Source of the DNA: Parcubacteria group bacterium M6-OD1-1
GTDB taxonomy: Bacteria > Patescibacteriota > Minisyncoccia > GWC2-36-17 > M10-OD1-4
Length of the DNA: 64,000 nt
Reading direction: 5' to 3'
Assembly: GCA_003056085.1 (NCBI GenBank)
Contig: LSNK01000002.1
Location: 110,575 to 174,574, forward strand
Shown: piece by piece, positions 1 to 64,000 of the stretch
Layout: every line of letters starts with the position of its first letter
Numbering within the stretch: the first letter of the stretch is position 1
The notes under the pieces: generated by a model
What the model saw: the letters and a program-made list of their open reading frames with translations, nothing else
The model's database searches: none
What the model was told of the DNA's origin: nothing
Translations under genes and position numbers: made by a program

Positions 1-258
1 CGCGGCATTATAAAATGCCTCCGGCACTATACCAAAAACTTGAGCAACTATTGGCTTCTCTATTTCAGAATAAATAAAATCTTTCAAAAGCACATCGGCT
101 CCGGCGCAAAGACCCTCTGCAGAAACAAATTCCGTGAACATTACATCCGGCTTACCGTATTTTGCCGTAATAAAACGAAAGGAGGCGTCTGTAACGCCGT
201 CCATGGGAGAGAGCCCTAAAATAGGCTTATTTAATTTTCCCCAAAATCCTTTTTGCAT
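1..258 (-). CDS. tRNA-dihydrouridine synthase, partial; N-terminus in window, C-terminus lies beyond the left edge
   Basis: Minus-strand translation from ATG at 258 gives MQKGFWGKLNKPILGLSPMDGVTDASFRFI...; the PMDGVTD...FR motif is typical of the Dus family. Confidence 0.55.
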   Translation of the reverse strand, partial: MQKGFWGKLNKPILGLSPMDGVTDASFRFITAKYGKPDVMFTEFVSAEGLCAGADVLLKDFIYSEIEKPIVAQVFGIVPEAFYNAA

Positions 259-265
259 ATAAGTT

Positions 266-781
266 TTACTGTGAAGTTTTTAGAGCTTGTTTTTCTTTAG
301 CTCTCATAATAGCACCTTTTATTTTATTTGGATTTCTAACCTGTTTAAAAATAAAGTCCGGATTTTCGCTGGCTGTGCGGACTCTTACATCCCCGTAATC
401 TATCAAAGTCGGCAAAACTCCTTTTACATCTACTTCTATTTCTTGAATTCTGGAAAGCTCAAATTCATAAGTAACTCTTGAAAATAGACTTTTTTGCTCA
501 ATTGAGATAACTCTCTCATCAGTTAGTATCCAAACATCAAGATAATAATCAACCAAAGTTATAAATATAGCTATCCAAAGAAGATGCAAAAAAAGCGTCA
601 TAACAAACAGAGCAAGGATAGTTATTTCAAAAAACATTGAAAAAAACATAAAAACAACAAAAAATGCTATAGCTACAGTAACTATGGCAAAGAAAACCAA
701 AGGAAAAAGTTCAAGCAAAAAAACAAAGACGTGTCTGCGATAAACTGATATTATATTTTCCCCTTCTTTTATATTAAGCAT
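266..781 (-). CDS. membrane protein with bacterial PH domain (YdbS/YdbT-like, bPH_2)
   Basis: Three N-terminal transmembrane helices followed by a YdbS-like C-terminal domain (VDYYLDVWILTDERVI...). Confidence 0.45.
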   Translation of the reverse strand: MLNIKEGENIISVYRRHVFVFLLELFPLVFFAIVTVAIAFFVVFMFFSMFFEITILALFVMTLFLHLLWIAIFITLVDYYLDVWILTDERVISIEQKSLFSRVTYEFELSRIQEIEVDVKGVLPTLIDYGDVRVRTASENPDFIFKQVRNPNKIKGAIMRAKEKQALKTSQ

Positions 782-796
782 AGTCTAATTCGTAAT

Positions 797-1069
797 TTAA
801 AATGGATACGGATTTTGAATAACTTCATCCGTTTTAATATTAATTCTTTCCGTCATATAACTCATCAGTCCGTTCCAGTCAATGTAAAAAAATAAATAAA
901 GCTCAAAAAACACTAAAATAACAGACCCCGTAAGAAAAATGCTTAAGATGAGCTTATGATGACTTTTTGAAAAACGAAATTTTATAAAATGATACACTAA
1001 AACGATACTTGCCAAAACAAATACCATTAAAATTATTACAAAAAGAAGAAATATTAATAGCTTCATCAA
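797..1069 (-). CDS. hypothetical small membrane protein
   Basis: 90 aa ORF with two hydrophobic helices; abuts the next gene. Confidence 0.3.
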   Translation of the reverse strand: MMKLLIFLLFVIILMVFVLASIVLVYHFIKFRFSKSHHKLILSIFLTGSVILVFFELYLFFYIDWNGLMSYMTERINIKTDEVIQNPYPF

Positions 1070-1489
1070 TTAAATCATTAAATTTAAACCTGTATTATCA
1101 TCATACCCTCTTTTGATTTTTGCGTCAAAAACAGTTAAAAACATCTCACATGTCGCAGAAACAACTATTCTCTTTATATGCCCGCCTTGTACTTTTGTAT
1201 TTAAGTCAGAAAACAGTCCATGAGCATGCACAACTGTCTCGTTGTTCATTTTGGCGATATTTCCGGTTAAACTGACTATTTCTAATCTTTCACTTATGTT
1301 TTTGTCTTCGTACTCTTTTTTATCAAGACTGTAATACGCAAGCGTCAATTCACCGCACGCTCCAAAAGCAGAAAAAAATCCTGATTCTATTTTTTCTTTT
1401 TCACAAAAGTTTTTTAAAACCTCAACAATCTCATCACCGGAGTCAAATCTTAAAACATATTTATTTTTTTCTTTTAAAATTTCTTTCAT
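1070..1489 (-). CDS. PPC (DUF296) domain protein
   Basis: 139 aa; GACGELTLAYYSLD...VVHAHGLFSD...GGHIKR pattern is typical of the PPC/DUF296 fold. Confidence 0.4.
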   Translation of the reverse strand: MKEILKEKNKYVLRFDSGDEIVEVLKNFCEKEKIESGFFSAFGACGELTLAYYSLDKKEYEDKNISERLEIVSLTGNIAKMNNETVVHAHGLFSDLNTKVQGGHIKRIVVSATCEMFLTVFDAKIKRGYDDNTGLNLMI

Positions 1490-1493
1490 TTTT

Positions 1494-2219
1494 TTAAAGA
1501 GTTATGCTTTTAATTTCTCCTAATTTTAAATTACCTAATTTAACATCTCCCATCCTTACACGAACCAACCTCACTACTTTATTATTACATGCTTCCGCCA
1601 TACGACGAAGCTGTCTGTTGTATCCTTGGTGGATAATTACACTTAGTCTGTTCCCGTCTATTTTTTCCACTTTATCCGCTTTGGCAATCCCCTCCTGCAG
1701 TTTGATGCCTCTTTTAAATTTTGTTATAAGTCTTTCATCAATCGGATCTTTAAAAGACAATAAATATTCCTTTTCTTTTTGAAATTTTGGATGAGTCAGT
1801 TCAAATATTTTCTGACCGGCATTTGTTAAAATTAACAGACCCTCACTGTTAAAATCCAACCTTCCCACCGGCTTTAAGTCTTGAAGACTTTTTGGCAAAA
1901 GGTTCATAACGGTTTTTCTTCCTTTTGGGTCTTTTCTTACCGTCAAATATCCTTTTGGTTTGTTTAAAATAATAGTTGTTTCTTTTTCCGGGAGCTTAAC
2001 TGTTTTTTTGTTATGTTTGACAATGTCTTTTTTTAGATCCACAACTTGCCAAAAATCAGCAACTTTGCCGTTTATAGTTACGTTTCCTTTTTTAACCTCA
2101 CTTTCAGCTTCGCGTCTGGAAATCCCGGTCGCTTGTGATAAATATTGATTTATTTTCATTTTATTATTAGTAAAATATTTGATTAATTTTATTTTACTAC
2201 TTTGATGCCGCTTAAACAA
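1494..2219 (-). CDS. pseudouridine synthase, RsuA/RluB family with N-terminal S4 domain; true start probably the second Met (MKINQYL...)
   Basis: S4 motif ISRREAESEVKKGNVTINGKVA and catalytic GRLDFNSEGLLILTNAG motif. Confidence 0.75.
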   Translation of the reverse strand: MFKRHQSSKIKLIKYFTNNKMKINQYLSQATGISRREAESEVKKGNVTINGKVADFWQVVDLKKDIVKHNKKTVKLPEKETTIILNKPKGYLTVRKDPKGRKTVMNLLPKSLQDLKPVGRLDFNSEGLLILTNAGQKIFELTHPKFQKEKEYLLSFKDPIDERLITKFKRGIKLQEGIAKADKVEKIDGNRLSVIIHQGYNRQLRRMAEACNNKVVRLVRVRMGDVKLGNLKLGEIKSITL

Positions 2220-2254
2220 CCAAAATCAGAAACCCCTCGCATTTACGAGGAGTT

Positions 2255-2647
2255 TCAAAAGTTTTTATTATTTTTATAAAAAAAGTCATTGCAAAGATTT
2301 GGATATTTGCATCTTTCAAAGTGATTTTTCAACCAAAAACTTTCACTATTTTTTTGCACTTGTACAGCAATTATATTTTCTAATTTGCTATCATACGCCC
2401 ATAACAAAAGGGACTGCAGCGCTCTACTGCCAAAACCGTGTCTTGTTTTATCTTCCGGCAGCGTAGTCATATTTGTTATAACCAAATCTGCGCCACTGTA
2501 GTCTTCAAAAACAATTCTTATGGTTGTTGTTGCTTCTTCAAAGGGAAATTTTATTATATATGCTTTTTTGTCAAATCTATCACGCTTTATATAAGCGCCG
2601 TATTGTTTCAAATACATTAACTCATCCATTTCTCTTTTCTCCTGCAA
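2255..2647 (-). CDS. GNAT family N-acetyltransferase
   Basis: 130 aa; acetyl-CoA binding-like motif HGFGSRALQSLLLWA. Confidence 0.5.
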   Translation of the reverse strand: MQEKREMDELMYLKQYGAYIKRDRFDKKAYIIKFPFEEATTTIRIVFEDYSGADLVITNMTTLPEDKTRHGFGSRALQSLLLWAYDSKLENIIAVQVQKNSESFWLKNHFERCKYPNLCNDFFYKNNKNF

Positions 2648-2770
2648 TGTGAGCTTAACTAAACATATTATGAATAATAAATTTAGTCAAGATTTTATTT
2701 TAAGATTTCAACACTCTTAGAACATGCTCTTTTCTTAAAACATTTTAAAACAATCTACTCCGCTTCAAAT

Positions 2771-2791
2771 TGGCTACCAGACCTAGATTTC
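2771..2791 (-). repeat. degenerate fragment of the tRNA-Gln 3' end (acceptor 3' strand plus CCA-like)
   Basis: Minus strand reads GAAATCTAGGTCTGGTAGCCA; compare the tRNA 3' end GAATCCAGGTCTGGCAGC. Confidence 0.4.
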
Positions 2792-2827
2792 TCATCCTTC
2801 ACTTGCATACTAAATTTTACGAGCAAC

Positions 2828-2849
2828 GCTGCCAGACCTGGATTCGAAC
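2828..2849 (-). repeat. exact copy of the tRNA-Gln 3' 22 nt (T loop, T-stem 3' strand, acceptor 3' strand)
   Basis: Identical to 2971-2992: minus strand GTTCGAATCCAGGTCTGGCAGC. Confidence 0.7.
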
Positions 2850-2907
2850 ACTCCGGAGTACTATCGTTTTGTTAGCCAATCGCTTCGTTCTTGGACAAAA
2901 CGTGAGC

Positions 2908-2922
2908 CAAGATAACAGCTTT
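2908..2922 (-). repeat. exact copy of a tRNA-Gln internal segment (anticodon loop 3' side, anticodon stem 3' strand, variable region, start of T stem)
   Basis: Minus strand AAAGCTGTTATCTTG, identical to the matching part of the intact gene. Confidence 0.6.
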
Positions 2923-2970
2923 CCCCGTTTAAATGGGAAAAGTCAACTAAATACTAACTCCTATTCAAAG

Positions 2971-3041
2971 CTGCCAGACCTGGATTCGAACCAAGATAAC
3001 AGCTTTCAGAGAGCTGTGTCCTACCATTAGACGATCTGGCA
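2971..3041 (-). tRNA. tRNA-Gln (anticodon CUG), 71 nt, CCA not encoded
   Basis: Cloverleaf folded by hand from the minus strand. Acceptor stem TGCCAGA/TCTGGCA. Three-bp D stem GTC/GAC with loop TAATGGTAG. Anticodon stem CAGCT/AGCTG with loop CTCTGAA, giving anticodon CTG. T arm CTTGG-TTCGAAT-CCAGG. Discriminator G. Confidence 0.8.
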
Positions 3042-3100
3042 GCTTTGAATATGAGTATTATGAAAACAACGATTTTTCCCATTTAAGCGGGACAGACGGC

Positions 3101-3133
3101 GAGCTGTGTCCTACCATTAGACGATCTGGCAGC
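3101..3133 (-). repeat. exact copy of the tRNA-Gln 5' 33 nt (acceptor 5' strand, D arm, anticodon stem 5' strand)
   Basis: Minus strand GCTGCCAGATCGTCTAATGGTAGGACACAGCTC, identical to 3009-3041 of the intact gene. Confidence 0.7.
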
Positions 3134-3246
3134 GTTGCACACAAAAATTGGCAATGATTTTTTGTATTATACACAAAAATTCTTTACTTTCAAATAAATT
3201 TTTATATTCTTCTATATGAATATAAAATTTCTATATTTGGGTGTAA

Positions 3247-3275
3247 TTCAAAAAAATGAGAAATTAAGGTAATAT
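3247..3275 (+). promoter_or_regulatory. putative sigma70-like promoter for element A (TTCAAA, 17 nt spacer, TAATAT)
   Basis: The -10 box and the following ~20 nt (TAATATATGACAGAACAAAATGAAAT) are conserved upstream of copy B (TAATACATAACAGAATAAATGAAAT). Confidence 0.3.
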
Positions 3276-3412
3276 ATGACAGAACAAAATGAAATTCATA
3301 ATATTGAGTAAAGACCGAGGTAAAAGCTGTGAGAGAAATTGAGTCGTAGTAACGTTACGACGAAATGAGCGAATAGCTTTTAACGAAGGTATTTGCCAAT
3401 ATTATGGATTTC
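3270..3412 (+). ncRNA. candidate structured ncRNA, copy A of a two-copy ~140 nt element; strand uncertain, plus strand favoured
   Basis: About 90 percent identical to 10577-10718. Outer 16 bp stem GAAATTCATAATATTG/CAATATTATGGATTTC. Middle stem AAAAGCTG/TAGCTTTT. Inner hairpin GTCGTAG-TAACG-TTACGAC. G-U wobbles pair only in the plus-strand RNA. Confidence 0.45.
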
Positions 3413-3413
3413 A

Positions 3414-4331
3414 TCAAACCTTGAGATATTTCTGCATAGCAATAAGCGACCCTAAAACACCAATTCCACTGCCAACAGCAAATAATATCAACCATATTTG
3501 AAAAATATTTCCCACGAAATACTCAAATAAATTAACTCCTGAGAAAAAATTTGCTATAAGCGGTGAACTGAAAAATAACATCGGAAGAACTAAAACAATC
3601 GTTACTAAAGAAGAAACGAGACCATAAAGCAAACCTTCAACCACAAACGGACCTCTAACAAACCAGTTTGTGGCGCCGACAAGCTTCATAACTCCTATTT
3701 CCTCGCGCATTGTAAAAATCGTTATTCTTATCGTGTTAAATGCAACTAAAAATGCAATTATAACCAAAACAATACTGATACTAAAACCTACCTTTCTTAT
3801 AGACGAAATAAATGAACTTAATTTATCTATAATTTCTTTATTTTCATAATAATTTATTTTGTTCACCATATCTTTGTATTGGTCTTTTTCTAAAGTTGCA
3901 ACAATACCTTCAAACTGACTCGGGTCTTTTGCCTTTATATTTAAACTCGCCTCCAGTGGATTTTCTTGAAGCGCATCCAAAGACTGAATAATAATTTCAT
4001 TTTCACTGTGTTTTTCTCTAAACTCCAACAAAGCATCATCTTCTGAAATATAGTCTACGCTTTTAACTTCACCCAAGACTAATATATCATTTTTCATATT
4101 TAAAATATCCGCTTCTTTTGTATCTTTTGTAAAATAAACAGAAACATCCACTCTGCTCTTAAGGTCGGTAATTAAAGACTCTGTCAAAACAGAAACCATA
4201 ATAAGCCCCAATATCATAAATAAAGTTACCGACAAAACAGATACCGTAGCGGTTGACAGCCATCCGTTTCTCCAGAAATTATTAAAACCGGATTTTGTTA
4301 TTCTTTTTAAAATTGTAAAAATATTTGTCAT
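3414..4331 (-). CDS. ftsX: cell division ABC transporter permease FtsX
   Basis: 305 aa with an N-terminal transmembrane helix, a periplasmic loop and three C-terminal helices (FtsX-like permease fold); directly downstream of ftsE. Confidence 0.8.
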   Translation of the reverse strand: MTNIFTILKRITKSGFNNFWRNGWLSTATVSVLSVTLFMILGLIMVSVLTESLITDLKSRVDVSVYFTKDTKEADILNMKNDILVLGEVKSVDYISEDDALLEFREKHSENEIIIQSLDALQENPLEASLNIKAKDPSQFEGIVATLEKDQYKDMVNKINYYENKEIIDKLSSFISSIRKVGFSISIVLVIIAFLVAFNTIRITIFTMREEIGVMKLVGATNWFVRGPFVVEGLLYGLVSSLVTIVLVLPMLFFSSPLIANFFSGVNLFEYFVGNIFQIWLILFAVGSGIGVLGSLIAMQKYLKV

Positions 4332-4406
4332 AAATAACAGTCAAAAGTTATAAAGTTAAAAATTTTTGCAGAATTTACTTTTTAACTTTTTACTTCTAAC
4401 TTTTTA

Positions 4407-5087
4407 CTAAAGTACATACCTGCCGTTTTCTTCATCACGAACAACTTTTCCATTATCCAATGTTACCACTCTTTTGTTTAACATATTTATAACCTCTCTG
4501 TTGTGCGTTGCTAAAATAACGGTGGCGCCAAGTTCATTTATTTTTAAAAGCAGCCTTATAACATCCCATGTATTTAAAGAGTCTAAACTCCCTGTCGGTT
4601 CGTCTGCTATTAAAATATCCGGTCTATCCACGAGTGCTCTTGCAATAGCAACTCTTTGCTTTTCTCCTCCTGAAAGCTCGTTTGGAAACTTATCTGACTT
4701 ATGAGACAATCCGACTAAATTCAACACCTGAGGAACATCTTCTTCAACATCACTGTTACTGACACCGGAAACCTCAAGAGTAAAAGCAACATTTTCATAA
4801 ACCGTTTTTTTCGGCAAAAGTCTAAAATCCTGAAAAATCATACCAACTTTTTTTCTCAAAATATGCATATCATGTTCAGAACATAAAGAAATATTTTTTT
4901 CACCAACAAAAACCCTTCCCTCCGTCGATTTTTCTTCCCCTATGATAAGTTTTAAAATCGTTGATTTTCCATAACCTGATTGTCCAACAATAGAAACAAA
5001 CTCCCCTTTTTTTATATGGAAACTCACATCATTTAAAGCTTTTGATTCGTCTTTATATACTTTTGATACGTGATCGAAAATTATCAT
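4407..5087 (-). CDS. ftsE: cell division ATP-binding protein FtsE
   Basis: Walker A GQSGYGKST, ABC signature LSGGEKQRVAIARAL, Walker B ILIADEPT. Confidence 0.85.
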   Translation of the reverse strand: MIIFDHVSKVYKDESKALNDVSFHIKKGEFVSIVGQSGYGKSTILKLIIGEEKSTEGRVFVGEKNISLCSEHDMHILRKKVGMIFQDFRLLPKKTVYENVAFTLEVSGVSNSDVEEDVPQVLNLVGLSHKSDKFPNELSGGEKQRVAIARALVDRPDILIADEPTGSLDSLNTWDVIRLLLKINELGATVILATHNREVINMLNKRVVTLDNGKVVRDEENGRYVL

Positions 5088-5146
5088 TTAATGTATTTGA
5101 CCTACCTTCTAATAATTTTATTAAAAAATTTTATTTTAAGATAGAT

Positions 5147-6260
5147 CTATTTTTTTATTTCTGATTCTATAAATTCATCAAGGTCGCCGTCAAGCACCTT
5201 GTCAACTTGTGAAGTCTCTGTATTTGTCCTATGATCTTTTACTAATTTGTAAGGATGCAGAACATAAGACCTTATTTGACTTCCCCATTCTATTTCAACT
5301 TTTTTTCCTTTAAGTTCTGAAATTTCTTTTTTCTTCTGTGCTTCCACTTCCTTAATCAACTTTGAAGCTAAAAGCTTCATCGCTATTTCTTTGTTTTTCG
5401 CTTGGTTTCTTTCACTTTGGCATGCAACAACTATACCCGTCTGATTATGTTTTATCCTTACCGCTGTTTCTCTTTTGTTGACATTTTGACCTCCCGGACC
5501 GGAAGATCTAAATGTATCAATTTGAAGATCTTCGTCTTTTATATCCACATCTGAAATACTTTCAATCTCCGGCATCACTTGAACATAAGAAAAGGATGTA
5601 TGTCTTAAATTTTGCGCAGAAAACGGAGAAACTCTGACAAGCCTATGAACTCCCGTCTCTTTTTTTAAATATCCATAAGCATACTTGCCGGAAACACCAA
5701 ATGTAACATTTTTCGTGATGATTCCTGCGGTTCCCGACTCTTCGCCTGTGTGGTGGTGAAAAATAGTAATTTGCCAACCTCTTTTTTCCGCGTATTTTTG
5801 ATACATTCTCAAAAGCATAGAAGTCCAATCTTGAGCATCGGCTCCTCCCGCTCCTGAGTATATTGATATTATAGCATGATTCTTATCAAACTTTGAAGAG
5901 AAGAAAACTTTTATCTCTTCTTTTTTAAATTTTCTTTCAAATTCAGAAATTCTTTCTGATAAATCTTTTTCAAATACTCCTTTTTCCTCAAAGTCTTCCA
6001 TCGCTTCAACCTCCTCTGCATCTTTTTTTATTTTATCAAATTCATTTAAAAAATCTTCTATGGTTTTTACCTCGTCTTTTAGAGAATTGAGTTCTGCTGT
6101 TATCTTTTTTGCACGAGAAGAATCATCCCAAAAATTAGGATGCACTGTTTTTTCTTCCAACTCTTTAATTTTCTTTTCAGTTTCAACTAAGTCAAAGCCG
6201 GTCTCTCATTTCTGAGAGCCTTTTTTTCAAATCTTTAATTTTTTGTTTTATTTCATCCAT
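5147..6260 (-). CDS. prfB: peptide chain release factor 2, made by a programmed +1 frameshift that joins a 21-codon ORF0 to the 337 aa ORF
   Basis: RF2 signatures SPF and GGQ (SSGPGGQNVNK). Upstream ORF0 MDEIKQKIKDLKKRLSEMRDRL ends at CTT TGA C (minus strand, forward 6191-6197). A +1 shift continues into ...DLVETEKKIKELEEKTVHPNFW. Confidence 0.85.
6191..6197 (-). promoter_or_regulatory. prfB: prfB programmed +1 frameshift site CUU UGA C
   Basis: Canonical RF2 autoregulatory heptamer on the minus strand; the in-frame UGA is followed by C. Confidence 0.8.
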
Positions 6261-6413
6261 ATTTTATTTTTCTAATTCACTTATTACCTCTTTAAGTTTA
6301 CCATTAATTTATTTTTTTGAAATAGATTCCTTACCCCCTTTAAAATATAATACTGCTTTGGATTATTAAATTTTTAATATAAAAATCAATACGTCCCTTT
6401 TAAAGATACAGAA

Positions 6414-8213
6414 TTATATCTTTCCGAGTTTTCTTGCAAGATCCTCAGCGTTTTTGAGCAGTTGCTCTGTTTCTTCAATCCCGCTCTCCCAAAAGTTTTT
6501 ATCGGCTATGTCTATGCCTAATTTTTTAAATATATTTTTAGGGGAATCTGAAACTCCCGCAGATAAAAATCCTTTTACTTTTTCTATAAAGCCGGCATCC
6601 TGCTTTAAAGAATTTTGCATAAATTTTGATATTAAAAGTCCACTTGCATAAGAATAAACATAAAAAAAACTTCTTATGTGCCCCCACGGCACCCACCAGT
6701 TTTCAGACCCAGCTGAAAACTTAACACTATCGCCCATATAAGAAGACATGTGTTTTTTAAAAATTTCTCCAATTTCTTTTTTGGATAAATACCCCTTTCC
6801 CCTGAAACTTTCGTGCATCTCTTTTTCAAAATTATAGCAAGCAACTTGCCTGAATATTGTTGATATGTCAGAGTCCAGCTTATCCATCATAATTTCCAAC
6901 CTCAATTCATCATCGGCATTCTCCAGAAGCTCCTCCATTACAAAATCCTCCATAAAAGTACTTGCAACTTCTGCGGTGGACAAAGGAGTGCCAAAATTCA
7001 ATGCGTTCTGACTTTCTTTTATAAATTCAGAATTAATACCATGACCAGTCTCATGCGCCAATGTCAAAACATCCTGTAATTTTCCCGTGTGATTAAGCAA
7101 AAGATAAGTAGGATGTTCTTTTATGCTGTTTGCGCAAAATGCTCCTCCACTTTTTCCTTTTTTAGGAAAAACATCAACCTGCCCGCCCTCTACAAATCCT
7201 TTAAATATTTCAGCAAATTTTTTATCAAGCTTCTCAAAAACTTTAAAAACTAAAGATACAGCTTCTTGATAAGAATATTCTTTATCAATTTTTCCGTAAG
7301 GAACTGTTTTTTCATAATATTCCAAACTCTCAACCCCCATCAATTTTGATTTGAATCTATAATATTTCTTGGAGATATCAAACCTGTTTGTCACCGATTC
7401 AATTAAAATATCTACAACACCGCTGTCAACATCATCACTGATATGTCTGCTTAAGTCGGGTCTTGGCATTTTACGCAATTTGTCATCTATTTTTTTATTT
7501 GCCAAAATTGAGTTTATTTCAGCCTCCGCCGCATCGGAATGTTTAATTAAAATATCATTTAAAATTCCGGCTGAAAAATCCCTCACTTTTTTATCTTTGT
7601 TGGAAATAAGGCTTACAATCTCTGAAAAGCTTTTTACCTCCTTTTTACCATTTTCCAAAAGAACCTTTTTTTCTTCTTTGGACAAAAAATTATTTATCAT
7701 CTTAACCCAATTTGAGTGAGATGCCTCCGACTTTAAAGTTAGAATTTTTTCTTCCGGCTCACTCAATAAATATTTTGCATCTTCAAAAATTTTCTCCAAA
7801 AAGTGTCTATATTCTTTTAAATCTTCTGCCGTTAAAAACTCTTTTTGCTTGTCTTGTGATATTTTAGCCAACCTAAATTCAAAAAACCTTATATTATTTA
7901 AAATATTCTTGCCAAATGCTTCAATTTTATTTAATTTAGCTTTTATTTCAGGATTGTCTCCATCCTGACTTGATCTTAGCCAAAAATAATAGCCTTCTTT
8001 TCCATCAATGCCAAAATATCTAAACCACTCTTCATACTCATCCAACGCTTCTTTTAGAACCTTGGGATCACTTAAATAGTCATTTCTATTTTCCCATTTG
8101 TTTATAAATTCAGAACTTTTTTGTTCCACCTTAATTCTTTCTTTCTTCATTTCCGGATCATTATCTCCATTAAAAAGCAAAGATAAATCCCAATCTGTTT
8201 TTTTTATATTCAT
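6414..8213 (-). CDS. pepF: oligoendopeptidase F (M3B family)
   Basis: 599 aa; zinc motif HETGHGINSEF and overall PepF length and architecture. Confidence 0.8.
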   Translation of the reverse strand: MNIKKTDWDLSLLFNGDNDPEMKKERIKVEQKSSEFINKWENRNDYLSDPKVLKEALDEYEEWFRYFGIDGKEGYYFWLRSSQDGDNPEIKAKLNKIEAFGKNILNNIRFFEFRLAKISQDKQKEFLTAEDLKEYRHFLEKIFEDAKYLLSEPEEKILTLKSEASHSNWVKMINNFLSKEEKKVLLENGKKEVKSFSEIVSLISNKDKKVRDFSAGILNDILIKHSDAAEAEINSILANKKIDDKLRKMPRPDLSRHISDDVDSGVVDILIESVTNRFDISKKYYRFKSKLMGVESLEYYEKTVPYGKIDKEYSYQEAVSLVFKVFEKLDKKFAEIFKGFVEGGQVDVFPKKGKSGGAFCANSIKEHPTYLLLNHTGKLQDVLTLAHETGHGINSEFIKESQNALNFGTPLSTAEVASTFMEDFVMEELLENADDELRLEIMMDKLDSDISTIFRQVACYNFEKEMHESFRGKGYLSKKEIGEIFKKHMSSYMGDSVKFSAGSENWWVPWGHIRSFFYVYSYASGLLISKFMQNSLKQDAGFIEKVKGFLSAGVSDSPKNIFKKLGIDIADKNFWESGIEETEQLLKNAEDLARKLGKI

Positions 8214-8308
8214 ATTTTTTTTGAAATAATTAATAAAAAATCAAAACAATCCTTCCCCAACTTCGGCAAATGGCGCGAAAAATAAATTATTTTATTTCAC
8301 CCCGTTAG

Positions 8309-8381
8309 AGCCGACTCGGAGAGTTGAACTCCGGACCTATCCATTACGAGTGGATTGCTCTACCAACTGAGCTAAGTCGGC
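8309..8381 (-). tRNA. tRNA-Thr (anticodon CGU), 73 nt
   Basis: Minus-strand cloverleaf. Acceptor stem GCCGACT/AGTCGGC. D stem GCTC/GAGC. Anticodon stem ATCCA/TGGAT with loop CTCGTAA, giving anticodon CGT. T arm CGGAG-TTCAACT-CTCCG. Discriminator T. Confidence 0.8.
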
Positions 8382-8434
8382 TCTAACAGGACAAACTAAG
8401 TTATATCAATTTGAAATTAAGCAAAAACTATATT

Positions 8435-9106
8435 TTAGAACTGTTTTTTGTTTCTTTTTAATTCCAACAGATGTATTAAAAAGCCCAGCCAAATTCCGGA
8501 AAAAATAAAACTTGCAAATACATCAGATGGCCAATGAACACCAAGATAAACTCTGGAAAAAGCTATAAGCAGCATAATTGCGACAGATATTAATATTGCA
8601 GCTGCTTTTTCAAAGTTATTTTTTGAAGATACAAATACAAAATAAGCCAAAATACCGTAAAAAGCAACTGCTATCATCGTGTGCCCTGAAGGAAAAGAAA
8701 ACCCGTTTATAACAATCAAAGCATTTTCTGAAGATGGTCTCGCTTTTGCAAACAAAAGCTTAACAAAATAGAAAATTAAAGCGGCAACGACAGACGAAGT
8801 CAAAAATCCAAATAGAAATTCATATTTTTTTCTGAAAATAAAATATAAAAATATTAAAAAAGATAAAGAAAAAATAATAATAGTATCTGCAAAATTAGTT
8901 ATATAAATCATGACTTGAGTTAAAGCATCTCCTCTCAAAGAAAAAATAGATTCTTGGATTTTGCCGTCTATTTTATCGGTTGCATCAAAGCCGAGTAAAA
9001 TATATGAAAAACCAAGCAAAACAACCAAAAACAAAAGGTATGTAAAAAATACTGAAAGAAATTTTCTATCAAAAAAATATTTAAACTCTTTTTTAAATTC
9101 AGACAT
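8435..9106 (-). CDS. PAP2 family phosphatase (undecaprenyl-diphosphatase / PgpB-like)
   Basis: PAP2 motifs KARPSSE, PSGHT and SRVYLGVHWPSD; multi-pass membrane protein. Confidence 0.7.
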   Translation of the reverse strand: MSEFKKEFKYFFDRKFLSVFFTYLLFLVVLLGFSYILLGFDATDKIDGKIQESIFSLRGDALTQVMIYITNFADTIIIFSLSFLIFLYFIFRKKYEFLFGFLTSSVVAALIFYFVKLLFAKARPSSENALIVINGFSFPSGHTMIAVAFYGILAYFVFVSSKNNFEKAAAILISVAIMLLIAFSRVYLGVHWPSDVFASFIFSGIWLGFLIHLLELKRNKKQF

Positions 9107-9126
9107 AGTTAATAAAATGCATCATT

Positions 9127-9474
9127 TTAAATTATAACGACTAAAACCAACACCAAAAGCCAAGCCAAAGACACCATTAAAGCGGCTCCTGCCATTATAT
9201 CTTTTATATATTTTATATTATCATCGTGGTGTTTTGTTATTAAATCCAAGGATTTTTCAAATGCCGTATTTATAAGCTCAACCACGAGCATCAAAACTCC
9301 TGCAAAAATGATAATAACTGACTTAATGTAGTCCAACTCAAAAAAATAAATCAAGAAAAAAGAAACAAAAACCAAACCAAGCATTATCCTAAAATTACGC
9401 TCAGAAAAAAACGCAATTTTTAAACCGTAAAATGCATTTTTAAAACTTTTGATTATTTTTTTAAAATTAAACAT
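9127..9474 (-). CDS. diacylglycerol kinase family protein (DgkA-like)
   Basis: 115 aa with three transmembrane helices; N-terminal amphipathic segment and ELINTAFE motif as in DgkA. Confidence 0.55.
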   Translation of the reverse strand: MFNFKKIIKSFKNAFYGLKIAFFSERNFRIMLGLVFVSFFLIYFFELDYIKSVIIIFAGVLMLVVELINTAFEKSLDLITKHHDDNIKYIKDIMAGAALMVSLAWLLVLVLVVII

Positions 9475-9493
9475 TTTATTTATAAAGCACAGT

Positions 9494-9919
9494 TTATTTT
9501 AAACCGGTTGAACCAAATCCATCTTCTCCTCTTTTGGTGTCAGTCAAATCTTCTGCAATTTCAATTTTAGGAGATTCAAATTTTTGAATTATCATTTGTG
9601 CTATTTTACTTTCTTTTTTAATTTCTAAAATTTCTTTTGATAAATTTGTCATAATAACTTTCAGTTCTCCTCTATATCCTGAATCTATTACTCCTCCCAT
9701 GGTTTTTACCCCTTTTTTCAAAGCAAGTCCGCTTTTGTCCCAAAACAGCGCAACATAACCGTTGGGCAGTTCCATTTTTATCCCTGTTGATACGGCTTTT
9801 ATTTCTCCTGGGGCGATACTTGCATCTTCGTTTGAATACAAGTCCATACCTGCATCACCCTCGTGCGCAAATGAAGGAATTTTTGCATCTTTTGAAATTT
9901 TCTGAAATTTTATATTCAT
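9494..9919 (-). CDS. dut: dUTP diphosphatase
   Basis: dUTPase motifs GDAGMDLY, GVIDSGYRGEL, and FGSTG at the C-terminus. Confidence 0.85.
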   Translation of the reverse strand: MNIKFQKISKDAKIPSFAHEGDAGMDLYSNEDASIAPGEIKAVSTGIKMELPNGYVALFWDKSGLALKKGVKTMGGVIDSGYRGELKVIMTNLSKEILEIKKESKIAQMIIQKFESPKIEIAEDLTDTKRGEDGFGSTGLK

Positions 9920-9936
9920 ATTATAAAAATTTTAAA

Positions 9937-10350
9937 TTAATTACCAAAAATCACTTTAACCCATTTTTTGAAATTTTCTTTTCCTGAAATTTTATTTTTA
10001 TTTTCTTCTATCTTTACCTGTCCAACGCTTTCTTTCTCATTTAATGCGTAAGGCTTATCCACCAAAACAACCACCTCTTCCCCTTCTTTTTTAAAATTTA
10101 ATTTTAACCTTGCTTCTCTCTCTATATAATCCTCATTGGTAAGTATATTTTTTGTATTTTGAAGCTCCTCTTTTTTACTTTTCAGTTCATTTATTTGACT
10201 GTTTAGTATTGAAATTTCCTTCTTTATCTGATACTTTTTATAGAAGGTCTCATAAGTATAAAAACTGAGAACAAGAAATAGAAAAATTAAAAAGACCAAA
10301 AATGCTTTGGAATTTAAAAATGGCTGATGATCTCTTTCTTTAATTCTCAT
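9937..10350 (-). CDS. septum formation initiator family protein (FtsB/DivIC-like)
   Basis: Single N-terminal transmembrane helix, coiled coil, and conserved EDYIEREARLKLN segment. Confidence 0.55.
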   Translation of the reverse strand: MRIKERDHQPFLNSKAFLVFLIFLFLVLSFYTYETFYKKYQIKKEISILNSQINELKSKKEELQNTKNILTNEDYIEREARLKLNFKKEGEEVVVLVDKPYALNEKESVGQVKIEENKNKISGKENFKKWVKVIFGN

Positions 10351-10576
10351 ACTAAATATAACTAATTTTAAAGTACTTTAATTATATGTCAAAATATAAA
10401 AAAATTATAGAACTAATGTGGAAGTCTCTTGTAATCTTAATAGTGATATCTATGGTTGGATTTACTATATTACCATTTTTATTCTAATTTATAAGTAAAA
10501 AACTTAGAATTTTAAGCGTAGTTGAAAAACTTTTAGATTTGAGCACAGATTCAAGCTAAAAAATAAAAAACGAAAA

Positions 10577-10718
10577 TAATACATAACAGAATAAATGAAA
10601 TGCATAATATTGAGTAAAGACCGAGGCAAAAGCTGTGAGAGAGATTGAGTCGTAGTAACGCTACGACGAAATGAACGAACAGTTTTTAACGAAGGCATTT
10701 GCCAATATTATGCATTTT
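10577..10718 (+). ncRNA. candidate structured ncRNA, copy B of the two-copy element; strand uncertain
   Basis: Same three-stem architecture as 3270-3412 with compensatory substitutions: outer-stem pair 6 is U-G in A and G-C in B; the inner hairpin closes with G-U in A and G-C in B. The outer stem is followed by a U-run on both strands. Confidence 0.45.
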
Positions 10719-10719
10719 A

Positions 10720-12525
10720 TTATTTTTTAAGAACTTTAAAGTACACTTCCGGCGGTATATTAACCCTCCCTGAAGCTTTCATTTTTTGCTTTCCCTTTTT
10801 CTGCTTTTCAAGAAGTTTTTTCTTTCTCGTTATATCTCCTCCATATAAATACCCCGTAACATCTTTTCTCATGGCGGAAATATCTTCTCTTGCAAGAATT
10901 TTACCTCCTACAGCAGCTTGCAAAGAAACTGAAAAAAGCTGTCTTGGAATTATATCTTTAAGCTTTGCCACCATTTTTCTTCCCGCCTCTTGAGCTTGCG
11001 ACTTCACAATTATCCTTGAAAGAGCCTCGACTTTATCACCGGCAACCAAAATATCCATTTTAACAAGCTCTGCAGACTTAAAACCTATAAGTTTATAATT
11101 TAACGACGCATAACCGGAAGTAACTGATTTTAAATCATCAAAAAAATCAACTATAATCTCAGACAAAGGAGCTTCATATAAAAGCAAAACCTTCTGTTCA
11201 GTTAAATATTGCGTATCTTTATAAACACCTCTTGCTCTATCAAGGAGTGTCATTATACCGCCCATATATTCAATTTTAGTCATTATTTCCAATTTCACAT
11301 AGGGCTCTCTGCTTTCTGATATATTTGTAGGATCAGGCATCTGACTTGGTGAATATATCAATTTCTCTTCTCCATTTCTTTGTTTAATGTTGTAAGAAAC
11401 TGATGGAGTTGTTATCAACGGCTCTATGCCGTATTCTCTTTTTAAGCGTTCCCTTAAAATATCCATATGGAGCATACCTAAAAATCCGCACCGAAAACCT
11501 CTCCCAAACGCCTCTGACTGTTCCGGTTCAAATGTCAAAGAAGCATCATTTAAACGAAGCTTTAAAAGTCCGTCCCTTAAAAGCTCATAGTCATCTGCGT
11601 CCTGTGGAAACAAGCTTGCAAAAACAACAGGGTCTGACTCTTTATAACCGGCTAAATTTTCTTCTGCCTGATTTTTCTGCAAAGTTATCGTGTCTCCGAC
11701 TCTAACCTGGTCTATTTCTTTAAGACCCGTTGCTATATATCCTATTTGTCCTGTTAAAAGCTCTTTTTTTTCAACAAGTTGCGGCTTAAAAACCCCGCAC
11801 TCCAAAATCTCAGCTTCAGATTTTTGAACCATAAATTTAATTTTGTCATGCCGCTTCAAAGACCCATCAACTATTCTTATATTTGCTATAATTCCCTTAA
11901 AAGAATCAAAAATAGAATCAAAAATGAGAGCCTTCAAAGGCGCTTCCGTGTTGCCTCTTGGCGCGGGAACCTTTTCTATAATTTTTGCTAAAAGATTTAA
12001 AACTCCCTCCCCCGTTTTTCCTGATATTTCAAATATTTCACTCTCGTCTATCTGTAAAAATTTTGAGATTTCTTTTTTCACCTCATCCGGCATTGCGTTT
12101 GGAAGGTCAATTTTGTTCACCGCCGGGATTATAACCAAATCCTGCTTTTGCGCTTGCTCCAAAACAGCCAAAGTTTGCGCCTGCATTCCTTTTGTAGCAT
12201 CAACCAAAAGTACTGCCCCCTCAACTGCGGCAAGAGACCTTGAAACTTCATAAGAAAAATCAACGTGACCGGGAGTGTCTATGAGATTTAAAATATAATC
12301 ACTTCCGTCACTGTGTTTATAGTTCATAACCACAGGTTGCATCTTTATGGTAATACCCCTTTCTCTCTCAAGGCTCATAGTGTCCAAAAGCTGTTCCTGC
12401 ATCTTTCTTTTTTCAACTGTCCCTGTTATCTCCAAAAACCTGTCAGACAAAGTAGATTTGCCATGGTCAATATGAGCTATAATACAGAAATTTCTTATTA
12501 AACTTTGTTTGTTTTCTTCATTCAT
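10720..12525 (-). CDS. lepA: translation elongation factor 4 (LepA)
   Basis: 601 aa; GTPase motifs AHIDHGKST, DTPGH and NKID, and the LepA-specific C-terminal domain. Confidence 0.9.
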   Translation of the reverse strand: MNEENKQSLIRNFCIIAHIDHGKSTLSDRFLEITGTVEKRKMQEQLLDTMSLERERGITIKMQPVVMNYKHSDGSDYILNLIDTPGHVDFSYEVSRSLAAVEGAVLLVDATKGMQAQTLAVLEQAQKQDLVIIPAVNKIDLPNAMPDEVKKEISKFLQIDESEIFEISGKTGEGVLNLLAKIIEKVPAPRGNTEAPLKALIFDSIFDSFKGIIANIRIVDGSLKRHDKIKFMVQKSEAEILECGVFKPQLVEKKELLTGQIGYIATGLKEIDQVRVGDTITLQKNQAEENLAGYKESDPVVFASLFPQDADDYELLRDGLLKLRLNDASLTFEPEQSEAFGRGFRCGFLGMLHMDILRERLKREYGIEPLITTPSVSYNIKQRNGEEKLIYSPSQMPDPTNISESREPYVKLEIMTKIEYMGGIMTLLDRARGVYKDTQYLTEQKVLLLYEAPLSEIIVDFFDDLKSVTSGYASLNYKLIGFKSAELVKMDILVAGDKVEALSRIIVKSQAQEAGRKMVAKLKDIIPRQLFSVSLQAAVGGKILAREDISAMRKDVTGYLYGGDITRKKKLLEKQKKGKQKMKASGRVNIPPEVYFKVLKK

Positions 12526-12579
12526 AATATACTTTAAATTATAGGTTGATTATACATAATTTTTTCAAAAAAGCGAACA

Positions 12580-12620
12580 AAAAAACCGAGAATAGGCTTA
12601 CTCTCGGTTTTTGTTTTATT
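12580..12620 (-). terminator. intrinsic terminator (bidirectional hairpin CCGAGA...TCTCGG flanked by A and T runs)
   Basis: Forward AAAAAAACCGAGAATAGGCTTACTCTCGGTTTTTGTTTT; it lies downstream of the 12646 gene on the minus strand. Confidence 0.5.
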
Positions 12621-12645
12621 TCGGAAATTTCACAAAAAAATAAAC

Positions 12646-13206
12646 TTAAGTTTCAAATTGTTTTTTTTGGTTAAGCAAAAAACTTATTCCGTTTATCCAT
12701 TCTCTGACTTTAGATGTACCGGGAGGAAGCGGATTACAGGATATAAAATAAGCTCCGCAGGCTAAAAATAGAAAATAAAAAAACATACAAGCAAAGAATA
12801 AAAGCGAATCAACATTTGTATTAATCGAAATACCCAAAAAATAAAATGTAAATAAAATAAGAAAGTCCAAAGACAGTCTAATTTTAGAAAGCAAAATTTT
12901 TAACGGATTGGCTAAACCTGACCGACTAAATTTTTTTGCACGCTCCTCTATTCTTTTTATGGCAAAAAATGAAGAAAAAAGAAAGGCCAAGCCCAAAAAA
13001 GAAGACATAACATTAATATTGGAATACTGCTCTTTAGGTTCAATGGAGAAATTACCAAAAATAATCGGAATTAACCAAAGAGATAAAACAGAGAAAAACA
13101 TGGACATTTTAGCCAGCCAAAAACAATCTTTCCCGGTTAATTTCTGGTGCCAACAACTGAATTTCTCAAAATTATTTGAGATGTAAGCATCAAATTTTGC
13201 AAACAT
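12646..13206 (-). CDS. hypothetical membrane protein
   Basis: 186 aa with four predicted transmembrane helices; no motif I can name. Confidence 0.35.
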   Translation of the reverse strand: MFAKFDAYISNNFEKFSCWHQKLTGKDCFWLAKMSMFFSVLSLWLIPIIFGNFSIEPKEQYSNINVMSSFLGLAFLFSSFFAIKRIEERAKKFSRSGLANPLKILLSKIRLSLDFLILFTFYFLGISINTNVDSLLFFACMFFYFLFLACGAYFISCNPLPPGTSKVREWINGISFLLNQKKQFET

Positions 13207-13282
13207 ATTTCTTGCTCCTTTTTGTTTGTAAAAGATCTAAAAACGCACTTGTAAAACATACTTTTAAATAAACACATTTTTA

Positions 13283-13332
13283 CCAAAAAATCAACACCGT
13301 AGCAAATGGTGACGACCGTCACCATTTGCTAC
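13283..13332 (-). terminator. intrinsic terminator after murJ (perfect 16 bp stem, then U-run on the minus strand)
   Basis: GTAGCAAATGGTGACG-AC-CGTCACCATTTGCTAC followed on the minus strand by GGTGTTGATTTTTTGG. Confidence 0.6.
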
Positions 13333-13354
13333 ATCATGTAATGCGTCTGGTATT

Positions 13355-15043
13355 TTATATTTTTTCAGAACCGTTAACTTGAGAAGGATAACTTTTTGAT
13401 AAAAACATTCTTTTTATAGGTAATGTAAACGCTTCCCAAAAAGCAAAAAACTCGGGAATTTTAAGAAAATACGCGCAGCCGATGTACACAAAAAGCCCAA
13501 CTAAAAATGCCGCCGCTCCTTGCAGGAATATCCCTAAAAAAGTATGCATATTTACGATGTCAGCCAAGAAATAAAGCGTCGGATAAACCGTAACACCCAT
13601 GGCAAAAACAGCTAAATTTATTCTGTTTACCGAATAAAGTATTTTATCGCTGCTGTACTCCTTGATGCTGTGGGAAAAAGAAAAATAAAGCCATAGCAAG
13701 TTAATCACACTCGCAATAGAAAATGCCAAAGGAAGCCCCAAAACAGCAATATCAGCTATGTCAGAAACCTTAAAAGCCTGCCCCAAAACAGTTCTAAATA
13801 CTCCTTCGGTTTTTAGAAGATTAACAAAGAAAAAACTGAGTCCTATATTTATAGCCAAAGATGATACATTTATGAAAACAGGTTTTTTTGAATTTCCCAT
13901 GGCAAAAAAAGCACGGGAAAATAATGGAACCAAACTTTGCGCAAAGACAGACAAAGCAAAAAGCCCTAAAGCGGCAGCTGTTAATCTTGTGTCCTCCCAA
14001 GAAAACTCTCCATAACCATAAAGAATTCTCACAATTTGCGCTCTTTCTAAAATTAAAAATACAGATATTGGAATAACTAAAAATAAAATTTGATTTACCG
14101 TAGAATAAAATTTAATCAAAAATTCTTTCATGTCTTTTTTTGCATAATTTTCCGAAAGTGATGGAAAAACAGCGGTAACAAAAGATAAAGCCACTATGCC
14201 TATAGGCACATATTGAAGATCATTTGCAAAATTAAAAATAGCTATACTTCCGGAAGCCAACGAAGAACCTATAAAAGTTATGACTATGAAATTAAGCTGA
14301 TAAGCAAGAAGACTGATTACTCTTGGCGCCGCCAAAACATACATTTTTTTAAGCCCGGGGTGAAAGACATCAAAAGAAAATTCATACTTAAAACCTAGTT
14401 TATACACAGCCGGCAACTGAACCAACAAATGCATAAAAGCCCCCAAAACAACACCATAAGCCAATCCTAAAATTCCAAATTTAGAAACCAAAAATAACGC
14501 TCCAAATATAATACCAATATTATAAAAAATAGGAGCAAGAGCAAAAGCAAAAAATCTTTTTTGAGCTTGCAGAAAATTACCCAAAATACTTGAGACCCCC
14601 AAAAGTATCGGGGACAAAAGCATTATTCTTGTCAGATCTACTGTTGCTTTGATTTTTTCCTCAGAAAAACCTCCAACCAACAAAGACATAATTTCTTCTG
14701 TAAATATGGCTAAAATAGCCGATGCCACAATAACAAAAAAAACAAAAACATTTAAAACGGTATTTGTAAGATGCAACGCCTCTTTTTTGCTTTTTTGCAG
14801 ATATTCAAAAAAAACCGGAATAAAAATAGCTCCTATGGCTCCAACTATAAAAATATTATAAATTAAGTCCGGAATTCTGAAAGCTGAAAAATATATATCT
14901 GTCGCATCCCCCGCTCCGAATTCACTTGTGAAGATACTGTTTCTTAAAATCCCTAAAATTCTGGAAATCAGCGAAAAAAAGCCAATCATTAATGCGGCTG
15001 ATATTATAAACTTGGATTCTTTATTTAGTATATTTTTTATCAA
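13355..15043 (-). CDS. murJ: lipid II flippase MurJ (MviN)
   Basis: 562 aa, about 14 transmembrane helices, N-terminus ...RILGILRNSIFTSEFGAGDATDIYFSAFRIPD typical of MurJ. Confidence 0.8.
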   Translation of the reverse strand: MIKNILNKESKFIISAALMIGFFSLISRILGILRNSIFTSEFGAGDATDIYFSAFRIPDLIYNIFIVGAIGAIFIPVFFEYLQKSKKEALHLTNTVLNVFVFFVIVASAILAIFTEEIMSLLVGGFSEEKIKATVDLTRIMLLSPILLGVSSILGNFLQAQKRFFAFALAPIFYNIGIIFGALFLVSKFGILGLAYGVVLGAFMHLLVQLPAVYKLGFKYEFSFDVFHPGLKKMYVLAAPRVISLLAYQLNFIVITFIGSSLASGSIAIFNFANDLQYVPIGIVALSFVTAVFPSLSENYAKKDMKEFLIKFYSTVNQILFLVIPISVFLILERAQIVRILYGYGEFSWEDTRLTAAALGLFALSVFAQSLVPLFSRAFFAMGNSKKPVFINVSSLAINIGLSFFFVNLLKTEGVFRTVLGQAFKVSDIADIAVLGLPLAFSIASVINLLWLYFSFSHSIKEYSSDKILYSVNRINLAVFAMGVTVYPTLYFLADIVNMHTFLGIFLQGAAAFLVGLFVYIGCAYFLKIPEFFAFWEAFTLPIKRMFLSKSYPSQVNGSEKI

Positions 15044-15088
15044 AACAATTTATTGATTTATTTTTTAGAAGAAAATTCTAAATTTTAG

Positions 15089-17395
15089 TTAATACCCCAC
15101 TCCGATACTAAAAAATTTATCAGAATCAAAGACTCCTCTAAATTTACCCCAAGATCTTTCAGGTAAGCTATAAATAAACCCCCAACCATCCGGCAAAACA
15201 ACATCAAAGCTAAGTTCACTTTTTACACCCGGCTGAGCTTGAAAAATAAAATCAAGATCATCTCCTTTTTTGTTTTTGTTTAACTTAAATGGAAGCTTGT
15301 AAGTGTAAGATACTTCAACTTCCTCGCCCGGGCTTACATATACCCAATTTCCAAAAACTGTTTTTCCAGATTCTTTAAAAATATCAGTTTTTGTTTTTTC
15401 ATCTTTTAATGAAGAATTTACAGATGCAAAAACATCTTTATCCGACTTAAACCCGGCCTTTTTATAATCTATTGGCGCTTCGTATTTTTCGTTTGTATAC
15501 CCGCTAGCATCTAAAAGCTCGGAACCCAAAGGAACATACACTCTTAAATAACTTGAATTTACCTTATTTAACCATTCATATTCTTCGCCTCCGCCATTAT
15601 GAATTCTTTTTATTTTTACAGTATTTATTATAGAGCCGTCTTCTTCAACTTTGGTTATTTTTGTAATTTTCTGATCTATAACTCTATCCGTCTTAAAACC
15701 GTTTATATTACTTGAAACAACAGCAAGATAGTCAGAATCATCACTTTTTAATACTTCCCCTCCCCAGCCTTTTTGTAAAACAAATTTTTGACGCTTTGGC
15801 TGATTTGCCCATATTAAAATATCTTTTTTATCTAAACTTGATACGAAGACATTAAAAACTTTTGTTAATTCCTCTTGGGATAAATCTGAAAATTTTTCAA
15901 AGAGTTTTGGAAGCATATCATCTAAAATCTTTTTTGGTCTGTTTATAGTTTTATCATAATTCTTTTCAATTTCATACTGCAGTGTATCAACAAAATTATC
16001 AGCATTTAAAACAACTCCGTACTCCGGCATATTTACGGACCCCACCACTCTTAAAATTCTTTCTATCACTTTTTCATTTATAGCTATGACGCCATCCGGA
16101 GTCGGCCCTCCCGCCTTTTCATAAAAAAATGCTATTTTTTTTGCAGAAGTTGGAAAATCCAAGAACCAATTTGCATCATGAGTGCTCCATGCGGTTGATA
16201 TTTTTTGAATAGGACGCGGAGGAATCGCTTTGTAAGACAACTGCCCATCTAAATTATAGATGTCATCCATAAATATATCTTTTATATAGCCAAACTCAGA
16301 ACTTAAAAGACCATACGAACCCAAAAAACCTCCCGTCGCTCTTGCTTCAGATGTATTTTGAGAAACTATAAGAAATTTCTTGGGATTATCTTCTCCTAAA
16401 AACCACAAAACAAAATCTGAATATTCAGATAAAGTATCCACTTTATTTTTTATATCGGGAAATTTATTTTTAAGCTCCCAAATGTTTTTTTGTAAATCTT
16501 CCGGAAAGTCATAAGGATCAATCTCTTTTAAACTTATCTCTGCATCTTTTAAAGCGGTTTTTGACTTTTCTATACCGGAAGTCATAGAAGCTAAATTCAC
16601 ACCAAATGAGTTATCTCCCTTGATGCCCTCTTTTTTAAAAATAGAATCACTTGATATTTTAAGGAGAGGTTCAACAGCTTCAGACAATGTCTTGCCTGCA
16701 TAAGAAAGCTGAACTCCCACATTTATTAAATTATTTGATGAGTTTACTTCAGACGAAAACGGCAACCACAAAAAAGCCCCCAAAACCGAAGCCCCTGCGC
16801 TGTTTGCCTCTTTTTGAGCCAAAGAAAACTTTTTATGAGCCTCAGAAAACTCAAATCCTGCATTTTTAAAGTCTAAATTTTTAAGATACTTTTGGGCGGA
16901 AACTATATTTTCATATGCAGAAGCGCTGTTTTTTATAATATTTCCCTTCGCCTCAACTCCTTTTTTATAAAATAAAAATAAAAGCGATGATGCTAAAATT
17001 AAAATTACAACTAAAAAAACGGCTAAAATTTTAAAATTAAATTTATTTTTAATTTCCGGTTCTTCAACCTCATAATAATCATCATCTTTAAATTCATTTT
17101 CACGTCTTTTTTCAGCCTGACGATTGGACTGCCAAGTTGATTTTTTATACACACTTTGTGATATTTTAACGGGAGCATCTCTTGTAAAAGAATTATCATA
17201 AGCTGAGACAGCTTTAAAATCACTTTCATTTTTAATATCATCTTTTACAAAAGTCGCTTTAATTTCAGATTTTGGAACGCCAAAACCCCCTGCTTTTTCT
17301 TCCTCCTCTGCTAATGTTTCAGCAGACAAAGAAGCTTCGGCAGGCGGCTTTATATCATAAAGTTTCTTTTCTATATTGCACCTTGGTGATCTCAT
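15089..17395 (-). CDS. large membrane-anchored hypothetical protein (disordered acidic N-terminus, one transmembrane helix, ~600 aa extracytoplasmic domain; possibly DUF4012-like)
   Basis: 768 aa; transmembrane helix FKILAVFLVVILILASSLLFLFY; no catalytic motif recognised. Confidence 0.4.
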   Translation of the reverse strand: MRSPRCNIEKKLYDIKPPAEASLSAETLAEEEEKAGGFGVPKSEIKATFVKDDIKNESDFKAVSAYDNSFTRDAPVKISQSVYKKSTWQSNRQAEKRRENEFKDDDYYEVEEPEIKNKFNFKILAVFLVVILILASSLLFLFYKKGVEAKGNIIKNSASAYENIVSAQKYLKNLDFKNAGFEFSEAHKKFSLAQKEANSAGASVLGAFLWLPFSSEVNSSNNLINVGVQLSYAGKTLSEAVEPLLKISSDSIFKKEGIKGDNSFGVNLASMTSGIEKSKTALKDAEISLKEIDPYDFPEDLQKNIWELKNKFPDIKNKVDTLSEYSDFVLWFLGEDNPKKFLIVSQNTSEARATGGFLGSYGLLSSEFGYIKDIFMDDIYNLDGQLSYKAIPPRPIQKISTAWSTHDANWFLDFPTSAKKIAFFYEKAGGPTPDGVIAINEKVIERILRVVGSVNMPEYGVVLNADNFVDTLQYEIEKNYDKTINRPKKILDDMLPKLFEKFSDLSQEELTKVFNVFVSSLDKKDILIWANQPKRQKFVLQKGWGGEVLKSDDSDYLAVVSSNINGFKTDRVIDQKITKITKVEEDGSIINTVKIKRIHNGGGEEYEWLNKVNSSYLRVYVPLGSELLDASGYTNEKYEAPIDYKKAGFKSDKDVFASVNSSLKDEKTKTDIFKESGKTVFGNWVYVSPGEEVEVSYTYKLPFKLNKNKKGDDLDFIFQAQPGVKSELSFDVVLPDGWGFIYSLPERSWGKFRGVFDSDKFFSIGVGY

Positions 17396-17442
17396 ATAAA
17401 TAAATTATATCATAAACTAACAAGGATTGTAATTTGAATTTT

Positions 17443-18555
17443 TTAAATTTCTTGGTATAAGTTTATGGTTTTTTGAACACAATCTGACCAACTATATTTC
17501 TTAATTATTTTTTGACCCCGTTTAACCAATTCGTCTTTTAAATTTTTATTATCTAAAATAAGATTTATCTTTTCTGCGATATCATCTGAATTTTTAGGAT
17601 CAAAATAAATCGCGGACTCTCCTAAAACTTCGGGAAGCGAACCGACATCTGAAACCGCAACAGGAGTTTCGTAGCTTAATGCTTCAAGAGGCCCAAAACC
17701 AAAACCTTCAACAAAAGAAGGTAAAACAAAAACCTCCGCATTTTTTAAAAAAAGCCCCATTTCCTCATTTTTTATAAATCCCGGTCTTATAATTTCACTG
17801 CCAAGCTCCAACTCCTGCCAAACCTCCCTCACCTCGGGATAGAACCTATCCTCCTTCCCGCCCAAAACCAAAGTTAAATCTTTTTGATATTTTCTTTTTA
17901 AAACATTAAAAGCTTTAACAAGACCAACTAAATTTTTATGATCTCTCCAAACTCCCGTATAGAAAATAAAAGGTTTTTTTATTTTGTATTTTTTAAAAAA
18001 TTCTTTATTTGAAATATAGAATTCTTTATTTTTATTTAAATTTGGAATTCCTTCATACACAACCTCTATCCTTTTTGGATCTATTTTATAATATTTTAAT
18101 ATTTCACCTTTTGTATATTCTGAAACCGCAATTATTTTTTCACTTTTAAAAATACCTCTTTTAAAAACAATCCAAAAAGCCAATCTTCTTAAAAAAGAAT
18201 TCATCTTATGACCCGGAAAATATTTGGGAGTTAGATCATGAACTGTTGTTATTCTTTTGCCGGAATAAAATATCGGCGCATTAAAACTTGGAAAATGCAT
18301 CAAATCTAATTTTTGCCTTAGAATATTAAAAAGAAATTTAGTCTGCTCGGAAAAAGAATACCATCTGCTGTTTGCCAAAACCTTTTTGAAATTTTCCGCC
18401 GGCAATTTGAACTCTAAAAACTGCTCTTTTCTTAAAAACAAAACATATTGATTGCTTTTATCAATTTTTGCAATATTTTCTATTAAGTTTTTTATATAAA
18501 GCCCTATACCGGTTTGCTTTTCACCAAGCATACGAGCATCTATTCCTATCTTCAT
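17443..18555 (-). CDS. glycosyltransferase family 4
   Basis: GT-B C-terminal motif EGFGFGPLEALSYETPVAVSDVGSLPEV. Confidence 0.75.
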   Translation of the reverse strand: MKIGIDARMLGEKQTGIGLYIKNLIENIAKIDKSNQYVLFLRKEQFLEFKLPAENFKKVLANSRWYSFSEQTKFLFNILRQKLDLMHFPSFNAPIFYSGKRITTVHDLTPKYFPGHKMNSFLRRLAFWIVFKRGIFKSEKIIAVSEYTKGEILKYYKIDPKRIEVVYEGIPNLNKNKEFYISNKEFFKKYKIKKPFIFYTGVWRDHKNLVGLVKAFNVLKRKYQKDLTLVLGGKEDRFYPEVREVWQELELGSEIIRPGFIKNEEMGLFLKNAEVFVLPSFVEGFGFGPLEALSYETPVAVSDVGSLPEVLGESAIYFDPKNSDDIAEKINLILDNKNLKDELVKRGQKIIKKYSWSDCVQKTINLYQEI

Positions 18556-18780
18556 AAAAATATCTTTAGATATAAAATTTATACATTTATAATGTGTTTT
18601 ACACCACTAATGTGGTTGACACTGTGGATAACTATATGTTATATTTACCAATAGAAGCATGCAATAATAGCTTACGAGATGCTGTGATGTTCCCTCAAAG
18701 CATTTGAGACTTAAGTTGCAGGCAACCATCTTGCAAGACGCTGCTTCTATTAAAAAAAGTGAGTTTTTTGCTCGCTTTTT

Positions 18781-19455
18781 TTATTTGTTATATTTCTTAT
18801 CCCAGTGATCTTTGAATAATTCTTTTCCATCTTTTAAAAGATTGTTCTTTAAGATATTAAAACACTCTCCTCCTAATTCTTTCCCCTCCAAATGCCATGC
18901 TAATGCTCCGACAATCCAATCTGCGATTTGTATATTTGCATCAAAAGTTGAATTAATCATTTCAATTTGAATAATAGTTCCTGCAGGAAGCTGCGGTGCA
19001 AGTCGATTTTTTAAAATACTTTTAAATTCTGATGGCTTAATTCCTTTCAAGTGCCTTTTGTCACAAAATACCCTAAATTCCAAATCATTCGTTGGAAGAT
19101 ACATTTCTAATGTCTCTCCAATAATATTAGTATAAAGACGACCACTTTCTAATTTATTTTTATTCTTATAAGTATCTGGAATATTTTTTCTTAATAAATA
19201 AGAGTAGTGTATACGAACATCCAAGTCAGAAATATATTTTAATGTTTTTAATCTTAGTTTTGAATTTATCTTAACTTCAGAAAATTTTATTTCTGGTTGA
19301 TTTCGCATCTTTCTTGGAAAACGTGTTTTATGCCATGAACGAAATCGTTTATTCGTTCTATTTTTATCACCAACAATAAAAGAACCAACAACAAAATATT
19401 CTTCGTTATTATGCTTTGTAAATTGTCCACTTTCATCTAAAAAAATACAAGCCAT
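18781..19455 (-). CDS. DUF3800 family protein
   Basis: N-terminal MACIFLDESG and C-terminal IQIADWIVGA match the DUF3800 signature (predicted RNase H-like fold). Confidence 0.5.
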   Translation of the reverse strand: MACIFLDESGQFTKHNNEEYFVVGSFIVGDKNRTNKRFRSWHKTRFPRKMRNQPEIKFSEVKINSKLRLKTLKYISDLDVRIHYSYLLRKNIPDTYKNKNKLESGRLYTNIIGETLEMYLPTNDLEFRVFCDKRHLKGIKPSEFKSILKNRLAPQLPAGTIIQIEMINSTFDANIQIADWIVGALAWHLEGKELGGECFNILKNNLLKDGKELFKDHWDKKYNK

Positions 19456-19651
19456 TACCTCTTAATTTATTTTACAAAAAAATTTAATACTTTCTTACAA
19501 CTTATCTGAATATAATGATATTTCTACATCCATTATACCATAAAAACACCCGACTAATTGAGTGTATTTCCTGAAATGATTATAAAGATAACTGAAAATT
19601 AAAATTATTTAAATCTAACCTTCGTAGTTTTATTCTTTAATTTAAGTTACT

Positions 19652-20464
19652 TCAAAAAGTTAGACTATCCAATAAAGAATAGAATATCATAGAATATTCT
19701 TTTGCCTTAATTGGATCCTGAGCTTTGTTGATAAAATCTACAACTAAGACATATTCTTTATTTTTAAGTTCAAAAAATGCAGTTTTTGTCTTGATTCTAT
19801 TAAAATCTTTTGATCCTATAAATTTTTTACCTCCTAATGAAATAATTTGTAACCCTACGGTGGGAAATAGAGTGTCTAAATTCCATTTTTCTTTAAACCA
19901 ATCTTCTATCGTTTGGTCTTTTATTTTTTTATATAACCAAAAATTAATACGGGCATATTCAACATTATATGCAACTGCTACTCCATCTTCATTAAATTCA
20001 TATTCTGCTCCGGTTGGAGTTGTCGAAAAAACAACAGACCATGGATATCCAACTTCTATTTCTTTTGGATATAATTCTCTTGAATTTTTATACCAGTCAT
20101 CAGGATATTTTACATCAAAACCATAAGTATTATTTTTATAAACTTTCCAATTATCTATATTTTCTACAAAATCTTTTATATTTATAACATCCTTATTGAT
20201 CTTAAAATTGGACTTAAAATCTGACCCTATTTTTGATTTTTCAGCAGAAATTTGTCCTGTTTCTTTTATAACTTCCGGATTAGCTGAATAAAACACGGGG
20301 GTTCCATTAATTTCTGAAACACCCTCATTTCTTGATTCTGTTAATTTAGCTAAATTTAAATCAGTTATATCAATTTTTTTATACTTTTCTATCTTCACCA
20401 CTACGATAGCACTTAAAGAAATAAAAAATACTAAGATCATTATCAGTATTATTCTATTTTTCAT
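19652..20464 (-). CDS. hypothetical secreted or membrane-anchored protein
   Basis: N-terminal signal/anchor MKNRIILIMILVFFISLSAIVVV; otherwise no recognisable motif. Confidence 0.35.
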   Translation of the reverse strand: MKNRIILIMILVFFISLSAIVVVKIEKYKKIDITDLNLAKLTESRNEGVSEINGTPVFYSANPEVIKETGQISAEKSKIGSDFKSNFKINKDVINIKDFVENIDNWKVYKNNTYGFDVKYPDDWYKNSRELYPKEIEVGYPWSVVFSTTPTGAEYEFNEDGVAVAYNVEYARINFWLYKKIKDQTIEDWFKEKWNLDTLFPTVGLQIISLGGKKFIGSKDFNRIKTKTAFFELKNKEYVLVVDFINKAQDPIKAKEYSMIFYSLLDSLTF

Positions 20465-20602
20465 ATTATTAAAATTCTAAAATAATTATTTAAATACAAT
20501 ACAACTTTAATCATAAAAACTCAAGAACTAAATAAAAAGAAAGCTTGGAAAAATTATATTTCCCAAGCTTTACTGCTTAACTTAAATTTATCAAGTAAAT
20601 TA

Positions 20603-21739
20603 TTAACGCTGTAATGTTATTTGATAAAAATAATTTGGATCAAAAGAAGCGGGATCACAATTTACCGCAGGATCAATACGAATATTTTTTATTATACCAA
20701 CCCAATTTGGATCATTACCCATATAGAACCAATAATTAGCAGGTGAAGTGTAATCAAATGAATTACTTTTTATTTCACTCCAAGTATCATCTAATGAGGT
20801 TTTATAATAAACTTTCATGGGATTGGTAATGCAAAAATTTTGTATATTCACCATTACCCACTTATATATATTAGCATCAGCCGTTATTTGAGCACTACAT
20901 GGTTTTGTTAGAGTTGTAAGTTCAGGCTCACAATTAACATAACCATTCACATCTCCATTCCTCCATATATATGGATCGTAATTACCATCTATCCAATAAA
21001 TGTCAGACTCTATCCCAGAATAAGATGTATTAAGATCAGTCCAATACTCTGAATTCCCCTGATCTGCAAATGTCCAATTATAACCCCCAACAACAAAAAC
21101 TATAGGATTATAAGTATATTCCGTAACTTTAAAATCAGAGTCAGGAGTATTATAAGTACGATTTATAAGCTGAGGATACCAAGGTTTATAAAATGCATGA
21201 TTTTTATCTATTTGGAAATGAAGATGAGCTCCACCTGAAGTTCCGGAGCAAACATCTCCAGCCCCACCACCACTTTCTCCGATAACACTACCCTCCACAA
21301 CCTGATTACCAACTGAATAATAAGACCAATTCCTCAAATGAGCATATGAAGTATATATGATTTCACTTGAATTATATGGACTAATAGATTTTATAACAAC
21401 GAGCCCTCCCCATCCAAGATTTGTTTCACATTCAGCTTTTACTACCTCACCAGCAAAAGATGCCTTAACCAAGGTTCCGCTAATAATTGGAATATCAACT
21501 CCTCCATGACTTCCACACCCCTCTCCATTACAACCAGAAACACTGCCGAAGTCTTCATTGTCACGATAAAGAGTTCCCGTATTAATACCGGAGCGATACT
21601 CTATCGTTCCAGTACCAGGGGATCCTTTATAAGTCCCGTTATAATCACGAAGACCATCTAATGGCTTTGTGCCTGCAAAGCTAACAGAAAAAGTTAAAAG
21701 AAATAGAACACCTAATAAACAGAAATTAAATTTTTTCAT
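20603..21739 (-). CDS. secreted M23 family metallopeptidase (LytM domain) with C-terminal extension
   Basis: Signal peptide; LytM motifs GGVDIPI...GTLVKASFAGEV, YAHLRN and GGAHLHFQI. Confidence 0.65.
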   Translation of the reverse strand: MKKFNFCLLGVLFLLTFSVSFAGTKPLDGLRDYNGTYKGSPGTGTIEYRSGINTGTLYRDNEDFGSVSGCNGEGCGSHGGVDIPIISGTLVKASFAGEVVKAECETNLGWGGLVVIKSISPYNSSEIIYTSYAHLRNWSYYSVGNQVVEGSVIGESGGGAGDVCSGTSGGAHLHFQIDKNHAFYKPWYPQLINRTYNTPDSDFKVTEYTYNPIVFVVGGYNWTFADQGNSEYWTDLNTSYSGIESDIYWIDGNYDPYIWRNGDVNGYVNCEPELTTLTKPCSAQITADANIYKWVMVNIQNFCITNPMKVYYKTSLDDTWSEIKSNSFDYTSPANYWFYMGNDPNWVGIIKNIRIDPAVNCDPASFDPNYFYQITLQR

Positions 21740-21853
21740 TAGAAAACTCCTCTACAAAATCAAAAGAACAAAAAATCACCAAGCCAATCTTGATGACAAA
21801 TACATATTAACATTTTCTTAAAAAAAAAAATCAAATTCTAATTGTGGATAGAA

Positions 21854-22981
21854 TTATATTTCTTTTAAAATTTTTATTGTTTCCTCTCCTGTTTTCTCCC
21901 AGTTAAATTTCTCTGCCTGTTTTAAACCTCTCTGTTTTAAAATATCGGAAAGACCCTCATCTTCCAATATCATATCCAACGCCTCTGCAATTTCCGATGG
22001 TTTGTATGGATCTATCATAATACCGGCATCTCCAACTACTTCGGGGAGCGATGAACAGTTTGAAACAACAACCGGCACACCGCAAGCCATCGCTTCAAGC
22101 GGCGGAAACCCAAACCCCTCAAAAAAACTTGGATAAACAAAAATCTTCGCTAAATTATATAAATAAATCTTATCTTCTTGATTTATAAATCCTACAAACA
22201 AAATATCCTCTGAAAATTTGGAGTTTTCCGCCCTTTTTATTATATCATCAAAAAGCCAACCAAATGTTCCGGAAATAACCAAGCTTATTTTCTTTTTTTC
22301 TCTCACAGCTTCAAATGCTTCAATAATGCCTATTATATTTTTTCTCGGCTCAATAGTGCCAAGATACAAGATAAAATTATTTGGTAAGTTATATTTCTCC
22401 TTAACTCTGTTTAAATTTGGGTTATCTTTTGAAACAGGCTTAAAACTTTCATCCACTCCGGAATAAATCACTGAAATTTTTTCTTCTTTTATATTATAAA
22501 AATTCACAATGTCATTTTTTGTTGACTCTGACATTGCTATTATTTTATCTGAATATTTTGCCTGCTTTTTAGGATTTTGGAGGAAATGCCAATATCTTTT
22601 TTTAAGTGAAAAAAATTCAGGATAATGCAAAAAAGAAATATCATGAAAAACGGTAATTTTCCTGCAATTTTTACTTAAAGGAGCTGCTAAAAAATGCGGG
22701 CTGAAGAAAACATCAACCCCGCCCAATAATTTATCAAACTTAGGAGAGTTCAAAAGCAAAAACATATCCAGAAATTTATTTGGAACATTAAAATCTTTCA
22801 ATAAAACATTTTTATTATTTAAAACCTCATTTTCAAAATTAACTTTTAAAAATGCATTGTAAAAAAGAAAAAAATCGTCTTCCTTGTGTTTTGTAAGTTC
22901 TCGCAAAATATTAAGAGTGTACTCCTCCACTCCCGTGTGCCTGCCTCGCGCTATTGTTCTTAAATCAAATCCTATTTTCAT
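21854..22981 (-). CDS. glycosyltransferase family 4
   Basis: EGFGFPPLEAMACGVPVVVSNCSSLPEVVGDAG. Confidence 0.75.
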   Translation of the reverse strand: MKIGFDLRTIARGRHTGVEEYTLNILRELTKHKEDDFFLFYNAFLKVNFENEVLNNKNVLLKDFNVPNKFLDMFLLLNSPKFDKLLGGVDVFFSPHFLAAPLSKNCRKITVFHDISFLHYPEFFSLKKRYWHFLQNPKKQAKYSDKIIAMSESTKNDIVNFYNIKEEKISVIYSGVDESFKPVSKDNPNLNRVKEKYNLPNNFILYLGTIEPRKNIIGIIEAFEAVREKKKISLVISGTFGWLFDDIIKRAENSKFSEDILFVGFINQEDKIYLYNLAKIFVYPSFFEGFGFPPLEAMACGVPVVVSNCSSLPEVVGDAGIMIDPYKPSEIAEALDMILEDEGLSDILKQRGLKQAEKFNWEKTGEETIKILKEI

Positions 22982-23180
22982 GCCAATATTATTAAAATTT
23001 ACGAGCTCAATGCGAAGTAAATTTTACTATAACATTGAGCACCTCTCATTTGGACTGATAAAAAACAATTTATAACTTTAAAATAAATAATATGTCTTTT
23101 TTACAAATCCAAGTGATGGATGAAGTTTTACTGCTGAATTTTATTCACCTAATGGCTTCAAGATTCAGATAAAGCCCTTA
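22982..23180 (-). repeat. intergenic structured element, R family copy 1 (core CATCACTTGG ... CCAAATGAGAGG); its 5' part is read through by the upstream GT4 gene
   Basis: Shares hairpins, the CCTCACTTGG/CCAAGTGAGG core and the GGTGCTCAATGTT box with five other copies (see findings). Confidence 0.6.
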
Positions 23181-24249
23181 TCTTTTCTTTAAATATTTTT
23201 TTATCAAAAGTTTTGGCATGATTTCTTATAAAATCAACATCAAAACTTAAATCTTTAAATCTGCTAACAGCATCTATGATGCTTTCTTCTGTTTGCTCTT
23301 TAAAAAAGATGCCTGTTTTTCCGGAAATAACAGTTTCCCGAGCCCCGCCGGCTTCAAAAGCTATAACAGGACGGCCTAATGCCATCGCCTCAAGCGGAAC
23401 AATGCCAAAATCCTCCTCTTGAGGAAAAATAAGGGCTTTTGCGTTTTGGTAATACTCTCTTAGTTTTTCGTCTTCAAGTGCTCCTAAAAATTCTATATTA
23501 TCACTCGCTATTTTTTCTAATTTTTTTCTTTCCGGACCGTTACCCACTATTTTTAAAGGCAGTCCTATTTTAGAAAAAGCCGTTATGGCAAGATCAAATT
23601 TTTTATAAGACAGAAGCCTTCCCACCATCAAAAAATAACTTCCTTTATTTTTTTTAGCGGAATTTTTTGAAAAATTGAATTTTAAAGTATCTACAGGCGG
23701 GTGAATCACCAATGCATCTTGTTTATAATATTTTTTTATCCTTTTTGCGACAAAGTTGGAATTTGCCAAATAAAAATCCGGCCTCTGAGAAGCTTGAAAA
23801 TCCCATGTTCTTATATATGTCATAAAATAAGGAATAAATTTTTTAACAAAGTCCGGAAATGGAAAATCTCTTATATATTTATGGGAGTCATCCCATGCGT
23901 ACCTTGTGGGAGTGTGGCAATAGCAAATATGCTTTGTTTTGGGAAGTGTTATAACTCCTTTGGCATAGGAGGCTGTATCTGAAATAACAAGATCATAGTC
24001 TGAAAGATCAAACTGCTCTATGGCAAGCGGCATTAAAACCAGAAAGCTTCGGTGTCTTTTTTTTGCAAAAGGAACTTTTTGCAAAAAAGAGGAATAAATC
24101 TTTCTTCCCGGAAATTTTTTTTCAATTAATTTTTCATCATAAATTAATGTATAAATGGGGGCATCCGGATAAATCTCACACAACGCCTCCAAAACACGCT
24201 CTGCTCCTCCGTATTGAGTTAGATAATCGTGAATTAAGGCTACTTTCAT
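23158..24249 (-). CDS. glycosyltransferase family 4
   Basis: MKVALIHDYLTQYGGAERV at the N-terminus and GT-B C-terminal EDFGIVPLEAMALGRPVIA. Confidence 0.75.
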   Translation of the reverse strand: MKVALIHDYLTQYGGAERVLEALCEIYPDAPIYTLIYDEKLIEKKFPGRKIYSSFLQKVPFAKKRHRSFLVLMPLAIEQFDLSDYDLVISDTASYAKGVITLPKTKHICYCHTPTRYAWDDSHKYIRDFPFPDFVKKFIPYFMTYIRTWDFQASQRPDFYLANSNFVAKRIKKYYKQDALVIHPPVDTLKFNFSKNSAKKNKGSYFLMVGRLLSYKKFDLAITAFSKIGLPLKIVGNGPERKKLEKIASDNIEFLGALEDEKLREYYQNAKALIFPQEEDFGIVPLEAMALGRPVIAFEAGGARETVISGKTGIFFKEQTEESIIDAVSRFKDLSFDVDFIRNHAKTFDKKIFKEKIRALSES

Positions 24250-24454
24250 ACTAATGTTGTTTTAATTATAAACAAGACTTAATGTTGGAAACAGTAACTA
24301 AATTACAACATTTAGCACCCCTCACTTGGACTAACAATTAAAAATTAAAACTTAATATTAACGCCAAAATCTTGCTTTAAAAACCAAGTGAGGGATTAAG
24401 GTTTTGCTCCCAAAATTTCAAGGCTTAGCCTTGAAATTTTGGGCAAAGCCCTTA
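24250..24454 (-). repeat. intergenic structured element, R family copy 2
   Basis: Minus strand TAA-GGGCTTTG, a 16 bp hairpin, AAAACCTTAATC, CCTCACTTGG, a 60 nt spacer, CCAAGTGAGG, GGTGCTAAATGTT. Confidence 0.6.
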
Positions 24455-25837
24455 ACATGCTGATTTATCTTTAAACAGAACAAGAATTGTTCTTAATAAT
24501 ATTTTTATATCCAAAAAAAGCGACCAATTTTCTATATAATAAACATCCAATTTTATTTCTTCTTCAAACGGCAAATCGGAAGACCCTGAAACTTGAGCCA
24601 TTCCTGTCATTCCTGATTTTATCGCAAGGACTTTTTTATGATGTTTTTCGTATTTTTCTATCTCGTCAGACTGGTGTGGTCTCGGTCCCACCAAGCTCAT
24701 ATCTCCTAAAAAAACATTAAAAAACTGAGGAAATTCATCTAACCTTGTTTTTCTTATAAACCTCCCTATTTTAGTAATTCTTGGATCTTCTTTCATCTTA
24801 AACAATGGACCGTCTTTTCTTTCATTTGCGCCTAAAAGGTCTTTTTTCATAAACTCTGCATCTTGAACCATTGACCTTAACTTTAAAAGATAAAATTCTT
24901 TATCTTGAGTAACCCTTTTTAACTTAACAAAAACAGGTCCTTTAGAATCCAATTTTATAATGATGCCCAAGATTAAAAAGATGGGGGAAAAAATAATAAT
25001 TCCAAACAAGGACCCGACTATATCCACCGATCTTTTTATAACTCTCCCCCAACCGTCTAAAGGAGTATATTTAATTTCCATTAAAGGAATACCAAAAAAA
25101 GTATTTATATTTATATTCGTAGCCAAAGCCTGAAAAACAGTCGGCGCAAATTTAAAATTCACCCTGTTTAGTTGGCAAAATTCAGCAAGATCAACCATGG
25201 CATTTGACGGATAGTCAGACTGCCCAACCACGACAGTATCTATATTTTTATCTTCTATTAATTTTTGAATATAATTTAGGTCAAAATTTGAAACTTTCAA
25301 AATAACATTATAGCCAAATTTAGGCTTTGACTTCATTTCATCTGCAAGTAAATTAGATATTTTATCACTCCCCACCATCAAAGTTCTTTGAGCTCCAAAA
25401 CCATATTTTTCAGTTAAGTGTTTTTCAATTTTTCTTAAAATAAATCTTCCTAAAGTAAGATAAAAAATTGAGAAAAATAAAATTGCCAAAATAATAAATC
25501 TGGAATCAAACTGCTCGCTTTGCAAAAAGATATATATAATAACAGCCATCATAGCCAAAGATGCTGCAGCGATAATTTGAAAAAATTCCTCCAATATATT
25601 TTTTCTATTTACTTTATAAAGCCCCAGTAATGCAAAAAGAAAAATCCAAAAAGGAATCACCACAATAACCAACATTATATATTTTTCAAACGGCAAGTTT
25701 TCAAAAAACAGCACAGGTCTTAATTGAGATACAAAATCACTGGTACGCAAAAAATAGGCGGAAACAGCCGCAAGAAAAAGCATGGCAAAATCAAGCGGAA
25801 CTAATATTACTGTAAAAAATAATGATGATTTCTTCAT
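24452..25837 (-). CDS. polyprenyl-phosphate sugar transferase (WbaP/exopolysaccharide priming glycosylphosphotransferase family)
   Basis: C-terminal bacterial sugar transferase domain with DEFPQFFNVFLGDMSLVGPRP; N-terminal transmembrane helices. Confidence 0.8.
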   Translation of the reverse strand: MKKSSLFFTVILVPLDFAMLFLAAVSAYFLRTSDFVSQLRPVLFFENLPFEKYIMLVIVVIPFWIFLFALLGLYKVNRKNILEEFFQIIAAASLAMMAVIIYIFLQSEQFDSRFIILAILFFSIFYLTLGRFILRKIEKHLTEKYGFGAQRTLMVGSDKISNLLADEMKSKPKFGYNVILKVSNFDLNYIQKLIEDKNIDTVVVGQSDYPSNAMVDLAEFCQLNRVNFKFAPTVFQALATNININTFFGIPLMEIKYTPLDGWGRVIKRSVDIVGSLFGIIIFSPIFLILGIIIKLDSKGPVFVKLKRVTQDKEFYLLKLRSMVQDAEFMKKDLLGANERKDGPLFKMKEDPRITKIGRFIRKTRLDEFPQFFNVFLGDMSLVGPRPHQSDEIEKYEKHHKKVLAIKSGMTGMAQVSGSSDLPFEEEIKLDVYYIENWSLFLDIKILLRTILVLFKDKSAC

Positions 25838-25904
25838 TTTGATGATATTTTGTTTATAAAGCTGTTGGAAAATTATATCCTTCTACAGTCTTATGATATA
25901 GAAT

Positions 25905-25945
25905 TTTACGCAAAATTAAAAGGGCGCCGTTTGGCGCCCTTTATG
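25905..25945 (-). terminator. intrinsic terminator (GGGCGCC-GTTT-GGCGCCC hairpin, then U-run on the minus strand)
   Basis: Forward AAAGGGCGCCGTTTGGCGCCCTTT preceded by AAAATTAAAA. Confidence 0.6.
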
Positions 25946-25952
25946 ACTCTGA

Positions 25953-26186
25953 CTATCCCGGTAAAACATCCGAGATTTGAGATAAAAAAATAGTAACGGG
26001 ACGACCTCCGTTTGTCATTCCTTTTTTGTTCCTGAAAAGAGGAGTTTGAAGTTGAGCCGATTCCAAAGTTACTCGGAGCACACAACCAACTACTTCACTC
26101 CCCTTAAGAAGAACCACTTTCACCATCTCGCCCTTCTTTGTCCTTTTCAGCTTATTGATTGCATCTTGATTTTCTTTACTTACCAT
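25953..26186 (-). CDS. hypothetical small protein
   Basis: 77 aa ORF followed by a strong terminator; no assignable family. Confidence 0.3.
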   Translation of the reverse strand: MVSKENQDAINKLKRTKKGEMVKVVLLKGSEVVGCVLRVTLESAQLQTPLFRNKKGMTNGGRPVTIFLSQISDVLPG

Positions 26187-26341
26187 TTGTCTTCTCCTCT
26201 GATATCCAATGCGTTATCGCTAAAAATAAACTATTTTAAAACCTCAATAGCTTGCTATTTTAACATAAAAATAAGCTCCTGACAACCCTATTAAAATCAA
26301 TTTTCCCCATAGGTGACACCTATGTGGAAAATAAAATTGGA

Positions 26342-26758
26342 TTATTTGTCTAATGCTTCATTTAATGCAGCATCTGCCTCTTTGTTGTATTCTCTTCTTA
26401 CATGTTCAAATGTCACTTTTTTAAAGTCTGTTTTTAGATTATGTATTTCTATAAAAAATTTCTGTATCTTTTCATCTTTCAATTTATAAACACCTGTCAA
26501 TTGTCTGAATGCAAGCTCAGAATCCATTTTCATATGAACTTCCACTTCTTTTGCTTTTTTCTTCCCCAAAAGCAGTTTTGCTTTTTCTAAAGCAAGAATT
26601 ATAGCTTTGTATTCCGCTTCATTGTTTGTTCCATGACCTATTTTTTCGCCATAAGTTTTAACAGTCTCCCCCTTCGCGTCTTTTATAACTATTCCTATCG
26701 CAGAAGGTCCCGGATTTCCCCTTGACCCGCCGTCTGTGTATATGGTTATTTTATTCAT
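26342..26758 (-). CDS. rnhA: ribonuclease HI
   Basis: IYTDGGSRGNPGPSAIG and NNEAEYKAI catalytic-site motifs. Confidence 0.8.
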   Translation of the reverse strand: MNKITIYTDGGSRGNPGPSAIGIVIKDAKGETVKTYGEKIGHGTNNEAEYKAIILALEKAKLLLGKKKAKEVEVHMKMDSELAFRQLTGVYKLKDEKIQKFFIEIHNLKTDFKKVTFEHVRREYNKEADAALNEALDK

Positions 26759-26862
26759 TGTTTTTAATTCTTGTCACTTATTATATTAATACATGTATAA
26801 TATAAAATTTAAGATAAAAATAAAAGAGGATGTTTTACAAACATCCTCTTTATAAAATCTTA

Positions 26863-27099
26863 TTAGTAAGATACTGTAAAATTGGAAGAATAAGCCCAAA
26901 ATATATGAAGAGTTACAATTTCATGCTCGCCTTCTCCACAAGCAAATCGCATTGTTACTTTCCCGCTTACTTCATTTATAGACGCAACCACCCCATAAAT
27001 ACTGTCGCCACCATCAAATCTAACAGATACATGACGACCAATGAGCTTCCTGAACAATTCCAACTTTTCATTGCGTATAGATTGACTTTCATCTGTCAT
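26863..27099 (-). CDS. hypothetical small protein (possibly Sm-like fold)
   Basis: 78 aa; segment LIGRHVSVRFDGGDSIYGVVASINEVSGKVTM resembles LSm/Hfq-like beta strands. Weak call. Confidence 0.25.
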   Translation of the reverse strand: MTDESQSIRNEKLELFRKLIGRHVSVRFDGGDSIYGVVASINEVSGKVTMRFACGEGEHEIVTLHIFWAYSSNFTVSY

Positions 27100-27179
27100 C
27101 TTAACTCTCCTTATACATTAAATAAAAATGTGCGATTATTAACTAAATAAATATAGCACATACATTTTTAAGGTGCAAA

Positions 27180-28931
27180 TTATTTTGTTAAGACTATATC
27201 CTTGAGTTTCAGTTGCAAGCTCTTATTTCCATTCCATTCATTTTCCTCTATTGTAAACACAATATTTATTTTATCGCCTTTTTTTAATTTTTCATAAAAT
27301 TCAGGAATTCCAAAACCGATAGCATCAAAAAATTTAATTTCTCCTTCTTTTAATTTTGCTTTCAAAGTAAGCTTTAAATGTTTGCTTCCGTTTCCAACCA
27401 ACCTCAAAGCCGCAATTTCGATATTTTCCATAGAAAATATCGGAGCATTATTACCTTGCCCGTAAGGCTCAAATTGAGAAAGCCAATTTGATATTTCCCA
27501 GTTGATATCATCCGGCAATATTTTATTTTCCACTCTTACAACAGGTATTTTCGGCTTATTTTTTAATTTTCCTTCTGAAATTTTTAAAATAAGTTTTTTA
27601 AAATCATTCATATTTTCTTCTGAAATAGAAAATCCTCCGGCTCCCGCATGACCGCCAAACGCCAAAAAAATATCTTTATTTTTTTTAGCACACTCTGACA
27701 TTGCCTCCACGATGTTAAATCCATCGACGCTTCTGCATGAACCTTTAAATATATTCCCTATTCTTCCGTACACAAAAGACGGCCTATTATATTTTTCTGT
27801 TAATCTGCTCGCCACAAGACCAACTATCCCAGGAGTCCAACCATTGTCTCCTATAACAATAACCTCTGGCACCCCTCCTTTTTCCGAAATATCTTTTTCC
27901 ATCCAAAAAATAGCATCTTTTACCGCCTTATCTACAAATTTTCTTCTGTCATTATTTGCTTTCTCAACCATTTCTATGAGTTTCTCCGCTATCTCTTCGT
28001 TGTCAGTTTCTAAAAGATCATATGAAACCGATGCGTGGGTCATTCTTGATGTCGCATTTATTTTCGGAGCTATTCTAAATGCAATCATATTTGCATCTAT
28101 ACCATTTCTAAGATTTCCTGCCCTATCCAGCAACTTTTTTAAACCAATTCTTTTTGTTTTTTTTACAACCTTAAGTCCATATTTTACCAATGTTCTATTC
28201 TCGCCTAAAAGCGGCATCATATCTGCAATTGTTGCTATGGTAACAACATCTAAAAGCCATTTTTCCGCCCCTTCTTTTATCCCTCTCTTTTTTCCAATCT
28301 CTGAACAAAAAAGAGCGGAACAAAATTTAAAGGCAACTCCCGCAGCGCAAAGATCTTTAAACTCATAACAACAATCTTTTTGTTTGGGGTTTACTATCGC
28401 ATGGGCCTTAGGCAGTTTCTCGCCGGGTAAATGATGATCAATTATTATCACGTCTGTTTCATTTTTATTTAAAAGATCAACCTCCTCTACATCATTTATT
28501 CCGCAATCCACCGTAATCAAAAGATCAACTCCTTTTTTTAAGATACTTTTAACGGCTTCTTTATTTAATCCATAGCCTTCTTTTTGTCTGTCCGGAGTAT
28601 AGGTTTCAAAATCAACCCCCAACTCTTTTAAAGCTGAAGCGACAACAATAGACCCGCAAACTCCATCCGCATCATAGTCATGATACACAACTATTTTTTC
28701 TTTATTTTCTATCGCTTTTATAAGTCTTTTGAGTGCTTTTTCCAACCCAAAAACCAAAAAAGGATCCTTTAGGTCCTTCTCATAATCCGGATTAAAAAAT
28801 TGCTTTGCTTCTATTTTCGTCTTTATCCCTCTATTGTATAAAAGCTGAACTACAACATCAGGATAATCATCTAATTCTTTTAAAATTTTATCCGGGGCTT
28901 TTTTTTGAATTTCCCAAATCTTCTCTTGCAT
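27180..28931 (-). CDS. recJ: single-stranded-DNA-specific exonuclease RecJ
   Basis: DHH motifs VVYHDYDADG and IIIDHH, plus DHHA1 region GGHAGAGG. Confidence 0.85.
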   Translation of the reverse strand: MQEKIWEIQKKAPDKILKELDDYPDVVVQLLYNRGIKTKIEAKQFFNPDYEKDLKDPFLVFGLEKALKRLIKAIENKEKIVVYHDYDADGVCGSIVVASALKELGVDFETYTPDRQKEGYGLNKEAVKSILKKGVDLLITVDCGINDVEEVDLLNKNETDVIIIDHHLPGEKLPKAHAIVNPKQKDCCYEFKDLCAAGVAFKFCSALFCSEIGKKRGIKEGAEKWLLDVVTIATIADMMPLLGENRTLVKYGLKVVKKTKRIGLKKLLDRAGNLRNGIDANMIAFRIAPKINATSRMTHASVSYDLLETDNEEIAEKLIEMVEKANNDRRKFVDKAVKDAIFWMEKDISEKGGVPEVIVIGDNGWTPGIVGLVASRLTEKYNRPSFVYGRIGNIFKGSCRSVDGFNIVEAMSECAKKNKDIFLAFGGHAGAGGFSISEENMNDFKKLILKISEGKLKNKPKIPVVRVENKILPDDINWEISNWLSQFEPYGQGNNAPIFSMENIEIAALRLVGNGSKHLKLTLKAKLKEGEIKFFDAIGFGIPEFYEKLKKGDKINIVFTIEENEWNGNKSLQLKLKDIVLTK

Positions 28932-28965
28932 AAATTAAAAATGAATAATTTTAAGTTTTTGTCCA

Positions 28966-29100
28966 TTTTAATATAAAACTTCTAAAATCGAGGACAGGTC
29001 GCAGCCAAAAGCGAGATTGCGAAGGCAAGACGTATTTAAAAATACGTTGAAGTCGAGCAAGGAGCTTTTGGCAAGAGATGTTCAGATTTTAGAAGTTTTA
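28966..29100 (-). other. highly structured intergenic element (nested inverted repeats) between pilT and recJ; strand unknown
   Basis: Outer 15 bp pair AAAACTTCTAAAATC/GATTTTAGAAGTTTT. Middle pair GCCAAAAGC/GCTTTTGGC. Inner hairpin ACGTATTT-AAA-AATACGT. Confidence 0.4.
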
Positions 29101-30111
29101 TTATTCTATGAGGCCTTTAGAGCGCAACTCGGCTTTAGACTGAGCCATGGTTATCATACCATCTCTTGAGCCCATCTGCATAACAGAAAAAATATTTGCT
29201 ATTCTGTGTTCTCTTATGAGACTTGAAACAGCTGGTGTGTTTATCATAATCTCATATGATGCTATTCTCCCTCCTTCTTTTTTCTTAAGCAACTCTCTTG
29301 AAACAACAGCTATAAGGTTGCTTGCGAGTTGATTTAATATTTGTTGAGACTGAATAGCCGGAAACATGTTTACTATTCTTTCTATGGACTCAATAGTAGA
29401 AGAGCTATGGATAGTTGCAAACACCAAATGCCCTGTTTCTGCCGCCATGAGAGCCGTTTCTATCGTCTCAAGATCCCTAAGCTCACCTATCATAATAACA
29501 TCCGGATCCTGCCTGAATGAAGCTCTTAAAGCATCATAAAACGAGTGACTATCCACTCCTATTTGCCTTTGCTCTATCACACTTTGCTTTTTTGGATAAA
29601 CAAATTCAACCGGATCCTCAATTGTTATTATATGAGACTTTTTCTCAGAATTTATCATATTAATCAAAGAAGCAATAACAGAAGACTTACCGGAAGCCGT
29701 AGAACCGGTTAATAAAACCAATCCTTTTTTAAGTTGTGCAAATTTCATAAGAACCGGGGAAAAACCTAAAAATTCCGGAGTTGGAATATCACTTGAAATT
29801 ATACGAATAGACAAAGCAAACATTCCTTGCTGAAGATGAATATTTGTCCTAAACCTGGTTTCTTCATGTTTGTAAATAATATCAAACTCATAACCTTGAG
29901 CAACTCTTTCTCTTGATTCTTCACTTGGTAAAATATTAAAAACAAATTCTGCCAAAAGACTTGCATCCACTTCTTCTTGACTCAAAAACTCAAGATTTCC
30001 ATGTACTTTAACAGAGGGCTTCTGTCCGGCAATAAAATAAATATCAGAGGCGTCTTTTTTTACAGCCACAGTTAAATAATTATTAAATTTTTCCATAGCT
30101 TTATTATCCAT
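29101..30111 (-). CDS. pilT: type IV pilus twitching motility ATPase PilT family
   Basis: Walker A GSTASGKSS, Asp box, His box and overall PilT length. Confidence 0.75.
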   Translation of the reverse strand: MDNKAMEKFNNYLTVAVKKDASDIYFIAGQKPSVKVHGNLEFLSQEEVDASLLAEFVFNILPSEESRERVAQGYEFDIIYKHEETRFRTNIHLQQGMFALSIRIISSDIPTPEFLGFSPVLMKFAQLKKGLVLLTGSTASGKSSVIASLINMINSEKKSHIITIEDPVEFVYPKKQSVIEQRQIGVDSHSFYDALRASFRQDPDVIMIGELRDLETIETALMAAETGHLVFATIHSSSTIESIERIVNMFPAIQSQQILNQLASNLIAVVSRELLKKKEGGRIASYEIMINTPAVSSLIREHRIANIFSVMQMGSRDGMITMAQSKAELRSKGLIE

Positions 30112-30164
30112 ATAATTTCAATCTGATAGACTTATTACGAAATAAGTTGTGCAACAAATCTAAT

Positions 30165-31346
30165 TTAATTATTAGACTTATCTCTCAATAAGGGCTCTAC
30201 ACCCGGCATGGGATCTCCGGCTAAAAACTCAAGCATAGCTCCCCCTCCGGTTGATACAAAATCAATCTTTGATAAATTTCCTGTTTTATCCAAGGCGGTA
30301 ATAGATTCGCCTCCGCCAACAACCTTATAAGCATCGCTTTTACATAAAACATCTGCAAAATTATCCGTGCCATTTGCAAATTTTTCAATTTCAGAATAGC
30401 CGAAAGGACCATTCCATACAACCATTTTTGCATTTTTTACGATATTTGAAAAAAGATCAACAGTAGAAGGGCCTATATCCAATATTAAATCATCTTCTGA
30501 AACAGAACCCGTAGCAACAACTTCCGATTCTGCATCTTCTGATATTTCTTTTGCCACAACAAGATCAACCGGCAAATGAAGCTTGGGTGATGTTAAATCA
30601 AGATTTTCAAGTTCACTTCTGTCGTTTCCGTCCATTTTTGATTTACCGATAGATATGCCTTTTGCATCCAAAATAACATTGGAAATAACTCCGCCTATTA
30701 AAATATGATCCGCCTTATCAAGAAATCTCTTTATAAGCTTAACCTTTGTAGCTATTTTTGCGCCACCCATGGCAATAACCAATGGTTTTTTTGGCTTATG
30801 GTAAACTTCACCCAAGGCATTAAATTCTTTTTCCATTAAAAGTCCGGCATAGGAAGGCAAATGAGAAGTTATGGCAGAAACTGAAGCATGAGCCCTATGA
30901 GAAACAGAAAAGGCATCATTTACATAAACATCAGCAAGAGAAGCCAGCTCAGAAGCAAACTCATCATCATTTTTTTCTTCTTCACTGTAAAATCTTAAAT
31001 TTTCAAGCATCAAGATTTCCCCAGACTCAAGATTAGAAACAGCATCAGCAACACGAGACCCCACGCTATCTGAAATAAATCCTACTTCAATCCCGACATA
31101 ATCTTCTAATCTTTTTGCTATATTTTTTAAACTAAGATCCGGGTCTTTTTTCCCTTTGGGCCTGCCAAGATGTGTCGCTATTATGACTTTGGCTCTTTTT
31201 GTTAAAAGATATTCAATGGTGTCCAATGCCATCTTTATTCTGAAGTCATCATCTATCTTCCCTTCTTTTATGGAAACATTAAAATCAACACGCAAAAAGA
31301 TACGCTTATTTTCTATATCAACATCTCTTATACTTTTTATTTGCAT
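30165..31346 (-). CDS. pgk: phosphoglycerate kinase
   Basis: Pgk N-terminal pattern RVDFNV and C-terminal GGGA...STGGGA motifs. Confidence 0.9.
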   Translation of the reverse strand: MQIKSIRDVDIENKRIFLRVDFNVSIKEGKIDDDFRIKMALDTIEYLLTKRAKVIIATHLGRPKGKKDPDLSLKNIAKRLEDYVGIEVGFISDSVGSRVADAVSNLESGEILMLENLRFYSEEEKNDDEFASELASLADVYVNDAFSVSHRAHASVSAITSHLPSYAGLLMEKEFNALGEVYHKPKKPLVIAMGGAKIATKVKLIKRFLDKADHILIGGVISNVILDAKGISIGKSKMDGNDRSELENLDLTSPKLHLPVDLVVAKEISEDAESEVVATGSVSEDDLILDIGPSTVDLFSNIVKNAKMVVWNGPFGYSEIEKFANGTDNFADVLCKSDAYKVVGGGESITALDKTGNLSKIDFVSTGGGAMLEFLAGDPMPGVEPLLRDKSNN

Positions 31347-31464
31347 AATATAATATATATTATATTACTTTAAATTTTAAAATTTAAAGTAACTAAATTT
31401 TATCATACTTTAACTTTTAATAAAACAATGATAACCTTAAACATAGCCACTATAAAATAAAACT

Positions 31465-32790
31465 ATGGATATCCTATCAAAAAAATTGAAAAAAAATATA
31501 ATAATTCTTGGAGCCGGGTTTGCAGGCGTTAAATGCGCTTTGGATTTGGAAAAATTAGCAAAAAAAGACAAATCCCTTTCCTCTAATTTTAACATAGTTT
31601 TAATTGATAAAAACAATTATCACCTTTATACTCCTACGCTTTATGAGGTAGCCTCAACAGCAAAAGCGGATGCTTCGGGATCTGTTTTAAAAAAAGTAAT
31701 AACAACACCGATAGAAAACATAGTTAAAAACAAAAATATTAAATTCTTGCAGGGAGAGATAATAGATATTGATTTTAAAAAACGAACGGTTGATTTTTCC
31801 GATCAAACTGTAATTAATTTTGAATATTTAGTATTAGCTCTTGGGTCAAAACCAACATACTTTGGGATAGAAGGACTAAAAGAATATTCTTTGTCTTTAA
31901 AGTGGTTAAATGACGGCATAAGAATACGAAACAAAATAAGAAATAAATTTTTAGAGAAAAGAAACGGAGAGGAAATTAAAATAATAATCGGAGGTTCCGG
32001 ACCAAATGGAGTTGAATTTTCAGCGGAACTTGCAGGCTACATAAAAGAATTAAACAATATTTACAATAAAAAAATAGAAGCTAACATTAAACTGATAGAT
32101 GGCTCTTCTCATATACTTCCGGGCTTTGAACATAATGTAGTAAAAAAAGCATTAAAAAGACTTGAATATTTAAATATAAAAACAATAAATGGATTTGTTA
32201 TTTTAAAAGTTGATAAATTAAGAGTTTACTTAAAACAACTTCCACCATCAAACGAACCTCGGGAGAACTTCACACCTGAAGAAAAAACAGAAGATTATGA
32301 TATTTTGATTTGGTCTGGCGGAGTTGAAGCAAATAGCCTTTTGATGCATATTGATATGTCAAAAGAAAAAAGAGGAAGAATAGAAACAAATCAATTTTTA
32401 GGATGCCTTCCTCCTGACAAACATCTTGATGTTGCAAAAAATATTTTTGCTATAGGAGATAATTCATGTTTTTATGACCCAAAAACACAAAGACCCGTTC
32501 CTGGGACCGCAAAAATTGCCATAGAACAGGCAAAAATAGCTGCAAAAAATATTTATAACTTGATAAATAAAAAACCAAAGGAGCTTTACAAGATAAAACC
32601 TCTTCCTTTTGCCATTCCCATAGGAGGAAAATATGCTTTAACAAAATGGGGGCCGTTTCTATTTACCGGATTTACCGGCTGGATAATAAAACAGCTCATT
32701 GAACTTTATTATCTGTATTCAGTAACAAAAAAAGCATCTGTTATATTCAATTGGTGGCGAGGAATAAGAATATTCTCAAAAAACGACTAA
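31465..32790 (+). CDS. FAD-dependent pyridine nucleotide-disulfide oxidoreductase (type II NADH dehydrogenase-like)
   Basis: Two Rossmann motifs IIILGAGFAGV and IIIGGSGPNGVE, plus FAIGD. Confidence 0.6.
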   Translation: MDILSKKLKKNIIILGAGFAGVKCALDLEKLAKKDKSLSSNFNIVLIDKNNYHLYTPTLYEVASTAKADASGSVLKKVITTPIENIVKNKNIKFLQGEIIDIDFKKRTVDFSDQTVINFEYLVLALGSKPTYFGIEGLKEYSLSLKWLNDGIRIRNKIRNKFLEKRNGEEIKIIIGGSGPNGVEFSAELAGYIKELNNIYNKKIEANIKLIDGSSHILPGFEHNVVKKALKRLEYLNIKTINGFVILKVDKLRVYLKQLPPSNEPRENFTPEEKTEDYDILIWSGGVEANSLLMHIDMSKEKRGRIETNQFLGCLPPDKHLDVAKNIFAIGDNSCFYDPKTQRPVPGTAKIAIEQAKIAAKNIYNLINKKPKELYKIKPLPFAIPIGGKYALTKWGPFLFTGFTGWIIKQLIELYYLYSVTKKASVIFNWWRGIRIFSKND

Positions 32791-32885
32791 TTCAGTTTTT
32801 AGATTTTACGCTGTTGCTGGGTAATTTTCTTTGTGTTATTGTTGTAAATAATAGAGTTTACAGATATCAAAAAGGAGACTAAATA

Positions 32886-33287
32886 ATGAACACTCTTGAT
32901 AGAACATTGAAAAATCTCACACAAACGGAAGAAGAGATGAGGCAAAATTATGAAGTTTTAAAAAAACGATTTGTTGATGCAGCAAGAAGATCATTTATTT
33001 TGTGCATACATTGTAATAAAAAAAGTGTATTGTCCTCCTGGACTTTTATTCAAAATCATTGGTATGAAAAACCTCATGGCTGTCTGGGTGGCGATAATTG
33101 GTGGTCCTCAAAAAAAGAATGTTGCCATATTTCTTGTCCGAAGTGCGAAAAACAAAACTATCTGTACAATCATCCGCAAAAAGAAAAAATTGTAAAAATA
33201 TTAAATGACTTTCGTTTTAATGAAGAAGAATTGTTTCTGATGGTTTATGATGAACACAATGACAAATATAAAAGCCGAAAAGAATAA
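32886..33287 (+). CDS. hypothetical Cys-rich protein (zinc-ribbon-like CxxC...CxxC)
   Basis: CIHCNKK and CPKCEKQ pairs; no family assigned. Confidence 0.3.
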   Translation: MNTLDRTLKNLTQTEEEMRQNYEVLKKRFVDAARRSFILCIHCNKKSVLSSWTFIQNHWYEKPHGCLGGDNWWSSKKECCHISCPKCEKQNYLYNHPQKEKIVKILNDFRFNEEELFLMVYDEHNDKYKSRKE

Positions 33288-33342
33288 TGAAAAAAAGAGA
33301 CGAAACAAATTAGACATTTATTAATGTTTATTCTTTATAAAT

Positions 33343-33372
33343 CCAAAAGGCGCCAATCGGCGTTTTTTTTTA
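33343..33372. terminator. bidirectional intrinsic terminator between the convergent 32886 ORF and tpiA
   Basis: AAAAGGCGCCAATCGGCGTTTTTTTTT. Confidence 0.45.
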
Positions 33373-33381
33373 TTTTTAAAA

Positions 33382-34119
33382 TTATCCAACCAGTTTTATC
33401 ATCTTTGTAAATTCATCTTTTTTTGTTGATGCAGAACCGACTAAGACTCCGTCTATTCCATGATAGTTTACAAATTCCAAAACATTTTTTGAATTAACCG
33501 ATCCCCCATAAAGCACTTTTACGCCCATTCCTAATTTTGTATGATACATCTTCCCTATTGTTTTTCTTATATAAAGCGCTGCCTGATGCGCATTTTCAGG
33601 GGTGTCTGAAAGTCCTGTTCCTATAGCCCAAATAGGCTCATACGCCACCATAACATTATGTATTTTGGTTTTTGGAACTCCTGCCAAATTCGCTTTTATT
33701 TGTTCTGCCACTATTTTTGGGATAACATTCTTTTCTTTTCTCTGTTTCTCGCCAACACATAAAATAACTTTAAGCCCCGCTTTTAATGCCGCTTTTACTT
33801 TTTTGTTTATAACCTCATCTGACTCTTCAAAATACTTCCTCCTTTCTGAATGACCTAAAATGACATATTCCACATTTAAGTTTCTCAGCATATCCAAAGT
33901 AACTTCACCTGTATAAGCTCCCTTTGTCTCCCAAAAAACATCTTGAGCGCCTGCCGCCATATCCCAATCTTGTTTGATGTCCGGTAAAAATGGAAAAGGC
34001 GGACAAACTATAACTTCAGACAAACAAGCATCCGCCTCGTCTCTTGTGGCCAAAAAAAGCGCTTTTGCATCTTTATGGCTTGTTATGTATGATTTCCAGT
34101 TAGCAACTAAATATTTCAT
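33382..34119 (-). CDS. tpiA: triosephosphate isomerase
   Basis: VANWK, ILGHSERR and AYEPIWAIGTG motifs. Confidence 0.9.
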   Translation of the reverse strand: MKYLVANWKSYITSHKDAKALFLATRDEADACLSEVIVCPPFPFLPDIKQDWDMAAGAQDVFWETKGAYTGEVTLDMLRNLNVEYVILGHSERRKYFEESDEVINKKVKAALKAGLKVILCVGEKQRKEKNVIPKIVAEQIKANLAGVPKTKIHNVMVAYEPIWAIGTGLSDTPENAHQAALYIRKTIGKMYHTKLGMGVKVLYGGSVNSKNVLEFVNYHGIDGVLVGSASTKKDEFTKMIKLVG

Positions 34120-34258
34120 AAAAAGATATTAATTTTAATTATTTTTTCTAAAGCTATATCTTTTAAAATAACATATCAAAACAAAAAAATCCAAATTTCA
34201 AAGCTTAAATATTTAAAAATTCAGTAATTTTGATTTGATATTTGGATTTTAGTATTTG

Positions 34259-34870
34259 TTATTTGTTTTTCAAATGTTTTTTTAAAAACCAGTAAATACC
34301 TCCTATAATTAAAGCGGCCATTACCCACTCTGCTTTCTCAAAATACGGACGTAACATCCCCCAATTCTCCCCCGCTTTAACTCCGGTATAAGTTAAAGCA
34401 TAGACCCATGGAATACAACCAAAAAAAGTGTATGCTGTAAATTTAAAAACATTCATTTTAGCGACTCCAGGAACAAATGATATAAATGTCCTTACTCCAG
34501 GAAGCATCCTTGATAATAAAACTACTGAGCTGCCGTATTTTTTAAACCATCTCTCTGTTTTTTCCAAATCATGATGAGTAAATAAAAAATACTTTCCATA
34601 TTTTTCTAAAAATGACCTGCCTCCAAAATATCCAACATAATACAAAATCAAAGAACCAACTACATTACCTAAAACTCCCGCTAAAAATACGCTCATAAAT
34701 GTCATCTTGCCTTCAAATACCAAAAATCCGGAAAACGGCATTATGATTTCCGATGGTATCGGGATTGCCGCGCTTTCCGCCAACATTAAAAAAAACACCC
34801 CGGAAACCCCAGTTCCGCCTATAACCCACATCACAAATTCCGTTAAAATCTCAAAAAGTTTACCTATCAT
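34259..34870 (-). CDS. DedA family membrane protein
   Basis: DedA/SNARE-associated motif around ...FGGRSFLEKYGKY... and the typical topology. Confidence 0.65.
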   Translation of the reverse strand: MIGKLFEILTEFVMWVIGGTGVSGVFFLMLAESAAIPIPSEIIMPFSGFLVFEGKMTFMSVFLAGVLGNVVGSLILYYVGYFGGRSFLEKYGKYFLFTHHDLEKTERWFKKYGSSVVLLSRMLPGVRTFISFVPGVAKMNVFKFTAYTFFGCIPWVYALTYTGVKAGENWGMLRPYFEKAEWVMAALIIGGIYWFLKKHLKNK

Positions 34871-34936
34871 AAATTATGAATATATAGAATGGATTTTAAT
34901 TTCCAAACAGTGAATAAATTCATTAATAAAATAATT

Positions 34937-35956
34937 TTAAAGTTTTACGTTCTTTAAAAAACGAGCAGCTTCTTCTGGTAAAACTGCAGATATCTCCATG
35001 CCCGACCCAATTTCGTAACCCGCCCATATTGAAGTTTTTGGTAAAATCGAAAGATGCCAATGATAATGCTCGTGCTTTCCTTTTGTTGGTGTTGAGTGAA
35101 TAAAAAAATTAAAAGCCGGGTCGTTTAATCCACTTCTTAACTTACCTAAAGATTTTTGCAATAAATCTCCAAAAAATTTAATATCCTCCTCTTTTAATTG
35201 AGCAAAACTTGACTGATGCTCTTTCGGGAAAATTCTTATTTCAAAAGCAATTCTTGAAGCAAATGGAATAAAAGCGACAAATTTTTTATTCTGGCATATT
35301 ATTCGTTTTTTTGATTTTATTTCATATTGCACCATTTCACAATGAACACATTTTTTATGTTTTTGAAAATATTTTTTTGAACTGTTTATGCTTCTTAAAA
35401 CATCAATCGGAACAACCGGCGGAGCTATTATCTGACTATGAAGATGCCTCAAAGACGAACCCGCCGCCCTGCCGTGGTTATGAAGTATTAAAATATACTC
35501 TATTATTTTTTCCTTTGATAAGTCTATATATCTTTTTTTATATGCAAGAATCATGTCTTTTACCTCATCTTTTGAGAGGTCCGGTATAAACTTATCATGA
35601 TCACGCATTATTATAAGCTCATGGGCACCCACACCCCTCATTATGTTATAAGGGCCTTCCTTTCTTAATTTTAAAGGACCTCCATTACTGAGTGCTGGAA
35701 ATTTATTTGGCAAAACAACTAAAGACCAGTCTTTTTCTTCGTTTTTCCCTCCCTTTTTTAAAAAAACATCTATTGGTTTTTTCTCCAAAAATGGATTCTC
35801 AAATGGACATGAGGATTTAGATTGTTTTATCGTTGCCGGTTCTCCAGAAAAAGCATGGGGTCTTTTCCCTCTTGCTGTTGCTATAATAACCCATTCACCT
35901 TTTACCGGGTCCTGCCTTATTTCTGAAGCATCTATTTTATTTTTATTTGTTTTCAT
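34937..35956 (-). CDS. galT: galactose-1-phosphate uridylyltransferase (HIT family)
   Basis: Zn site CPFC...; active site HNHGRAAGSSLRHLHSQ (HxHxQ). Confidence 0.75.
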   Translation of the reverse strand: MKTNKNKIDASEIRQDPVKGEWVIIATARGKRPHAFSGEPATIKQSKSSCPFENPFLEKKPIDVFLKKGGKNEEKDWSLVVLPNKFPALSNGGPLKLRKEGPYNIMRGVGAHELIIMRDHDKFIPDLSKDEVKDMILAYKKRYIDLSKEKIIEYILILHNHGRAAGSSLRHLHSQIIAPPVVPIDVLRSINSSKKYFQKHKKCVHCEMVQYEIKSKKRIICQNKKFVAFIPFASRIAFEIRIFPKEHQSSFAQLKEEDIKFFGDLLQKSLGKLRSGLNDPAFNFFIHSTPTKGKHEHYHWHLSILPKTSIWAGYEIGSGMEISAVLPEEAARFLKNVKL

Positions 35957-35982
35957 AGTTTATAATTATATTATACTTTAAA

Positions 35983-36405
35983 TTATTTTTGTTGAGCTTT
36001 TTTGCTGTCCAAGTAACTCTGCAGTATAATAGCCGCTGAAGATTCGTCTATTTTTTCTTTTTCAACTCCGGATCTTTCCGCCTGCACACTTGTTAAAAAT
36101 TCATTTTCAAATTCAACAGGAATGTCAATTTGTCTTTTTAGTTCATTTACAAATTTTTTTGTCTTCCTTGTCTGCTCCGTTTCTTCCATGCTTAAGTTTA
36201 ACGGCAAGCCAAAAATAATTATTTTAACATTTTCTTCTTTTATTATTTTTTTAAAATTTTTAATAAGATCTTTATTTGGTATGGTTTTGTGCGGCATACC
36301 TAAAATTCCTTCGTCATCTGACAAAGCAAGTCCAACCCTTTTATCTCCATAATCAACTCCTAAATATCTCATATTAAATTTTAAGTTGTGGACTTTTTGC
36401 CACAA
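35983..36405 (-). CDS. ruvX: Holliday junction resolvase-like protein RuvX/YqgF
   Basis: YLGVDYGDKRVGLALSD and the typical ~140 aa length. Confidence 0.8.
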   Translation of the reverse strand: MWQKVHNLKFNMRYLGVDYGDKRVGLALSDDEGILGMPHKTIPNKDLIKNFKKIIKEENVKIIIFGLPLNLSMEETEQTRKTKKFVNELKRQIDIPVEFENEFLTSVQAERSGVEKEKIDESSAAIILQSYLDSKKAQQK

Positions 36406-36491
36406 CTTAAAGCATCCAATAAAATATTAACATTTATAAAAATAAGATGCAAAGACAAAAGCGGAGGTTTATAACCCCCGCTTTTTATTTT

Positions 36492-36809
36492 TTAAGCATT
36501 GCCGTAATACTTATTTACCACATTTTCTGCAAACTCCATATTTTTTTCAACATCCTGAATCAACACATAGCGCAACAGAAAAAAAACTTTATAAGCAATA
36601 TTTCTAACCAACAAATTATTATTTACAAAAAATGGCTGAACAAAAGTTTTTATTTTTTCCGTTAAATCTAAAATTAAGTCACCATCATCTTCTTCAATCG
36701 CCAACTCCAAGGCGCAAAGAAGCGTTTTAAGATATTGAACGGTTTTGATATTAACGCCGTTTAAAGCGCTATTTACCATATTAAAACACAAAACAAGCTC
36801 GTTATTCAT
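36492..36809 (-). CDS. hypothetical protein
   Basis: 105 aa ORF in an operon position; no motif. Confidence 0.3.
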   Translation of the reverse strand: MNNELVLCFNMVNSALNGVNIKTVQYLKTLLCALELAIEEDDGDLILDLTEKIKTFVQPFFVNNNLLVRNIAYKVFFLLRYVLIQDVEKNMEFAENVVNKYYGNA

Positions 36810-36853
36810 AACTTCAAAACCTCTTTTTCGTTAAAATAGCTTTTATTAAAATA

Positions 36854-37627
36854 CTATATTTCTGTTAAAATGTCAAATCCATCTTTTGTAACGGCAACCG
36901 TATGTTCAAAATGAGCAGCAAGCTTGCCATCTTGAGTTTCTATCCCCCAACCATCGCTTGAATGCTTTATCTGCCAAGTGCCTTCTGTTATCATGGGCTC
37001 CAAAGCTAAAACCATTCCCTCCACTAAAGTTTCTCCTGTTCCCTTTCTTCCATAATTTAAAACATAGGGATCTTCATGAACCTTATACCCAACACCATGT
37101 CCTGCAAGATCTCTCACTATTTCAAAATTACTTTCTTTTTTTACATAAGACTCTATAGCATGTCCAATATCATTTAGTTTGGCGCCTTCTTTTATGACGC
37201 TGATACCTTCATATAAAGAATTTTCTGTAATCCAAAGCAATTTTTCCGCAATTTTTGCTCCTTTACCGCCAACTATTTTTGTTCTTGCCGAGTCAACACA
37301 CAATTTTTTAAACCAAAGCCCCAAATCAAAAGAAAAAAGATCTCCATTTTTTAACTTTCTTTCAGATGGAATAGAATGAACGACTTCTTCATTTATACAA
37401 GTGCATAAAGATGCGGGATATGGTCTTGGGGCTCCCCCAGGATGATAATTTAAGAAAGACGGAGTCGCTCCCATTTTTAAAATGAGGCTTTCTGCCAACT
37501 CATCTAAATATTTTGTAGTAACTCCCTCCTCTATATTTTTTTCAACCTCATCTAAAACTTGAGCAAGCATAGCACCGCCCTCTTTTAAAATTTTTATTTC
37601 TTCTTTAGTTTTAATTGTAGTCATCAA
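36854..37627 (-). CDS. map: methionine aminopeptidase type I
   Basis: Metal ligands in ...FSFDLGL..., GHGVG and LALEPM contexts; 257 aa. Confidence 0.9.
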   Translation of the reverse strand: MMTTIKTKEEIKILKEGGAMLAQVLDEVEKNIEEGVTTKYLDELAESLILKMGATPSFLNYHPGGAPRPYPASLCTCINEEVVHSIPSERKLKNGDLFSFDLGLWFKKLCVDSARTKIVGGKGAKIAEKLLWITENSLYEGISVIKEGAKLNDIGHAIESYVKKESNFEIVRDLAGHGVGYKVHEDPYVLNYGRKGTGETLVEGMVLALEPMITEGTWQIKHSSDGWGIETQDGKLAAHFEHTVAVTKDGFDILTEI

Positions 37628-37649
37628 TAAATAAATTTAGAATTCTAAA

Positions 37650-38369
37650 TTAACCCAATGCTTTTATAATATCTTCGGATACTTTATCTACCGGCTGATT
37701 CCCATTTATACGAATCAACTTCCCATGTTTTTCAAAAAATTGAATAACTTGTGAAACTTCTTCTTTAAACCATTTTATCCTTGTTTTTATGGATTCAGGA
37801 TTATCTTCGGGCCTTATATTCATAAGACCGCCGCAATAGTCGCATATAGCCTCTTCTTTGTCTTTCTCAACATAGGCGCTCTTTTTACACTTCCCGCAAG
37901 TTCTTCTGTTTATAAGCCTCTTAAAAGACTCTTCTTCGGAAATATCCAATAAAATAGCTTTTAAATTATCTCTCTCATACCAATCCAAAACATCTGTTAA
38001 AAGTTGTGCTTCGCTTAATTTTCTAGGACTTCCGTCAAATAAAACACCTTTATCTTCCTGGACATGGGCAAGCTTATCCATCCATAAATAAAATGGAAGC
38101 CATGTTGGAGCCAGCTTGCCTTCTGCTAATTCTTTTTTTAATCTTTTAGCTGCGACATTGTCTTCGTTGGAAAACTCTCTTAAAAGATTTCCTGTTCCTA
38201 TATATTCAAGATTATATTTTTCATATAATATTTTTGATTGAGTTCCTTTGCCGGAACCGGAAATTCCAAGCAATACTATATTTAAAGGTTTTTGTTGTTT
38301 TTCCATAAAATATAAATTTAAAATTATAAATAAAAAATTTGGATAAAAAAAAGGAAGCGGGAATGACAA
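37650..38369 (-). CDS. adk: adenylate kinase (zinc-lid type); true start probably the Met at ~38306 (MEKQQKPLNIVLLG)
   Basis: P-loop GISGSGKGTQ; lid CGKCKK...CDYCGG. Confidence 0.9.
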   Translation of the reverse strand: MSFPLPFFYPNFLFIILNLYFMEKQQKPLNIVLLGISGSGKGTQSKILYEKYNLEYIGTGNLLREFSNEDNVAAKRLKKELAEGKLAPTWLPFYLWMDKLAHVQEDKGVLFDGSPRKLSEAQLLTDVLDWYERDNLKAILLDISEEESFKRLINRRTCGKCKKSAYVEKDKEEAICDYCGGLMNIRPEDNPESIKTRIKWFKEEVSQVIQFFEKHGKLIRINGNQPVDKVSEDIIKALG

Positions 38370-38414
38370 ATCACTCCCGCAAAAATTTAAAAAATAAAGA
38401 TTATGCCAGTTAAA

Positions 38415-38672
38415 TTATACGGCGTCTGTGCCGCATAATTCTTTGACTAATTCATCGTTTATTGGCTTAAAGAACAACGAGGAAGAATAAGTGAAAAAAT
38501 TACACTCCTTACACCCCCAAATCATATTTGTGTATGGATGATACAATGCATTTTCACCGCATTTTATGTGTATAAACTTGTCTGACTTACGCCATCCTTT
38601 AGTGACTGAAACTGGGATGTCTTCCATTTTTTCCTGCGTCATGCCTTCAGGCATCGGTAATGATTCTTTCAT
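38415..38672 (-). CDS. hypothetical small Cys-containing protein between secY and adk
   Basis: 85 aa; HIKCGEN...CKECNFF; not a known spc-operon member. Confidence 0.3.
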   Translation of the reverse strand: MKESLPMPEGMTQEKMEDIPVSVTKGWRKSDKFIHIKCGENALYHPYTNMIWGCKECNFFTYSSSLFFKPINDELVKELCGTDAV

Positions 38673-38858
38673 AACACGCCTCCTAAACTCAACAAAGTTA
38701 AAGCTGGACTACTCCTTCCCCTTTTTTTAAAAAAACATTAAAGGACAGCATTTTTAATAATTCTGTTTTATATTTATTATAATGTTTTTTATAAAAAATT
38801 AAAAGCCGCGGACAACCACGGCGCTAAAAAACCAATAAGTTATAATTTATAATCTGTA

Positions 38859-40133
38859 TTAGTATTTATCGTACTCATGCATAACCATCTGAGCCTGCAC
38901 TTGTTTTATGGTGTCAATAACAACAGACACAACAATCAAAAGCGCAGTACCTCCTATGGTTAAAGTGGCAATACCTGTAAAATACCTGAAAATGTAAGGC
39001 AATATAGCTATAAGACCCAAAGAAACAGCTCCAAAAAGAGTAATACGATTCATAACTTTAAATAGAAATTCAGTTGTTGGTTTTCCAGGTCTTATCCCAG
39101 GGATAAATCCGCCTTGTTTTTGCACATTTTCTGAAATTTGCTTAGGATCAAACGTAATTGCCGTATAAAAATATGTAAATAATACAACTAAAGTAAAGTA
39201 AAGCGTAGGATAAAACCATCCGCCCTGCTGAAAAAATCTTAAAAATGCCTCAGAAGCCGAACTTAACCAAGCGGTATTGGATAATTTCGCTATATTTGCA
39301 AGCATCTCAGGAAAAAGTAATATTGAAATTGCAAAAATAATTGGAATAACTCCTGCTTGATTAACTTTTAAAGGCAAATATGTAGAAACGCCGCCGTACA
39401 TTTTAGCCCCTCTTATTCTTTTTGCATAAGAAACGGGAATATTTCTTGTGCTTTCATTCATATAAACAATTCCTGCTATGACAAATAAAGATGCAATAAT
39501 AAATACTATTACTGTTGGAATTAAAGATGGGTCAAAGTTTGCATAAAACTGTTTCAGAGTTGTTGGGGTACCCGCAATGATACCGGCAAAAATTAAAAGA
39601 GATATTCCATTGCCAAGTTTTTTTTCTGTTATAAGCTCTCCCAACCACATTAAAAATACGGTCCCTGCAGTAACAACTATTAAGTTTGTAATCAAGTCAA
39701 ACTTACTTAACTTATCAATAACATTTTGATTTTGAAGAAGCGCTAAAAGACCATACCCTTGAAGTAAAGCTAATGGTATGGTTGCGAGTCTTGTATATTG
39801 ATTAAATTTTTGTCTGCCAGCCTCTCCGGATTCCTGATAAAGTTCTTTTATTTTTGGGAAAACAACCGTTAAAAGCTGCATTATAATTAAGGCGGTAATG
39901 TAAGGACCTATCCCAAGCATAACAATGGACATGTTGTCTAATGCGCCGCCGGAGAATATATTTAAAAGTCCGAAAAATTGATTTCCTTCAAAAAAACTTT
40001 TTAATCTTGCCGTATCAATGCCAGGCACCGGAATAACAGCAGCTATCCTAAAAATAGCTAAAAGAGCCATAACAAAAAAGATTTTATTTCTTAAATCTTT
40101 TATTTTGAAAACTTTTATTATTTTACTTAGCAT
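38859..40133 (-). CDS. secY: preprotein translocase subunit SecY
   Basis: 424 aa with 10 transmembrane helices and conserved SecY segments (GIGPYITA..., GTALLIVV). Confidence 0.9.
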   Translation of the reverse strand: MLSKIIKVFKIKDLRNKIFFVMALLAIFRIAAVIPVPGIDTARLKSFFEGNQFFGLLNIFSGGALDNMSIVMLGIGPYITALIIMQLLTVVFPKIKELYQESGEAGRQKFNQYTRLATIPLALLQGYGLLALLQNQNVIDKLSKFDLITNLIVVTAGTVFLMWLGELITEKKLGNGISLLIFAGIIAGTPTTLKQFYANFDPSLIPTVIVFIIASLFVIAGIVYMNESTRNIPVSYAKRIRGAKMYGGVSTYLPLKVNQAGVIPIIFAISILLFPEMLANIAKLSNTAWLSSASEAFLRFFQQGGWFYPTLYFTLVVLFTYFYTAITFDPKQISENVQKQGGFIPGIRPGKPTTEFLFKVMNRITLFGAVSLGLIAILPYIFRYFTGIATLTIGGTALLIVVSVVIDTIKQVQAQMVMHEYDKY

Positions 40134-40161
40134 AAAATTAGATTATAGATTAAAATTCAAT

Positions 40162-40599
40162 CTACTTTATTTGCCCACCGGCTTTTTTTATCTTTTCTTC
40201 AGCGGATCCTGAAATTTGACATTCCGAAACTAAAATCTTCACAGCAAGATTACCATTGCCAAGCAACTTAACCTTTGGATATCTACCCCCTGTTTTTGAA
40301 ATTAATCCTTTTTCTGAAAGAGTTTTTATATTTACTTCATCTCCATCACTAAAACTCCCTGTCAAATCACCAACATTTACAATTGATGGTTTTGTTTTTA
40401 TACTTGCAAATTTATTTTTACCCCTGCCTCTTAATTTAGGAATTTTTTTAATAAAATCCCTCTCCGCAGGCCTAATATTGGCTCCGGCTCTTGATTTTTG
40501 ACCGTTCATTCCTCTCCCGGAAGTTTTTCCTCTGCTCCCGCCTCTTCCTACTCGTTTCTTGCTTTTAAATTTTGTAAAAAATATATCTTTTAATTGCAT
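40162..40599 (-). CDS. rplO: 50S ribosomal protein L15
   Basis: KRVGRGGSRGKTSGRGMNGQKSRAG. Confidence 0.9.
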   Translation of the reverse strand: MQLKDIFFTKFKSKKRVGRGGSRGKTSGRGMNGQKSRAGANIRPAERDFIKKIPKLRGRGKNKFASIKTKPSIVNVGDLTGSFSDGDEVNIKTLSEKGLISKTGGRYPKVKLLGNGNLAVKILVSECQISGSAEEKIKKAGGQIK

Positions 40600-40678
40600 A
40601 AAAATAGTTATGAAGTCACAAAGTCAAAAAGTAGAAAATAAATTACGTCTAACTTTTTAACCTTTAACTTTTAACTTT

Positions 40679-41242
40679 CTATTTTGTATTATTTTCTTTT
40701 TTTTCTTCTTTGCTTTCAGTTTTTTTATTAATTTTTGTCTTTTTAGCCGGTTTTAACTGACTAAGAGCCTTTATCGTTGCTCTTGCATTATTTATTTTGT
40801 TTTTACTCTTACTTAAAATTTTTGCTGTAATATTATGAATTCCGGCAAATTCGCAAACAATTCTTACTGCGCCGCCTGCAATAACACCACGACCGGCTTT
40901 TGCGGGTTTCAATAAAATCTTTGCGCCTTTATTTTTAACTTCAATTTCATGAGGAATAGTGCCTTCAGAAATATTTACAGTAATTAAATTCTTTTTTGCA
41001 TTATTAACCGCTTTCCCCATAGCTAAACTAACATCGGAACCCTTTGCAACACCTATGCCAACTCTACCCTTCTTATCACCTATAACAGCAGCAATCCTAA
41101 AACTGAATCTTCTTCCTCCTGCCATAACACGAGTAACTCTTGCAATATCAAGTATCTTTTGCTCAAATTCCGGCTTCTCTTTTTTGAAAAACCTTCCTCC
41201 TCTTGGTCTTGTTGATTTTGTTTTATTATTATTTTTTTCCAT
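40679..41242 (-). CDS. rpsE: 30S ribosomal protein S5
   Basis: RVTRVMAGGRRFSFRIAAVIGDKKGRVGIGVAKG. Confidence 0.9.
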   Translation of the reverse strand: MEKNNNKTKSTRPRGGRFFKKEKPEFEQKILDIARVTRVMAGGRRFSFRIAAVIGDKKGRVGIGVAKGSDVSLAMGKAVNNAKKNLITVNISEGTIPHEIEVKNKGAKILLKPAKAGRGVIAGGAVRIVCEFAGIHNITAKILSKSKNKINNARATIKALSQLKPAKKTKINKKTESKEEKKENNTK

Positions 41243-41244
41243 AT

Positions 41245-41580
41245 TTAAAATTTTAAACCGCCCTCTTTGGCTCCTTCTGCTAATAATTTTACACGACCAT
41301 GAAATTTATGACCCCCTCTATCAAACACAACCTCAGTAATCTTTTTTTCCTTTGCTTTTTTTGCAACCTCAGACCCAACTTTTTTTGCCAAAATACTTTT
41401 TGTATCTTTTCCTTTTTTCAGCTTAAGGTCAGAAAAAGCAACTAATGTGCTCCCTTTTTCATCATCAATTAACTGCGCGTATATATGCTGTGAAGATCTA
41501 AAAACCGCCAACCTTGGTCTTTTTGTTGTTCCTGAAAGTTTTGATCTTATTTTTTTGTGTCTTTGTTTTCTATCTGACAT
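41245..41580 (-). CDS. rplR: 50S ribosomal protein L18
   Basis: [20 protein letters not shown]. Confidence 0.9.
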
Positions 41581-41669
41581 ATTATCAATTAAAAGTCATA
41601 AAGTCCCAAATTATAAAGTTTTATGTAATTTACTTTTTAACTTTCAACTTTTTAACTTTCAACTTTTAC

Positions 41670-42212
41670 TTATGCTGCTGTTGCAGCTTTTTTACCTGCT
41701 TTTCTTCTTACTACTTCACCCTGATATCTTATACCCTTTCCTTTGTAAGGTTCTGGTTTCTTTAACTTTCTTATATTTGCAGCTGTTTGACCGACTAACA
41801 TCTTACTGATACCGGAAACCGTTATTGTATTTTTCTCGACTGCAAAACTAATTCCTTCCGGAGCTTCAATTTCAACAGGATGAGAAAATCCTAACGCCAT
41901 CACAAGCTTATTTCCCTGCAAGTCAACCTTAAAACCAACACCTTCAATTTCCAATTTCTTTTCATATCCTTTACTCACGCCATCTAACATATTTGCAATA
42001 AGAGATCTTGTAAGCCCCCAAAAAGCCGGGCCTCTTTTATCTTCTCCTAAAATAGAAACTAGAATTTGACTATCACTCATTTTAACATCCACAAAAGAAG
42101 CTTTTTTCATTGAAAGCTCGCCTTTTGGTCCTTTAGCAGTGATATTGTCTCCATTTATAGTTACTGTAATATCACTTCCTATTTCTATTGGTTGTTTTCC
42201 TACTCTGCTCAT
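41670..42212 (-). CDS. rplF: 50S ribosomal protein L6
   Basis: MSRVGKQPIEIGSDITVTI. Confidence 0.9.
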   Translation of the reverse strand: MSRVGKQPIEIGSDITVTINGDNITAKGPKGELSMKKASFVDVKMSDSQILVSILGEDKRGPAFWGLTRSLIANMLDGVSKGYEKKLEIEGVGFKVDLQGNKLVMALGFSHPVEIEAPEGISFAVEKNTITVSGISKMLVGQTAANIRKLKKPEPYKGKGIRYQGEVVRRKAGKKAATAA

Positions 42213-42427
42213 ACCAGTGTTGTTTTAATTATTTAATGAGACTCAATGTTGAGTGAAATAATTAAATTTCAACATTGAGCATCCCTCACTTGGATTAATA
42301 AAAGATAAATTATAAGTTTAAGTAAATAATATATCTTTTTTAAAAAACCCAAGTTAGGAGTAAGGTTTTCTATCCAAGTTTTTACTTCTGATTAACATCA
42401 GAACCAAAAACTTGGATAAAACTCTTA
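42213..42427 (-). repeat. intergenic structured element, R family copy 3, lying between rpsH and rplF
   Basis: Minus strand TAA-GAGTTTTA; hairpin TCCAAGTTTTTGGTTCTGAT-GTTA-ATCAGAAGTAAAAACTTGGA; AAAACCTTACTC; CTAACTTGG; 55 nt spacer; CCAAGTGAGG; GATGCTCAATGTTGA hairpin. Confidence 0.6.
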
Positions 42428-42817
42428 CCAAACTTCGCATAAAACTTCTCCTCCAATTTTATTTTTTCTTGCTTCTTTATTGCTTATAACACCCATTGGA
42501 GTTGAAAGTATTGAAATGCCAAATCCTTGCCTAATATCAAAAAGCTCTGAATGCCCCTTGTAAATCCTCTGGCTTGGTCTTGAAACTCTCTTAAGCTCTG
42601 AAATATAAGATTCTCCTTCTGTATTGTATTTTAATTTAATCTCAATTATTTTTTTAATCTTTTTTCCTTTTTTGTCACAAGAATCAATAAATCCCTCTTT
42701 TTTAAGAACGCTTGCAATTGACATTTTCATTTTTGAATAAGGAATATGCACAGTTGGTTTTCCAACTGCTTTTGAATTTCTTATTCTTGTTAACATATCT
42801 GCTATTGGGTCTGTCAT
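42425..42817 (-). CDS. rpsH: 30S ribosomal protein S8
   Basis: MTDPIADMLTRIRNS. Confidence 0.9.
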   Translation of the reverse strand: MTDPIADMLTRIRNSKAVGKPTVHIPYSKMKMSIASVLKKEGFIDSCDKKGKKIKKIIEIKLKYNTEGESYISELKRVSRPSQRIYKGHSELFDIRQGFGISILSTPMGVISNKEARKNKIGGEVLCEVW

Positions 42818-42890
42818 TTTTTTAGGTTTTAGGTTATAGGTTTTAGGAATTAGATTTTACCAACACCTACAAACTATCGCCTTAATTAAT

Positions 42891-43076
42891 TTACCAACTT
42901 GATTTTTTAATTCCTGGAATTTCACCTTTATTTGCCATTTCTCTGAAGCAAATCCTACAAAGATCAAAATCTCTCATATATCCATGTTTTCTTCCACATT
43001 TAAAACACCTTAATACTTTACGAGTAGAAAACTTCGGTGTCTTTTTTGATCTTGCTATTGTTGATTGCTTTGCCAT
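42891..43076 (-). CDS. rpsZ: 30S ribosomal protein S14 type Z (61 aa, zinc-binding)
   Basis: [23 protein letters not shown]. Confidence 0.9.
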
Positions 43077-43142
43077 AATAATTAGTTATAAACTTGTTAA
43101 GTCCAAAGGTTAAAAATCGCTTGCTTTATAACTTTTAACTTT

Positions 43143-43694
43143 CTACTTTTTACTTTCAACCTTTAACGGAAATCCTAATAATCTAAATAATTTTTCTGCT
43201 TGTTTTTTGTCTTTACTGGATGTAACAACTGTAATCTGGAGTCCAAAAATACCTCTTGCATTTTCCTGATTAATTTCAGGAAATACGATTTGTTCACGAA
43301 TCCCTATGGTTAAATTCCCATTTTCATCAATATTTTTAAGCTCTAATCCTCTGAAATCTCTTGTTCTTGGAAGTGACACAGATACCAATCTATCAATAAA
43401 ATCATACATTTTTTCACCCCTTAGAGTAACTCTTACTCCAACATCCATACCTTCTCTTAATTTAAAAGCGGCGATTGATTTTTTTGCCTTTGCTTTCACG
43501 GCTTTCTGACCAGCAATAGCTGTGATGTCTTTTTCTATCGCATCCACCAAAGCTGTATCCTTTGCTACCCTTCCTGTCCCGCTGTTTAAAATAACTTTTT
43601 TAATCTTCGGCACCTGAAAATCATTTTTAAAACCAAACTCCTTTTTAAGCTGTTCTGTTATTTCTTTTTTGTATTTTTCCTTTAATCTGTTCAT
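43143..43694 (-). CDS. rplE: 50S ribosomal protein L5
   Basis: [12 protein letters not shown]...[22 protein letters not shown]. Confidence 0.9.
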
Positions 43695-43836
43695 AATAAC
43701 GAATCAAGAATCAAGAATTAAAAATCAAGTATTTTTACCGTTTAACTTAATTTATAATTTTTGCTTCTTATTTACTTCTCAAACTATTCTCGTAAAAAAT
43801 TATTCTCAGTCAATCTTATTTTTTCTTATTTCTCAA
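43695..43836 (-). repeat. intergenic repeat, S family copy 1 (between rplX and rplE)
   Basis: About 80 percent identical over ~95 nt to 44578-44716; contains AATCAAG tandem units. Confidence 0.55.
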
Positions 43837-44151
43837 CTATATTATAGTTTCACACCTCTTGCATAATCTGTTTTTTCCTTCTTTGTTCAACTTATAACCT
43901 ACTCTTGTTGGTTTGTTGCATTTTTTACATACCAGCATAACATTTGAAATATGTGTCGGCGCCTCAACATCTATTATTTGGCCCTTTTCACCTTGTTTCT
44001 TGGGTCTCACATGTCTTTTTCGCATATTTACACCCTCAACAACAACCTTATCAATCTTTGGTATAGCTTGAATTATCTTTCCGTCTTTTCCTTTATCTTT
44101 TCCTGATAAAATTATTACATTGTCTCCTTTTTTTATTTTCATAAAAATCAA
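43837..44151 (-). CDS. rplX: 50S ribosomal protein L24 (true start probably MKIKKGD)
   Basis: KOW motif KIKKGDNVIILSGKDKGKDGKI. Confidence 0.9.
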   Translation of the reverse strand: MIFMKIKKGDNVIILSGKDKGKDGKIIQAIPKIDKVVVEGVNMRKRHVRPKKQGEKGQIIDVEAPTHISNVMLVCKKCNKPTRVGYKLNKEGKNRLCKRCETII

Positions 44152-44211
44152 TTATAAAGTTAAAAAGCTCAAAAATGAATTACATAAAACTTTTAACTTT
44201 TTCTATTTTAA

Positions 44212-44577
44212 CTAAATTACTTCCGGTGCAAGCGATGTCAATTTCAGATAACCTCTTTCTTTCAACTCTCTTGGAATCGGACCAAAAACACGCCCTCCTT
44301 TTATATCTTTTCCATCCAGCACAACAGCTGCGTTTTCGTCAAACCTGATATAAGAACCGTCTTTTCTTCTGAAAGTCTTTTTTTGCCTCACAATAACAGC
44401 CTTAACAACATCTGATTTTTTTACAGCTTTCCTCGGTTCAGCAGACTTTACAGCAGCAACTATAATATCCCCAATCTGGGCATATCTTCTTTTTGACCCA
44501 CCTAAAACCTTTATGCATTGGATCTTTTTTGCGCCGCTGTTATCGGCTATTTTTAACATTGTTTGTACTTGAATCAT
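44212..44577 (-). CDS. rplN: 50S ribosomal protein L14
   Basis: [28 protein letters not shown]. Confidence 0.9.
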
Positions 44578-44716
44578 AATAATGAATTAAGAATCAAGAA
44601 TTAAAAATCAAGTATTTTATCGTTTAACTTAATTTATAATTTTTGATCCTTACTTCTTGTTTATTTTTTAAACTATTTCCTGCTTCGTAAATACTTTTAT
44701 ATAAATCTACACCTAA
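44578..44716 (-). repeat. intergenic repeat, S family copy 2 (between rpsQ and rplN)
   Basis: Homologous to 43695-43836. Confidence 0.55.
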
Positions 44717-44965
44717 CTAATTTGCTTTTATAACCACCCATTTCTTGTCTTTTGAAATAGGCTTTGACTCTAAAATTCTAACCGCATCACCCACCTTATG
44801 TAAATTTTTTTCATCGTGCGCCTTATATCTTTTTGAAACCTTGATGTATTTTTTATATATCTTATGTTTTTTGTATTCAGATACTAAAACAACAACAGTT
44901 TTATCCATTTTATCTGAAACCACCATTCCCTCAAGTATTCTTTTGTTCACTGTTTTTGTTTTCAT
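44717..44965 (-). CDS. rpsQ: 30S ribosomal protein S17
   Basis: [28 protein letters not shown]. Confidence 0.9.
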
Positions 44966-45060
44966 AAATCTCTTAATTCATATTAACTACTTGCATCAAA
45001 AGATAAAATTATATTTAATATCTCTTTTGTGCTTATGGTTAATAAAAGTCTTTATAGCAT

Positions 45061-45243
45061 TTATTTTTGATTAAGTAAAGTTTTCACCCTTGCAATACCT
45101 CTTTTAACCATCTTTACTTCACTTATATTTTTTAATCTATTAAAAGTCAGATCAAATCTAAGATCATGAAGTTTTTTAATATCATTTTTCAAAACTTTTT
45201 CCAATTCGGATTTTGTTTTTGATTTTAATTCCACTTTTTTCAT
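45061..45243 (-). CDS. rpmC: 50S ribosomal protein L29
   Basis: 60 aa, L29 helix pattern [25 protein letters not shown]. Confidence 0.85.
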
Positions 45244-45247
45244 ATTA

Positions 45248-45664
45248 TTACTTTAATCTTTTAACAAATTTGGTTTTAACAGGAAGCTTAAAAGATGCTT
45301 TTCTAAAAGCGTCTTTTGCTTTCTCTTCGGACACTCCATCCATTTCAAAAAGAATTCTCCCGGGCTTTATCGGCATAACATATTTATCAACAGAACCTTT
45401 TCCTCCACCCATAGGGGTTTCAGCTCCTTTTTTGGTTATCGGTTTGTCAGGGAAAACCCTAATCCAAATTTTACCTCCTTTTTGAACTGTTCTTGTTATA
45501 ACACGTCTTGCAGCTTCAATCTGTCTTGAGTCTATCCATGCTCTGCCTTCTGATTTCATACCAAAACTACCAAAACTAATAGTAGCTCCTCTTGATTCAA
45601 CGCCAGTGCTTTTCTTGCGTCCCTTCTGCCATTTTCTATGTTTTACTTTATTTGGTATTAACAT
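45248..45664 (-). CDS. rplP: 50S ribosomal protein L16
   Basis: [33 protein letters not shown]. Confidence 0.9.
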
Positions 45665-45738
45665 AAGTTCATTATAATAAGTTATAAAGTGTAAAAGCTT
45701 AATATAACTTACTTTTAACTTGATAACTTCTTACTTTT

Positions 45739-46419
45739 TTATTTTTTATTCTCTTTTTTTTGCTCTTTAAATACTTCTCCTTTATAAATCCAAACCTTAA
45801 TTCCGGAAACTCCATACCTGCAATATGCGTTAACCTGCGCATAATCAATGTCCGCTCTTATGGTCTGTAAAGGAATATTTCCTTTTGACAACCATTCTGT
45901 TCTTGCCATTTCAGCTCCATCAAGCCTGCCAGAAATCATAATCTTAACCCCTTTTACCTCGGAGTTTTGCATAACTTTTTCTATAGACTGTTTAAGAACT
46001 CTTCTGAAAGGCATTCTTTTTTCCATCTGATCTGCAATCTGCTGACCTAATATCTGAGCATTAGACTCCGGTTTTGAAACTTCTTCTATCTGTAATTTAA
46101 TATTTGTTTTTGAAGATTTGTCTTCTCTTATTCTTTTATAAAAATTATCAATCTCTTTTTTCAATGTTTCAATACCGGCACCACCCTTACCAATAATAAG
46201 CCCTGGTCTTGAAGTGTGTATTATAATCTTAAGTTCGTTTTCTGATCTCTCCATTTCTATCTTGCTTAAGCCTTGTTTTTTTAATTTGTCCGTCACTAAC
46301 TTACGAAGATAATAATCTTCTTTCAAAAATCCTTTATATTTTTTTAGACTAAACCACATTGACCTCCAGGTCGTTGTCTCTCCTATTCTAAAAACTAATG
46401 GATGAACTTTTTTACCCAT
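45739..46419 (-). CDS. rpsC: 30S ribosomal protein S3
   Basis: MGKKVHPLVFRIGETTTWRSMWF; KH domain. Confidence 0.9.
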   Translation of the reverse strand: MGKKVHPLVFRIGETTTWRSMWFSLKKYKGFLKEDYYLRKLVTDKLKKQGLSKIEMERSENELKIIIHTSRPGLIIGKGGAGIETLKKEIDNFYKRIREDKSSKTNIKLQIEEVSKPESNAQILGQQIADQMEKRMPFRRVLKQSIEKVMQNSEVKGVKIMISGRLDGAEMARTEWLSKGNIPLQTIRADIDYAQVNAYCRYGVSGIKVWIYKGEVFKEQKKENKK

Positions 46420-46421
46420 AA

Positions 46422-46904
46422 CTATTTATCTTTTTTATTAATCTGCTTCTTATCTTCTTTTTTAACCGACTTTTTCACCTTCTTGTCTGTTACTTCTTCA
46501 GTCTTTTCTTTACTATTGTCAATTTCTTTATCTAATTTATTTTTTTCCTTCTTTTCTTTCGGTTCGGTTTTTTCTTTATCTTCCAATACCAAAGTTATAT
46601 GAGAAGTTCTTTTTCTTATATGAAAAGCCCTCCCCATAGCTCTTGGCATAATTCTTTTTAAAGTCGGACCTTCATTTACAAATAACTCTGAAATATATAA
46701 ATCTGACTCTTTCAACTTAAAATTATGTTCTGCATTTGCGATTGCAGAATTTAAAAGCTTAAGCATACTCTTTGAAGATCTTTTAATCAAAAAATGAAGT
46801 TGGTGTTTTGCGTCCGCAACATCAAGACCCCTCACCAAATCTGCTACTAATCTGACTTTTCTTGGTGAAATTCTTAAGTTGTTCAACTTCGCTTTTACCT
46901 TCAT
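46422..46904 (-). CDS. rplV: 50S ribosomal protein L22 with Lys/Glu-rich C-terminal tail
   Basis: RISPRKVRLVADLVRGLDVADAKHQLHF. Confidence 0.9.
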   Translation of the reverse strand: MKVKAKLNNLRISPRKVRLVADLVRGLDVADAKHQLHFLIKRSSKSMLKLLNSAIANAEHNFKLKESDLYISELFVNEGPTLKRIMPRAMGRAFHIRKRTSHITLVLEDKEKTEPKEKKEKNKLDKEIDNSKEKTEEVTDKKVKKSVKKEDKKQINKKDK

Positions 46905-47077
46905 GAAAATATTATTTTAATTATTTAACGAAACTCAATTTGGATTAATAAAAGACAAGTTATAAGTTTAAGTAAATAATATGTCTTTTTTTACAAACCC
47001 AATTGAGAGGTAAGTTTTTTTATCCAAGTTTTTACTTCCGATTAACATCGGAATCAAAAACTTGGATAAAACCCTTA
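46905..47077 (-). repeat. intergenic structured element, R family copy 4, lying between rpsS and rplV
   Basis: Same architecture as copy 3, but core arms changed to CTCAATTGG / CCAAATTGAG. Hairpin 1 carries CCGAT/ATCGG instead of CTGAT/ATCAG. Confidence 0.6.
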
Positions 47078-47353
47078 CTTTTTCTGATCTAAAACTTTTT
47101 GAATTTTTCCTCCGTGTCTCACAAACTTCTTTGTCGGAGAAAACTCTCCAAGCCTGTGTCCTACCATATCCTCTGTTACAAACACCTCCAAATGCTGTTT
47201 TCCATTATGGACACCAAATGTATGACCAACCATTTCCGGAGATATCATAGAAGCCCTGGCCCAAGTTTTGATAACCTCGCCTCGCTTTGCGTTTAATACC
47301 TTTTTTGCCAATTTTTCATCTACGTATGGTCCTTTTTTTAAACTTCTTGACAT
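47075..47353 (-). CDS. rpsS: 30S ribosomal protein S19
   Basis: [15 protein letters not shown]...[12 protein letters not shown]. Confidence 0.9.
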
Positions 47354-47375
47354 TTTTTTACTTTTTACTTTTTAA

Positions 47376-48212
47376 TTATCTTTTCTTGCTTACTCTCCTT
47401 CTTATTATCAATTTATTTGAAGGATTGTGCTTTTTTCTGGTCTTTTTGCCTAAAGCATGCTTTCCCCAAGGTGTTTTTGGATATTTCATTCCAATTCCTT
47501 GTCTTCCCTCTCCTCCACCATGAGGATGATCAACCGGGTTCATGGCAGAACCACGAACTGTTGGTCTTTTCCCAACCCATCTTGATCTTCCTGCTTTTCC
47601 ATGATTTACCAAAGCATATTCAGTATTTGAAACTATTCCAATCGTAGCCAAACAGCTGTCCAATACTTTTCTTATTTCCTTTGACGGCATAAGCAACTGT
47701 GTGTAACCTTTCTCATTTGCCATAACCTGAGCTGATGAACCTGCTGACCTTGTAATTTGACCTCCTTTATTTGGTTGTAATTCAATATTATGAACAAAAT
47801 ATCCTACTGGAATATTTTTAAGCGGCATTCTGTTTCCCTCTTTTAACGGAGCTTTTTCTGAAGTAATAACCTCATCGCCAACTTTTATTGATTTTTCTGC
47901 AATAACATACCTTTTATCTCCATCTGCATATGTTAAAAGTGCAATAAAAGCGGATCTATTAGGATCATATTCCAAAGTTGTAACTTTAGCCGGAACATCA
48001 AATTTATCCTGTTTAAAGTCTATTTCTCTGTATAATCTTTTATTTCCACCACCTTTATGTCTTACTGTTATTCTTCCTGATGTCGCTCTGCCCTTTCTTC
48101 TTTTAAATCCTGATGTCAAAGATTTTTCCGGATTTTTAACAGTCAAAACAGAGTAGTCAACTACTGTTCTCCCTCTTTGTCCTGGTGTTGTTGGTTTTAA
48201 TCTTTTTAACAT
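47376..48212 (-). CDS. rplB: 50S ribosomal protein L2
   Basis: GRNMPLKNIPVG...HGGGEGR. Confidence 0.9.
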   Translation of the reverse strand: MLKRLKPTTPGQRGRTVVDYSVLTVKNPEKSLTSGFKRRKGRATSGRITVRHKGGGNKRLYREIDFKQDKFDVPAKVTTLEYDPNRSAFIALLTYADGDKRYVIAEKSIKVGDEVITSEKAPLKEGNRMPLKNIPVGYFVHNIELQPNKGGQITRSAGSSAQVMANEKGYTQLLMPSKEIRKVLDSCLATIGIVSNTEYALVNHGKAGRSRWVGKRPTVRGSAMNPVDHPHGGGEGRQGIGMKYPKTPWGKHALGKKTRKKHNPSNKLIIRRRVSKKR

Positions 48213-48493
48213 AATAATAAATTTTTATTTTTCTAAAAACTAATCTGTTTGAGTGTAATTTAAGAAAAAAGCGAGGAGTGAAACGAAAATGTACTTATTG
48301 GGTACATTGAGTAAACTCAATATGAAATGAATTTTACTATAATATTGAGTACTCCTCACTTAGACCTACAAAAAATAAATTACGAAATCTACATACATAA
48401 TATATTCTTTACAAACCCAAGTGAGGAATAAGGTTTGCTAACCAAATTTTTACCTCCGATAAATCGGAAATAAAAATTTGGAGCAAGCCCTTA
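48213..48493 (-). repeat. intergenic structured element, R family copy 5 (longest, 278 nt), lying between rplW and rplB
   Basis: Minus strand TAA-GGGCTTGCT; hairpin CCAAATTTTTA...TAAAAATTTGG; AAACCTTATTC; CTCACTTGG; spacer; CTAAGTGAGG; AGTACTCAATATT hairpin. An extra GTGAGGAGT/ACTCCTCGC pair lies in the 3' tail. Confidence 0.6.
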
Positions 48494-48904
48494 TACTCCT
48501 ATATCTATTTTATCTCCATCCTTTAATGTAACTATCGCTTTTTTAAAACCTGGCTTTCTTCCTTGATGCGCTCCAAGTCTGACTTTCTTGCTTGCCGTAT
48601 TAATGATAGCCACATTTATCACCGTAACATCATAAATACTTTCCACTGTATTTCTAACATCAATCTTATTTACTGCATCCAAAACTTTAAAAACATATTT
48701 ATTTTCCTGACCCATCATAGCGGTTTTTTCTGTTATATACGGCGCTTTAAGGATATTATAATACACAAAATCAGCTGCCTTTGCAATAGCTTTTTTTTCA
48801 GTTTTAGGCTGGTCAACTTTGGACTGATCTTTTTTCTGCACTTCCAAATCCTTTGTGCTATCGTCCTTTTTTACTGTTTTTTTTAATTTATCTAAAATTG
48901 TCAT
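48491..48904 (-). CDS. rplW: 50S ribosomal protein L23 with N-terminal extension
   Basis: YYNILKAPYITEKTAMMGQENKYVFKV. Confidence 0.85.
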   Translation of the reverse strand: MTILDKLKKTVKKDDSTKDLEVQKKDQSKVDQPKTEKKAIAKAADFVYYNILKAPYITEKTAMMGQENKYVFKVLDAVNKIDVRNTVESIYDVTVINVAIINTASKKVRLGAHQGRKPGFKKAIVTLKDGDKIDIGV

Positions 48905-48905
48905 T

Positions 48906-49577
48906 TTATTTATCAGATTTACTATGTAATTTAGTGTATGTATTTTTTATAACTTCAACAGAATCTTTAAGTATTACTGTATATTTATAATTTAAAACAT
49001 CTACAACATTCAAACTATCTGCGTTTATAACCTTAACTGTTTGAATATTTCTAAAAGACAACTGCAACTCTCTATCTGCCTTTGGTAATATTACCAAAGT
49101 TTTTTTATTGCCCTTTGCGTTAAAAATCTTGTCTGTCATAACATCCAAAAAATCATCAGCATCTTTTGTTTTAATACCGGAAAATGACAAGCTATTCACC
49201 ACGACCATCTCTTTATCAGTTAACTTTGAAGTTAATGCCATAAACAATGCTTTTTGTTTCTGTTTCTTATTTATATTTTTTGAAAAATTTCTATCACTTC
49301 TTGGCCCAAAAGTTATTCCACCGCCAATCCATAAAGGAGATCTTATGGAGCCGTGCCTTGCTCTACCTGTTCCTTTTTGTTTCCACGGCTTTGCTCCTCC
49401 ACCTCTTACTTCTCCTCTTGTTTTTGTATGAGCAACGGCAATTCTTGCATTAGCCTCTTGAGCTACATATGTCTGATGAATCAAATTAGAATTTAATTTA
49501 ACTCCGAAAATCTCTTCCGGCAAATTAATCTTACCTGACTTTTCCCCTTTTTGATTGTATGCGTCAATACTTAACAT
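48906..49577 (-). CDS. rplD: 50S ribosomal protein L4
   Basis: KPWKQKGTGRARHGSIRSPLWIGGGITFGP. Confidence 0.9.
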   Translation of the reverse strand: MLSIDAYNQKGEKSGKINLPEEIFGVKLNSNLIHQTYVAQEANARIAVAHTKTRGEVRGGGAKPWKQKGTGRARHGSIRSPLWIGGGITFGPRSDRNFSKNINKKQKQKALFMALTSKLTDKEMVVVNSLSFSGIKTKDADDFLDVMTDKIFNAKGNKKTLVILPKADRELQLSFRNIQTVKVINADSLNVVDVLNYKYTVILKDSVEVIKNTYTKLHSKSDK

Positions 49578-49600
49578 AACTTATAATTTTATAAATATAA

Positions 49601-50236
49601 TTATTTTTTTTCACTTACTATTTCAAGAAGCGTTCCTCTTCTCCCCGGAAGAGCTCCGGAAATTGCCAAAATACCATTTTCTGCATCAACTTTAACAACT
49701 TTAAGTCCTTTAACAAAAACCCTATCAGAACCCATTCTTCCTGCCATCCTTTTTCCTTTAAACACTTTCTGAGGACCTAATGCTCCAATAGAACCTGGGG
49801 ATCTTAAAGAATGTTTTTGACCATGACTTGCAGGACCACCTTTAAAATTATATCTTTTTACAACTCCTTGAAATCCCTTACCTTTTGAAATCCCCGTTAC
49901 GGTAACATCCTCACCTTCTTCAAAGACAGAAGCGTCTATTTTGTCTCCAACTTTATACTCTTTGGCGTCAATTTTAAATTCTTTAAGCACCCTGCAATTT
50001 CCAAGACTTTTAGACAAATGACCTTTTTCCGGTTTATTAAATTTCTTTTTTTCACCCATACCGATTTGAACAGCCTCATATCCGTCTTTATCTTCCATTC
50101 TTATTTGGGTAACTGTACATGAAAAAACTTCCACCAAGGTTACAGGAACAACTTTGTTGTCTTCATCAAAAATTTGAGTCATATTTAATTTTTTCCCTAA
50201 AATAAATTTCATATTCTTTAACAAAAAAATGAGCAA
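49601..50236 (-). CDS. rplC: 50S ribosomal protein L3 (true start probably MKFILGKK at ~50212)
   Basis: ILGKKLNMTQIFDEDNKVVPVTLVEV. Confidence 0.9.
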   Translation of the reverse strand: MLIFLLKNMKFILGKKLNMTQIFDEDNKVVPVTLVEVFSCTVTQIRMEDKDGYEAVQIGMGEKKKFNKPEKGHLSKSLGNCRVLKEFKIDAKEYKVGDKIDASVFEEGEDVTVTGISKGKGFQGVVKRYNFKGGPASHGQKHSLRSPGSIGALGPQKVFKGKRMAGRMGSDRVFVKGLKVVKVDAENGILAISGALPGRRGTLLEIVSEKK

Positions 50237-50367
50237 AGCTCATTTTCAAATAAACCTTGTTTTTTAAATAATTATTTTAAATTATAATTATATTGTTTTT
50301 CATAAATTACAAGTGATTCTGTAATCTAGAAAACCTATGTAACTTTAAAATCCAACAATAAACCTTT

Positions 50368-50694
50368 TTAAATCATTTTGATCTCAATATCAACACCTGC
50401 TGGAAGACTAAGATTTGTTAAAGCATCAATCGTCTTTGCGCTTGGACTTAAAATATCAACAATTCTTTTGTGAATCCTCATCTCGTAATGATCTCCCGCA
50501 CTTCTGTGAACAAATGTTGACCTTCCAACTGCATACCTTTTTGTTTCGGTTGGCAAAGGCACCGGACCTGAAATGTCACCACCTTGTCTTTCTGCAGCTT
50601 CAACAATCTGACGCGCGCTGTTATCAATAATCTTATTGTCATACGCCCTGATTTTTATTCTCAATTTTTGAATTTGTTCTTCTTTTTTTGACAT
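50368..50694 (-). CDS. rpsJ: 30S ribosomal protein S10
   Basis: KLRIKIRAYDNKIIDNSARQIVEAAERQGGDISGPVPLPTE. Confidence 0.9.
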   Translation of the reverse strand: MSKKEEQIQKLRIKIRAYDNKIIDNSARQIVEAAERQGGDISGPVPLPTETKRYAVGRSTFVHRSAGDHYEMRIHKRIVDILSPSAKTIDALTNLSLPAGVDIEIKMI

Positions 50695-50769
50695 TTTAAT
50701 CTCAAATTTATTATTTAATAACGAGTTTATGAAAGCATCTCCTAAAAGGGAGATGCTTTCATAAATAAT

Positions 50770-51963
50770 TTAAACTGAAATTTTCAGCACAACACCTGCT
50801 CCAACAGTTTTCCCACCTTCTCTGATAGCAAATCTTTGTTGTTCTTCAAGAGCAACCGGTGTAATTAGTTTAACTTTAACTTTAACAGTATCTCCTGGCA
50901 TAACCATTTCTGTTCCTTCAGGAAGCGTAATGTCTCCTGTTACGTCTGTTGTTCTGATATAAAATTGTGGTTTATATCCTGTGAAAAATGGTGAATGTCT
51001 TCCTCCTTCTTCCTTTGTAAGAATATAAATCTCAGCATCAAATTCAGTATGCGGAGTAACAGAACCGGCTTTTGCAAGAACTTGACCTCTTTCAATTTCC
51101 TCTTTTTTAATACCACGAAGCAAAAGTCCCGCATTATCTCCAGCAATAGCAGAATCAAGGCTCTTATTGAACATTTCAACTCCTGTGACAATCACTTTTC
51201 TTGTATCTTTAATACCAACAAGTTCAATTTCTTCATTTACCTTAACCTCACCTCTTTCTACTCTACCGGTTACAACCGTACCTCTACCTTCAATTGAGAA
51301 AATATCCTCAACAGGCATAAGAAATGGTTTGTCAGTCTCTCTTACAGGATCCGGAATCCACTCATCACAAGCTTTCATAACTTCAAGAATTTTTTTAACA
51401 TTTTCCCCATCAACTGTTTTTTCTTCCAAAGCTTTAACTGATGAACCTCTGATAAATGGAGTATTTTCTCCATCATATCCGTATTTTGTTAAAAGCTCTC
51501 TAATTTCTTCTTCAACCAAGTCAACAAGTTCCGGATCGTCTGCTAAGTCCATTTTATTTAGATAAACAACAATAGAAGGAACTCCAACTTGTTTTGCAAG
51601 CAAAATATGCTCTCTTGTTTGAGGCATCGGACCGTCCGGAGCCGCAACAACTAAAATTGCGCCATCCATTTGAGCGGCACCTGTGATCATATTTTTTATA
51701 TAATCAGCATGCCCGGGAGCATCAATATGAGCATAGTGTCTTTTTTCTGTTTCATATTCAGAATGATGAAGAGCGATAGTAATACCTCTTTCTCTTTCTT
51801 CCGGAGCTGTGTCTATCTGGTCAATAGACTCAACTCTTGCCTTTTGTCCGGCAAGATTCAACGAATGCAAAATTGCAGCCGTTGTTGTTGTTTTCCCATG
51901 ATCAACATGGCCAATTGTGCCGATGTTAACATGCGGTTTTGTGCGTTCAAATTTTTCTGCCAT
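50770..51963 (-). CDS. tuf: elongation factor Tu
   Basis: [21 protein letters not shown]; 397 aa. Confidence 0.95.
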
Positions 51964-52226
51964 ATTTTTATTTAATATATAGAGTGAGTTAACAATTAAG
52001 CTTGAAATTACTGGGGTTCATCAGAACCAATAATTTAAAGCCTACTGCCAATTCAATCCGCAAATTAATTATTTTTTATTTTTTAATTAAAAACTTAATA
52101 AAAGATTTCAATATTTTAATCTAAAAAACCAACAAAGTCAAGACCAAAACAGTTGAAAACTTGGAAATTATAAGGTTTTACATAACTTACCTTCTACTCT
52201 TAGCTTTCATGCTTCATAACTTTTGA

Positions 52227-52598
52227 CTAAAACGGCAAATCTTCTAACTTAACTTCTTTTAAATCTTTCTTTATTTTTTCCACCTCATGATAACCTTCAA
52301 ATTGATTTTTAAGCTCAATCTCCCTTGATTTTACTATCTTTTCTCTGTTTATCTTAAGCTCATCTTCTATGACGCTGTGAATTGCATCTATATCATTATC
52401 ATGAAATTCAGTCTCTTTTTTAAAAAAATCTTCATTAAATCCATCCGAATCATCCAATAGATAATCACTCTCTATGGTTTTTTTCATATTTCTCGTATAG
52501 TCCTCAAAAGGAACCACAACATAGGATGGCTTTCCATCTTCCATAACAACTATACCTTTTTTAGATACATCCAATACCTTTTTTATATCATCAAGCAT
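52227..52598 (-). CDS. hypothetical acidic protein located between fusA and tuf
   Basis: 123 aa, Asp/Glu-rich; no motif. Good ORF context with an R-family element upstream. Confidence 0.35.
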   Translation of the reverse strand: MLDDIKKVLDVSKKGIVVMEDGKPSYVVVPFEDYTRNMKKTIESDYLLDDSDGFNEDFFKKETEFHDNDIDAIHSVIEDELKINREKIVKSREIELKNQFEGYHEVEKIKKDLKEVKLEDLPF

Positions 52599-52795
52599 GT
52601 TAATGTTATTAAAATTTACGAGCTCAATGCGAAGTAAATTTTACCATAACATTGAGTACCCCTCACTTGGATCATTAAAAAATAAATTACAACCTCTTGA
52701 AGCAAGTACTGTGTTTTTTATAACCCAAGTGAGAGGTAAGGTTTTGTTGCTGAATTTTAAAACCTTTAAGCTTCAAAATTCAGACAAAGCCCTTA
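52599..52795 (-). repeat. intergenic structured element, R family copy 6 (fusA stop codon to the 52598 gene)
   Basis: 3' ~75 nt nearly identical to copy 1. Core CCTCTCACTTGG / CCAAGTGAGGGG. Confidence 0.6.
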
Positions 52796-54895
52796 TCTCT
52801 TTCCTTCTATAACTTCTTGCGCGATATTTTTCGGCGCTTCTTCATAACTTGAAAATTCCATACTGTAAGAAGCTCTTCCTTCTGTCATTGACCTTAACTG
52901 AGTTGAATAACCAAACATCTTAGCTAAAGGAACTTGAGCAATAACAACTTTTATATTTCCTCTATCTTCCATAGAATCAATCCTGCCTCTTCTTGCATTT
53001 AAATCTCCTGTAACATCCCCTAAAAAGTCAGGTGGCGTAATAACAGAAACCTTCATAATAGGCTCCAAAAGTATAGGATTTGCCTGCGCAACTCCAGCTT
53101 TTAAAGCCATAGAACCTGCAATCTTAAAGGCCGCCTCAGATGAATCAACTTCATGATAAGAACCATCGTATAGGGTTACTTTAACATCCTGAAGCGGATA
53201 TCCGGCAACAACACCTTTTTCAAGAGCTTCCACCACACCCTTTTCAACTGGATTAATAAACTCTTGAGGAATAACCCCTCCTCTAATTTCATTTACAAAT
53301 TCAAATCCAGCATTCTTTTCAAGAGGCTCAATTCTTATCTTAACATGACCATACTGACCCCTACCTCCAGACTGCTTAACATATTTTTCTTCAGACTCCG
53401 CCGTTCCTTTAATAGTTTCTTTATATGCAACTTGAGGAGCTCCAATAGAAGCTTCAACCTTAAACTCTCTTAACATTCTGTCCACCAAAACCTCAAGATG
53501 AAGTTCTCCCATTCCGGAAATAATAGTTTCTCCTGTTTCGTGATCAACCCTTACCTTAAAAGTAGGATCCTCCTCAGAAAGCCTTCTTAAAGCAAGCCCC
53601 ATCTTTTCTTGATCTGCTTTTGTCTTGGGTTCTATTCTTAAAGATATAACCGGTTCTGGAAATGTTATCTGCTCCAAAATAATAGGATTTGCCTCATCAC
53701 ATAAGGTGTCTCCTGTTGTGGTTTCTTTAAGACCAACTGCGGCTGCAATCTCACCGGCAAAAACTTCATCTACTTCCTCTCTATCATTTGAATGCATTCT
53801 TAAAATTCTGCCAATTCTTTCCTTTTTATCTTTTGTTGAATTATAAACATACGAACCTTTCGTAAGTTTTCCTGAATAAACTCTGAAAAAAGCCAATGAA
53901 CCGACAAATGGATCATTTGCAATTTTAAATGCTAATGCGGAAAATGGAGCTTCATCGTTTGCTTCTCTTTTTTCTTCTTTTTCAGTTTTTGGATTAACTC
54001 CTTCTATAGCGGGAACATCCAATGGTGAAGGTAAATAATCAATAACGGCATCCAAAAGAAGCTGTACACCTTTATTTTTCAAAGCCGTACCGCAAAGCAC
54101 CGGATTAATTTCTCCGGAAAGAGTAGCTTTTCTAAAAGCGGACTTAATGTCTTCCACTGAAATATCTTTTCCTTCAAGATATTTTTCCGCCAAAACATCA
54201 TCCTCTGAAGCTATCATATCAAGCATTTCCTCTCTCCACTTTTCAGCTTCAGCTTTCATCTCTTCCGGAATATCCGACACCTCAAGCTTTTCACCCATAT
54301 CTCCAACAAATAAAATTTGTTTTTGAGTAACAAGGTCAATAACTCCTTTAAAGTCTGCTTCTTGACCCACGGGTATTTGAACGGGAATTGCTTTCTCGTT
54401 TAATCTTTCTCTTATAGAGAGAAGGTCTTTATGCCAGTCAGCTCCTGTTCTATCTAATTTATTTATAAAACAAATTCTCGGTACATTATATTTATCGGCT
54501 TGATGCCAAACTGTTTCTGACTGAGGCTCTACGCCTGCAACTCCATCAAAAACAACAACTCCACCATCCAAAACACGCAAAGATCTTTCAACCTCAACAG
54601 TAAAATCAACGTGACCGGGTGTATCAATAATATTAAATCTATATTCTTTGGACTTGTCTCCTCCCTCGTAAGTTGGAATCCAAAAACATGTTGTAGCGGC
54701 AGAAGTGATAGTAATTCCTCTTTCTCTTTCCTGCTCCATCCAATCCATAACAGCTTCTCCTTCATGCACTTCTCCTATTTTATGAGATACTCCTGTATAA
54801 AATAGAACTCTTTCTGTTACAGTTGTCTTTCCCGCATCAATGTGGGCTATTATTCCTATGTCTCTTGTTCTTTCTAATGGATAACTTCGTGCCAT
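52793..54895 (-). CDS. fusA: elongation factor G
   Basis: [21 protein letters not shown]; 700 aa with EF-G domains III-V. Confidence 0.95.
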
Positions 54896-55081
54896 AAATT
54901 TTAAATTAAAAAGTAAAAATACAAAAATTAAAAACTTTTAAAGTTTATTATAGATATAAAACTTTCAAAATTGAGTACGCTTCGAGGAGCGGCTGAGGAA
55001 CAAAGCAAACCGTACTTAAAAGTACGGCGAAACGAGTACCGGAATCCGCGACAAAAAAGCGTGCCAATTTTCAAAATTTTA

Positions 55082-55549
55082 TTACCAAGAAAAATGAGCA
55101 AATGCTTTATTAGCCTCCGCCATTCTCTGAGTATCGCTTCTTTTCTTCATAGCAGATCCTTCGCCTTTAGCTGCAAGCAATATTTCATCTGCAAGTCTAT
55201 GAGCCATTGAACTTCCTTTTTTTGCTTTAGATGCAATTATGACCCACCTTAAAGCTAAAGTAAGTTTTCTGTCTCCCCTAACTTCCCTTGGAACTTGATA
55301 GTTAGCTCCACCAATTCTTTTTGATTTTATTTCTAAAACAGGCGAAATATTTCTTATTGCTAAATCAAAAGTCTCAATCGGATCTGACTTTGTTGCTTCT
55401 TCAACTTCCGCTAATGCCCCATAAACGATTTTCTCAGCAATGGAAAGCTTGCCATCAAGCATAATGGTTTTTATTAGTTTAGTGATAGTAATATTATTAT
55501 ATTTCCTATCAGGATCTACCGTTCTTTTAAATTTTTGTTTTCTTCTCAT
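55082..55549 (-). CDS. rpsG: 30S ribosomal protein S7
   Basis: MRRKQKFKRTVDPDRKY... Confidence 0.9.
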   Translation of the reverse strand: MRRKQKFKRTVDPDRKYNNITITKLIKTIMLDGKLSIAEKIVYGALAEVEEATKSDPIETFDLAIRNISPVLEIKSKRIGGANYQVPREVRGDRKLTLALRWVIIASKAKKGSSMAHRLADEILLAAKGEGSAMKKRSDTQRMAEANKAFAHFSW

Positions 55550-55620
55550 TTCCTTATTATTTCCCTATTATTTAAATTTCCTTATTATTTCCTTATTAAT
55601 TTAATTTCCCTATTATTTCC
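55550..55620 (-). repeat. tandem purine-rich repeats (about six AAUAAGGAAAU / AAUAGGGAAAU units on the coding strand) in the rpsL-rpsG spacer
   Basis: Forward ttattatttccctattatttaaatttccttattatttccttattaatttaatttccctattatttccctatt. Each unit carries an SD-like AGGA or GGGA. Confidence 0.6.
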
Positions 55621-56037
55621 CTATTCAGCTTTTGGTCTTTTAGCGCCATACTTAGACCTCTCCTGTTTCCTTCCTTCAACTCCAGTAGCGTCCAACACCC
55701 CTCTTACAACATGATATCTTACTCCGGGTAAATCTTTCACCCTTCCTCCTCTTATTACAACAACTGAATGCTCTTGCAATGTATGACCTTCTCCTGGAAT
55801 ATATGCTGTAACTTCCATTCCGTTTGTCAATCTTACTCTCGCAATTTTTCTTAAAGCTGAATTAGGTTTTTTAGGAGTTGTTGTTGAAACTTTGGTGCAT
55901 ACACCTCTTTTAAATGGAGACGAGTAACCTGTTGGTTTATTTTTTAAATTATTAAAACCACGCATCATTGCCGGAGATTTTGATTTCTTCGTAGAAGTTT
56001 TTCTTTTTTTTCTTACTAACTGATTTATTGTTGGCAT
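55621..56037 (-). CDS. rpsL: 30S ribosomal protein S12
   Basis: [13 protein letters not shown]...[10 protein letters not shown]. Confidence 0.9.
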
Positions 56038-56104
56038 CTTTATATTGACTTTTAGAATTTATAAAAAATAAACAAAGGCGAATAACACCTTAGTTAATAA
56101 AGAT

Positions 56105-56133
56105 AATCTATCAAATAACTAAATTAAAGTCAA
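56105..56133 (-). promoter_or_regulatory. putative rpsL (str operon) promoter: TTGACT, 17 nt spacer, TAGATT
   Basis: Minus strand TTGACTTTAATTTAGTTATTTGATAGATT, about 90 nt upstream of the rpsL start. Confidence 0.35.
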
Positions 56134-56165
56134 GACTTAAAAACGCCTTTTTAAAAGAATTAAAA

Positions 56166-56822
56166 TTAAAGACCTGAAAAAGCCAAATAAAAAATAGGCA
56201 GTTGAAAAAGCCATGAGAACATAGAAACAAAAGAGTATATTAATATCCCTATAACGTTGGTTAAAAATACTAAGGCGATGAGAATAAAAAATCCCCATTG
56301 TTCCATAAACGGTGCAAACCGCGCAAAAGCTTTAGGAGCAAAAGACTCAAACATTCTATAACCGTCAAGAGGAGCTATCGGCAAAAGATTAAAAATAAAC
56401 AAAGCTAAATTTATATAAATCAAAAAAGCTAAAAATTTAATTAGAAAATTCATCTCTCCCACTCCTGTCATCAAAATAATCTTAATAGCTAAAATAGCAA
56501 ATACAGCCATTAAAATATTAGAAACTATCCCTGCTACAGAAACTAAAAATTTACCCATATTCCCTTTTCTTACTTTAAGTAAATTTATAGGAACCGGTTT
56601 TGCCCAACCAAAACCGACCAAGACAAGCATCAGAGAACCTAAAAGATCAAGATGCGCCAAAGGATTTAACGTTAAACGACCCATGCTTTCTGCTGTGTCA
56701 TCTCCGAGTTTATATGCCGTGTATCCGTGAGAAACTTCATGAATTGTAATGGCAATAAGAAGGGCAAAAAGCCACGGAATAATAAGCGCTGGATTATCTG
56801 AAAAAAGTTTAAATAATAACAT
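56166..56822 (-). CDS. M50 family site-2 protease-like zinc metalloprotease
   Basis: HEVSHGYTA (HExxH) in a transmembrane helix and downstream LDG motif (LPIAPLDG); multi-pass membrane protein. Confidence 0.65.
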   Translation of the reverse strand: MLLFKLFSDNPALIIPWLFALLIAITIHEVSHGYTAYKLGDDTAESMGRLTLNPLAHLDLLGSLMLVLVGFGWAKPVPINLLKVRKGNMGKFLVSVAGIVSNILMAVFAILAIKIILMTGVGEMNFLIKFLAFLIYINLALFIFNLLPIAPLDGYRMFESFAPKAFARFAPFMEQWGFFILIALVFLTNVIGILIYSFVSMFSWLFQLPIFYLAFSGL

Positions 56823-57027
56823 GGTTATTTTAAGTTAAGATATTTTTTATTAATTTATTCATATTATCACGAGTAGTCTTAAAGTTCAAAGATTTAAAAG
56901 AATTAAAAATCAAGAAAATAAGAAACTAAAAAACTTAATTCTTAATTCTCTTGCATATTAAACCTTGATTTTTTTTAAGAGCCGTGTTAAATTAGCAAAA
57001 TCATATAAAAATATAAAATATAAAACT

Positions 57028-57216
57028 ATGGCTCGATCATGTCCAATTTGTGAAAAAACATCAAAAATGAATACAGTACTTGTTAAACTTCGCGGAAATT
57101 ACAACCCAACATGCAAAAGAAGAAAATACCCAAATCTACAATGGGTAACGATAGGTAAAAAAAGAATCAAAGCTTGCACAAAATGCATCAGAACTATGAA
57201 CAAACAACCTAAATAA
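57028..57216 (+). CDS. rpmB: 50S ribosomal protein L28 (start moved to the internal Met; the ORF track starts at 56965)
   Basis: MARSCPICEKTSKMNTVLVKLRGNYNPTCKRRKYPNLQWV matches the L28 pattern (C-x-x-C, TKRR, PNLQ). Confidence 0.65.
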   Translation: MARSCPICEKTSKMNTVLVKLRGNYNPTCKRRKYPNLQWVTIGKKRIKACTKCIRTMNKQPK

Positions 57217-57224
57217 ACTCATTA

Positions 57225-57260
57225 AAAAAAACACCTCCAAAAAAGAGGTGTTTTTTTTAA
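57225..57260 (+). terminator. intrinsic terminator after rpmB
   Basis: AAAAAAAACACCTCCAAAAAAGAGGTGTTTTTTTT. Confidence 0.7.
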
Positions 57261-57673
57261 TGAGTTTATGTTAAATTTTTACATAATGAGATTTAGCATA
57301 AACCCATAAGTCCCACCAAAACATAATATGAACGTAAGCAAAAAATCCAAGTGGGTGCTCGCAGCATTAAACCCTGGACTAAGAGCTCACATGAAAATCT
57401 TTTTCTACTGCAGTTTTAAATTTTGACTGCAAACAATTCAAATTTCGTCATCTATAAACCATATAAACTCCTCCATTTTCATTGTTTTCGTTCAAAATTA
57501 AAAAACTTCGCAACGAAAAAAACTTTCAAGTGAGCTCTACCAGAAGCTTAAAGCAATGTAAAGCTCCCAAAAAGACATATTTGTCCTTAGTTCATTTAAT
57601 GTCTGATGGGACACTTTTATTATATATCTTTAAAAAAAGAAAATCAAATAAAAATCATCTCAGATTTTTAACC

Positions 57674-57702
57674 TTGACTACTTATAATTTGTAGTGTATA
57701 GT
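57674..57702 (+). promoter_or_regulatory. putative promoter for the 57755 gene: TTGACT, 17 nt spacer, TATAGT; SD AAGGAGAAG before the ATG
   Basis: TTGACTACTTATAATTTGTAGTGTATAGT. Confidence 0.4.
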
Positions 57703-57754
57703 TGCAAAAAATAGTCCTTTTCATATAAAAAATATAGATTTAAGGAGAAGCCTA

Positions 57755-58801
57755 ATGCAAACCTCAAGAAATATTACTATCGCTGGAGGAGGAATTGGCG
57801 GATTAGTTTCAGGTATTATTTTACAAAAAGCCGGTTTTTCTGTCTCAGTTTTTGAAAAACTCAACAATTGCGGCGCACGCTTTCACGGAGATTGGCAAGG
57901 AATAGAAAATTGGAGCTCTGATAAAGATATTATTGAAGAGCTTAAAATATTTGGTATAGACATTACCGATATTATTATTCCCACCAGTAACTTTACAGCC
58001 TTTTCTTATAAAAAAACATTTCAGATAAACTCTTCTTACCCTGCATTTTATTTGGTAAAAAGAGGTTCTGATAAAGGAACTCTTGATCAAAAGCTGAAAT
58101 ACATTGCGGAACAATGCGGCGTCAAAATTCATTACGACACTCCTGTTGTGAGTATGGACAATATTGATATTGTCGCCACCGGACCAAATCCGAAAAATTC
58201 CATATATATAGCAAAAGGTCTTAATTTTACAACCGATTGCTATAATGTTGCCGCTGTGTATTTAGATACCAAACGATTCCCTTACGGCTATGCGTATTTC
58301 TTAACAATAAATGGACAGGCAACACTTGCGATGTGCGGTAAAAAAAATACCCTTCAAAAAAAAGAGAAAATGCTAAATGATGCTATTGATTTTTTCAGAA
58401 GCAAACTGGGATTATTTGAAATTCAAAATAAAAGAAATTTTGGCGGCTATGGCATCACACCACTTCCTAATATCTTCTCCATCTCAAAACCTCTCATTAT
58501 TGGAGAAGCTGCGGGACTTCAAGATAATCTCTTTGGATTTGGAATGAGATACGCGTTTAGGTCGGCAATAGCCGCTTCTCAATGCATTGCTAATGATGTG
58601 CCTTATCATTCATTTTTTAAAAATAAATTGGCACCGGATGTTGTTGCAAGCCGTCTCTGGGGAAAAATCATATTTAGGGCGCTCAAAAATCCGGGCATTG
58701 ACTTTATATGTTCTATGGCGGAAAAAGATTGTCAGTCATCATTAAAACCTTTCTATAATTCTTCTTTGTTCACCAAAATTGCTGGACCAATATTTTCTTA
58801 A
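57755..58801 (+). CDS. FAD-dependent oxidoreductase (geranylgeranyl reductase / NAD(P)-binding Rossmann family)
   Basis: ITIAGGGIGGLVSGIILQKAGFSVSVFEK dinucleotide-binding motif; GEAAGL. Confidence 0.55.
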   Translation: MQTSRNITIAGGGIGGLVSGIILQKAGFSVSVFEKLNNCGARFHGDWQGIENWSSDKDIIEELKIFGIDITDIIIPTSNFTAFSYKKTFQINSSYPAFYLVKRGSDKGTLDQKLKYIAEQCGVKIHYDTPVVSMDNIDIVATGPNPKNSIYIAKGLNFTTDCYNVAAVYLDTKRFPYGYAYFLTINGQATLAMCGKKNTLQKKEKMLNDAIDFFRSKLGLFEIQNKRNFGGYGITPLPNIFSISKPLIIGEAAGLQDNLFGFGMRYAFRSAIAASQCIANDVPYHSFFKNKLAPDVVASRLWGKIIFRALKNPGIDFICSMAEKDCQSSLKPFYNSSLFTKIAGPIFS

Positions 58802-58838
58802 AAAACACCGGTTATCCAAAGGATAACCGGTGTTTTTC
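58801..58838. terminator. bidirectional intrinsic terminator (12 bp stem CACCGGTTATCC/GGATAACCGGTG)
   Basis: AAAAACACCGGTTATCCAAAGGATAACCGGTGTTTTT between the convergent 57755 gene and ndk. Confidence 0.75.
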
Positions 58839-58854
58839 TATTTTTAGAACAATT

Positions 58855-59448
58855 TTACTCTAAAATACCATCTAAATTTATATCATAAAGCATCTTTTCA
58901 TTCACATGCTTGTAGTTTATTATTTCGTCATCTTTGAACCAAATTTTTATCTCTCTTTCCGCTTCTTCAGGGACATCTGAACAATGAAGTAAATTTCTAA
59001 CAGCTCTATTGCCAATATTTGCCAAAGCATATGAGTCTACCGTTAAATCTCCTCTTATAGTTCCAACATCAGAAGTTAGCGGCTCTGTTCCTCCTACAAT
59101 TTTTTTAACAATACCCACGGCTTGATTGCCTTCAATAATCATAGCAACAACAGGGCTTGCCGTCATGAAAGAAAAATTTCCTTCTAAAATCTCTCTTCCA
59201 TATTCTAAGGCACTTTTTTCCGGCTTATCGCCTTTTTCTTTAATATTTTTTATGGTAATATTTCCTTTTTCTTCACACCAAACATCATCTTTATTATAAT
59301 GAGCTGCAACTTGTTCCCTTGTAGGAACAACCATTTTTATAGCGGCAAACTTTAACCCTAATCTTTCAATTCTTTGTATTATCTCCCCCATAAGCGACCG
59401 ATGAACCGCATCGGGTTTTAATATTACAAGACTTCTCTCTTTAATCAT
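58855..59448 (-). CDS. ndk: nucleoside diphosphate kinase (long form with insertion)
   Basis: ERSLVILKPDAVHRSLMGEIIQRIE...; active-site region NLLHCSD. Confidence 0.75.
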   Translation of the reverse strand: MIKERSLVILKPDAVHRSLMGEIIQRIERLGLKFAAIKMVVPTREQVAAHYNKDDVWCEEKGNITIKNIKEKGDKPEKSALEYGREILEGNFSFMTASPVVAMIIEGNQAVGIVKKIVGGTEPLTSDVGTIRGDLTVDSYALANIGNRAVRNLLHCSDVPEEAEREIKIWFKDDEIINYKHVNEKMLYDINLDGILE

Positions 59449-59581
59449 TTTTTTAGATTACTTTAAATTACGAAATGAGCTTATTGCGAAAATTTAAAAT
59501 AAGATTTAATTTTAATAATTTTAAGATTAACATAAAAAATATAAATTTAAAAGGAAAAACGCAACATATTTGCTGCGTTTT

Positions 59582-60301
59582 CTAAAAATAAAACTGGTTT
59601 TTACCAAAAAGAACTGAGCTTGATGTTTTTGACCCGTGATGATTGATTTTTAAAACATCAACGTCAATATCAAGACCTGAATTTGATAAGTTTAACTCCT
59701 CTTTTAACTCAGCATCACCGGAAAACAAAAATTTCCTATCAAAAAATTTTAAAATCAATGCTAAAGAAGTATTATTTGGATTTTCCACTTTCACCCCTGA
59801 CATGTCAGAAAAAGGATATAAAACATCCATTGAAACAAATTCACCTAAATTTATTTGAACTCCCGCCTTTGCTTCTATTTTATTTATATTTTTTTCCTTT
59901 ACTAACCCGGACAACTCTTTGTAAAGGCTGTTTTTGTATTCAATGCTGGAAAATAATATATTGTCCACTTTATATCTTTTTAAAACATCAATGAGTCCGA
60001 AAATATGATCTTTTTGGGGATGCGTTATCACTAAAAGGTTTATTTCTCTATCATAAAAAGGCATAACTTTAGAAAGCTCAGATAAAACGGAATTGTCCGG
60101 ACCTCCGTCTATCAAAACCTGAATTTTTTCAGGTGTTTCAATGAAAATCGCATCCCCTTGCCCTACATTTAAAAAATAAATTTTTAAATTTCCATCTGCG
60201 CCATACTTAAAAATAAAACTCCAAATAAATATCACAATAATCAACACTCCACCCCAAAAATATAATTTATTTTTTGTATTTTTATTAAAATTAAAAATCA
60301 T
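59582..60301 (-). CDS. comEC: ComEC/Rec2 C-terminal metallo-beta-lactamase domain fragment, separated from the comEC body by a transposase insertion
   Basis: One transmembrane helix, then MBL-fold motifs VITHPQKDH...GDAE...HHGSK. Its start codon directly abuts palindrome P1. Confidence 0.6.
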   Translation of the reverse strand: MIFNFNKNTKNKLYFWGGVLIIVIFIWSFIFKYGADGNLKIYFLNVGQGDAIFIETPEKIQVLIDGGPDNSVLSELSKVMPFYDREINLLVITHPQKDHIFGLIDVLKRYKVDNILFSSIEYKNSLYKELSGLVKEKNINKIEAKAGVQINLGEFVSMDVLYPFSDMSGVKVENPNNTSLALILKFFDRKFLFSGDAELKEELNLSNSGLDIDVDVLKINHHGSKTSSSVLFGKNQFYF

Positions 60302-60307
60302 CCCCTC

Positions 60308-60332
60308 AACTTAGGGGTGCAACCCCTAAGTG
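60308..60332. repeat. REP-like palindrome P1 (CTTAGGGGTGCACCCCTAAG)
   Basis: Perfect 20 nt palindrome between the comEC MBL fragment and the transposase stop. Confidence 0.7.
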
Positions 60333-60346
60333 ATTTAACGCTAAAA

Positions 60347-61024
60347 TTATTCCAACAGAAAACTTTCTACCTCTTTTAATCTTTTTCTTCTTTCTAAAAT
60401 AGACTCCAGAGACTTTTTTGCAAATTTTCTATAATCTTCTTTATTTTTAAACTGATTTAAAATAATATCTTTCTTACAAAAATTATTTTCTGTATTTTCT
60501 GTATACTCCATCCAGCTTGACCTGCTTTTAACCAACTTAGGGGTTGCACCCCTAAGTTGATGAACTTCATTATTTAAATTAACATAAACACTCGTGTTTA
60601 AAAGTTGTTCGTTTGAATCTATATGCACGGACTTAAATCTTCCTTGAAAAAGCACTCCTGAACGATTATATTTTTTGTTAAAATATGAAGTATACCCGCC
60701 CAATCTTCTCATAAACTCACTAATACCACCATCAACAACTTGCTCTAATATAAAATGATAATGATTTGGATTAAGACAAAAAGCTAAAATATTTACTAAT
60801 TTAGAATCATTAACCAACTTAGGGGTTGAACCCCTAAGTTGGTTAATTTTAAATGATTGTGCGTAAATACTGCCTATAGGATTTATATTATTAAATTCAT
60901 TCATGCTCTGATAAAATCTATCAACATCATATTGGTCTAAAAAAACATTACGCTGATCTACGCCACGATTACAAATATGATAAAACTCATTATTTGTAAT
61001 AAATTGTATTTTTCTATTACCCAT
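60347..61024 (-). mobile_element. RAYT/IS200-like HUH Y1 transposase (transposase_17 family), 225 aa, with two in-frame palindrome insertions
   Basis: HUH motif NPNHYHFIL. Tyr-rich GGYTSYFNKKY, then GVLFQGRFKSVHIDSNEQL (the RAYT-type GxWQxRF motif). Peptides QLRGSTPKLV and QLRGATPKLV are encoded by palindrome copies at 60533-60560 and 60813-60841. Confidence 0.65.
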
Positions 61025-61040
61025 ATACTTAATATTGTAC

Positions 61041-61079
61041 CATAAACTTACTTAGGGGTTGAACCCCTAAGTAAGTTTA
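61041..61079. repeat. REP-like palindrome P4 (perfect 39 nt: ATAAACTTACTTAGGGGTT-G-AACCCCTAAGTAAGTTTAT)
   Basis: Lies exactly between the transposase start and the stop codon of the comEC N-terminal fragment. Confidence 0.75.
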
Positions 61080-62459
61080 TTAAAAAGAAATTGAGGAAAA
61101 AGACAGGCTTCCAAGAACCTCTATCACCTTCAGTTGGTAAGCTAAAATAAACCATAAAGGAAATACAAATATCTTAGCTAAAAAAAGAGAAACAAAACTC
61201 AATACTCCTGTTAAAAACGCCAAAAGCATAGCAATGGGTATTACGGGCAATATTAAAATATTAGCCAATGGAGAAATAACAGAAATCTGATTAAAATTAT
61301 ATATTAATATGGGCAAAACAGCGGCTTGCGCAGAGAGAGTCGCAGATAGTGTATCCCGCAATTTAAAAAAATTCGGAATCTTTTTAAATTTTTTTAAAAA
61401 ATAAGGATAAAAATACAATAGTCCTAAAGTTGCCAAAAAAGAAAGCTGAAAAGAAACATCAAATACTAAAATTTTTGGATTAAAAAGTATCATTAAAAAT
61501 GCAGCAAAAACAAGTGCGTTCAAAGAGTGTTGCGCTCTACCATAGTATCTTGCTAAAAGCAAAACCGAACCCATTAAGGCAGCCCTCACAACGGAAGCGG
61601 ATGCTCCCGTCATAACAACAAATAAAGTTATCGTAAAAATAGCAGTCAATACTATAACTTTTCTATTTGAAATAAAAAAACTGAATATCCACGCCAAGAA
61701 CATCACAATAATGGTTACATTAAAACCAGACAGCGCAATAATATGTGCTGTCCCTGTTTTTATAAAATCATCATATAATTTGGGCGGGATTTCCGACTTT
61801 GAACCAAAAATCACACCATTTATAAAATCAGCTTCCGGAGAAGGAAGTAAAATTTTAATATTATTTTCAAATTCTTTTTTAAATTTAAAAAGATTAGAAG
61901 CAATGACATTTCCTTTTTCTTTCTCTTTAACTTCAATTTTAGGATTTTGCATCAAAAAATATATATTATCTTTTGAAAGATATGCTCTATAATCAAAATC
62001 ATTAAAATTTTCCGGTTCTTTTAATTCTCCTCTCACCAAAATTAAATCTCCATACTCATACTCCGGATATCTTTCTGTTTTTATTAAAACCCTCTCTTTT
62101 TCTTTTGTTTGTAAAATAATTTTTTGTTTGACACCTTTAAACTCCGGCTCTCTTAAAATAATCCCTGAAATTTCTATATTTTCCCCAACAAACTTTTCCA
62201 ACGATAAATATTTTGGAGATGATTTTTGATACCAGAAAATCCCTGCAAAAAATATTAAAAAGAAAATAAAAAGAAGAAAAATGTGCTTTTTTTGAAAAAA
62301 AGAAAATAAAAAGACAGCAATGATAGAAAAAACAAATAATACCAAAAACAAGTCAAAACCAAAAAATGTTGCATAAAAAACGCCACCCAAAAAAGACAGC
62401 ATTGTAAATAAAAATATTTTTGATTTTGTAAAAATACTAAATTGACTCTTCATACTCAT
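61080..62459 (-). CDS. comEC: ComEC/Rec2 N-terminal (DUF4131-like) plus competence membrane domain, truncated before the MBL domain
   Basis: Multi-pass membrane region with GTAHIIALSGFNVTIIVMFLAWI (competence domain). Its stop codon abuts palindrome P4. Confidence 0.6.
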   Translation of the reverse strand: MSMKSQFSIFTKSKIFLFTMLSFLGGVFYATFFGFDLFLVLFVFSIIAVFLFSFFQKKHIFLLFIFFLIFFAGIFWYQKSSPKYLSLEKFVGENIEISGIILREPEFKGVKQKIILQTKEKERVLIKTERYPEYEYGDLILVRGELKEPENFNDFDYRAYLSKDNIYFLMQNPKIEVKEKEKGNVIASNLFKFKKEFENNIKILLPSPEADFINGVIFGSKSEIPPKLYDDFIKTGTAHIIALSGFNVTIIVMFLAWIFSFFISNRKVIVLTAIFTITLFVVMTGASASVVRAALMGSVLLLARYYGRAQHSLNALVFAAFLMILFNPKILVFDVSFQLSFLATLGLLYFYPYFLKKFKKIPNFFKLRDTLSATLSAQAAVLPILIYNFNQISVISPLANILILPVIPIAMLLAFLTGVLSFVSLFLAKIFVFPLWFILAYQLKVIEVLGSLSFSSISF

Positions 62460-64000
62460 GATAACCAGCCAGACTTTTTAAATCTTCTCCCTTCTTAAAT
62501 AAGAAAATTTTATTGAAATCAATTTTATTGATAAAATACCTATCATGACTTACTAATATTAATGTCCCTTTAAAATCTCTGACAGCCTCCTCCAATTTTT
62601 CAAGAGCTTCAAGGTCAAGATGATTAGACGGTTCATCTAAAACAAGACAATTTACTTTTTTAGACATAATAATAGCAAGTATAAGCCTGGACCTCACACC
62701 CGGACTTATATACTTTATTTTTTTATTTATATATTCTCCGTCAATTCCAAATCTATAAAGTAGAGCTCTTCCAAGACTAATATCTATATCCGTATCTTTT
62801 GAAAATTGCTTCAAAACTGTATTTTCATTATTAAAATAATTTTCTTGAGGTAAATATCCTATGCTCACTCGGGATCCTTTTTCTATACAACCTCCATCAT
62901 ACTCTGTCTGACCTAAAATAATCTTTAAAAAAGTTGACTTGCCAATTCCATTTGCGCCAAGAATCAAAATCTTATCACCATATTTTATTGATAGATTTAT
63001 TGGACCAATATTTACATCTTCTATATTTTTTACAACATTCTTAATTTCAAAAACCTTATCTCCGCTCCTTTCATCAACATCAAAATAAAGCCTTAGAGAA
63101 AGCTTTTCCTCTGGCTTCACTCCACTTTCTTTTACTAAAGATGCTTTCTTTTTTAAAAGTTTCGCTTCTTTTGCAAGCTTTCCAGCTTGTGTATTAAAAA
63201 CATCTTTAGTAAGATGATCTTTATCCGTTGCTTTACTACTTATATTTTTTTTCTGTCTTCCTCTTACCTCAATAAGAGAGACATCTCTCATTTTTTTATT
63301 TACTGCATGTTTTAATTTTTTCTCCGCTTTAACACTTTCATTATATACCCCCCACTTGTTTTCTAATATATTCTTTTTAGCTTTTATATAATCACTGTAA
63401 TTACCATTATAAATTTCTGATTTTTTGGAAAATTCATCAATTTCAATAATCTTACCTACTATTCTGTCAATAAACTTTCTATCATGAGATATAATTAAAA
63501 ATGTTTTATTGCTTTTTCTTATAAAATTTTCAAAAAATATTAAAGTTGCTATATCAAGATTATTTGTAGGTTCATCAAGTAAAAACAAACCTGCTTTGGA
63601 ATTTATTATTTTAATCAAAGCAACTTTTGATTTTTCTCCACCACTTAAATTTTTAATGCTTTTTTCTAAATACTTTTTATCAAGATTAAACTTATAAAAA
63701 TAATCTTCTATATTAGATTTATATTTTTCACTATTATTTTCCTGTATTAAATAATCCATAACTGAAATATCCTCCAAAAATTCTTGCGGAAAATATCCTA
63801 TATTTATTTTTTTCACAAAATCTAAACTTCCTTTGTCTGCTTTTAAAAAATCGCCCAATATTTTAAGAAGAGTGGATTTGCCTGATCCGTTCGTGCCGAC
63901 TAATCCGACTTTTTCTCCTTTATATAAACCAAAACTTATACCTTTAAGAACATTAAAATCATCATAGCTTTTTTCTATATTTGTAACCTTTAAGACTATT
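62437..64000 (-). CDS. ABC-F family ATPase (two ABC domains), N-terminus beyond the window edge
   Basis: Second domain Walker A GANGIGKST and signatures LSGGEKSKV and ISPGVRSRL. The reading frame stays open to position 64000, encoding ...KGEKVGLVGTNGSGKSTLLKIL (first Walker A). Confidence 0.8.
   Translation of the reverse strand, partial: IVLKVTNIEKSYDDFNVLKGISFGLYKGEKVGLVGTNGSGKSTLLKILGDFLKADKGSLDFVKKINIGYFPQEFLEDISVMDYLIQENNSEKYKSNIEDYFYKFNLDKKYLEKSIKNLSGGEKSKVALIKIINSKAGLFLLDEPTNNLDIATLIFFENFIRKSNKTFLIISHDRKFIDRIVGKIIEIDEFSKKSEIYNGNYSDYIKAKKNILENKWGVYNESVKAEKKLKHAVNKKMRDVSLIEVRGRQKKNISSKATDKDHLTKDVFNTQAGKLAKEAKLLKKKASLVKESGVKPEEKLSLRLYFDVDERSGDKVFEIKNVVKNIEDVNIGPINLSIKYGDKILILGANGIGKSTFLKIILGQTEYDGGCIEKGSRVSIGYLPQENYFNNENTVLKQFSKDTDIDISLGRALLYRFGIDGEYINKKIKYISPGVRSRLILAIIMSKKVNCLVLDEPSNHLDLEALEKLEEAVRDFKGTLILVSHDRYFINKIDFNKIFLFKKGEDLKSLAGYHEYEESI

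Follow-up and report, generated by a model that had tools for sequence, protein, structure and literature searches.

We propose that the R family, a set of structured repeats of roughly 200 nt lying between co-directional genes of an uncultured Patescibacteria (CPR) bacterium, is a mobile, co-transcribed mosaic intercistronic element that carries its own gated initiation region, a reading to which we give about an even chance and in which both the function and the co-transcription are what we infer. Observed are the repeat family with its structure, the gain and loss of copies between relatives, and their stop-to-start placement in sense only. A covariance model built from the copies found exactly 6 of them in the 64-kb window (the whole stretch of DNA analysed here), all on the minus strand and all in sense (Table 1), with R1 model scores of 125-185 bits (E = 8e-22 to 3e-33) and a folding stability far greater than that of shuffled sequence (z -3.4 to -10.1). 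All six begin with the head TAAGG, its TAA being the stop codon of the upstream gene in five, and five reach the downstream ATG. In copy D the TAA of the element is out of frame, and the upstream gene adds six sense codons and ends at a TGA (23158-23160). Copies A, D and E recur with unchanged surroundings in independent assemblies, and the R copies are therefore not an assembly artefact; compared to the window, L083 has 0 mismatches in 2487 nt and L085 has 7 in 4335 nt. Rfam 15, searched with the R copies at the gathering threshold and at E<=10, gave no match, and no published description of the family was found in the literature.

Three of the six copies lie inside the ribosomal-protein operon, as the preliminary description had it. 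The spacer lengths that it gave are exact when taken from ORF coordinates, and the tight gene pairs are as quoted (rplD-rplW 1 nt, rplV-rpsC 2 nt, rplP-rpmC 4 nt). Its picture of an otherwise compact operon holds in part: the R copies are insertions and the relatives have short spacers, but 11 other spacers of this operon measure 60-142 nt, many of them consisting of A-rich/U-rich hairpins or other repeat families.

Table 1. R-family copies, the spacers that they occupy in the ribosomal-protein operon and the genes on either side, in window coordinates.
Feature	Position	Strand	Description	Basis
L23 (rplW)	48491-48904	minus		ORF coordinates, Pfam
L2 (rplB)	47376-48212	minus		ORF coordinates, Pfam
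S19 (rpsS)	47075-47353	minus		ORF coordinates, Pfam
L22 (rplV)	46422-46904	minus		ORF coordinates, Pfam
S8 (rpsH)	42425-42817	minus		ORF coordinates, Pfam
L6 (rplF)	41670-42212	minus		ORF coordinates, Pfam
Spacer rplW-rplB	48213-48490		278 nt; one R-family copy inside	
Spacer rpsS-rplV	46905-47074		170 nt; one R-family copy inside	
Spacer rpsH-rplF	42213-42424		212 nt; one R-family copy inside	
Copy A	42210-42427	minus	rpsH stop TAA to rplF ATG; P1 42361-42427; P2 arms 42346-42360 and 42282-42296; P3 arms 42269-42279 and 42242-42252; alternative fold: P4b arms 42256-42266 and 42224-42234, P4a 3' arm 42215-42222 (2 nt short of ATG)	R1 175.5 bits, R2 40.3 bits
Copy B	46902-47077	minus	rpsS stop TAA to rplV ATG; P1 47011-47077; rebuilt P2 46994-47009 and 46934-46947; tail 46905-46933	R1 124.8 bits
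Copy C	48210-48493	minus	rplW stop TAA (48491-48493) to rplB ATG (48210-48212); P1 48429-48493; P2 arms 48403-48428 and 48352-48377; P3 arms 48342-48349 and 48316-48323	R1 159.5 bits
Copy D	22979-23180	minus	between two GT4 glycosyltransferase genes	R1 185 bits
Copy E	24247-24454	minus	sugar transferase (Bac_transf) stop TAA to GT4 glycosyltransferase ATG	R1 165.9 bits, Pfam
Copy F	52596-52795	minus	fusA stop TAA to ATG of a conserved 123-aa ORF	R1 183 bits

We compared the three spacers with those of eight close relatives (Ca. Azambacteria-like) that have the same gene order. There the rplW-rplB spacer measures 2-11 nt, the rpsS-rplV spacer 4-15 nt and the rpsH-rplF spacer, readable in 6 of the 8, 19-40 nt; the exception is L091, in which two of the sites are filled by a different repeat. 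Identity to the window over four proteins was 84-87% in the six relatives compared. Long spacers are not common to all relatives, the outcome under which the preliminary description would have taken them for a trait of the lineage: the sites are empty, at 2-40 nt, with the exception of the two in L091. By this comparison of sequences the copies are lineage-specific insertions and not a lineage trait, because the relatives have short spacers at these sites. Related copies are patchily distributed in three other Patescibacteria. One homologous copy (5647-5804; 104.3 bits) stands in L091 at the junction of fusA with an ORF, the same junction as copy F, and this site is empty in the sister genome L093 (90.7% identity). 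The 3' domains of copy F and of the L091 copy are 91% identical, compared to 80% (nucleotide) for the flanking fusA and 56% for the ORF. Taking the window and the other organisms together, 10/10 copies lie in sense between co-directional genes; the TAA of the head serves as in-frame stop codon in 6 of the 10, and the upstream C-termini agree with those of the relatives. The native spacers of 7-22 nt are gone at filled sites, which simple insertion 3' of the TAA does not explain.

Read on the sense strand, the element consists of the TAAGG head, the helices P1 and P2, a conserved junction GGUGCUCAAU and the 3' domain. The head pairs with CCTTA and closes P1, a near-perfect long hairpin of 22-27 bp in intact copies; in each of the three operon copies the first bases of P1 are the stop codon, and the hairpin described at the upstream stop codon is thereby confirmed. 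P2 is a long-range C-rich/G-rich clamp around a variable AT-rich hairpin, with a sequence that varies greatly and a length of ~26 bp in copy C and 7 bp in L091. The 3' domain can form either P3, a local hairpin beside which the AU-rich tail stays unpaired, or P4, a long hairpin in which this tail, the leader, is base-paired to within 2 nt of the downstream ATG. The two are mutually exclusive because the CAAUG strand is common to P3 and P4a. Six copies are complete (A, D, E, F, L084 and L091), and in each of them the two states, when forced, lay 0.1-2.3 kcal/mol apart, the values for copy A being -73.8 kcal/mol for P3 and -72.8 kcal/mol for P4. The P4 alternative helix, with the leader paired almost to the start codon, is the part of the element most relevant to independent initiation and was absent from the preliminary description.

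Across nine copies from four organisms, 91.9% of the cells are paired and 29 of 59 pairs change on both sides (reached by 0/500 shuffles; slid controls 3-8), and for P4 in seven copies the values are 94.6% and 9 of 19 pairs (0/500 shuffles; slid controls 0-1), counts that are biased towards the model structure by alignments fitted to the models and that come from 7-9 sequences, several of them close relatives. P4b, the inner half of P4, is 100% paired. The covariation of the four helices P1-P4 supports a real fold, and one-strand DNA hairpins serving transposition would covary alike. Since P3 shows few compensatory changes (2 of 9 pairs) and is absent in two distant L012 copies, the P3/P4 'switch' may exist in some family members only. 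The sense fold is 1-11 kcal/mol stabler than the antisense fold in 6/6 window copies (4-11 kcal/mol over the full stop-to-start coordinates), with 49 G-U pairs in sense versus 27 in antisense, but this asymmetry fails in L084, where the strands are equal, and in L091, where antisense is stabler. A search of the elements for internal promoters gave hits at shuffle level only, and none showed the stem and U-tract of an intrinsic terminator. Copies B and C depart from the complete form. In copy C the usual tail is replaced by a copy-specific 103-nt stretch (48213-48315), and copy B shows an alignment gap where a deletion of ~42 nt has taken out the 5' half of the 3' domain, with the 5' arm of P3/P4, as well as the GAGG arm; its tail therefore cannot be sequestered.

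In the mechanism that we propose, a mosaic palindromic family of ~170-280 nt would have spread into intercistronic junctions of the Ca. Azambacteria-like lineage and would be transcribed within the operon mRNA. The upstream cistron would terminate at the hairpin-flanked stop codon, and stop-start coupling would give way to independent initiation on the element's own AU-rich leader, with the leader open for a fraction of the time set by the nearly isoenergetic P3/P4 equilibrium. P1 and P2 may plausibly serve as well as stabilisers and as sites for a double-strand-specific nuclease (RNase III). The organism is mostly without Shine-Dalgarno (SD) motifs, and an unstructured leader should therefore be what initiation relies on. 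It had been suggested that rplB, rplV and rplF must initiate independently because of the elements, and this appears plausible, as classical stop-start coupling cannot operate across 170-278 nt of folded RNA. Essential genes follow copies B and C, neither of which has an intact P4; the gating would therefore be dispensable.

A doubtful but serious alternative is that the family is purely selfish DNA, the hairpins being single-stranded DNA signals for an HUH/Y1 transposase (REP/BIME, IS200/IS605-derived type), the RNA folds by-products, and selection tolerating copies where they are least harmful, in the gaps between stop and start codons. Mobility itself belongs to both readings, and an HUH/Y1-type hairpin-dependent single-strand transposition would fit best, because the copies have a constant 5' TAA and a single orientation and are without terminal inverted repeats or target duplications, all of which also suit selfish DNA. 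So do the patchy presence among sister genomes, the decay of copies B and C and the many other palindromic repeat families in the same genome. The window further encodes an IS200-like Y1 or REP-associated tyrosine transposase-like protein (60347-61024; Pfam PF01797, 31.7 bits, above cut-off; NCBIfam REP_Tyr_transpos, 29.8 bits, below cut-off). Perfect palindromes ACTTAGGGGTTSAACCCCTAAGT flank its gene, and their stem CCAACTTAGGGGT agrees with the R P2 arm CCAAGTGAGGGGT at 11/13 positions, but they belong to a family other than R. Selfishness alone is also at odds with the 3' domain, which at ~91% is far better conserved across species than the adjacent coding DNA, with the maintenance of two mutually exclusive helices, which a DNA hairpin signal does not need, and with a similarity that extends right to the ATG across gene contexts and organisms.

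It is improbable, although compatible with the gated element and not exclusive of it, that the copies are intercistronic processing or stabiliser sites, in which RNase III or a like nuclease would cut the P1/P2 duplexes and so divide the operon mRNA into pieces protected by terminal hairpins, on the pattern of the phage T7 early region or the Neisseria Correia elements. The lengths of P1 and of P2 in copy C would suit such cleavage, both helices covary, the elements separate cistrons that need different expression levels, and co-transcription and altered mRNA decay have been described for such repeats (PMC3184786). Against this, P2 is very variable in length and sequence, and the conserved P3/P4 domain abutting the start codon is left unexplained.

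The preliminary description saw in each copy a GAGG-containing arm that pairs with the other core arm. The long-range pairing of the two core arms is real and covaries; the GAGG arm is present in two of the three operon copies, copy B having lost it by its deletion. That this arm is a masked SD, unmasked by upstream translation and acting as a coupling or re-initiation device, we consider very unlikely. The motif GAGGGG/GGGGUG, which we take to be partly complementary to the universal 16S 3' end, is paired in P2 and lies 6 nt 5' of an AUG opening a mini-ORF of 2-3 codons in D, E, F, L084 and L091, but this AUG is AUA or AUU in copy C and both L012 copies and is deleted in copy B. In the L091 copy CCTCTCACTTGG/CCAAGTGAGGGG has become GCCCGCC/GGCGGGT (GGCGGGU for the GAGG arm), the partner arm compensating: pairing is kept and GAGG is lost. 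Moreover, 60-70 nt separate the motif from the real start codon, a ribosome stopped at the TAA gets no further than the base of P1 and is still ~60 nt away from the P2 arm, and anything SD-like stands upstream of just 10/68 window genes and, among the ribosomal-protein genes of this operon, of rpsG alone. Autoregulatory leaders of ribosomal proteins, or separate small-RNA genes, each with a promoter and a terminator of its own, are hardly credible despite the high degree of structure and the three copies before ribosomal-protein genes, for the element also stands between glycosyltransferase genes, after fusA and, in another organism, between pilM-like genes, in close relatives the ribosomal-protein sites stand empty, neither a conserved promoter nor an intrinsic terminator is present, and the -10-like hexamer of the P2 loop shows no conservation in C, E, F, L084 or L091.

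As a gated intercistronic element, R can be set beside several known systems. ERIC/IRU sequences of Enterobacteriaceae are imperfect palindromes of ~127 bp that occupy transcribed intergenic regions, some of them within operons. Transcribed together with the neighbouring genes, they refold the mRNA, can change its decay and are patchy among relatives (PMC3184786). R resembles them in being palindromic, intergenic, also within operons, patchy and, putatively, co-transcribed. However, ERIC has terminal inverted repeats, TA flanks, target duplications and both orientations, none of which R has; R is sense-only, abuts stop and start codons and shows covariation in four helices, among them an alternative 3' fold, and the two have no sequence similarity. 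REP/BIME units, for which a Y1 HUH transposase (RAYT) is the presumed mobilising enzyme, are likewise mosaic, palindromic and extragenic within operons, and a RAYT-like gene with flanking palindromes, though of a different family, is also present in the window of R. Liang, Rudd and Deutscher are said to have reported in 2015 that REPs near a stop codon affect the upstream gene. REP units are 20-40 nt long and GC-rich, with a GTAG or CGTC head and alternating orientations, whereas R is AT-rich and 170-280 nt long, with a fixed order of modules and a single orientation. Palindrome-associated elements derived from IS200/IS605 share with R the lack of terminal inverted repeats and target duplication, hairpins near both ends, a constant short 5' flank (TAA in R) and a strand-specific orientation; in R, unlike these, P1 starts at the flank and not ~20 nt inside, and the native spacer is missing. 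No parent IS with ends matching R was found.

For P1 and P2 the likeness to Correia elements (CREE/NEMIS) and to the RNase III sites of the T7 early operon, long intercistronic hairpins that are co-transcribed and cut so that cistrons are separately stabilised, is one of working, with cleavage of R putative; unlike R, Correia elements are bounded by terminal inverted repeats of 26 bp, duplicate a TA and contain an IHF site, and the T7 sites form no mobile repeat family. The 3' domain recalls translational RNA switches such as riboswitch expression platforms, RNA thermometers and bistable leaders, in that the initiation region is occluded by one of two helices that exclude each other, are both kept by covariation and are nearly equal in stability. 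It would be a putative switch with no aptamer-like conserved pocket identified and no ligand, protein or physical trigger assigned, and, unlike those switches, R is repeated and putatively mobile and is not dedicated to one gene family.

Open reading frame coordinates and Pfam assignments placed the genes of the str/S10/spc cluster on the minus strand and fixed the genes flanking the three enlarged ribosomal-protein spacers, so that the lengths in the preliminary description (278 nt for rplW-rplB, 170 nt for rpsS-rplV and 212 nt for rpsH-rplF) proved exact. The repeat proposed for each of these spacers was also found there: a direct-repeat search and alignment revealed that one copy of the R family fills each of them (copies C, B and A, respectively). 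We used a covariance model built from six copies (R1), scored at every position of both strands of the window, and obtained exactly six matches of 125-185 bits, every one of them falling on the minus strand. Independent metagenome and Logan assemblies contain copies A, D and E in the same context, with 0-7 mismatches. The same organism is represented in WGS sets VAPK and VAPL and in run SRR14803397.

Positions of the genes, repeats and other features discussed here (window coordinates unless locus L091, a relative, is named)
Feature	Positions	Strand	Context or basis
L23 gene	48491-48904	minus	ORF coordinates and Pfam
L2 gene	47376-48212	minus	ORF coordinates and Pfam
S19 gene	47075-47353	minus	ORF coordinates and Pfam
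L22 gene	46422-46904	minus	ORF coordinates and Pfam
S8 gene	42425-42817	minus	ORF coordinates and Pfam
L6 gene	41670-42212	minus	ORF coordinates and Pfam
R copy D	22979-23180	minus	between two GT4 glycosyltransferase genes
R copy E	24247-24454	minus	between a sugar transferase gene and a GT4 gene
R copy F	52596-52795	minus	between fusA and a conserved 123-aa ORF
IS200-like Y1 / RAYT-like gene	60347-61024 (region 60289-61086)	minus	PF01797, 31.7 bits; NCBIfam REP_Tyr_transpos, 29.8 bits
145-nt repeat	3287-3431 and 10593-10737	minus	8-9 nt past the ftsX and lepA stop codons
Second operon repeat family	43695-43836 and 44578-44716	minus	rplX-rplE and rpsQ-rplN spacers
Hairpin-containing 60-95-nt spacers	40600-45738		rpsE-rplO, rplF-rplR, rpsC-rplP, rpmC-rpsQ
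rpsG-fusA spacer	54896-55081		186 nt
Spacer in L091 sharing the rpsG-fusA structure	3295-3546		
rpsL-rpsG tandem spacer	55550-55620		about six 11-nt units
rpsL-rpsG tandem spacer in L091	2748-2826		
Different repeat family in L091	9839-10000, 14856-14988, 15382-15495		rplW-rplB, rpsH-rplF, also rpsN-rpsH
Small ORF	52227-52598	minus	fusA-tuf interval
DUF3800-V RNA	18653-18748	plus	RF02964, 75.6 bits
DUF3800 gene	18781-19455	minus	

On the sense strand every window copy starts with TAAGG(G)CTTT. In copies A, B, C, E and F the preceding gene terminates at this TAA, read in frame; in copy D the TAA is out of frame, and the upstream gene continues for six more sense codons within the element before ending at a TGA. 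Similarity between copies extends to the downstream ATG in all of them but C, where 103 nt of copy-specific sequence precede the ATG. The predicted fold comprises a long hairpin with the base TAAGG/CCTTA (P1), a long-range stem of CCTCACTTGG with CCAAGTGAGG that encloses a variable AT-rich hairpin (P2), and a hairpin of GCTCAATG with CATTGAGC (P3) followed on its 3' side by an AU-rich tail, the palindromic units being AT-rich and 40-70 nt long. Folding z-scores of the copies ranged from -3.4 to -10.1. Copy B carries a deletion of about 42 nt that took away the 3' arm of P2 and the 5' arm of P3; what is left forms a rebuilt P2, whose 5' arm has a C-to-A change. TAA heads 9/9 aligned copies (column 1-70 is UA in all nine), and all 10 copies known, six from the window, one each from the related loci L091 and L084 and two from L012, lie in sense orientation between co-directional genes with the same order of modules. 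In 6/6 window copies the predicted fold is better on the sense than on the antisense strand. This advantage, absent from the L084 and L091 copies, suggests, but does not prove, a role at the RNA level.

The window lies on a contig of 207 kb. The L2 protein groups the organism with Candidatus Azambacteria (Patescibacteria), and we compared the window with eight relatives of the same gene order (84-87% identity over four proteins in the six relatives compared). Spacers measured 2-11 nt at rplW-rplB, 4-15 nt at rpsS-rplV and 19-40 nt at rpsH-rplF, L091 being the exception at the first and third junctions. The sites were empty in L087-L090, L093, L099 and L100, R1 had zero matches in the compact relatives, again with L091 as the exception, and the C-terminal residues of the upstream proteins end at identical positions in the window and the relatives. 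L091 has a true R copy between fusA and the orf, where copy F lies in the window, and its sister L093 (90.7% identity) is without it. The P2 arms of the L091 copy (GCCCGCC and GGCGGGT) retain their pairing with the GAGG gone, and its 3' domain shares 91% identity with the copy F domain, compared with 80% for fusA and 56% for the orf. Import or recombination of this copy together with its flanks was rejected, since the flanks of the window copy are no more similar to L091 than to the copy-less L093. In more distant Patescibacteria, R copies were found in the spacer that follows a pilM-like gene (L084) and at the rpsJ-rplC and rpsC-rplP junctions (L012); L012 was the sole locus with copies among the distant relatives (≤62% identity) that a contig search with the L2 protein returned, and L084 was the one new copy from a metagenome pattern scan that recovered mostly the same organism. 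The left extension of the window (L092) contained no R copy. R elements are thus gained and lost among relatives, and the comparison of spacer lengths, which are compact in all relatives but L091, rules against long spacers as a lineage-wide trait, the outcome that the preliminary description had named as contrary to its reading. In L091 the rplW-rplB and rpsH-rplF junctions are filled by a different repeat family, whose copies each end in ...TTTAAATTTAGCGAAGCGAAT directly before the ATG; insertions thus seem to land at these two junctions repeatedly. Together, these results show that R is a structured, mobile and sense-only family that reaches from stop codon to start codon.

Complementarity within the 3' domain defines a second fold. 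The P3 loop is complementary to the tail in copies D, F and L091 (UAAAAUUUAC with GUAAAUUUUA), in copy A (UUUAAUUAUUU with AAAUAAUUAAA) and in L084 (UAAAAUUUAUUAGC with GCUAAUAAAUUUUA), and the P3 5' arm CAAUGUUAU is likewise complementary to AUAAYAUUG, a stretch that stops 2 nt short of the ATG. Combined, the two pairings form in the model a long hairpin, P4, that excludes P3 and buries the leader, the strand CAAUG being common to both folds. A 75-nt covariance model of the 3' domain with the P4 structure (R2) recovered seven copies. Because the R1 and R2 alignments were both fitted to their own models, the covariation counts are biased to the modelled structures: for P4 on the seven R2 copies, 94.6% of cells were paired and both sides changed in 9/19 pairs (4/9 in P4a, 5/10 in P4b; matched by 0/500 shuffles, slid controls 0-1), while for P1, P2 and P3 on nine copies the values were 91.9% and 29/59 (0/500 shuffles, slid controls 3-8), with P3 alone at 94% and 2/9. 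The energies of the forced P3 and forced P4 states were 0.1-2.3 kcal/mol apart in all six complete copies, by which the 3' domain looks bistable in these folding models. A covarying alternative helix is shown to sit at the start codon, and the predicted structure has the attributes of a bistable switch, namely two exclusive helices, both covarying, one of which covers the start region. An H-type pseudoknot of P3 with P4b was rejected on loop-length reasoning, the 2-nt connector being too short for an 8-bp stem.

The claim that each operon copy sequesters a Shine-Dalgarno (SD)-like GAGG arm did not survive, given that an SD-like motif lies upstream of only 10/68 genes of the window (~15%), that the L091 copy is without GAGG and that the AUG mini-ORF is unconserved. 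A mini-ORF made of an SD, an AUG, one or two codons and a stop was discarded, its start codon not being conserved. Across the window, the minus strand carries about 90% of genes, and 75% of genes have TAA as their stop codon.

We infer that the R element would be co-transcribed with the operon, that the upstream cistron would end at the hairpin-flanked TAA, and that stop-start coupling would be replaced by independent initiation on the element's own AU-rich leader, whose accessibility the P3/P4 balance would govern; the long P1 and P2 duplexes would be plausible RNase III or stabiliser sites. A bulged-U duplex, RC-u-CAAUNUUAU with AUAANAUUG-GC, recurs, and is found too as the closing stem of an unrelated 145-nt repeat and of the rpsG-fusA leader. 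We offer as a speculative proposal, one we consider rather unlikely, that R would be a portable intercistronic module with a hairpin-flanked stop, a processing or stabilising duplex and an SD-independent, bistably gated start, the gate being set by a lineage factor that binds the bulged-U duplex. If true, transposition would give SD-poor streamlined CPR genomes a means of adjusting the stoichiometry of operon products. Should the fold control initiation, R would be a mobile regulatory RNA in a mostly SD-less organism and a handle on how CPR bacteria set ribosomal-protein stoichiometry. Essential housekeeping operons are usually free of small palindromic repeats, and reviews speak of "repeat deserts" covering essential genes (PMC3184786). 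Here, three copies of one family and other repeats lie in the most conserved and compact operon of a streamlined CPR genome, an operon that is tight in the sister genomes, and R is unusual among bacterial interspersed repeats in its sense-only orientation, its exact stop-to-start span, its own leader and its two competing folds beside the start codon. In practice, repeats of this kind can break or mis-join metagenome assemblies and are useful strain markers.

The main rival to this regulatory reading is selfish DNA, with hairpins that would function in single-strand transposition. A RAYT-like Y1 transposase gene, bordered by palindromes of its own, is indeed present in the window, and R agrees with the description of IS200/IS605-derived palindromic elements in lacking terminal inverted repeats and target duplications and in having a fixed 5' flank (TAA), a single orientation and a hairpin at both ends (P1 at the 5' end, P3/P4 at the 3' end). 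A link between this gene and R is only a possibility. The perfect palindrome ACTTAGGGGTTSAACCCCTAAGT that borders the gene on both sides belongs to a different family, whose stem only the R P2 arm resembles (11/13 positions), and no insertion sequence with R-like ends was found in the window or the fetched loci. Like miniature inverted-repeat elements (MITEs), R is polymorphic for presence, with the fusA-orf site filled in L091 and empty in L093 and the ribosomal-protein sites empty in relatives. It differs from MITEs such as ERIC and Correia because it has neither terminal inverted repeats nor target duplications: in no copy is the 5' end TAAGGGCTTT complementary to the 3' end ...ATTGGCATG, all inverted repeats being internal (P1, P2, P3/P4), and filled and empty sites compared at four junctions in three relatives revealed no target-site duplication, the element lying between TAA and ATG with the native 7-22 nt spacer gone. 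REP/BIME units are 20-40 nt long with a GTAG/CGTC head and alternating orientation, whereas R units are longer and of fixed orientation, and the head is absent from all 10 R copies. The closest kinds are the co-transcribed repeats ERIC, Correia and REP/BIME and the IS200/IS605-derived palindromic elements, to which R adds its stop-to-start placement, a built-in leader and the apparently bistable 3' domain, features not described for those families. Full-text literature searches turned up no account of an element like this in Patescibacteria.

An autoregulatory ribosomal-protein leader was rejected because R copies also separate transferase genes and follow fusA and a pilM-like gene, so that their position is not exclusive to the operon; the ribosomal-protein sites are also empty in relatives. 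Integron cassettes are opposed by the core housekeeping genes that flank R copies, and neither attC core sites R''/R' (RYYYAAC / GTTRRRY) at the P1 base nor an integrase among 50 window proteins scanned with Pfam were found. An internal promoter was rejected because the TATAAT-like hexamer of the P2 loop (A, B, D) is not kept in C, E, F, L084 and L091; promoter-like matches in R elements were at shuffle level, and the terminator scan found no U-tract stem inside them. Rfam 15 in gathering mode gave no R match in the whole window, reporting only DUF3800-V RNA and two tRNAs, and in E-value mode over 42150-48550 it gave only sub-threshold chance hairpin matches to miRNA models. Nor was there a tRNA or tmRNA, or a conserved ORF, inside R elements, or a blastn match to R in phage and plasmid collections; the five loci returned by a viral-contig pattern scan did not match the model (0/5).

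Other repeats were seen nearby. The RAYT-like gene is broken twice, in frame, by its flanking palindrome, which encodes QLRG(S/A)TPKLV there and recalls Rickettsia palindromic elements; a fifth one is located within a Dus gene of the same genome (L092, about position 3250). The two copies of the 145-nt repeat (88% identity) have a closing stem made of the 12-13-nt strings of R P4a, ATAATATTGGCA and TACTCAATATTAT, in swapped 5'/3' order, and the strings have no exact match outside this repeat and the R copies, which points to a shared module. The rpsG-fusA spacer is structured (z = -4.6) and closed by the bulged-U duplex motif (CAAAAUUGGCAC with GUACUCAAUUUUG), present also in L091; in other relatives this spacer is 36-83 nt long and the structure has no counterpart.

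A second operon repeat family occupies the rplX-rplE and rpsQ-rplN spacers, pairs an A-rich with a U-rich arm and remains similar up to the start codon (...TTCTTGATTCGTTATT-ATG). These spacers are 4-45 nt in relatives, with a value of -44 for rplX-rplE in L087, where the apparent overlap comes from an early start call for L5. In the same operon, most of the remaining 60-95-nt spacers fold as hairpins too (z -2.4 to -4.6), with A-rich arms like AAAGUUAAAAGU and U-rich arms complementary to them; palindrome-driven spacer expansion is general in this genome's operon. The rpsL-rpsG spacer, with tandem units of AAUAAGGAAAU or AAUAGGGAAAU, shows no structure (0 kcal/mol), is conserved in L091 and may be a repeated purine-rich tract to which ribosomes or a protein bind before rpsG.

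The small ORF between fusA and tuf (100-124 aa) occurs in the window and six relatives, the other two not being covered. It matched no Pfam family; its N-terminus MLDDIKKILEVSKRGIVVMEDGKPSYVVVPF bears a weak likeness to Phd/YefM antitoxins (TIGR01552, 15.5 bits, below cut-off), and its C-terminal LEDLPF is invariant. Finally, the DUF3800-V RNA lies just past the 3' end of the DUF3800 gene on the opposite strand, in agreement with the association for which the motif is named.

What the first reader, a model, noticed from the sequence alone, without database searches (positions are those of the whole stretch)
59582..62459. comEC split into two ORFs by a RAYT/IS200-like transposase flanked by perfect palindromes
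The 61080-62459 ORF carries the ComEC N-terminal and competence membrane domain. The 59582-60301 ORF carries the ComEC metallo-beta-lactamase domain. Between them sits a 225 aa HUH Y1 transposase (60347-61024).

The transposase is bounded by palindromes. P1 (60308-60332) abuts the start codon of the MBL fragment. P4 (61041-61079, a perfect 39-mer) abuts the stop codon of the N-terminal fragment.

In most bacteria ComEC is one ~750 aa protein. This looks like an insertion that either inactivates DNA uptake or creates a two-polypeptide ComEC. CPR bacteria are thought to depend on DNA uptake, which makes the disruption notable.
Basis: partly seen in the sequence, partly recalled or inferred. Interest (0 to 1): 0.65.

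Follow-up and report, generated by a model that had tools for sequence, protein, structure and literature searches.

The report
REP-flanked transposase between two comEC genes
A small hairpin-flanked transposase gene sits between the DNA-uptake channel gene and its separate nuclease gene, but it did not split comEC, because these bacteria normally carry comEC as two genes.

Summary
The three ORFs, their domains and the palindromes are real. The causal reading is not supported. All close relatives of the channel protein (40-72% identity) end at the same residue. They are followed by a separate 268-303 aa MBL gene and then ndk. In five relatives the gap between the two genes is -4, 9, 12, 15 or 399 nt, with no transposase. 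[quoted passage not shown]

The window has a 778-bp REPtron-like cassette placed exactly in that natural gene junction. It encodes a Y1 HUH transposase whose best structural match is E. coli TnpA_REP (4ER8). The cassette carries four copies of one hairpin: upstream, downstream, and two in frame inside the gene. This four-site layout recurs across a large Patescibacteria family. The hairpin sequence differs between loci but is identical within a locus. In other genomes the same hairpin type occurs as low-copy extragenic solo copies. In-frame REPs inside tnpA_REP genes have a published precedent.

Separately, the window's MBL gene has lost 13 plus about 45 C-terminal codons, including near-invariant residues. 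The nuclease may therefore be decaying, for a reason other than ORF splitting. Interest is modest.

The parts
61080..62459 (-). comEC-N gene. It encodes the DNA-uptake channel part (OB-fold DUF4131 plus the Competence membrane domain), 459 aa, and is intact.
   Evidence: Pfam hits. It ends at the same residue as the seven closest relatives. Those relatives are 440-458 aa.
61042..61080 (.). Upstream hairpin P4 (the family's 'U' position). It is a perfect 39-nt palindrome, and its first base is the last base of the comEC-N stop codon.
   Evidence: ssDNA folding gives -17.4 kcal/mol, z -7.4. A hairpin is present at this position in 71 of 78 homologous loci.
61034..61042 (-). Extended -10-like box TGGTACAAT, 9 nt upstream of the transposase ATG. 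Its T is the last base of hairpin P4. It implies an own promoter with a very short or absent leader.
   Evidence: TGnTAnnAT lies about 12-20 nt upstream of the ATG in 48 of 82 loci, and the TG often comes from the hairpin foot CCAAGTG. This is a consensus match only, so the promoter is inferred.
60347..61024 (-). Y1 HUH transposase gene (RAYT-like), 225 aa. The HUH motif is H88-Y-H90 and the catalytic Tyr is Y147.
   Evidence: Pfam Y1_Tnp. H88, H90 and Y147 are invariant in 65 homologues. The AlphaFold model has pLDDT 77. The best PDB match is 4ER8, TnpA_REP bound to a REP hairpin, followed by the IS608 and ISDra2 TnpA structures.
60809..60847 (.). Internal hairpin P3 (the family's 'I1' position). 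It is a perfect 39-nt palindrome, in frame, encoding residues 60-72 (INQLRGSTPKLVN) between helix 2 and the strand that precedes the HUH strand.
   Evidence: The model shows a low-confidence coil here. A hairpin is present at this position in 44 of 80 loci.
60533..60559 (.). Internal hairpin P2 (the family's 'I2' position). It has a 12-bp stem, is in frame, and encodes residues 156-164 (QLRGATPKL), just after the catalytic-Tyr helix.
   Evidence: A hairpin is present at this position in 51 of 80 loci. It is identical to the flanking hairpin in 29 of 53 loci, against 1 of 490 between-locus controls.
60309..60331 (.). Downstream hairpin P1 (the family's 'D' position). It has a 10-bp stem. Its loop is the reverse complement of the P2 loop.
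   Evidence: A hairpin is present at this position in 57 of 76 loci.
60302..60307 (-). GAGGGG, a Shine-Dalgarno-like sequence directly before the MBL ATG. It can alternatively pair with the CCCC of the P1 3' arm.
   Evidence: Read from the sequence. The alternative stem was listed by the terminator scan. Its function is inferred.
59582..60301 (-). Stand-alone ComEC-type MBL nuclease gene with an N-terminal TM helix, 239 aa. It is truncated: it lacks 13 internal residues and about the last 45 residues found in relatives.
   Evidence: It is 74% identical to the L007 MBL over residues 14-224, after which the match ends, with no remnant in any frame. Relatives are 268-303 aa. The missing part holds residues conserved in at least 90% of relatives: H-P, R-T-D and G.
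59555..59582 (-). Terminator-like hairpin followed by a T-run. It begins within the MBL stop codon.
58855..59448 (-). ndk gene (nucleoside diphosphate kinase). It serves as a synteny anchor.
   Evidence: ORF. The order comEC-N, MBL, then NDK is seen in L007, L010, L130, L131 and L132.

Best explanation
This Patescibacteria genome carries comEC in the form normal for its clade. One gene encodes the membrane channel (DUF4131 plus Competence). A second, adjacent gene encodes a TM-anchored MBL nuclease, and ndk follows.

A 778-bp REPtron-like cassette (61079-60302) has been inserted into the few-nucleotide junction between the two genes. The cassette is a single-copy RAYT-like Y1 HUH transposase gene bracketed by its cognate REP-type hairpins. 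Two more copies of the same hairpin lie in frame, in two flexible loops that flank the catalytic core.

By analogy with TnpA_REP and IS200/IS605 TnpA, the enzyme is inferred to bind these hairpins on single-stranded DNA, then cut and rejoin next to them. That activity would spread solo hairpins to intergenic sites, move the cassette occasionally, and keep all copies at a locus identical. Gene conversion between copies could contribute as well.

The insertion breaks no ORF. It does separate a normally abutting gene pair. The MBL gene has independently lost its 3' end, so the nuclease half of the uptake machine may be impaired while the channel half is intact.

Shown here: the gene architecture, the ancestral split, the four-hairpin layout and its covariation across the family, the extragenic solo copies in other genomes, and the MBL truncation. 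Inferred: enzymatic activity on the hairpins, the homogenisation mechanism, the promoter, and any functional consequence for DNA uptake.
For: The split is ancestral.
- the closest ComEC-N proteins end at the same residue.
- stand-alone MBL proteins are the norm.
- five relatives have separate adjacent genes, then ndk, with no transposase.
- the literature reports the fusion as essentially absent in CPR.

The cassette is an insertion specific to this lineage.
- It is absent at the orthologous site in those five relatives.
- None of 92 other transposase loci has comEC or MBL within 3 kb.
- Homologues sit in unrelated contexts, next to GAPDH and next to recR.

The cassette is RAYT-like.
- Pfam Y1_Tnp.
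- Invariant HUH and Tyr.
- Foldseek top hit 4ER8, TnpA_REP with a REP hairpin.

The four-hairpin layout is family-wide.
- hairpin at U in 71/78 loci, at D in 57/76, at I2 in 51/80 and at I1 in 44/80. At least one internal hairpin is present in 67/80.
- the internal copy equals the flanking copy exactly in 26/53 and 29/53 loci, against 2/490 and 1/490 between loci.
- the foot ACTTGG/CCAAGT is conserved, while the inner stem and loop vary.
- the hairpin-encoded peptides co-vary within each protein.

The hairpins disperse like REPs in other genomes.
- the same stem occurs on several contigs of single MAGs (4-8 exact matches each), mostly with the same loop.
- 28 of 33 solo copies lie outside long open frames, although 86% of the bases lie inside such frames.

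Precedent for in-frame REPs inside tnpA_REP genes: Quentin et al. 2018, subclass 2.4.

MBL decay.
Against: - No solo copy of the hairpin occurs in the other ~63 kb of the window. REP-like dispersal is therefore not shown for this genome.
- The source genome was not among the GTDB representatives scanned.
- The canonical 5' GT[AG]G REP tag is absent.
- The NCBIfam REP_Tyr_transpos score is 29.8 bits against a cut-off of 80.
- No enzymatic data exist for this family.
- The MBL 3' truncation rests on one assembly, because L127 and L128 end before it.
- About 15% of loci lack both internal hairpins, so these hairpins are not obligatory.
Confidence: 0.85

Rival explanations
1. A formerly single ~750 aa comEC was split by the transposase insertion. 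This either inactivated DNA uptake or newly created a two-polypeptide ComEC.
For: The two fragments match adjacent parts of the full-length ComEC model TIGR00361, and a mobile-element-like cassette lies exactly between them.
Against: - All close relatives are already split at the same residue, without any element.
- Fused forms appear only at about 30% identity, in other phyla.
- Fused proteins carry an extra ~35-40 aa TM segment between the two parts that neither window ORF has.
Confidence: 0.03
2. The cassette is an autonomous IS200-type insertion sequence, not a domesticated RAYT/REPtron. On this view the two outer hairpins are its left and right ends, the whole 778 bp transposes as a unit through a single-stranded circle, and the solo hairpins elsewhere are by-products or unrelated.
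For: - It has a Y1 transposase with a hairpin at each end.
- It is absent from the orthologous site in relatives and found in unrelated contexts in other genomes.
- The IS608 and ISDra2 TnpA structures are also matched.
Against: - There is a single copy in the 64 kb.
- The nearest homologue in the 5.8 billion non-redundant sequences searched is only 66% identical, so there is no sign of recent multiplication.
- Cassette GC (29.6%) equals that of the neighbouring genes.
- Solo hairpins with the same stem, and mostly the same loop, are dispersed extragenically in genomes that carry one such gene.
- The best structural match is TnpA_REP.
- The hairpins are perfect palindromes in either orientation, not distinct left-end and right-end structures.
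Confidence: 0.12
3. The hairpins act mainly as RNA or transcriptional elements. They would insulate the transposase from read-through, stabilise or attenuate its mRNA, or tune translation of the downstream MBL gene. They would not be substrates of the enzyme.
For: - The upstream hairpin abuts or overlaps a conserved extended -10 box. This recalls the IS200 left-end terminator hairpin (from general knowledge of IS200).
- The 3' arm of P1 can alternatively pair with the MBL Shine-Dalgarno-like GAGGGG.
- Di Nocera et al. 2013 argue that many REPs act as RNA elements.
Against: - The upstream copy lies before the predicted promoter, so it would not be in the transposase mRNA, yet it is the best-conserved copy (71/78).
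- Loop orientation is same or inverted about equally often, which is hard to reconcile with a strand-specific RNA role.
- No T-run follows the hairpins.
- No Rfam family is matched.
- This model does not explain why the sequence differs between loci but is identical within a locus.
Confidence: 0.1

Closest known systems
REPtron: the REP-associated tyrosine transposase (RAYT / TnpA_REP) with its flanking REPs. Examples are E. coli TnpA_REP (PDB 4ER8) and the REPtrons studied by Ton-Hoang 2012 and Corneloup 2021.
   Same: - Single Y1 HUH gene with HUH and catalytic Tyr.
- Bracketed by cognate hairpins, each gene having its own hairpin sequence.
- In related genomes the same hairpin is scattered in intergenic DNA.
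- Best structural match.
   Different: - No GT[AG]G tag; the conserved foot is ACTTGG/CCAAGT.
- Perfect palindromes with a 3-nt loop.
- Low copy number (4-8 exact copies in other MAGs, none elsewhere in this window).
- The protein is about 60 aa longer, with a long C-terminal helix.
- Below the NCBIfam equivalog cut-off.
- Found in Patescibacteria, which the published classifications do not mention.
TnpA_Y1 subclass 2.4 of Quentin et al. 2018 (Cyanobacteria and Bacteroidetes), in which REPs are inserted in frame inside the tnpA_REP gene.
   Same: REP copies lie inside the transposase ORF without breaking the frame, in a peripheral and probably tolerant part of the protein, in addition to the flanking REPs.
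   Different: [quoted passage not shown]
- Here the two sites lie before the HUH strand and after the Tyr helix, so they bracket the catalytic core.
- The sites are positionally conserved across a family of about 950 clusters at 50% identity.
- Membership of subclass 2.4 could not be tested.
IS200/IS605 insertion sequences (IS608, ISDra2, IS200).
   Same: Y1 HUH transposase with hairpins near both ends, and the expected action on single-stranded DNA.
   Different: - No tnpB.
- Single copy.
- Identical palindromes at both ends rather than distinct left-end and right-end hairpins.
- Dispersed solo hairpins.
- Internal hairpins.
The unfused ComEC of CPR bacteria (Meheust et al. 2019).
   Same: The channel protein lacks the MBL domain, as in nearly all CPR genomes. 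Here the MBL part is a separate adjacent gene, as in five relatives.
   Different: In this genome the two genes are 778 bp apart, with a cassette between them, and the MBL gene is 3'-truncated.
Rickettsia palindromic elements and other intragenic REPs (Di Nocera et al. 2013).
   Same: Palindromic repeats are carried in frame within functional protein genes.
   Different: Here the host gene is the presumed mobilising enzyme itself, and the sites are conserved across the family.

Membership tests
RAYT / TnpA_REP REPtron | Y1 HUH endonuclease fold with an HUH motif and one catalytic Tyr | tested here: met
   Pfam Y1_Tnp scores 31.7 bits against a gathering score of 23. H88, H90 and Y147 are invariant in 65 sequences. 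The Foldseek top hit is 4ER8.
RAYT / TnpA_REP REPtron | Gene flanked on both sides by its cognate REP hairpins | tested here: met
   P4 lies upstream and P1 downstream. Across the family the figures are 71/78 and 57/76 loci.
RAYT / TnpA_REP REPtron | The same REP is dispersed in many extragenic copies in the host genome | tested here: inconclusive
   There are no solo copies in the remaining ~63 kb of the window. In other MAGs with this hairpin type there are 4-8 exact copies on different contigs, and 28 of 33 solo copies are extragenic. The source genome was not available.
RAYT / TnpA_REP REPtron | Conserved 5' GT[AG]G tetranucleotide at the foot of the hairpin (canonical REPs) | tested here: not met
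   The conserved foot is ACTTGG...CCAAGT and there is no GTAG. Quentin et al. also describe atypical REPs without GTAG, in subclass 2.6 and class 3.
RAYT / TnpA_REP REPtron | Score above the NCBIfam REP_Tyr_transpos (NF047646) equivalog cut-off | tested here: not met
   29.8 bits against a cut-off of 80.
RAYT / TnpA_REP REPtron | Strand-specific cleavage and strand transfer on single-stranded REP DNA | not testable with these tools
   This needs the in vitro cleavage and strand-transfer assay of Corneloup et al. 2021.
IS200/IS605 insertion sequence | Several (near-)identical full copies per genome, as a sign of recent transposition | tested here: not met
   There is one copy in 64 kb. The best non-self homologue in the database is 66% identical. 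The whole genome was not available.
IS200/IS605 insertion sequence | Distinct subterminal left-end and right-end hairpins, each with a guide tetranucleotide and cleavage site | tested here: inconclusive
   There are hairpins at both ends, but they are the same palindrome in either orientation. Cleavage sites are unknown.
Full-length ComEC/Rec2 (TIGR00361) | DUF4131, Competence and MBL domains in one polypeptide | tested here: not met
   There are two ORFs, scoring 103.6 and 86.2 bits against a cut-off of 190. Relatives are also split.
Two-gene CPR comEC (channel gene plus separate MBL gene) | The channel ORF ends after the Competence domain, and a separate TM-anchored ~283 aa MBL gene lies immediately downstream | tested here: met
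   The end point matches that of the seven closest relatives, and the gene order comEC-N, MBL, ndk is shared. The window departs from this in its 778-bp spacer and in an MBL of 239 aa instead of about 283 aa.

The most novel reading that the evidence does not exclude
In a Patescibacteria-wide Y1 HUH family, the enzyme's own recognition hairpins are kept, by selection rather than mere tolerance, at two fixed in-frame sites that bracket its catalytic core. The enzyme itself would keep them identical to the flanking and dispersed copies.

The gene would then be a substrate of its own product. In the window the two internal hairpins are 282 nt (94 codons) apart and in the same frame. Recombination between them would remove the HUH-Tyr core precisely and in frame, giving a built-in self-limiting switch.

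Alternatively, the hairpin-encoded peptides might take part in recognising the hairpin. DNA target and recognition peptide would then change together automatically.
Probability: 0.12. Interest if true: 0.6.

Novelty: new variant of a known kind. Interest (0 to 1): 0.35.

Why it matters
For comEC, the result removes a false lead. The two-ORF comEC is the normal CPR form, so this locus is not evidence that a mobile element disrupted DNA uptake. The only sign of impairment is the 3'-truncated nuclease gene.

The cassette belongs to a large REP/RAYT-type family in Patescibacteria that I could not find described. It has about 950 clusters at 50% identity at E <= 1e-30. Its hairpins sit at four fixed places, including two inside the coding sequence, and they evolve in concert. 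This gives a compact natural system for studying three questions:
- how HUH enzymes and their hairpin targets co-evolve;
- how palindromes are tolerated in coding DNA;
- whether small CPR genomes carry REP-like repeats.

Tried and rejected
- A PDB sequence search with the family profile found nothing at E <= 1. Only the fold search placed the protein.
- The Rfam scan of the region gave only sub-threshold chance hits of the palindromes to miRNA-precursor models, so no known RNA family is involved.
- The genome-contig scan for the window's hairpin did not recover the source genome. The hairpin copy number in this genome remains unknown.
- I looked for comEC or MBL genes next to 92 other transposase loci and found none. 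A specific comEC-transposase association is rejected.
- I looked in all frames, and across the whole window, for the missing MBL C-terminus and found none. A simple frameshift is rejected in favour of deletion.
- L129, the closest ComEC-N relative (72% identity), is too short to show what follows. Its downstream ORF could not be identified.
- I considered a tnpB partner or a second transposase copy in the window and found none.
- I considered the idea that the repeated QLRGxTPKL peptide, rather than the DNA, is the selected feature. I rejected it for three reasons: the non-coding flanking copies carry the same sequence, the nucleotides match at synonymous sites, and the loop can be inverted.
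Full report
**1. Observation**

The three minus-strand ORFs exist as described.
- 61080-62459 (459 aa) carries DUF4131 and Competence.
- 60347-61024 (225 aa) carries Y1_Tnp.
- 59582-60301 (239 aa) carries Lactamase_B.

The two ComEC pieces align to positions 73-373 and 410-618 of the 663-position full-length ComEC model TIGR00361. They are therefore adjacent, non-overlapping parts.

The palindrome core CTTAGGGGT-NNN-ACCCCTAAG occurs four times in the 64 kb, only at this locus. No match appeared in 100 shuffles. The exact spans are 60309-60331, 60533-60559, 60809-60847 and 61042-61080.

Two of the four copies lie in frame inside the transposase ORF. They encode residues 60-72 (INQLRGSTPKLVN) and 156-164 (QLRGATPKL). 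All four fold as stable ssDNA hairpins.

The whole arrangement is 100% identical in two independent assemblies. It is real.

**2. The comEC split is ancestral, not caused by the insertion**

I searched with the two fragments concatenated. Every close relative (40-72% identity, more than 100 proteins, named Azambacteria, Parcubacteria or Portnoybacteria where named) is a 440-530 aa protein with DUF4131 plus Competence only. Fused 730-810 aa proteins appear only at about 30% identity and come from other phyla. The seven closest relatives stop at the same residue as the window protein (...SFSSISF), whereas fused proteins continue.

The MBL fragment finds 119 stand-alone proteins of 268-303 aa among the 120 best hits other than the query itself.

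Gene order in five relatives is comEC-N, a separate MBL gene, then ndk. The gaps between the first two genes are:
- -4 nt (an ATGA overlap) in L007;
- 9 nt in L130;
- 12 nt in L131;
- 15 nt in L132;
- 399 nt in L010, where the gap holds an unrelated small membrane ORF and a terminator.

None of the five has a transposase there.

**3. What the insertion is**

Relative to these relatives, the window carries an extra 778 bp (61079-60302) exactly in the gene junction.

The encoded protein belongs to a large family. There were 1371 hits in the 90%-clustered database. The closest non-self hit is 66% identical, and named hits are all Patescibacteria. In the 50%-clustered library there are about 950 clusters at E <= 1e-30.

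The HUH motif (H88, H90) and Y147 are invariant. The AlphaFold model (pLDDT 77) best matches E. coli TnpA_REP bound to a REP hairpin (4ER8, E 9e-5), then the IS608 and ISDra2 TnpA structures. NCBIfam REP_Tyr_transpos is hit only below its cut-off.

Homologues sit in unrelated contexts, next to GAPDH or recR. None of 92 other loci has comEC or MBL within 3 kb. The window has one copy, and the cassette GC equals that of its neighbours.

**4. The four-hairpin layout is a family trait**

In the protein alignment, both internal segments read QLGGxTPKL-like. Their variable residues co-vary within each protein. DNA from L002 and L005 shows locus-specific hairpins at the same four places.

I then examined 80 metagenome loci. 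A hairpin with at least 8 of 10 bp paired is present:
- upstream in 71/78;
- just after the stop codon in 57/76;
- at internal site 2 in 51/80;
- at internal site 1 in 44/80;
- at one or both internal sites in 67/80.

The internal copy is identical to the flanking copy over 16 stem nucleotides in 26/53 and 29/53 loci. The between-locus controls give 2/490 and 1/490.

The foot ACTTGG/CCAAGT is conserved. The inner 4 bp and the 3-nt loop vary between loci. Loops of copies within a locus are nearly always either identical or exact reverse complements, in roughly equal numbers. The unit that is copied is therefore the DNA palindrome, in either orientation, and not a peptide motif.

The hairpin-encoded segments are low-confidence coils in the model. 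More distant members show the same behaviour with other hairpins, for example the CKGPTFA repeats in P0436.

In 48 of 82 loci an extended -10 box (TGnTAnnAT) lies about 12-20 nt before the ATG. Its TG is often supplied by the hairpin foot. This suggests an own promoter and a nearly leaderless mRNA. That point is inferred.

**5. REP-like dispersal**

A scan of GTDB representative genomes for the window's hairpin type found the same stem, mostly with the same loop, on several contigs of single MAGs: Saccharibacteria, Kaiserbacteria, Paceibacterota, an unnamed Patescibacteria MAG, and also a Clostridia MAG. In some of these MAGs one locus carries a transposase homologue flanked by the hairpin.

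Of 33 solo copies, 28 lie outside long open frames, although 86% of the bases of these loci are inside such frames. This is the REP/RAYT (REPtron) pattern at low copy number. The window itself has no solo copy, and its genome was not in the collection, so dispersal in this genome is untested.

**6. Comparison with what is known**

REPtrons and TnpA_REP are well described. [quoted passage not shown] 2018, PMC6006769). Intragenic REPs in other genes are also known (Di Nocera et al. 2013).

The present family differs in five ways:
- host phylum, since that paper does not mention Patescibacteria or Parcubacteria;
- REP type, with no GT[AG]G and a perfect palindrome;
- the two insertion sites bracket the catalytic core;
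- the sites are positionally conserved across the family;
- the hairpin overlaps the promoter.

I therefore rate it a new variant of a known kind. I found no description of it in two targeted literature searches.

**7. The MBL gene is truncated**

The window MBL is 74% identical to the L007 MBL up to residue 224. It then ends with GKNQFYF* and a terminator-like hairpin. Relative to 23 relatives it lacks 13 residues (LEKTSPEIAVISV) and about the last 45. The missing part includes H-P, R-T-D and G positions conserved in at least 90% of relatives. No remnant exists in any frame or elsewhere in the window.

This looks like gene decay by deletion. It may follow the loss of the tight coupling to comEC-N, but that link is speculative. 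The truncation rests on a single assembly.

**8. Verdict**

The identification of the parts is right. The claim that the transposase split comEC is refuted.

What is present is a REPtron-like cassette in a natural intergenic junction of a two-gene comEC, plus an independent 3' truncation of the nuclease gene. The channel gene is intact. The family-wide intragenic hairpins are the most interesting aspect, and they have a published precedent.

Noticed in passing
window 59582-59650: The MBL gene ends early. It lacks 13 internal residues and about 45 C-terminal residues compared with the 268-303 aa relatives, including near-invariant H-P and R-T-D motifs. A terminator-like hairpin at 59555-59582 follows directly.
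   Followed up: yes
window 60017-60037 (MBL motif THPQKDH); alignment A4: In most of these stand-alone CPR MBL proteins the canonical HxHxDH metal-binding motif reads HPQxDH. The second His is replaced by Q, E or D. A few relatives keep HPHxDH.
   Followed up: no
L010 5330-5728: In one relative the same comEC-N/MBL junction holds a different 399-bp insert, a small hydrophobic ORF plus a terminator-like hairpin. This junction has therefore accepted insertions more than once.
   Followed up: partly
window 60809-60847 and 61042-61080; L055 near +623; L078 near -59: Some copies are perfect palindromes far beyond the shared core (19-24 bp arms), and the outer arms are specific to each site. In P3 this adds codons to the protein. 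It suggests palindrome extension by hairpin-templated copying.
   Followed up: no
L095, L103, L105, L110, L112, L123, L124 (Clostridia MAGs CAZINL01 and CAYOCI01): The same core hairpin, with GTTAAC feet (GTTAACTTAGGGGTCTGACCCCTAAGTTAAC), occurs in at least 7 copies in a Clostridia MAG, which is outside Patescibacteria. No transposase homologue was found in the fetched stretches.
   Followed up: no
L068 +2035, L071 -1407, L076 +1208 (relative to the transposase start): Some loci carry, within a few kb, a hairpin of the same foot type but with a different inner stem from that of the resident transposase. This hints at more than one hairpin family per genome.
   Followed up: no
window 13299-13332: A single perfect 34-nt palindrome, GTAGCAAATGGTGACGACCGTCACCATTTGCTAC. 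It begins with GTAG and ends with CTAC, like a 'double foot' REP. There is only one copy in the window.
   Followed up: no
window 24409-24443 and 58801-58837: Two further long perfect palindromes (35 and 37 nt). The second lies between the convergent 57755-58801 ORF and ndk, and looks like a bidirectional terminator.
   Followed up: no
window 62437-62459: The comEC-N start overlaps the end of the upstream ABC-F-type ATPase ORF (62437-63858) by 23 nt. In relatives the upstream neighbours differ (ftsZ, PaaX-like, dprA, cobalamin adenosyltransferase).
   Followed up: no
P0451, P0463, P0485, P0495, P0500: More distant family members have 30-50 extra, highly variable residues at internal site 1, sometimes with short tandem peptide repeats such as YPELSS twice. 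This is consistent with multiple or degraded hairpin insertions at that site.
   Followed up: partly

What the first reader, a model, noticed from the sequence alone, without database searches (positions are those of the whole stretch)
60533..60841. REP-like palindrome copies inserted in frame inside the transposase ORF itself
The palindrome family CTTAGGGGTT-G-AACCCCTAAG occurs four times in 800 bp. Two copies are inside the transposase reading frame, at 60533-60560 and 60813-60841. They are translated as QLRGATPKLV and QLRGSTPKLV. One lies before the HUH motif and one lies after the GxFQGRF motif.

In-frame 27-30 nt palindrome insertions that keep the ORF open are unusual. Two readings are possible. 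The REP-like elements may have invaded their own mobilising gene. Alternatively the annotated ORF may be a fusion of what was once a shorter TnpA with its flanking subterminal hairpins. The flanking copies P1 and P4 have longer perfect arms, up to 19 bp.
Basis: seen in the sequence. Interest (0 to 1): 0.6.

Follow-up and report, generated by a model that had tools for sequence, protein, structure and literature searches.

The report
Transposase gene carrying its own hairpins
A small transposase-like gene of an ultra-small (Patescibacteria) bacterium is bracketed by two copies of a DNA hairpin and carries two more copies, in frame, inside its own coding sequence; this four-hairpin layout recurs across the gene's close relatives and the copies evolve together, extending a phenomenon reported once before in another branch of this enzyme family.

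Summary
The palindrome CTTAGGGGT-NNN-ACCCCTAAG occurs four times in 762 bp and nowhere else in the 64 kb window (0 expected by chance). Two copies lie in frame in a 225-aa Y1/HUH transposase gene (60347-61024, minus strand), giving QLRGSTPKLV and QLRGATPKLV.

It is not a recent or local accident. Of the 120 closest homologues, 96 carry a matching peptide pair at the same two positions. In 79 related Patescibacteria loci the usual layout is four hairpins, at about -40, +178, +455 and just after the stop codon.

The hairpin sequence differs between loci but matches within a locus, with compensatory changes (83 double-sided changes against 27±5 in shuffles). Both segments are extra relative to RAYT/IS200 profiles. 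They are the only internal stretches with pLDDT below 50 in the AlphaFold model.

The whole 778-bp unit is an insertion between ComEC-N and its MBL partner gene, which are adjacent in relatives.

Best reading: a RAYT-like unit whose own REP-like hairpins colonised two tolerant loops of its enzyme and stay identical to the flanking copies through DNA-level copying. The "fusion" reading is rejected. In-frame REPs inside tnpAREP genes were reported by Quentin et al. 2018 (subclass 2.4), so this is a new variant of a known kind.

The parts
61042..61080 (.). P4, the 5'-flanking hairpin (19-bp arms, 1-nt loop). It starts at the last base of the ComEC-N stop codon and ends 18 nt before the Y1 start codon.
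   Evidence: I8; -17.4 kcal/mol, z -8.6. An equivalent hairpin is present in 70 of 78 related loci.
60347..61024 (-). Y1/HUH (RAYT-like) gene, 225 aa. HUH motif at H88-Y-H90, catalytic Tyr147, SSW motif at 169-171, C-terminal helical tail.
   Evidence: Foldseek best hit is 4ER8, the E. coli RAYT bound to a REP hairpin (E 3e-4), followed by IS608 and ISDra2 TnpA.
60809..60847 (.). P3, intragenic hairpin 'site A' (19-bp arms). It encodes I60-N72, including QLRGSTPKLV, in the loop between helix alphaA and the strand before HUH.
   Evidence: I7; -18.8 kcal/mol. pLDDT below 50 at residues 63-72. A hairpin is present at this site in 49 of 79 loci.
60533..60559 (.). P2, intragenic hairpin 'site B' (12-bp arms, loop TGC on the plus strand). 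It encodes Q156-L164 just after the Tyr147 helix.
   Evidence: -12.3 kcal/mol. pLDDT below 50 at residues 158-162. Covariation is shown on alignment A3. Present in 57 of 79 loci.
60309..60331 (.). P1, the 3'-flanking hairpin (10-bp arms, loop GCA on the plus strand, i.e. inverted relative to P2). It lies 15 nt after the Y1 stop codon and 7 nt before the start of the MBL gene.
   Evidence: -9.5 kcal/mol. An equivalent hairpin directly after the stop codon is present in 65 of 79 loci.
60302..61079 (-). The whole inserted unit (P4, Y1 gene with P3 and P2, P1), 778 bp. It lies between the ComEC-N stop codon and the MBL-gene start codon.
   Evidence: In relatives with 69% identical ComEC-N the two genes overlap by 4 nt (L088) or are 9 nt apart (L090), with NDK downstream as in the window.
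61034..61042 (-). Possible extended -10 box (TGGTACAAT), 9 nt before the ATG. Inference only.
   Evidence: Read from the sequence. In 31 of 60 related loci a TAnnAT hexamer ends 0-14 nt (mostly 4-9) before the ATG, just after the 5' hairpin. The consensus scan did not call it.

Best explanation
The region is a compact RAYT-type unit of a Patescibacteria genome. It consists of a Y1/HUH single-strand DNA nuclease-transposase gene bracketed by two copies of its cognate REP-like hairpin.

Two more copies of the same hairpin sit in frame inside the gene, in two surface loops. One is the alphaA-to-beta2 loop before HUH. The other follows the helix that carries the catalytic tyrosine.

The intragenic copies are old (or recurrent) in-frame REP insertions. 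The protein tolerates them because they are translated into short, flexible Gly/Ser/Thr/Pro-rich loops (L-G/R-G-x-T-P-K).

All four copies are kept alike by DNA-level copying between them, either gene conversion or enzyme-mediated replacement, in either orientation. As a result the hairpin sequence drifts between lineages but stays uniform within a locus.

By analogy with TnpA of IS608 and with E. coli TnpAREP, the enzyme is inferred to recognise the hairpins as folded single-stranded DNA. The outer pair would define the unit that was inserted here between ComEC-N and its MBL partner gene.

Shown here: the anatomy, the family-wide layout, covariation and concerted evolution, the insertion, the fold, and the loop location. 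Inferred: binding and cleavage by the enzyme, the copying mechanism, and the absence of a dedicated function for the internal copies.
For: - Chance is excluded.
- The fold and motifs are those of a Y1 enzyme, closest to the RAYT-REP complex 4ER8.
- Of 79 related loci, 32 have four hairpins and 24 have three, at about -40, +178, +455 and just after the stop codon.
- Arm identity is 0.885 within loci (54% of pairs identical) and 0.616 between loci (0.95% identical).
- On the site-B alignment (46 in-register sequences), 90.4% of cells are paired. Nine of 12 pairs change on both sides. There are 83 compensatory cells against 27.3±5.0 in shuffles, reached in 0 of 500 shuffles, and slid controls reach at most 49.6% paired.
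- Imperfect palindromes are copied with their imperfection, also inverted (L007, L030, L046, L077). Loops are inverted in about half of site pairs.
- Both segments are extra relative to the RAYT and Y1 profiles and are disordered in the model.
- Some members have lost one or both internal hairpins while keeping the flanking ones. This includes one clade without site B and the second copy in L049.
- Diverse relatives show expanded or tandem hairpin peptides at site A or at a third site.
- The same hairpin lies in frame in ligA, giving the same LGSSTPK peptide, and brackets neighbouring genes.
- Relatives have an empty site where this unit sits.
- There is a published precedent for in-frame REPs inside tnpAREP genes (PMC6006769).
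Against: - No biochemical evidence shows that this protein binds or cuts these hairpins.
- The hairpins lack the GT[AG]G foot of canonical REPs.
- The protein scores far below the NCBIfam RAYT cut-off (29.8 against 80 bits).
- Dispersed copies are rare: none elsewhere in this 64 kb, and about a dozen solitary copies in roughly 1.1 Mb of related loci. A REP 'population' is therefore barely present.
- One homologue sits in the same context in 22 contigs, so mobility is at most occasional.
- Persistence of two fixed sites across many lineages could mean the internal copies are selected for something. This explanation leaves that open.
- Alignment A3 was restricted to the 46 of 78 sequences that have the hairpin in register. 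This inflates the percentage paired, though not the compensatory counts relative to the controls.
Confidence: 0.68

Rival explanations
1. The intragenic hairpins are functional cis elements and not passengers. They would be extra binding sites through which the enzyme senses or limits its own gene. Possible forms are autoregulation, preferential loading in cis, or recombination joints that allow exchange of modules between related elements.
For: - The same two positions are kept in 96 of 120 close homologues.
- More distant paralogues (35-47% identity) also carry a site-A hairpin of quite different sequence.
- Some loci are mosaics with two hairpin types paired 5'+A / B+3' (L003, and the window itself) or 5'+B / A+3' (L025).
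- Partial copies end near hairpin A (L062:14728-15003, L013:1611-1904).
- The 5' hairpin overlaps a promoter-like region in many loci.
Against: - Internal hairpins are lost more often (present in 49 and 57 of 79 loci) than flanking ones (70 of 78 and 65 of 79).
- Only 14 of 133 diverse family representatives keep a matching pair.
- A whole clade lacks site B yet keeps an intact ORF.
- No deletion variant that exactly joins A to B was seen.
Confidence: 0.2
2. The palindromes act as RNA structures in the mRNA and its flanks, for example as stability elements, translational brakes or terminators.
For: GC-rich stems in an AT-rich transcript would fold. The 3' copy follows the stop codon directly in most loci. 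Published work argues that many REPs act as RNA (PMC3733652).
Against: - Internal mismatches show no sense-strand bias: G.T 17 against A.C 15.
- Loops flip orientation freely.
- The window copies have no T-tract after the stem. The only terminator-like call is a 5-bp alternative pairing at 60302-60317.
- There is no Rfam family, only sub-threshold generic hairpin hits.
- RNA function alone does not explain why the four copies share loop and arm sequence, including shared imperfections.
Confidence: 0.06
3. The palindromes are double-stranded operator sites for a dimeric DNA-binding protein, possibly the C-terminal helical tail of the same protein, that represses the promoter.
For: They are perfect dyad symmetry. 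In 9 loci the left arm TTGG sits exactly 17 nt upstream of a TAnnAT box that ends 6-9 nt before the ATG. Related subclass 2.1 proteins have HTH-like tails according to PMC6006769.
Against: No DNA-binding domain is detected in residues 165-225. Operators inside the ORF and after the stop codon are not needed for repression. Arms up to 19-28 bp with copy-specific extensions are more typical of extruded hairpins. The promoter pattern was not tested against a control.
Confidence: 0.05
4. The ORF is a fusion of an originally shorter TnpA with its flanking subterminal hairpins and neighbouring sequence.
For: The catalytic HUH-to-Tyr core lies between the two internal hairpins. The spacing of the four copies is fairly regular (226, 282, 233 bp).
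Against: Residues 8-45, upstream of P3, match profile positions 5-35 of the Y1 and RAYT models and form beta1-alphaA of the fold once the insert is removed. The segment after P2 continues the conserved RAYT tail to profile position 143/146.
Confidence: 0.02

Closest known systems
TnpAREP (RAYT) subclass 2.4 with in-frame REP insertions (Quentin, Siguier, Chandler, Fichant 2018, PMC6006769)
   Same: REP hairpins flank the gene and also lie inside it without breaking the reading frame. The inserts fall in a peripheral, variable region of the predicted structure.
   Different: There, the inserts lie between HuH and Y, vary in length, have a canonical GT[AG]G foot, occur in Cyanobacteria and Bacteroidetes, and the paper calls the feature unique to subclass 2.4. 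Here there are two fixed sites, one before HuH and one after Y. The key motifs differ (NHYH / FQ / YVNLN), the foot is ACTT[GA]G, the host is Patescibacteria, and the four copies co-evolve.
TnpAY1 subclass 2.1 / TIRYT (Di Nocera 2013, PMC3733652; Quentin 2018)
   Same: The key motifs NH[YF]H, FQ, Y[IV]xLN and the SS tail motif are shared, as is a similar length (225 aa against a median of 238). Nearby distant paralogues carry the exact YIHLNP..PWSS motifs.
   Different: Subclass 2.1 was reported to have no REP-like sequences in its vicinity (terminal inverted repeats instead) and to carry an HTH-like C-terminal domain. Here hairpins are present and no HTH is detected. Assignment by phylogeny was not done.
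E. coli TnpAREP with REP/BIME (REPtron), PDB 4ER8
   Same: It is the best structural match. In both cases a Y1 enzyme gene is bracketed by its cognate hairpins.
   Different: E. coli has hundreds of dispersed REPs, a GTAG guide and no intragenic copies. The NCBIfam equivalog score here is 29.8 bits against a cut-off of 80.
IS200 / IS608 (IS200/IS605 family)
   Same: The unit is a very small single-gene element (about 0.78 kb; IS200 is about 0.7 kb, from general knowledge) with hairpins at both ends. It is inserted without an evident target duplication.
   Different: The Y motif is not Y---Q. No multiple near-identical copies per genome were seen. The ends are the same palindrome on both sides rather than distinct left and right ends with guide sequences.
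Intragenic REPs and Rickettsia palindromic elements (as reviewed in PMC3733652)
   Same: Palindromic repeats are inserted in frame in functional genes, including DNA repair and replication genes. The ligA case in L057 is of this type.
   Different: Those are scattered insertions in unrelated genes. Here the host gene is the presumed mobilising enzyme, and the sites are shared across its family.

Membership tests
Y1/HUH transposase superfamily (Pfam PF01797) | Profile match above the gathering score | tested here: met
   31.7 bits against a cut-off of 23; 34.1 bits over profile positions 7-119 once residues 46-75 are removed.
Y1/HUH transposase superfamily (Pfam PF01797) | HUH motif, a single catalytic Tyr on the following helix, and the TnpA fold | tested here: met
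   H88-Y-H90 and Y147 are invariant in 117 sequences. Foldseek hits 4ER8, 2A6M, 2XM3 and 2VJU with probability 0.99-1.0.
REP-associated tyrosine transposase, NCBIfam NF047646 (equivalog) | Score at or above the curated cut-off of 80 bits | tested here: not met
   29.8 bits for the native protein; 38.2 bits after removing both inserts.
RAYT/REP system (REPtron) | Gene flanked by its cognate REP hairpins | tested here: met
   P4 and P1 in the window. Flanking hairpins in 70 of 78 and 65 of 79 related loci.
RAYT/REP system (REPtron) | Cognate REPs dispersed at high copy number through the genome | tested here: not met
   None outside the unit in 64 kb. About a dozen solitary copies in roughly 1.1 Mb of related loci. 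No whole genome could be scanned.
RAYT/REP system (REPtron) | GT[AG]G tetranucleotide at the 5' foot of the hairpin | tested here: not met
   The foot is (C)ACTT[GA]G ... C[CT]AAGT(G) in nearly all loci.
TnpAY1 subclass 2.4 (in-frame REPs in tnpAREP) | REP copies inside the gene that keep the frame | tested here: met
TnpAY1 subclass 2.4 (in-frame REPs in tnpAREP) | Key motifs NH[IFV]H / WQ / YIxNNP and inserts between HuH and Y (Table 1 and text of PMC6006769) | tested here: not met
   The motifs here are NHYH / FQ / YVNLNN. The inserts lie before HuH and after Y.
TnpAY1 subclass 2.1 / TIRYT | Key motifs NH[YF]H, FQ, Y[IV]HLNP and the SS tail motif | tested here: inconclusive
   NHYH, FQ and SS are present. 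The Y motif is YVNLN[DN], lacking the Pro, and site B interrupts what follows. No phylogenetic placement was done.
TnpAY1 subclass 2.1 / TIRYT | HTH-like C-terminal domain; no REPs in the vicinity | tested here: not met
   No domain was found in residues 165-225. Hairpins are present.
IS200/IS605 TnpA (subclass 1.1) | Y---Q motif and several near-identical copies per genome | tested here: not met
   The Y motif is YVNLN. Genomes with two copies carry divergent genes with different hairpins (L002 and L005). One homologue is fixed in the same context in 22 contigs.
IS200/IS605 TnpA (subclass 1.1) | Moves as a unit bounded by subterminal hairpins | tested here: inconclusive
   Empty site in relatives: the 778-bp unit lies in a spacer of 0-9 nt. 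Only one event was seen, no circle or second copy.

The most novel reading that the evidence does not exclude
The intragenic hairpins make the gene a substrate of its own product. Enzyme binding, hairpin-to-hairpin exchange or loop inversion at the in-frame copies would then act as a self-limiting switch or as joints for swapping modules between related elements.

In the window, flipping the 1-nt loop of P3 would turn TCA into an in-frame TGA. This flipped state, with a stop codon, is seen in the partial copy L062:14728-15003. Many site-B hairpins have TCA or TTA as the central codon, so only one orientation keeps the ORF open.
Probability: 0.12. Interest if true: 0.8.

Novelty: new variant of a known kind. 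Interest (0 to 1): 0.55.

Why it matters
REP/RAYT systems are among the few cases where a bacterial enzyme and a population of short DNA hairpins co-evolve. How the hairpins are copied and kept uniform is still unclear.

This Patescibacteria family offers a minimal version. There are four hairpins within 0.8 kb, two of them read as protein. Their sequence changes between lineages yet stays uniform within a locus.

That makes the copying process directly measurable from sequence data and easy to test in vitro with one small protein and four oligonucleotides.

It also shows that in-frame REPs inside the mobilising gene are not confined to the one subclass in which they were reported. They also occur next to a branch that was described as REP-free.

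Tried and rejected
- Sequence searches of the PDB with the family profile and with the single protein found no TnpA. Fold search was needed instead.
- PHROGs gave nothing useful.
- No relatives were found in viral contigs.
- No Rfam family matches; the sub-threshold miRNA-precursor hits are generic hairpin matches.
- Idea that the unit split a formerly continuous ComEC gene: rejected. The closest ComEC relatives are natively split into a 440-458 aa N part plus a separate MBL gene, and both gene ends are intact in the window.
- Idea that the family has a conserved neighbourhood: rejected. 269 neighbouring ORFs fall into 213 clusters.
- Search for recent transposition, using one protein found on many contigs: all 22 contigs show the same context.
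- Strand bias of G.T against A.C mismatches as a sign of RNA or one-strand folding: none.
- The metagenome census of the exact palindrome was only partly informative. About a third of hits are an unrelated REP of high-GC soil bacteria with the same core. Low-GC hits are mostly solitary intergenic copies on contigs that cannot be linked to a particular gene.
- The simple sigma-70 scan did not call a promoter for the gene. The promoter lead has no control and is treated as a lead only.

Full report
**What is there.** The minus strand of 60347-61024 encodes a 225-aa protein. It matches Pfam Y1_Tnp (31.7 bits, cut-off 23) and, weakly, the NCBIfam RAYT model (29.8 bits, cut-off 80).

The palindrome CTTAGGGGT-NNN-ACCCCTAAG occurs at 60310, 60536, 60818 and 61051. 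It occurs nowhere else in the 64 kb, even with two mismatches allowed, and none is expected by chance. All eight TTAGGGGT octamers of the window are its arms.

Following the gene's direction, the four copies are:
- P4 (61042-61080): 19-bp arms, ends 18 nt upstream of the ATG.
- P3 (60809-60847): 19-bp arms, encodes I60-N72.
- P2 (60533-60559): 12-bp arms, encodes Q156-L164.
- P1 (60309-60331): 10-bp arms, begins 15 nt after the stop codon.

As single-stranded DNA they fold at -17.4, -18.8, -12.3 and -9.5 kcal/mol, far below shuffles. The exception is that the longest arms belong to P4 and the intragenic P3, not to P1.

**The protein.** An AlphaFold model built on 117 homologues (mean pLDDT 76.9) has the beta-alpha-beta-beta-alpha-beta-alpha order of Y1 transposases. 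Its only internal stretches below pLDDT 50 are residues 63-72 and 158-162, which are exactly the two hairpin-encoded peptides. Foldseek ranks the E. coli RAYT-REP complex 4ER8 first (E 3e-4), then the IS608 and ISDra2 TnpA structures.

A deletion test against the profile libraries shows that both segments are extra relative to the superfamily:
- The native protein aligns to the RAYT model only over residues 69-152 (profile positions 39-131).
- Removing residues 46-75 gives one contiguous match over profile positions 5-131.
- Removing residues 157-163 extends the match to 143/146 and raises the score to 36.3 bits.
- Removing both gives 38.2 bits.
- Pfam behaves the same way for the first segment.

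Residues 8-45 are therefore part of the catalytic domain. This rules out the idea that the ORF is a short TnpA fused to its flanks.

**The family.** The protein has 1371 word-index hits, all from Patescibacteria where named. In the 50%-identity library there are 191 clusters at E <= 1e-30 and 2861 at E <= 1e-10.

In alignments A1 and A2 both peptides sit at fixed positions, with consensus QLGGxTPK(L). Within each protein the two copies match each other while differing between proteins, for example LGNPTSK/LGNPTSK, LSGETPK/LSGETPK and LRSSASK/LRSSASN. A heptapeptide pair with at most one mismatch is present in 96 of the 120 closest homologues. It is present in only 14 of 133 diverse cluster representatives, against 1 of 665 shuffles.

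**The DNA of 79 related loci.** Most show the same four-hairpin layout, at about -40, +178, +455 and directly after the stop codon. Thirty-two loci have all four hairpins and 24 have three.

The hairpin sequence is locus-specific (CTTGGGGGTC, CTTGGCGGT, GTGGCGGTC, CTTGGAAGC, GAGGACGTC and others). Within loci, arm identity averages 0.885 and 54% of pairs are identical. Between loci it averages 0.616 and 0.95% of pairs are identical.

On a gapless alignment of site B (46 of the 78 sequences, those with the hairpin in register):
- 90.4% of cells pair.
- Nine of 12 pairs change on both sides.
- There are 83 compensatory cells against 27.3±5.0 in shuffles, reached in 0 of 500 shuffles.
- Slid controls reach at most 49.6% paired.

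Imperfect palindromes are shared by the copies of a locus with the same imperfection, sometimes inverted (L007, L030, L046, L077). Loop orientation is inverted in about half of the site pairs. This points to copying of DNA between the sites rather than independent selection for stems.

Internal mismatches show no sense-strand bias (G.T 17, A.C 15). No Rfam family matches. An RNA role is therefore not favoured.

**Gain, loss and spread.**
- Internal hairpins are lost more often than flanking ones: present at 49 and 57 of 79 loci, against 70 of 78 and 65 of 79.
- One clade lacks site B altogether, with the sequence HK[IL]KxDxFRSSW.
- A second copy in L049 keeps only the flanking pair.
- More distant paralogues (35-47% identity, canonical YIHLNP..PWSS), present near eight loci, have their own flanking hairpins. 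They often have a site-A hairpin of unrelated sequence and never a site-B one.
- Diverse representatives show tandem or expanded hairpin peptides at site A or at a third site (P0293, P0332, P0357).

The hairpins also behave as low-copy REPs:
- In L057 the same hairpin lies in frame in the NAD-dependent DNA ligase gene and is read as ELGSSTPKR, the same phase and peptide as in the Y1 gene.
- In L056 three further copies bracket neighbouring genes.
- In L166 two copies bracket a zeta-toxin gene.

They are nevertheless rare: none elsewhere in this window and about a dozen in roughly 1.1 Mb of related loci.

A metagenome scan for the exact palindrome found:
- the same element once (L115);
- an unrelated REP of high-GC bacteria with the same core;
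- many solitary, mostly intergenic copies on low-GC contigs, with longer copy-specific stems.

**Mobility.** ComEC is natively split in this lineage. In two relatives with 69% identical ComEC-N, the ComEC-N and MBL genes overlap by 4 nt or are 9 nt apart, with NDK downstream as in the window. In the window both gene ends are intact and the 778-bp unit, from P4 to P1, fills that spacer. So the unit, hairpins included, was inserted as a block.

Movement is not frequent. One homologue sits in an identical context in 22 contigs from several samples. Genomes with two copies carry divergent genes with different hairpins. No relatives occur in viral contigs. Neighbouring genes are not conserved across loci.

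**How it most likely works.** Inferred from the IS608 and TnpAREP paradigms (structures 2VJV and 4ER8, and the text of PMC6006769): the enzyme recognises its hairpin as folded single-stranded DNA, and the outer pair delimits the unit.

The internal pair are copies of the same recognition site that landed in two loops where a flexible L-G-G-x-T-P-K peptide is harmless. They are re-templated from their neighbours. This explains uniformity within a locus, drift between loci, shared imperfections, loop flips and frequent decay.

Whether the internal copies also serve the element cannot be decided here. Possible roles are autoregulation, a loop-flip stop-codon switch, or recombination joints. I give that about 0.2 overall. 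A weak lead is that the 5' hairpin overlaps a promoter-like region ending a few nucleotides before the ATG in about half of the loci (no control).

**Comparison with what is known.** Quentin et al. 2018 (PMC6006769) describe in-frame REP insertions inside tnpAREP genes as a "unique feature" of their subclass 2.4. That subclass is found in Cyanobacteria and Bacteroidetes. Its inserts lie between HuH and Y, vary in length, and its REPs have a GT[AG]G foot.

The present family differs in several respects:
- It has the key motifs of their subclass 2.1 (NHYH, FQ, Y[IV]xLN, SS), a subclass reported to lack REP-like sequences.
- It has two fixed insertion sites, outside the HuH-Y interval.
- Its hairpin foot is different.
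- Its hairpins are barely dispersed.
- All four copies evolve in concert.

Di Nocera et al. 2013 (PMC3733652) document intragenic REPs in other genes, including a DNA ligase. I found no paper describing this Patescibacteria family, but the literature search was limited.

**Verdict.** The finding is real, non-random and biologically coherent. It is a new variant of a known kind, of moderate interest.

Noticed in passing
window 59582-60301 (minus strand): The MBL (ComEC C-part) gene downstream of the unit is 239 aa and ends ...HHGSKTSSSVLFGKNQFYF*. The orthologues in L088 and L090 are 283-288 aa and continue with the conserved ...VGxxNxYxHP... tail. The last 45 or so residues seem to be missing, and no remnant is visible in the other frames.
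   Followed up: partly
window 60302-60317 (minus strand): The right arm of P1 (CCCC) can alternatively pair with the GAGGGG Shine-Dalgarno-like sequence directly before the MBL start codon, followed by ATGATTTTTA. The terminator scan calls this. It could occlude the ribosome binding site of the downstream gene.
   Followed up: no
window 18653-18748 (plus strand): Rfam DUF3800-V RNA, 75.6 bits (gathering score 37.4), full length.
   Followed up: no
L057:1597-1620: The locus-specific hairpin of the Y1 gene is also inserted in frame in the NAD-dependent DNA ligase gene (adenylation domain, shortly before the KIDG motif). It is read as ELGSSTPKR, the same phase and peptide as inside the Y1 gene 1.7 kb downstream. 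Another copy lies between two small genes at 4442.
   Followed up: yes
L062:14728-15003: A partial copy of the Y1 gene (residues 1-71, 83% identical to the main copy 8.8 kb away). Its site-A hairpin has its 1-nt loop flipped (C to G), which creates an in-frame TGA. Similarity ends just past the hairpin. L013:1611-1904 (minus strand) is a similar N-terminal fragment of another subfamily.
   Followed up: partly
L056:7141, 7986, 9080: Three further copies of the locus-specific hairpin lie at 0.85-1.1 kb spacing upstream of the Y1 gene. They bracket neighbouring genes, one of them a DUF1189 membrane protein, giving a small local hairpin cluster.
   Followed up: partly
L166:915-2088: Two copies of CTTAGGGGTC[CG]GACCCCTAAG with identical outer arms (AAAACTA...TAGTTTT) and inverted loops bracket a zeta-toxin gene on a low-GC metagenome contig. 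No Y1 gene is on the 3-kb contig.
   Followed up: partly
L092:5148-5192: Two copies of the palindrome 3 nt apart with inverted loops (a REPIN-like doublet) lie inside a 358-aa ORF. A Y1 paralogue with a different repeated peptide (VDLRCP.) is 2.4 kb away.
   Followed up: no
L094-L096, L100-L105 and about 40 other high-GC (57-70%) metagenome contigs: An unrelated REP family of high-GC soil bacteria shares the same core (CTTAGGGGTC[AT]GACCCCTAAG). It often occurs as closely spaced inverted pairs. Its GGGGTCAG matches the TIR consensus GGGG[AT][CG]A[CG] quoted for TIRYT/subclass 2.1 in PMC6006769.
   Followed up: no
L001:7281-7973, L015:6390-7052, L047:3360-4025, L048:6958-7689, L011, L031, L037: Second, more distant Y1 genes (35-47% identity) lie within 10 kb of the main gene in eight loci. 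Most have their own, different flanking hairpins, and several have an in-frame site-A hairpin.
   Followed up: partly
low-GC metagenome contigs, e.g. L128:491, L197:420, L188:7382, L126:1003: Solitary copies of the palindrome core carry copy-specific perfect stem extensions up to 28 bp, as P3 and P4 do in the window. Palindromy grows outward differently at each copy. How this arises is unexplained; possibilities are insertion into existing hairpins or templated correction of flanks.
   Followed up: no
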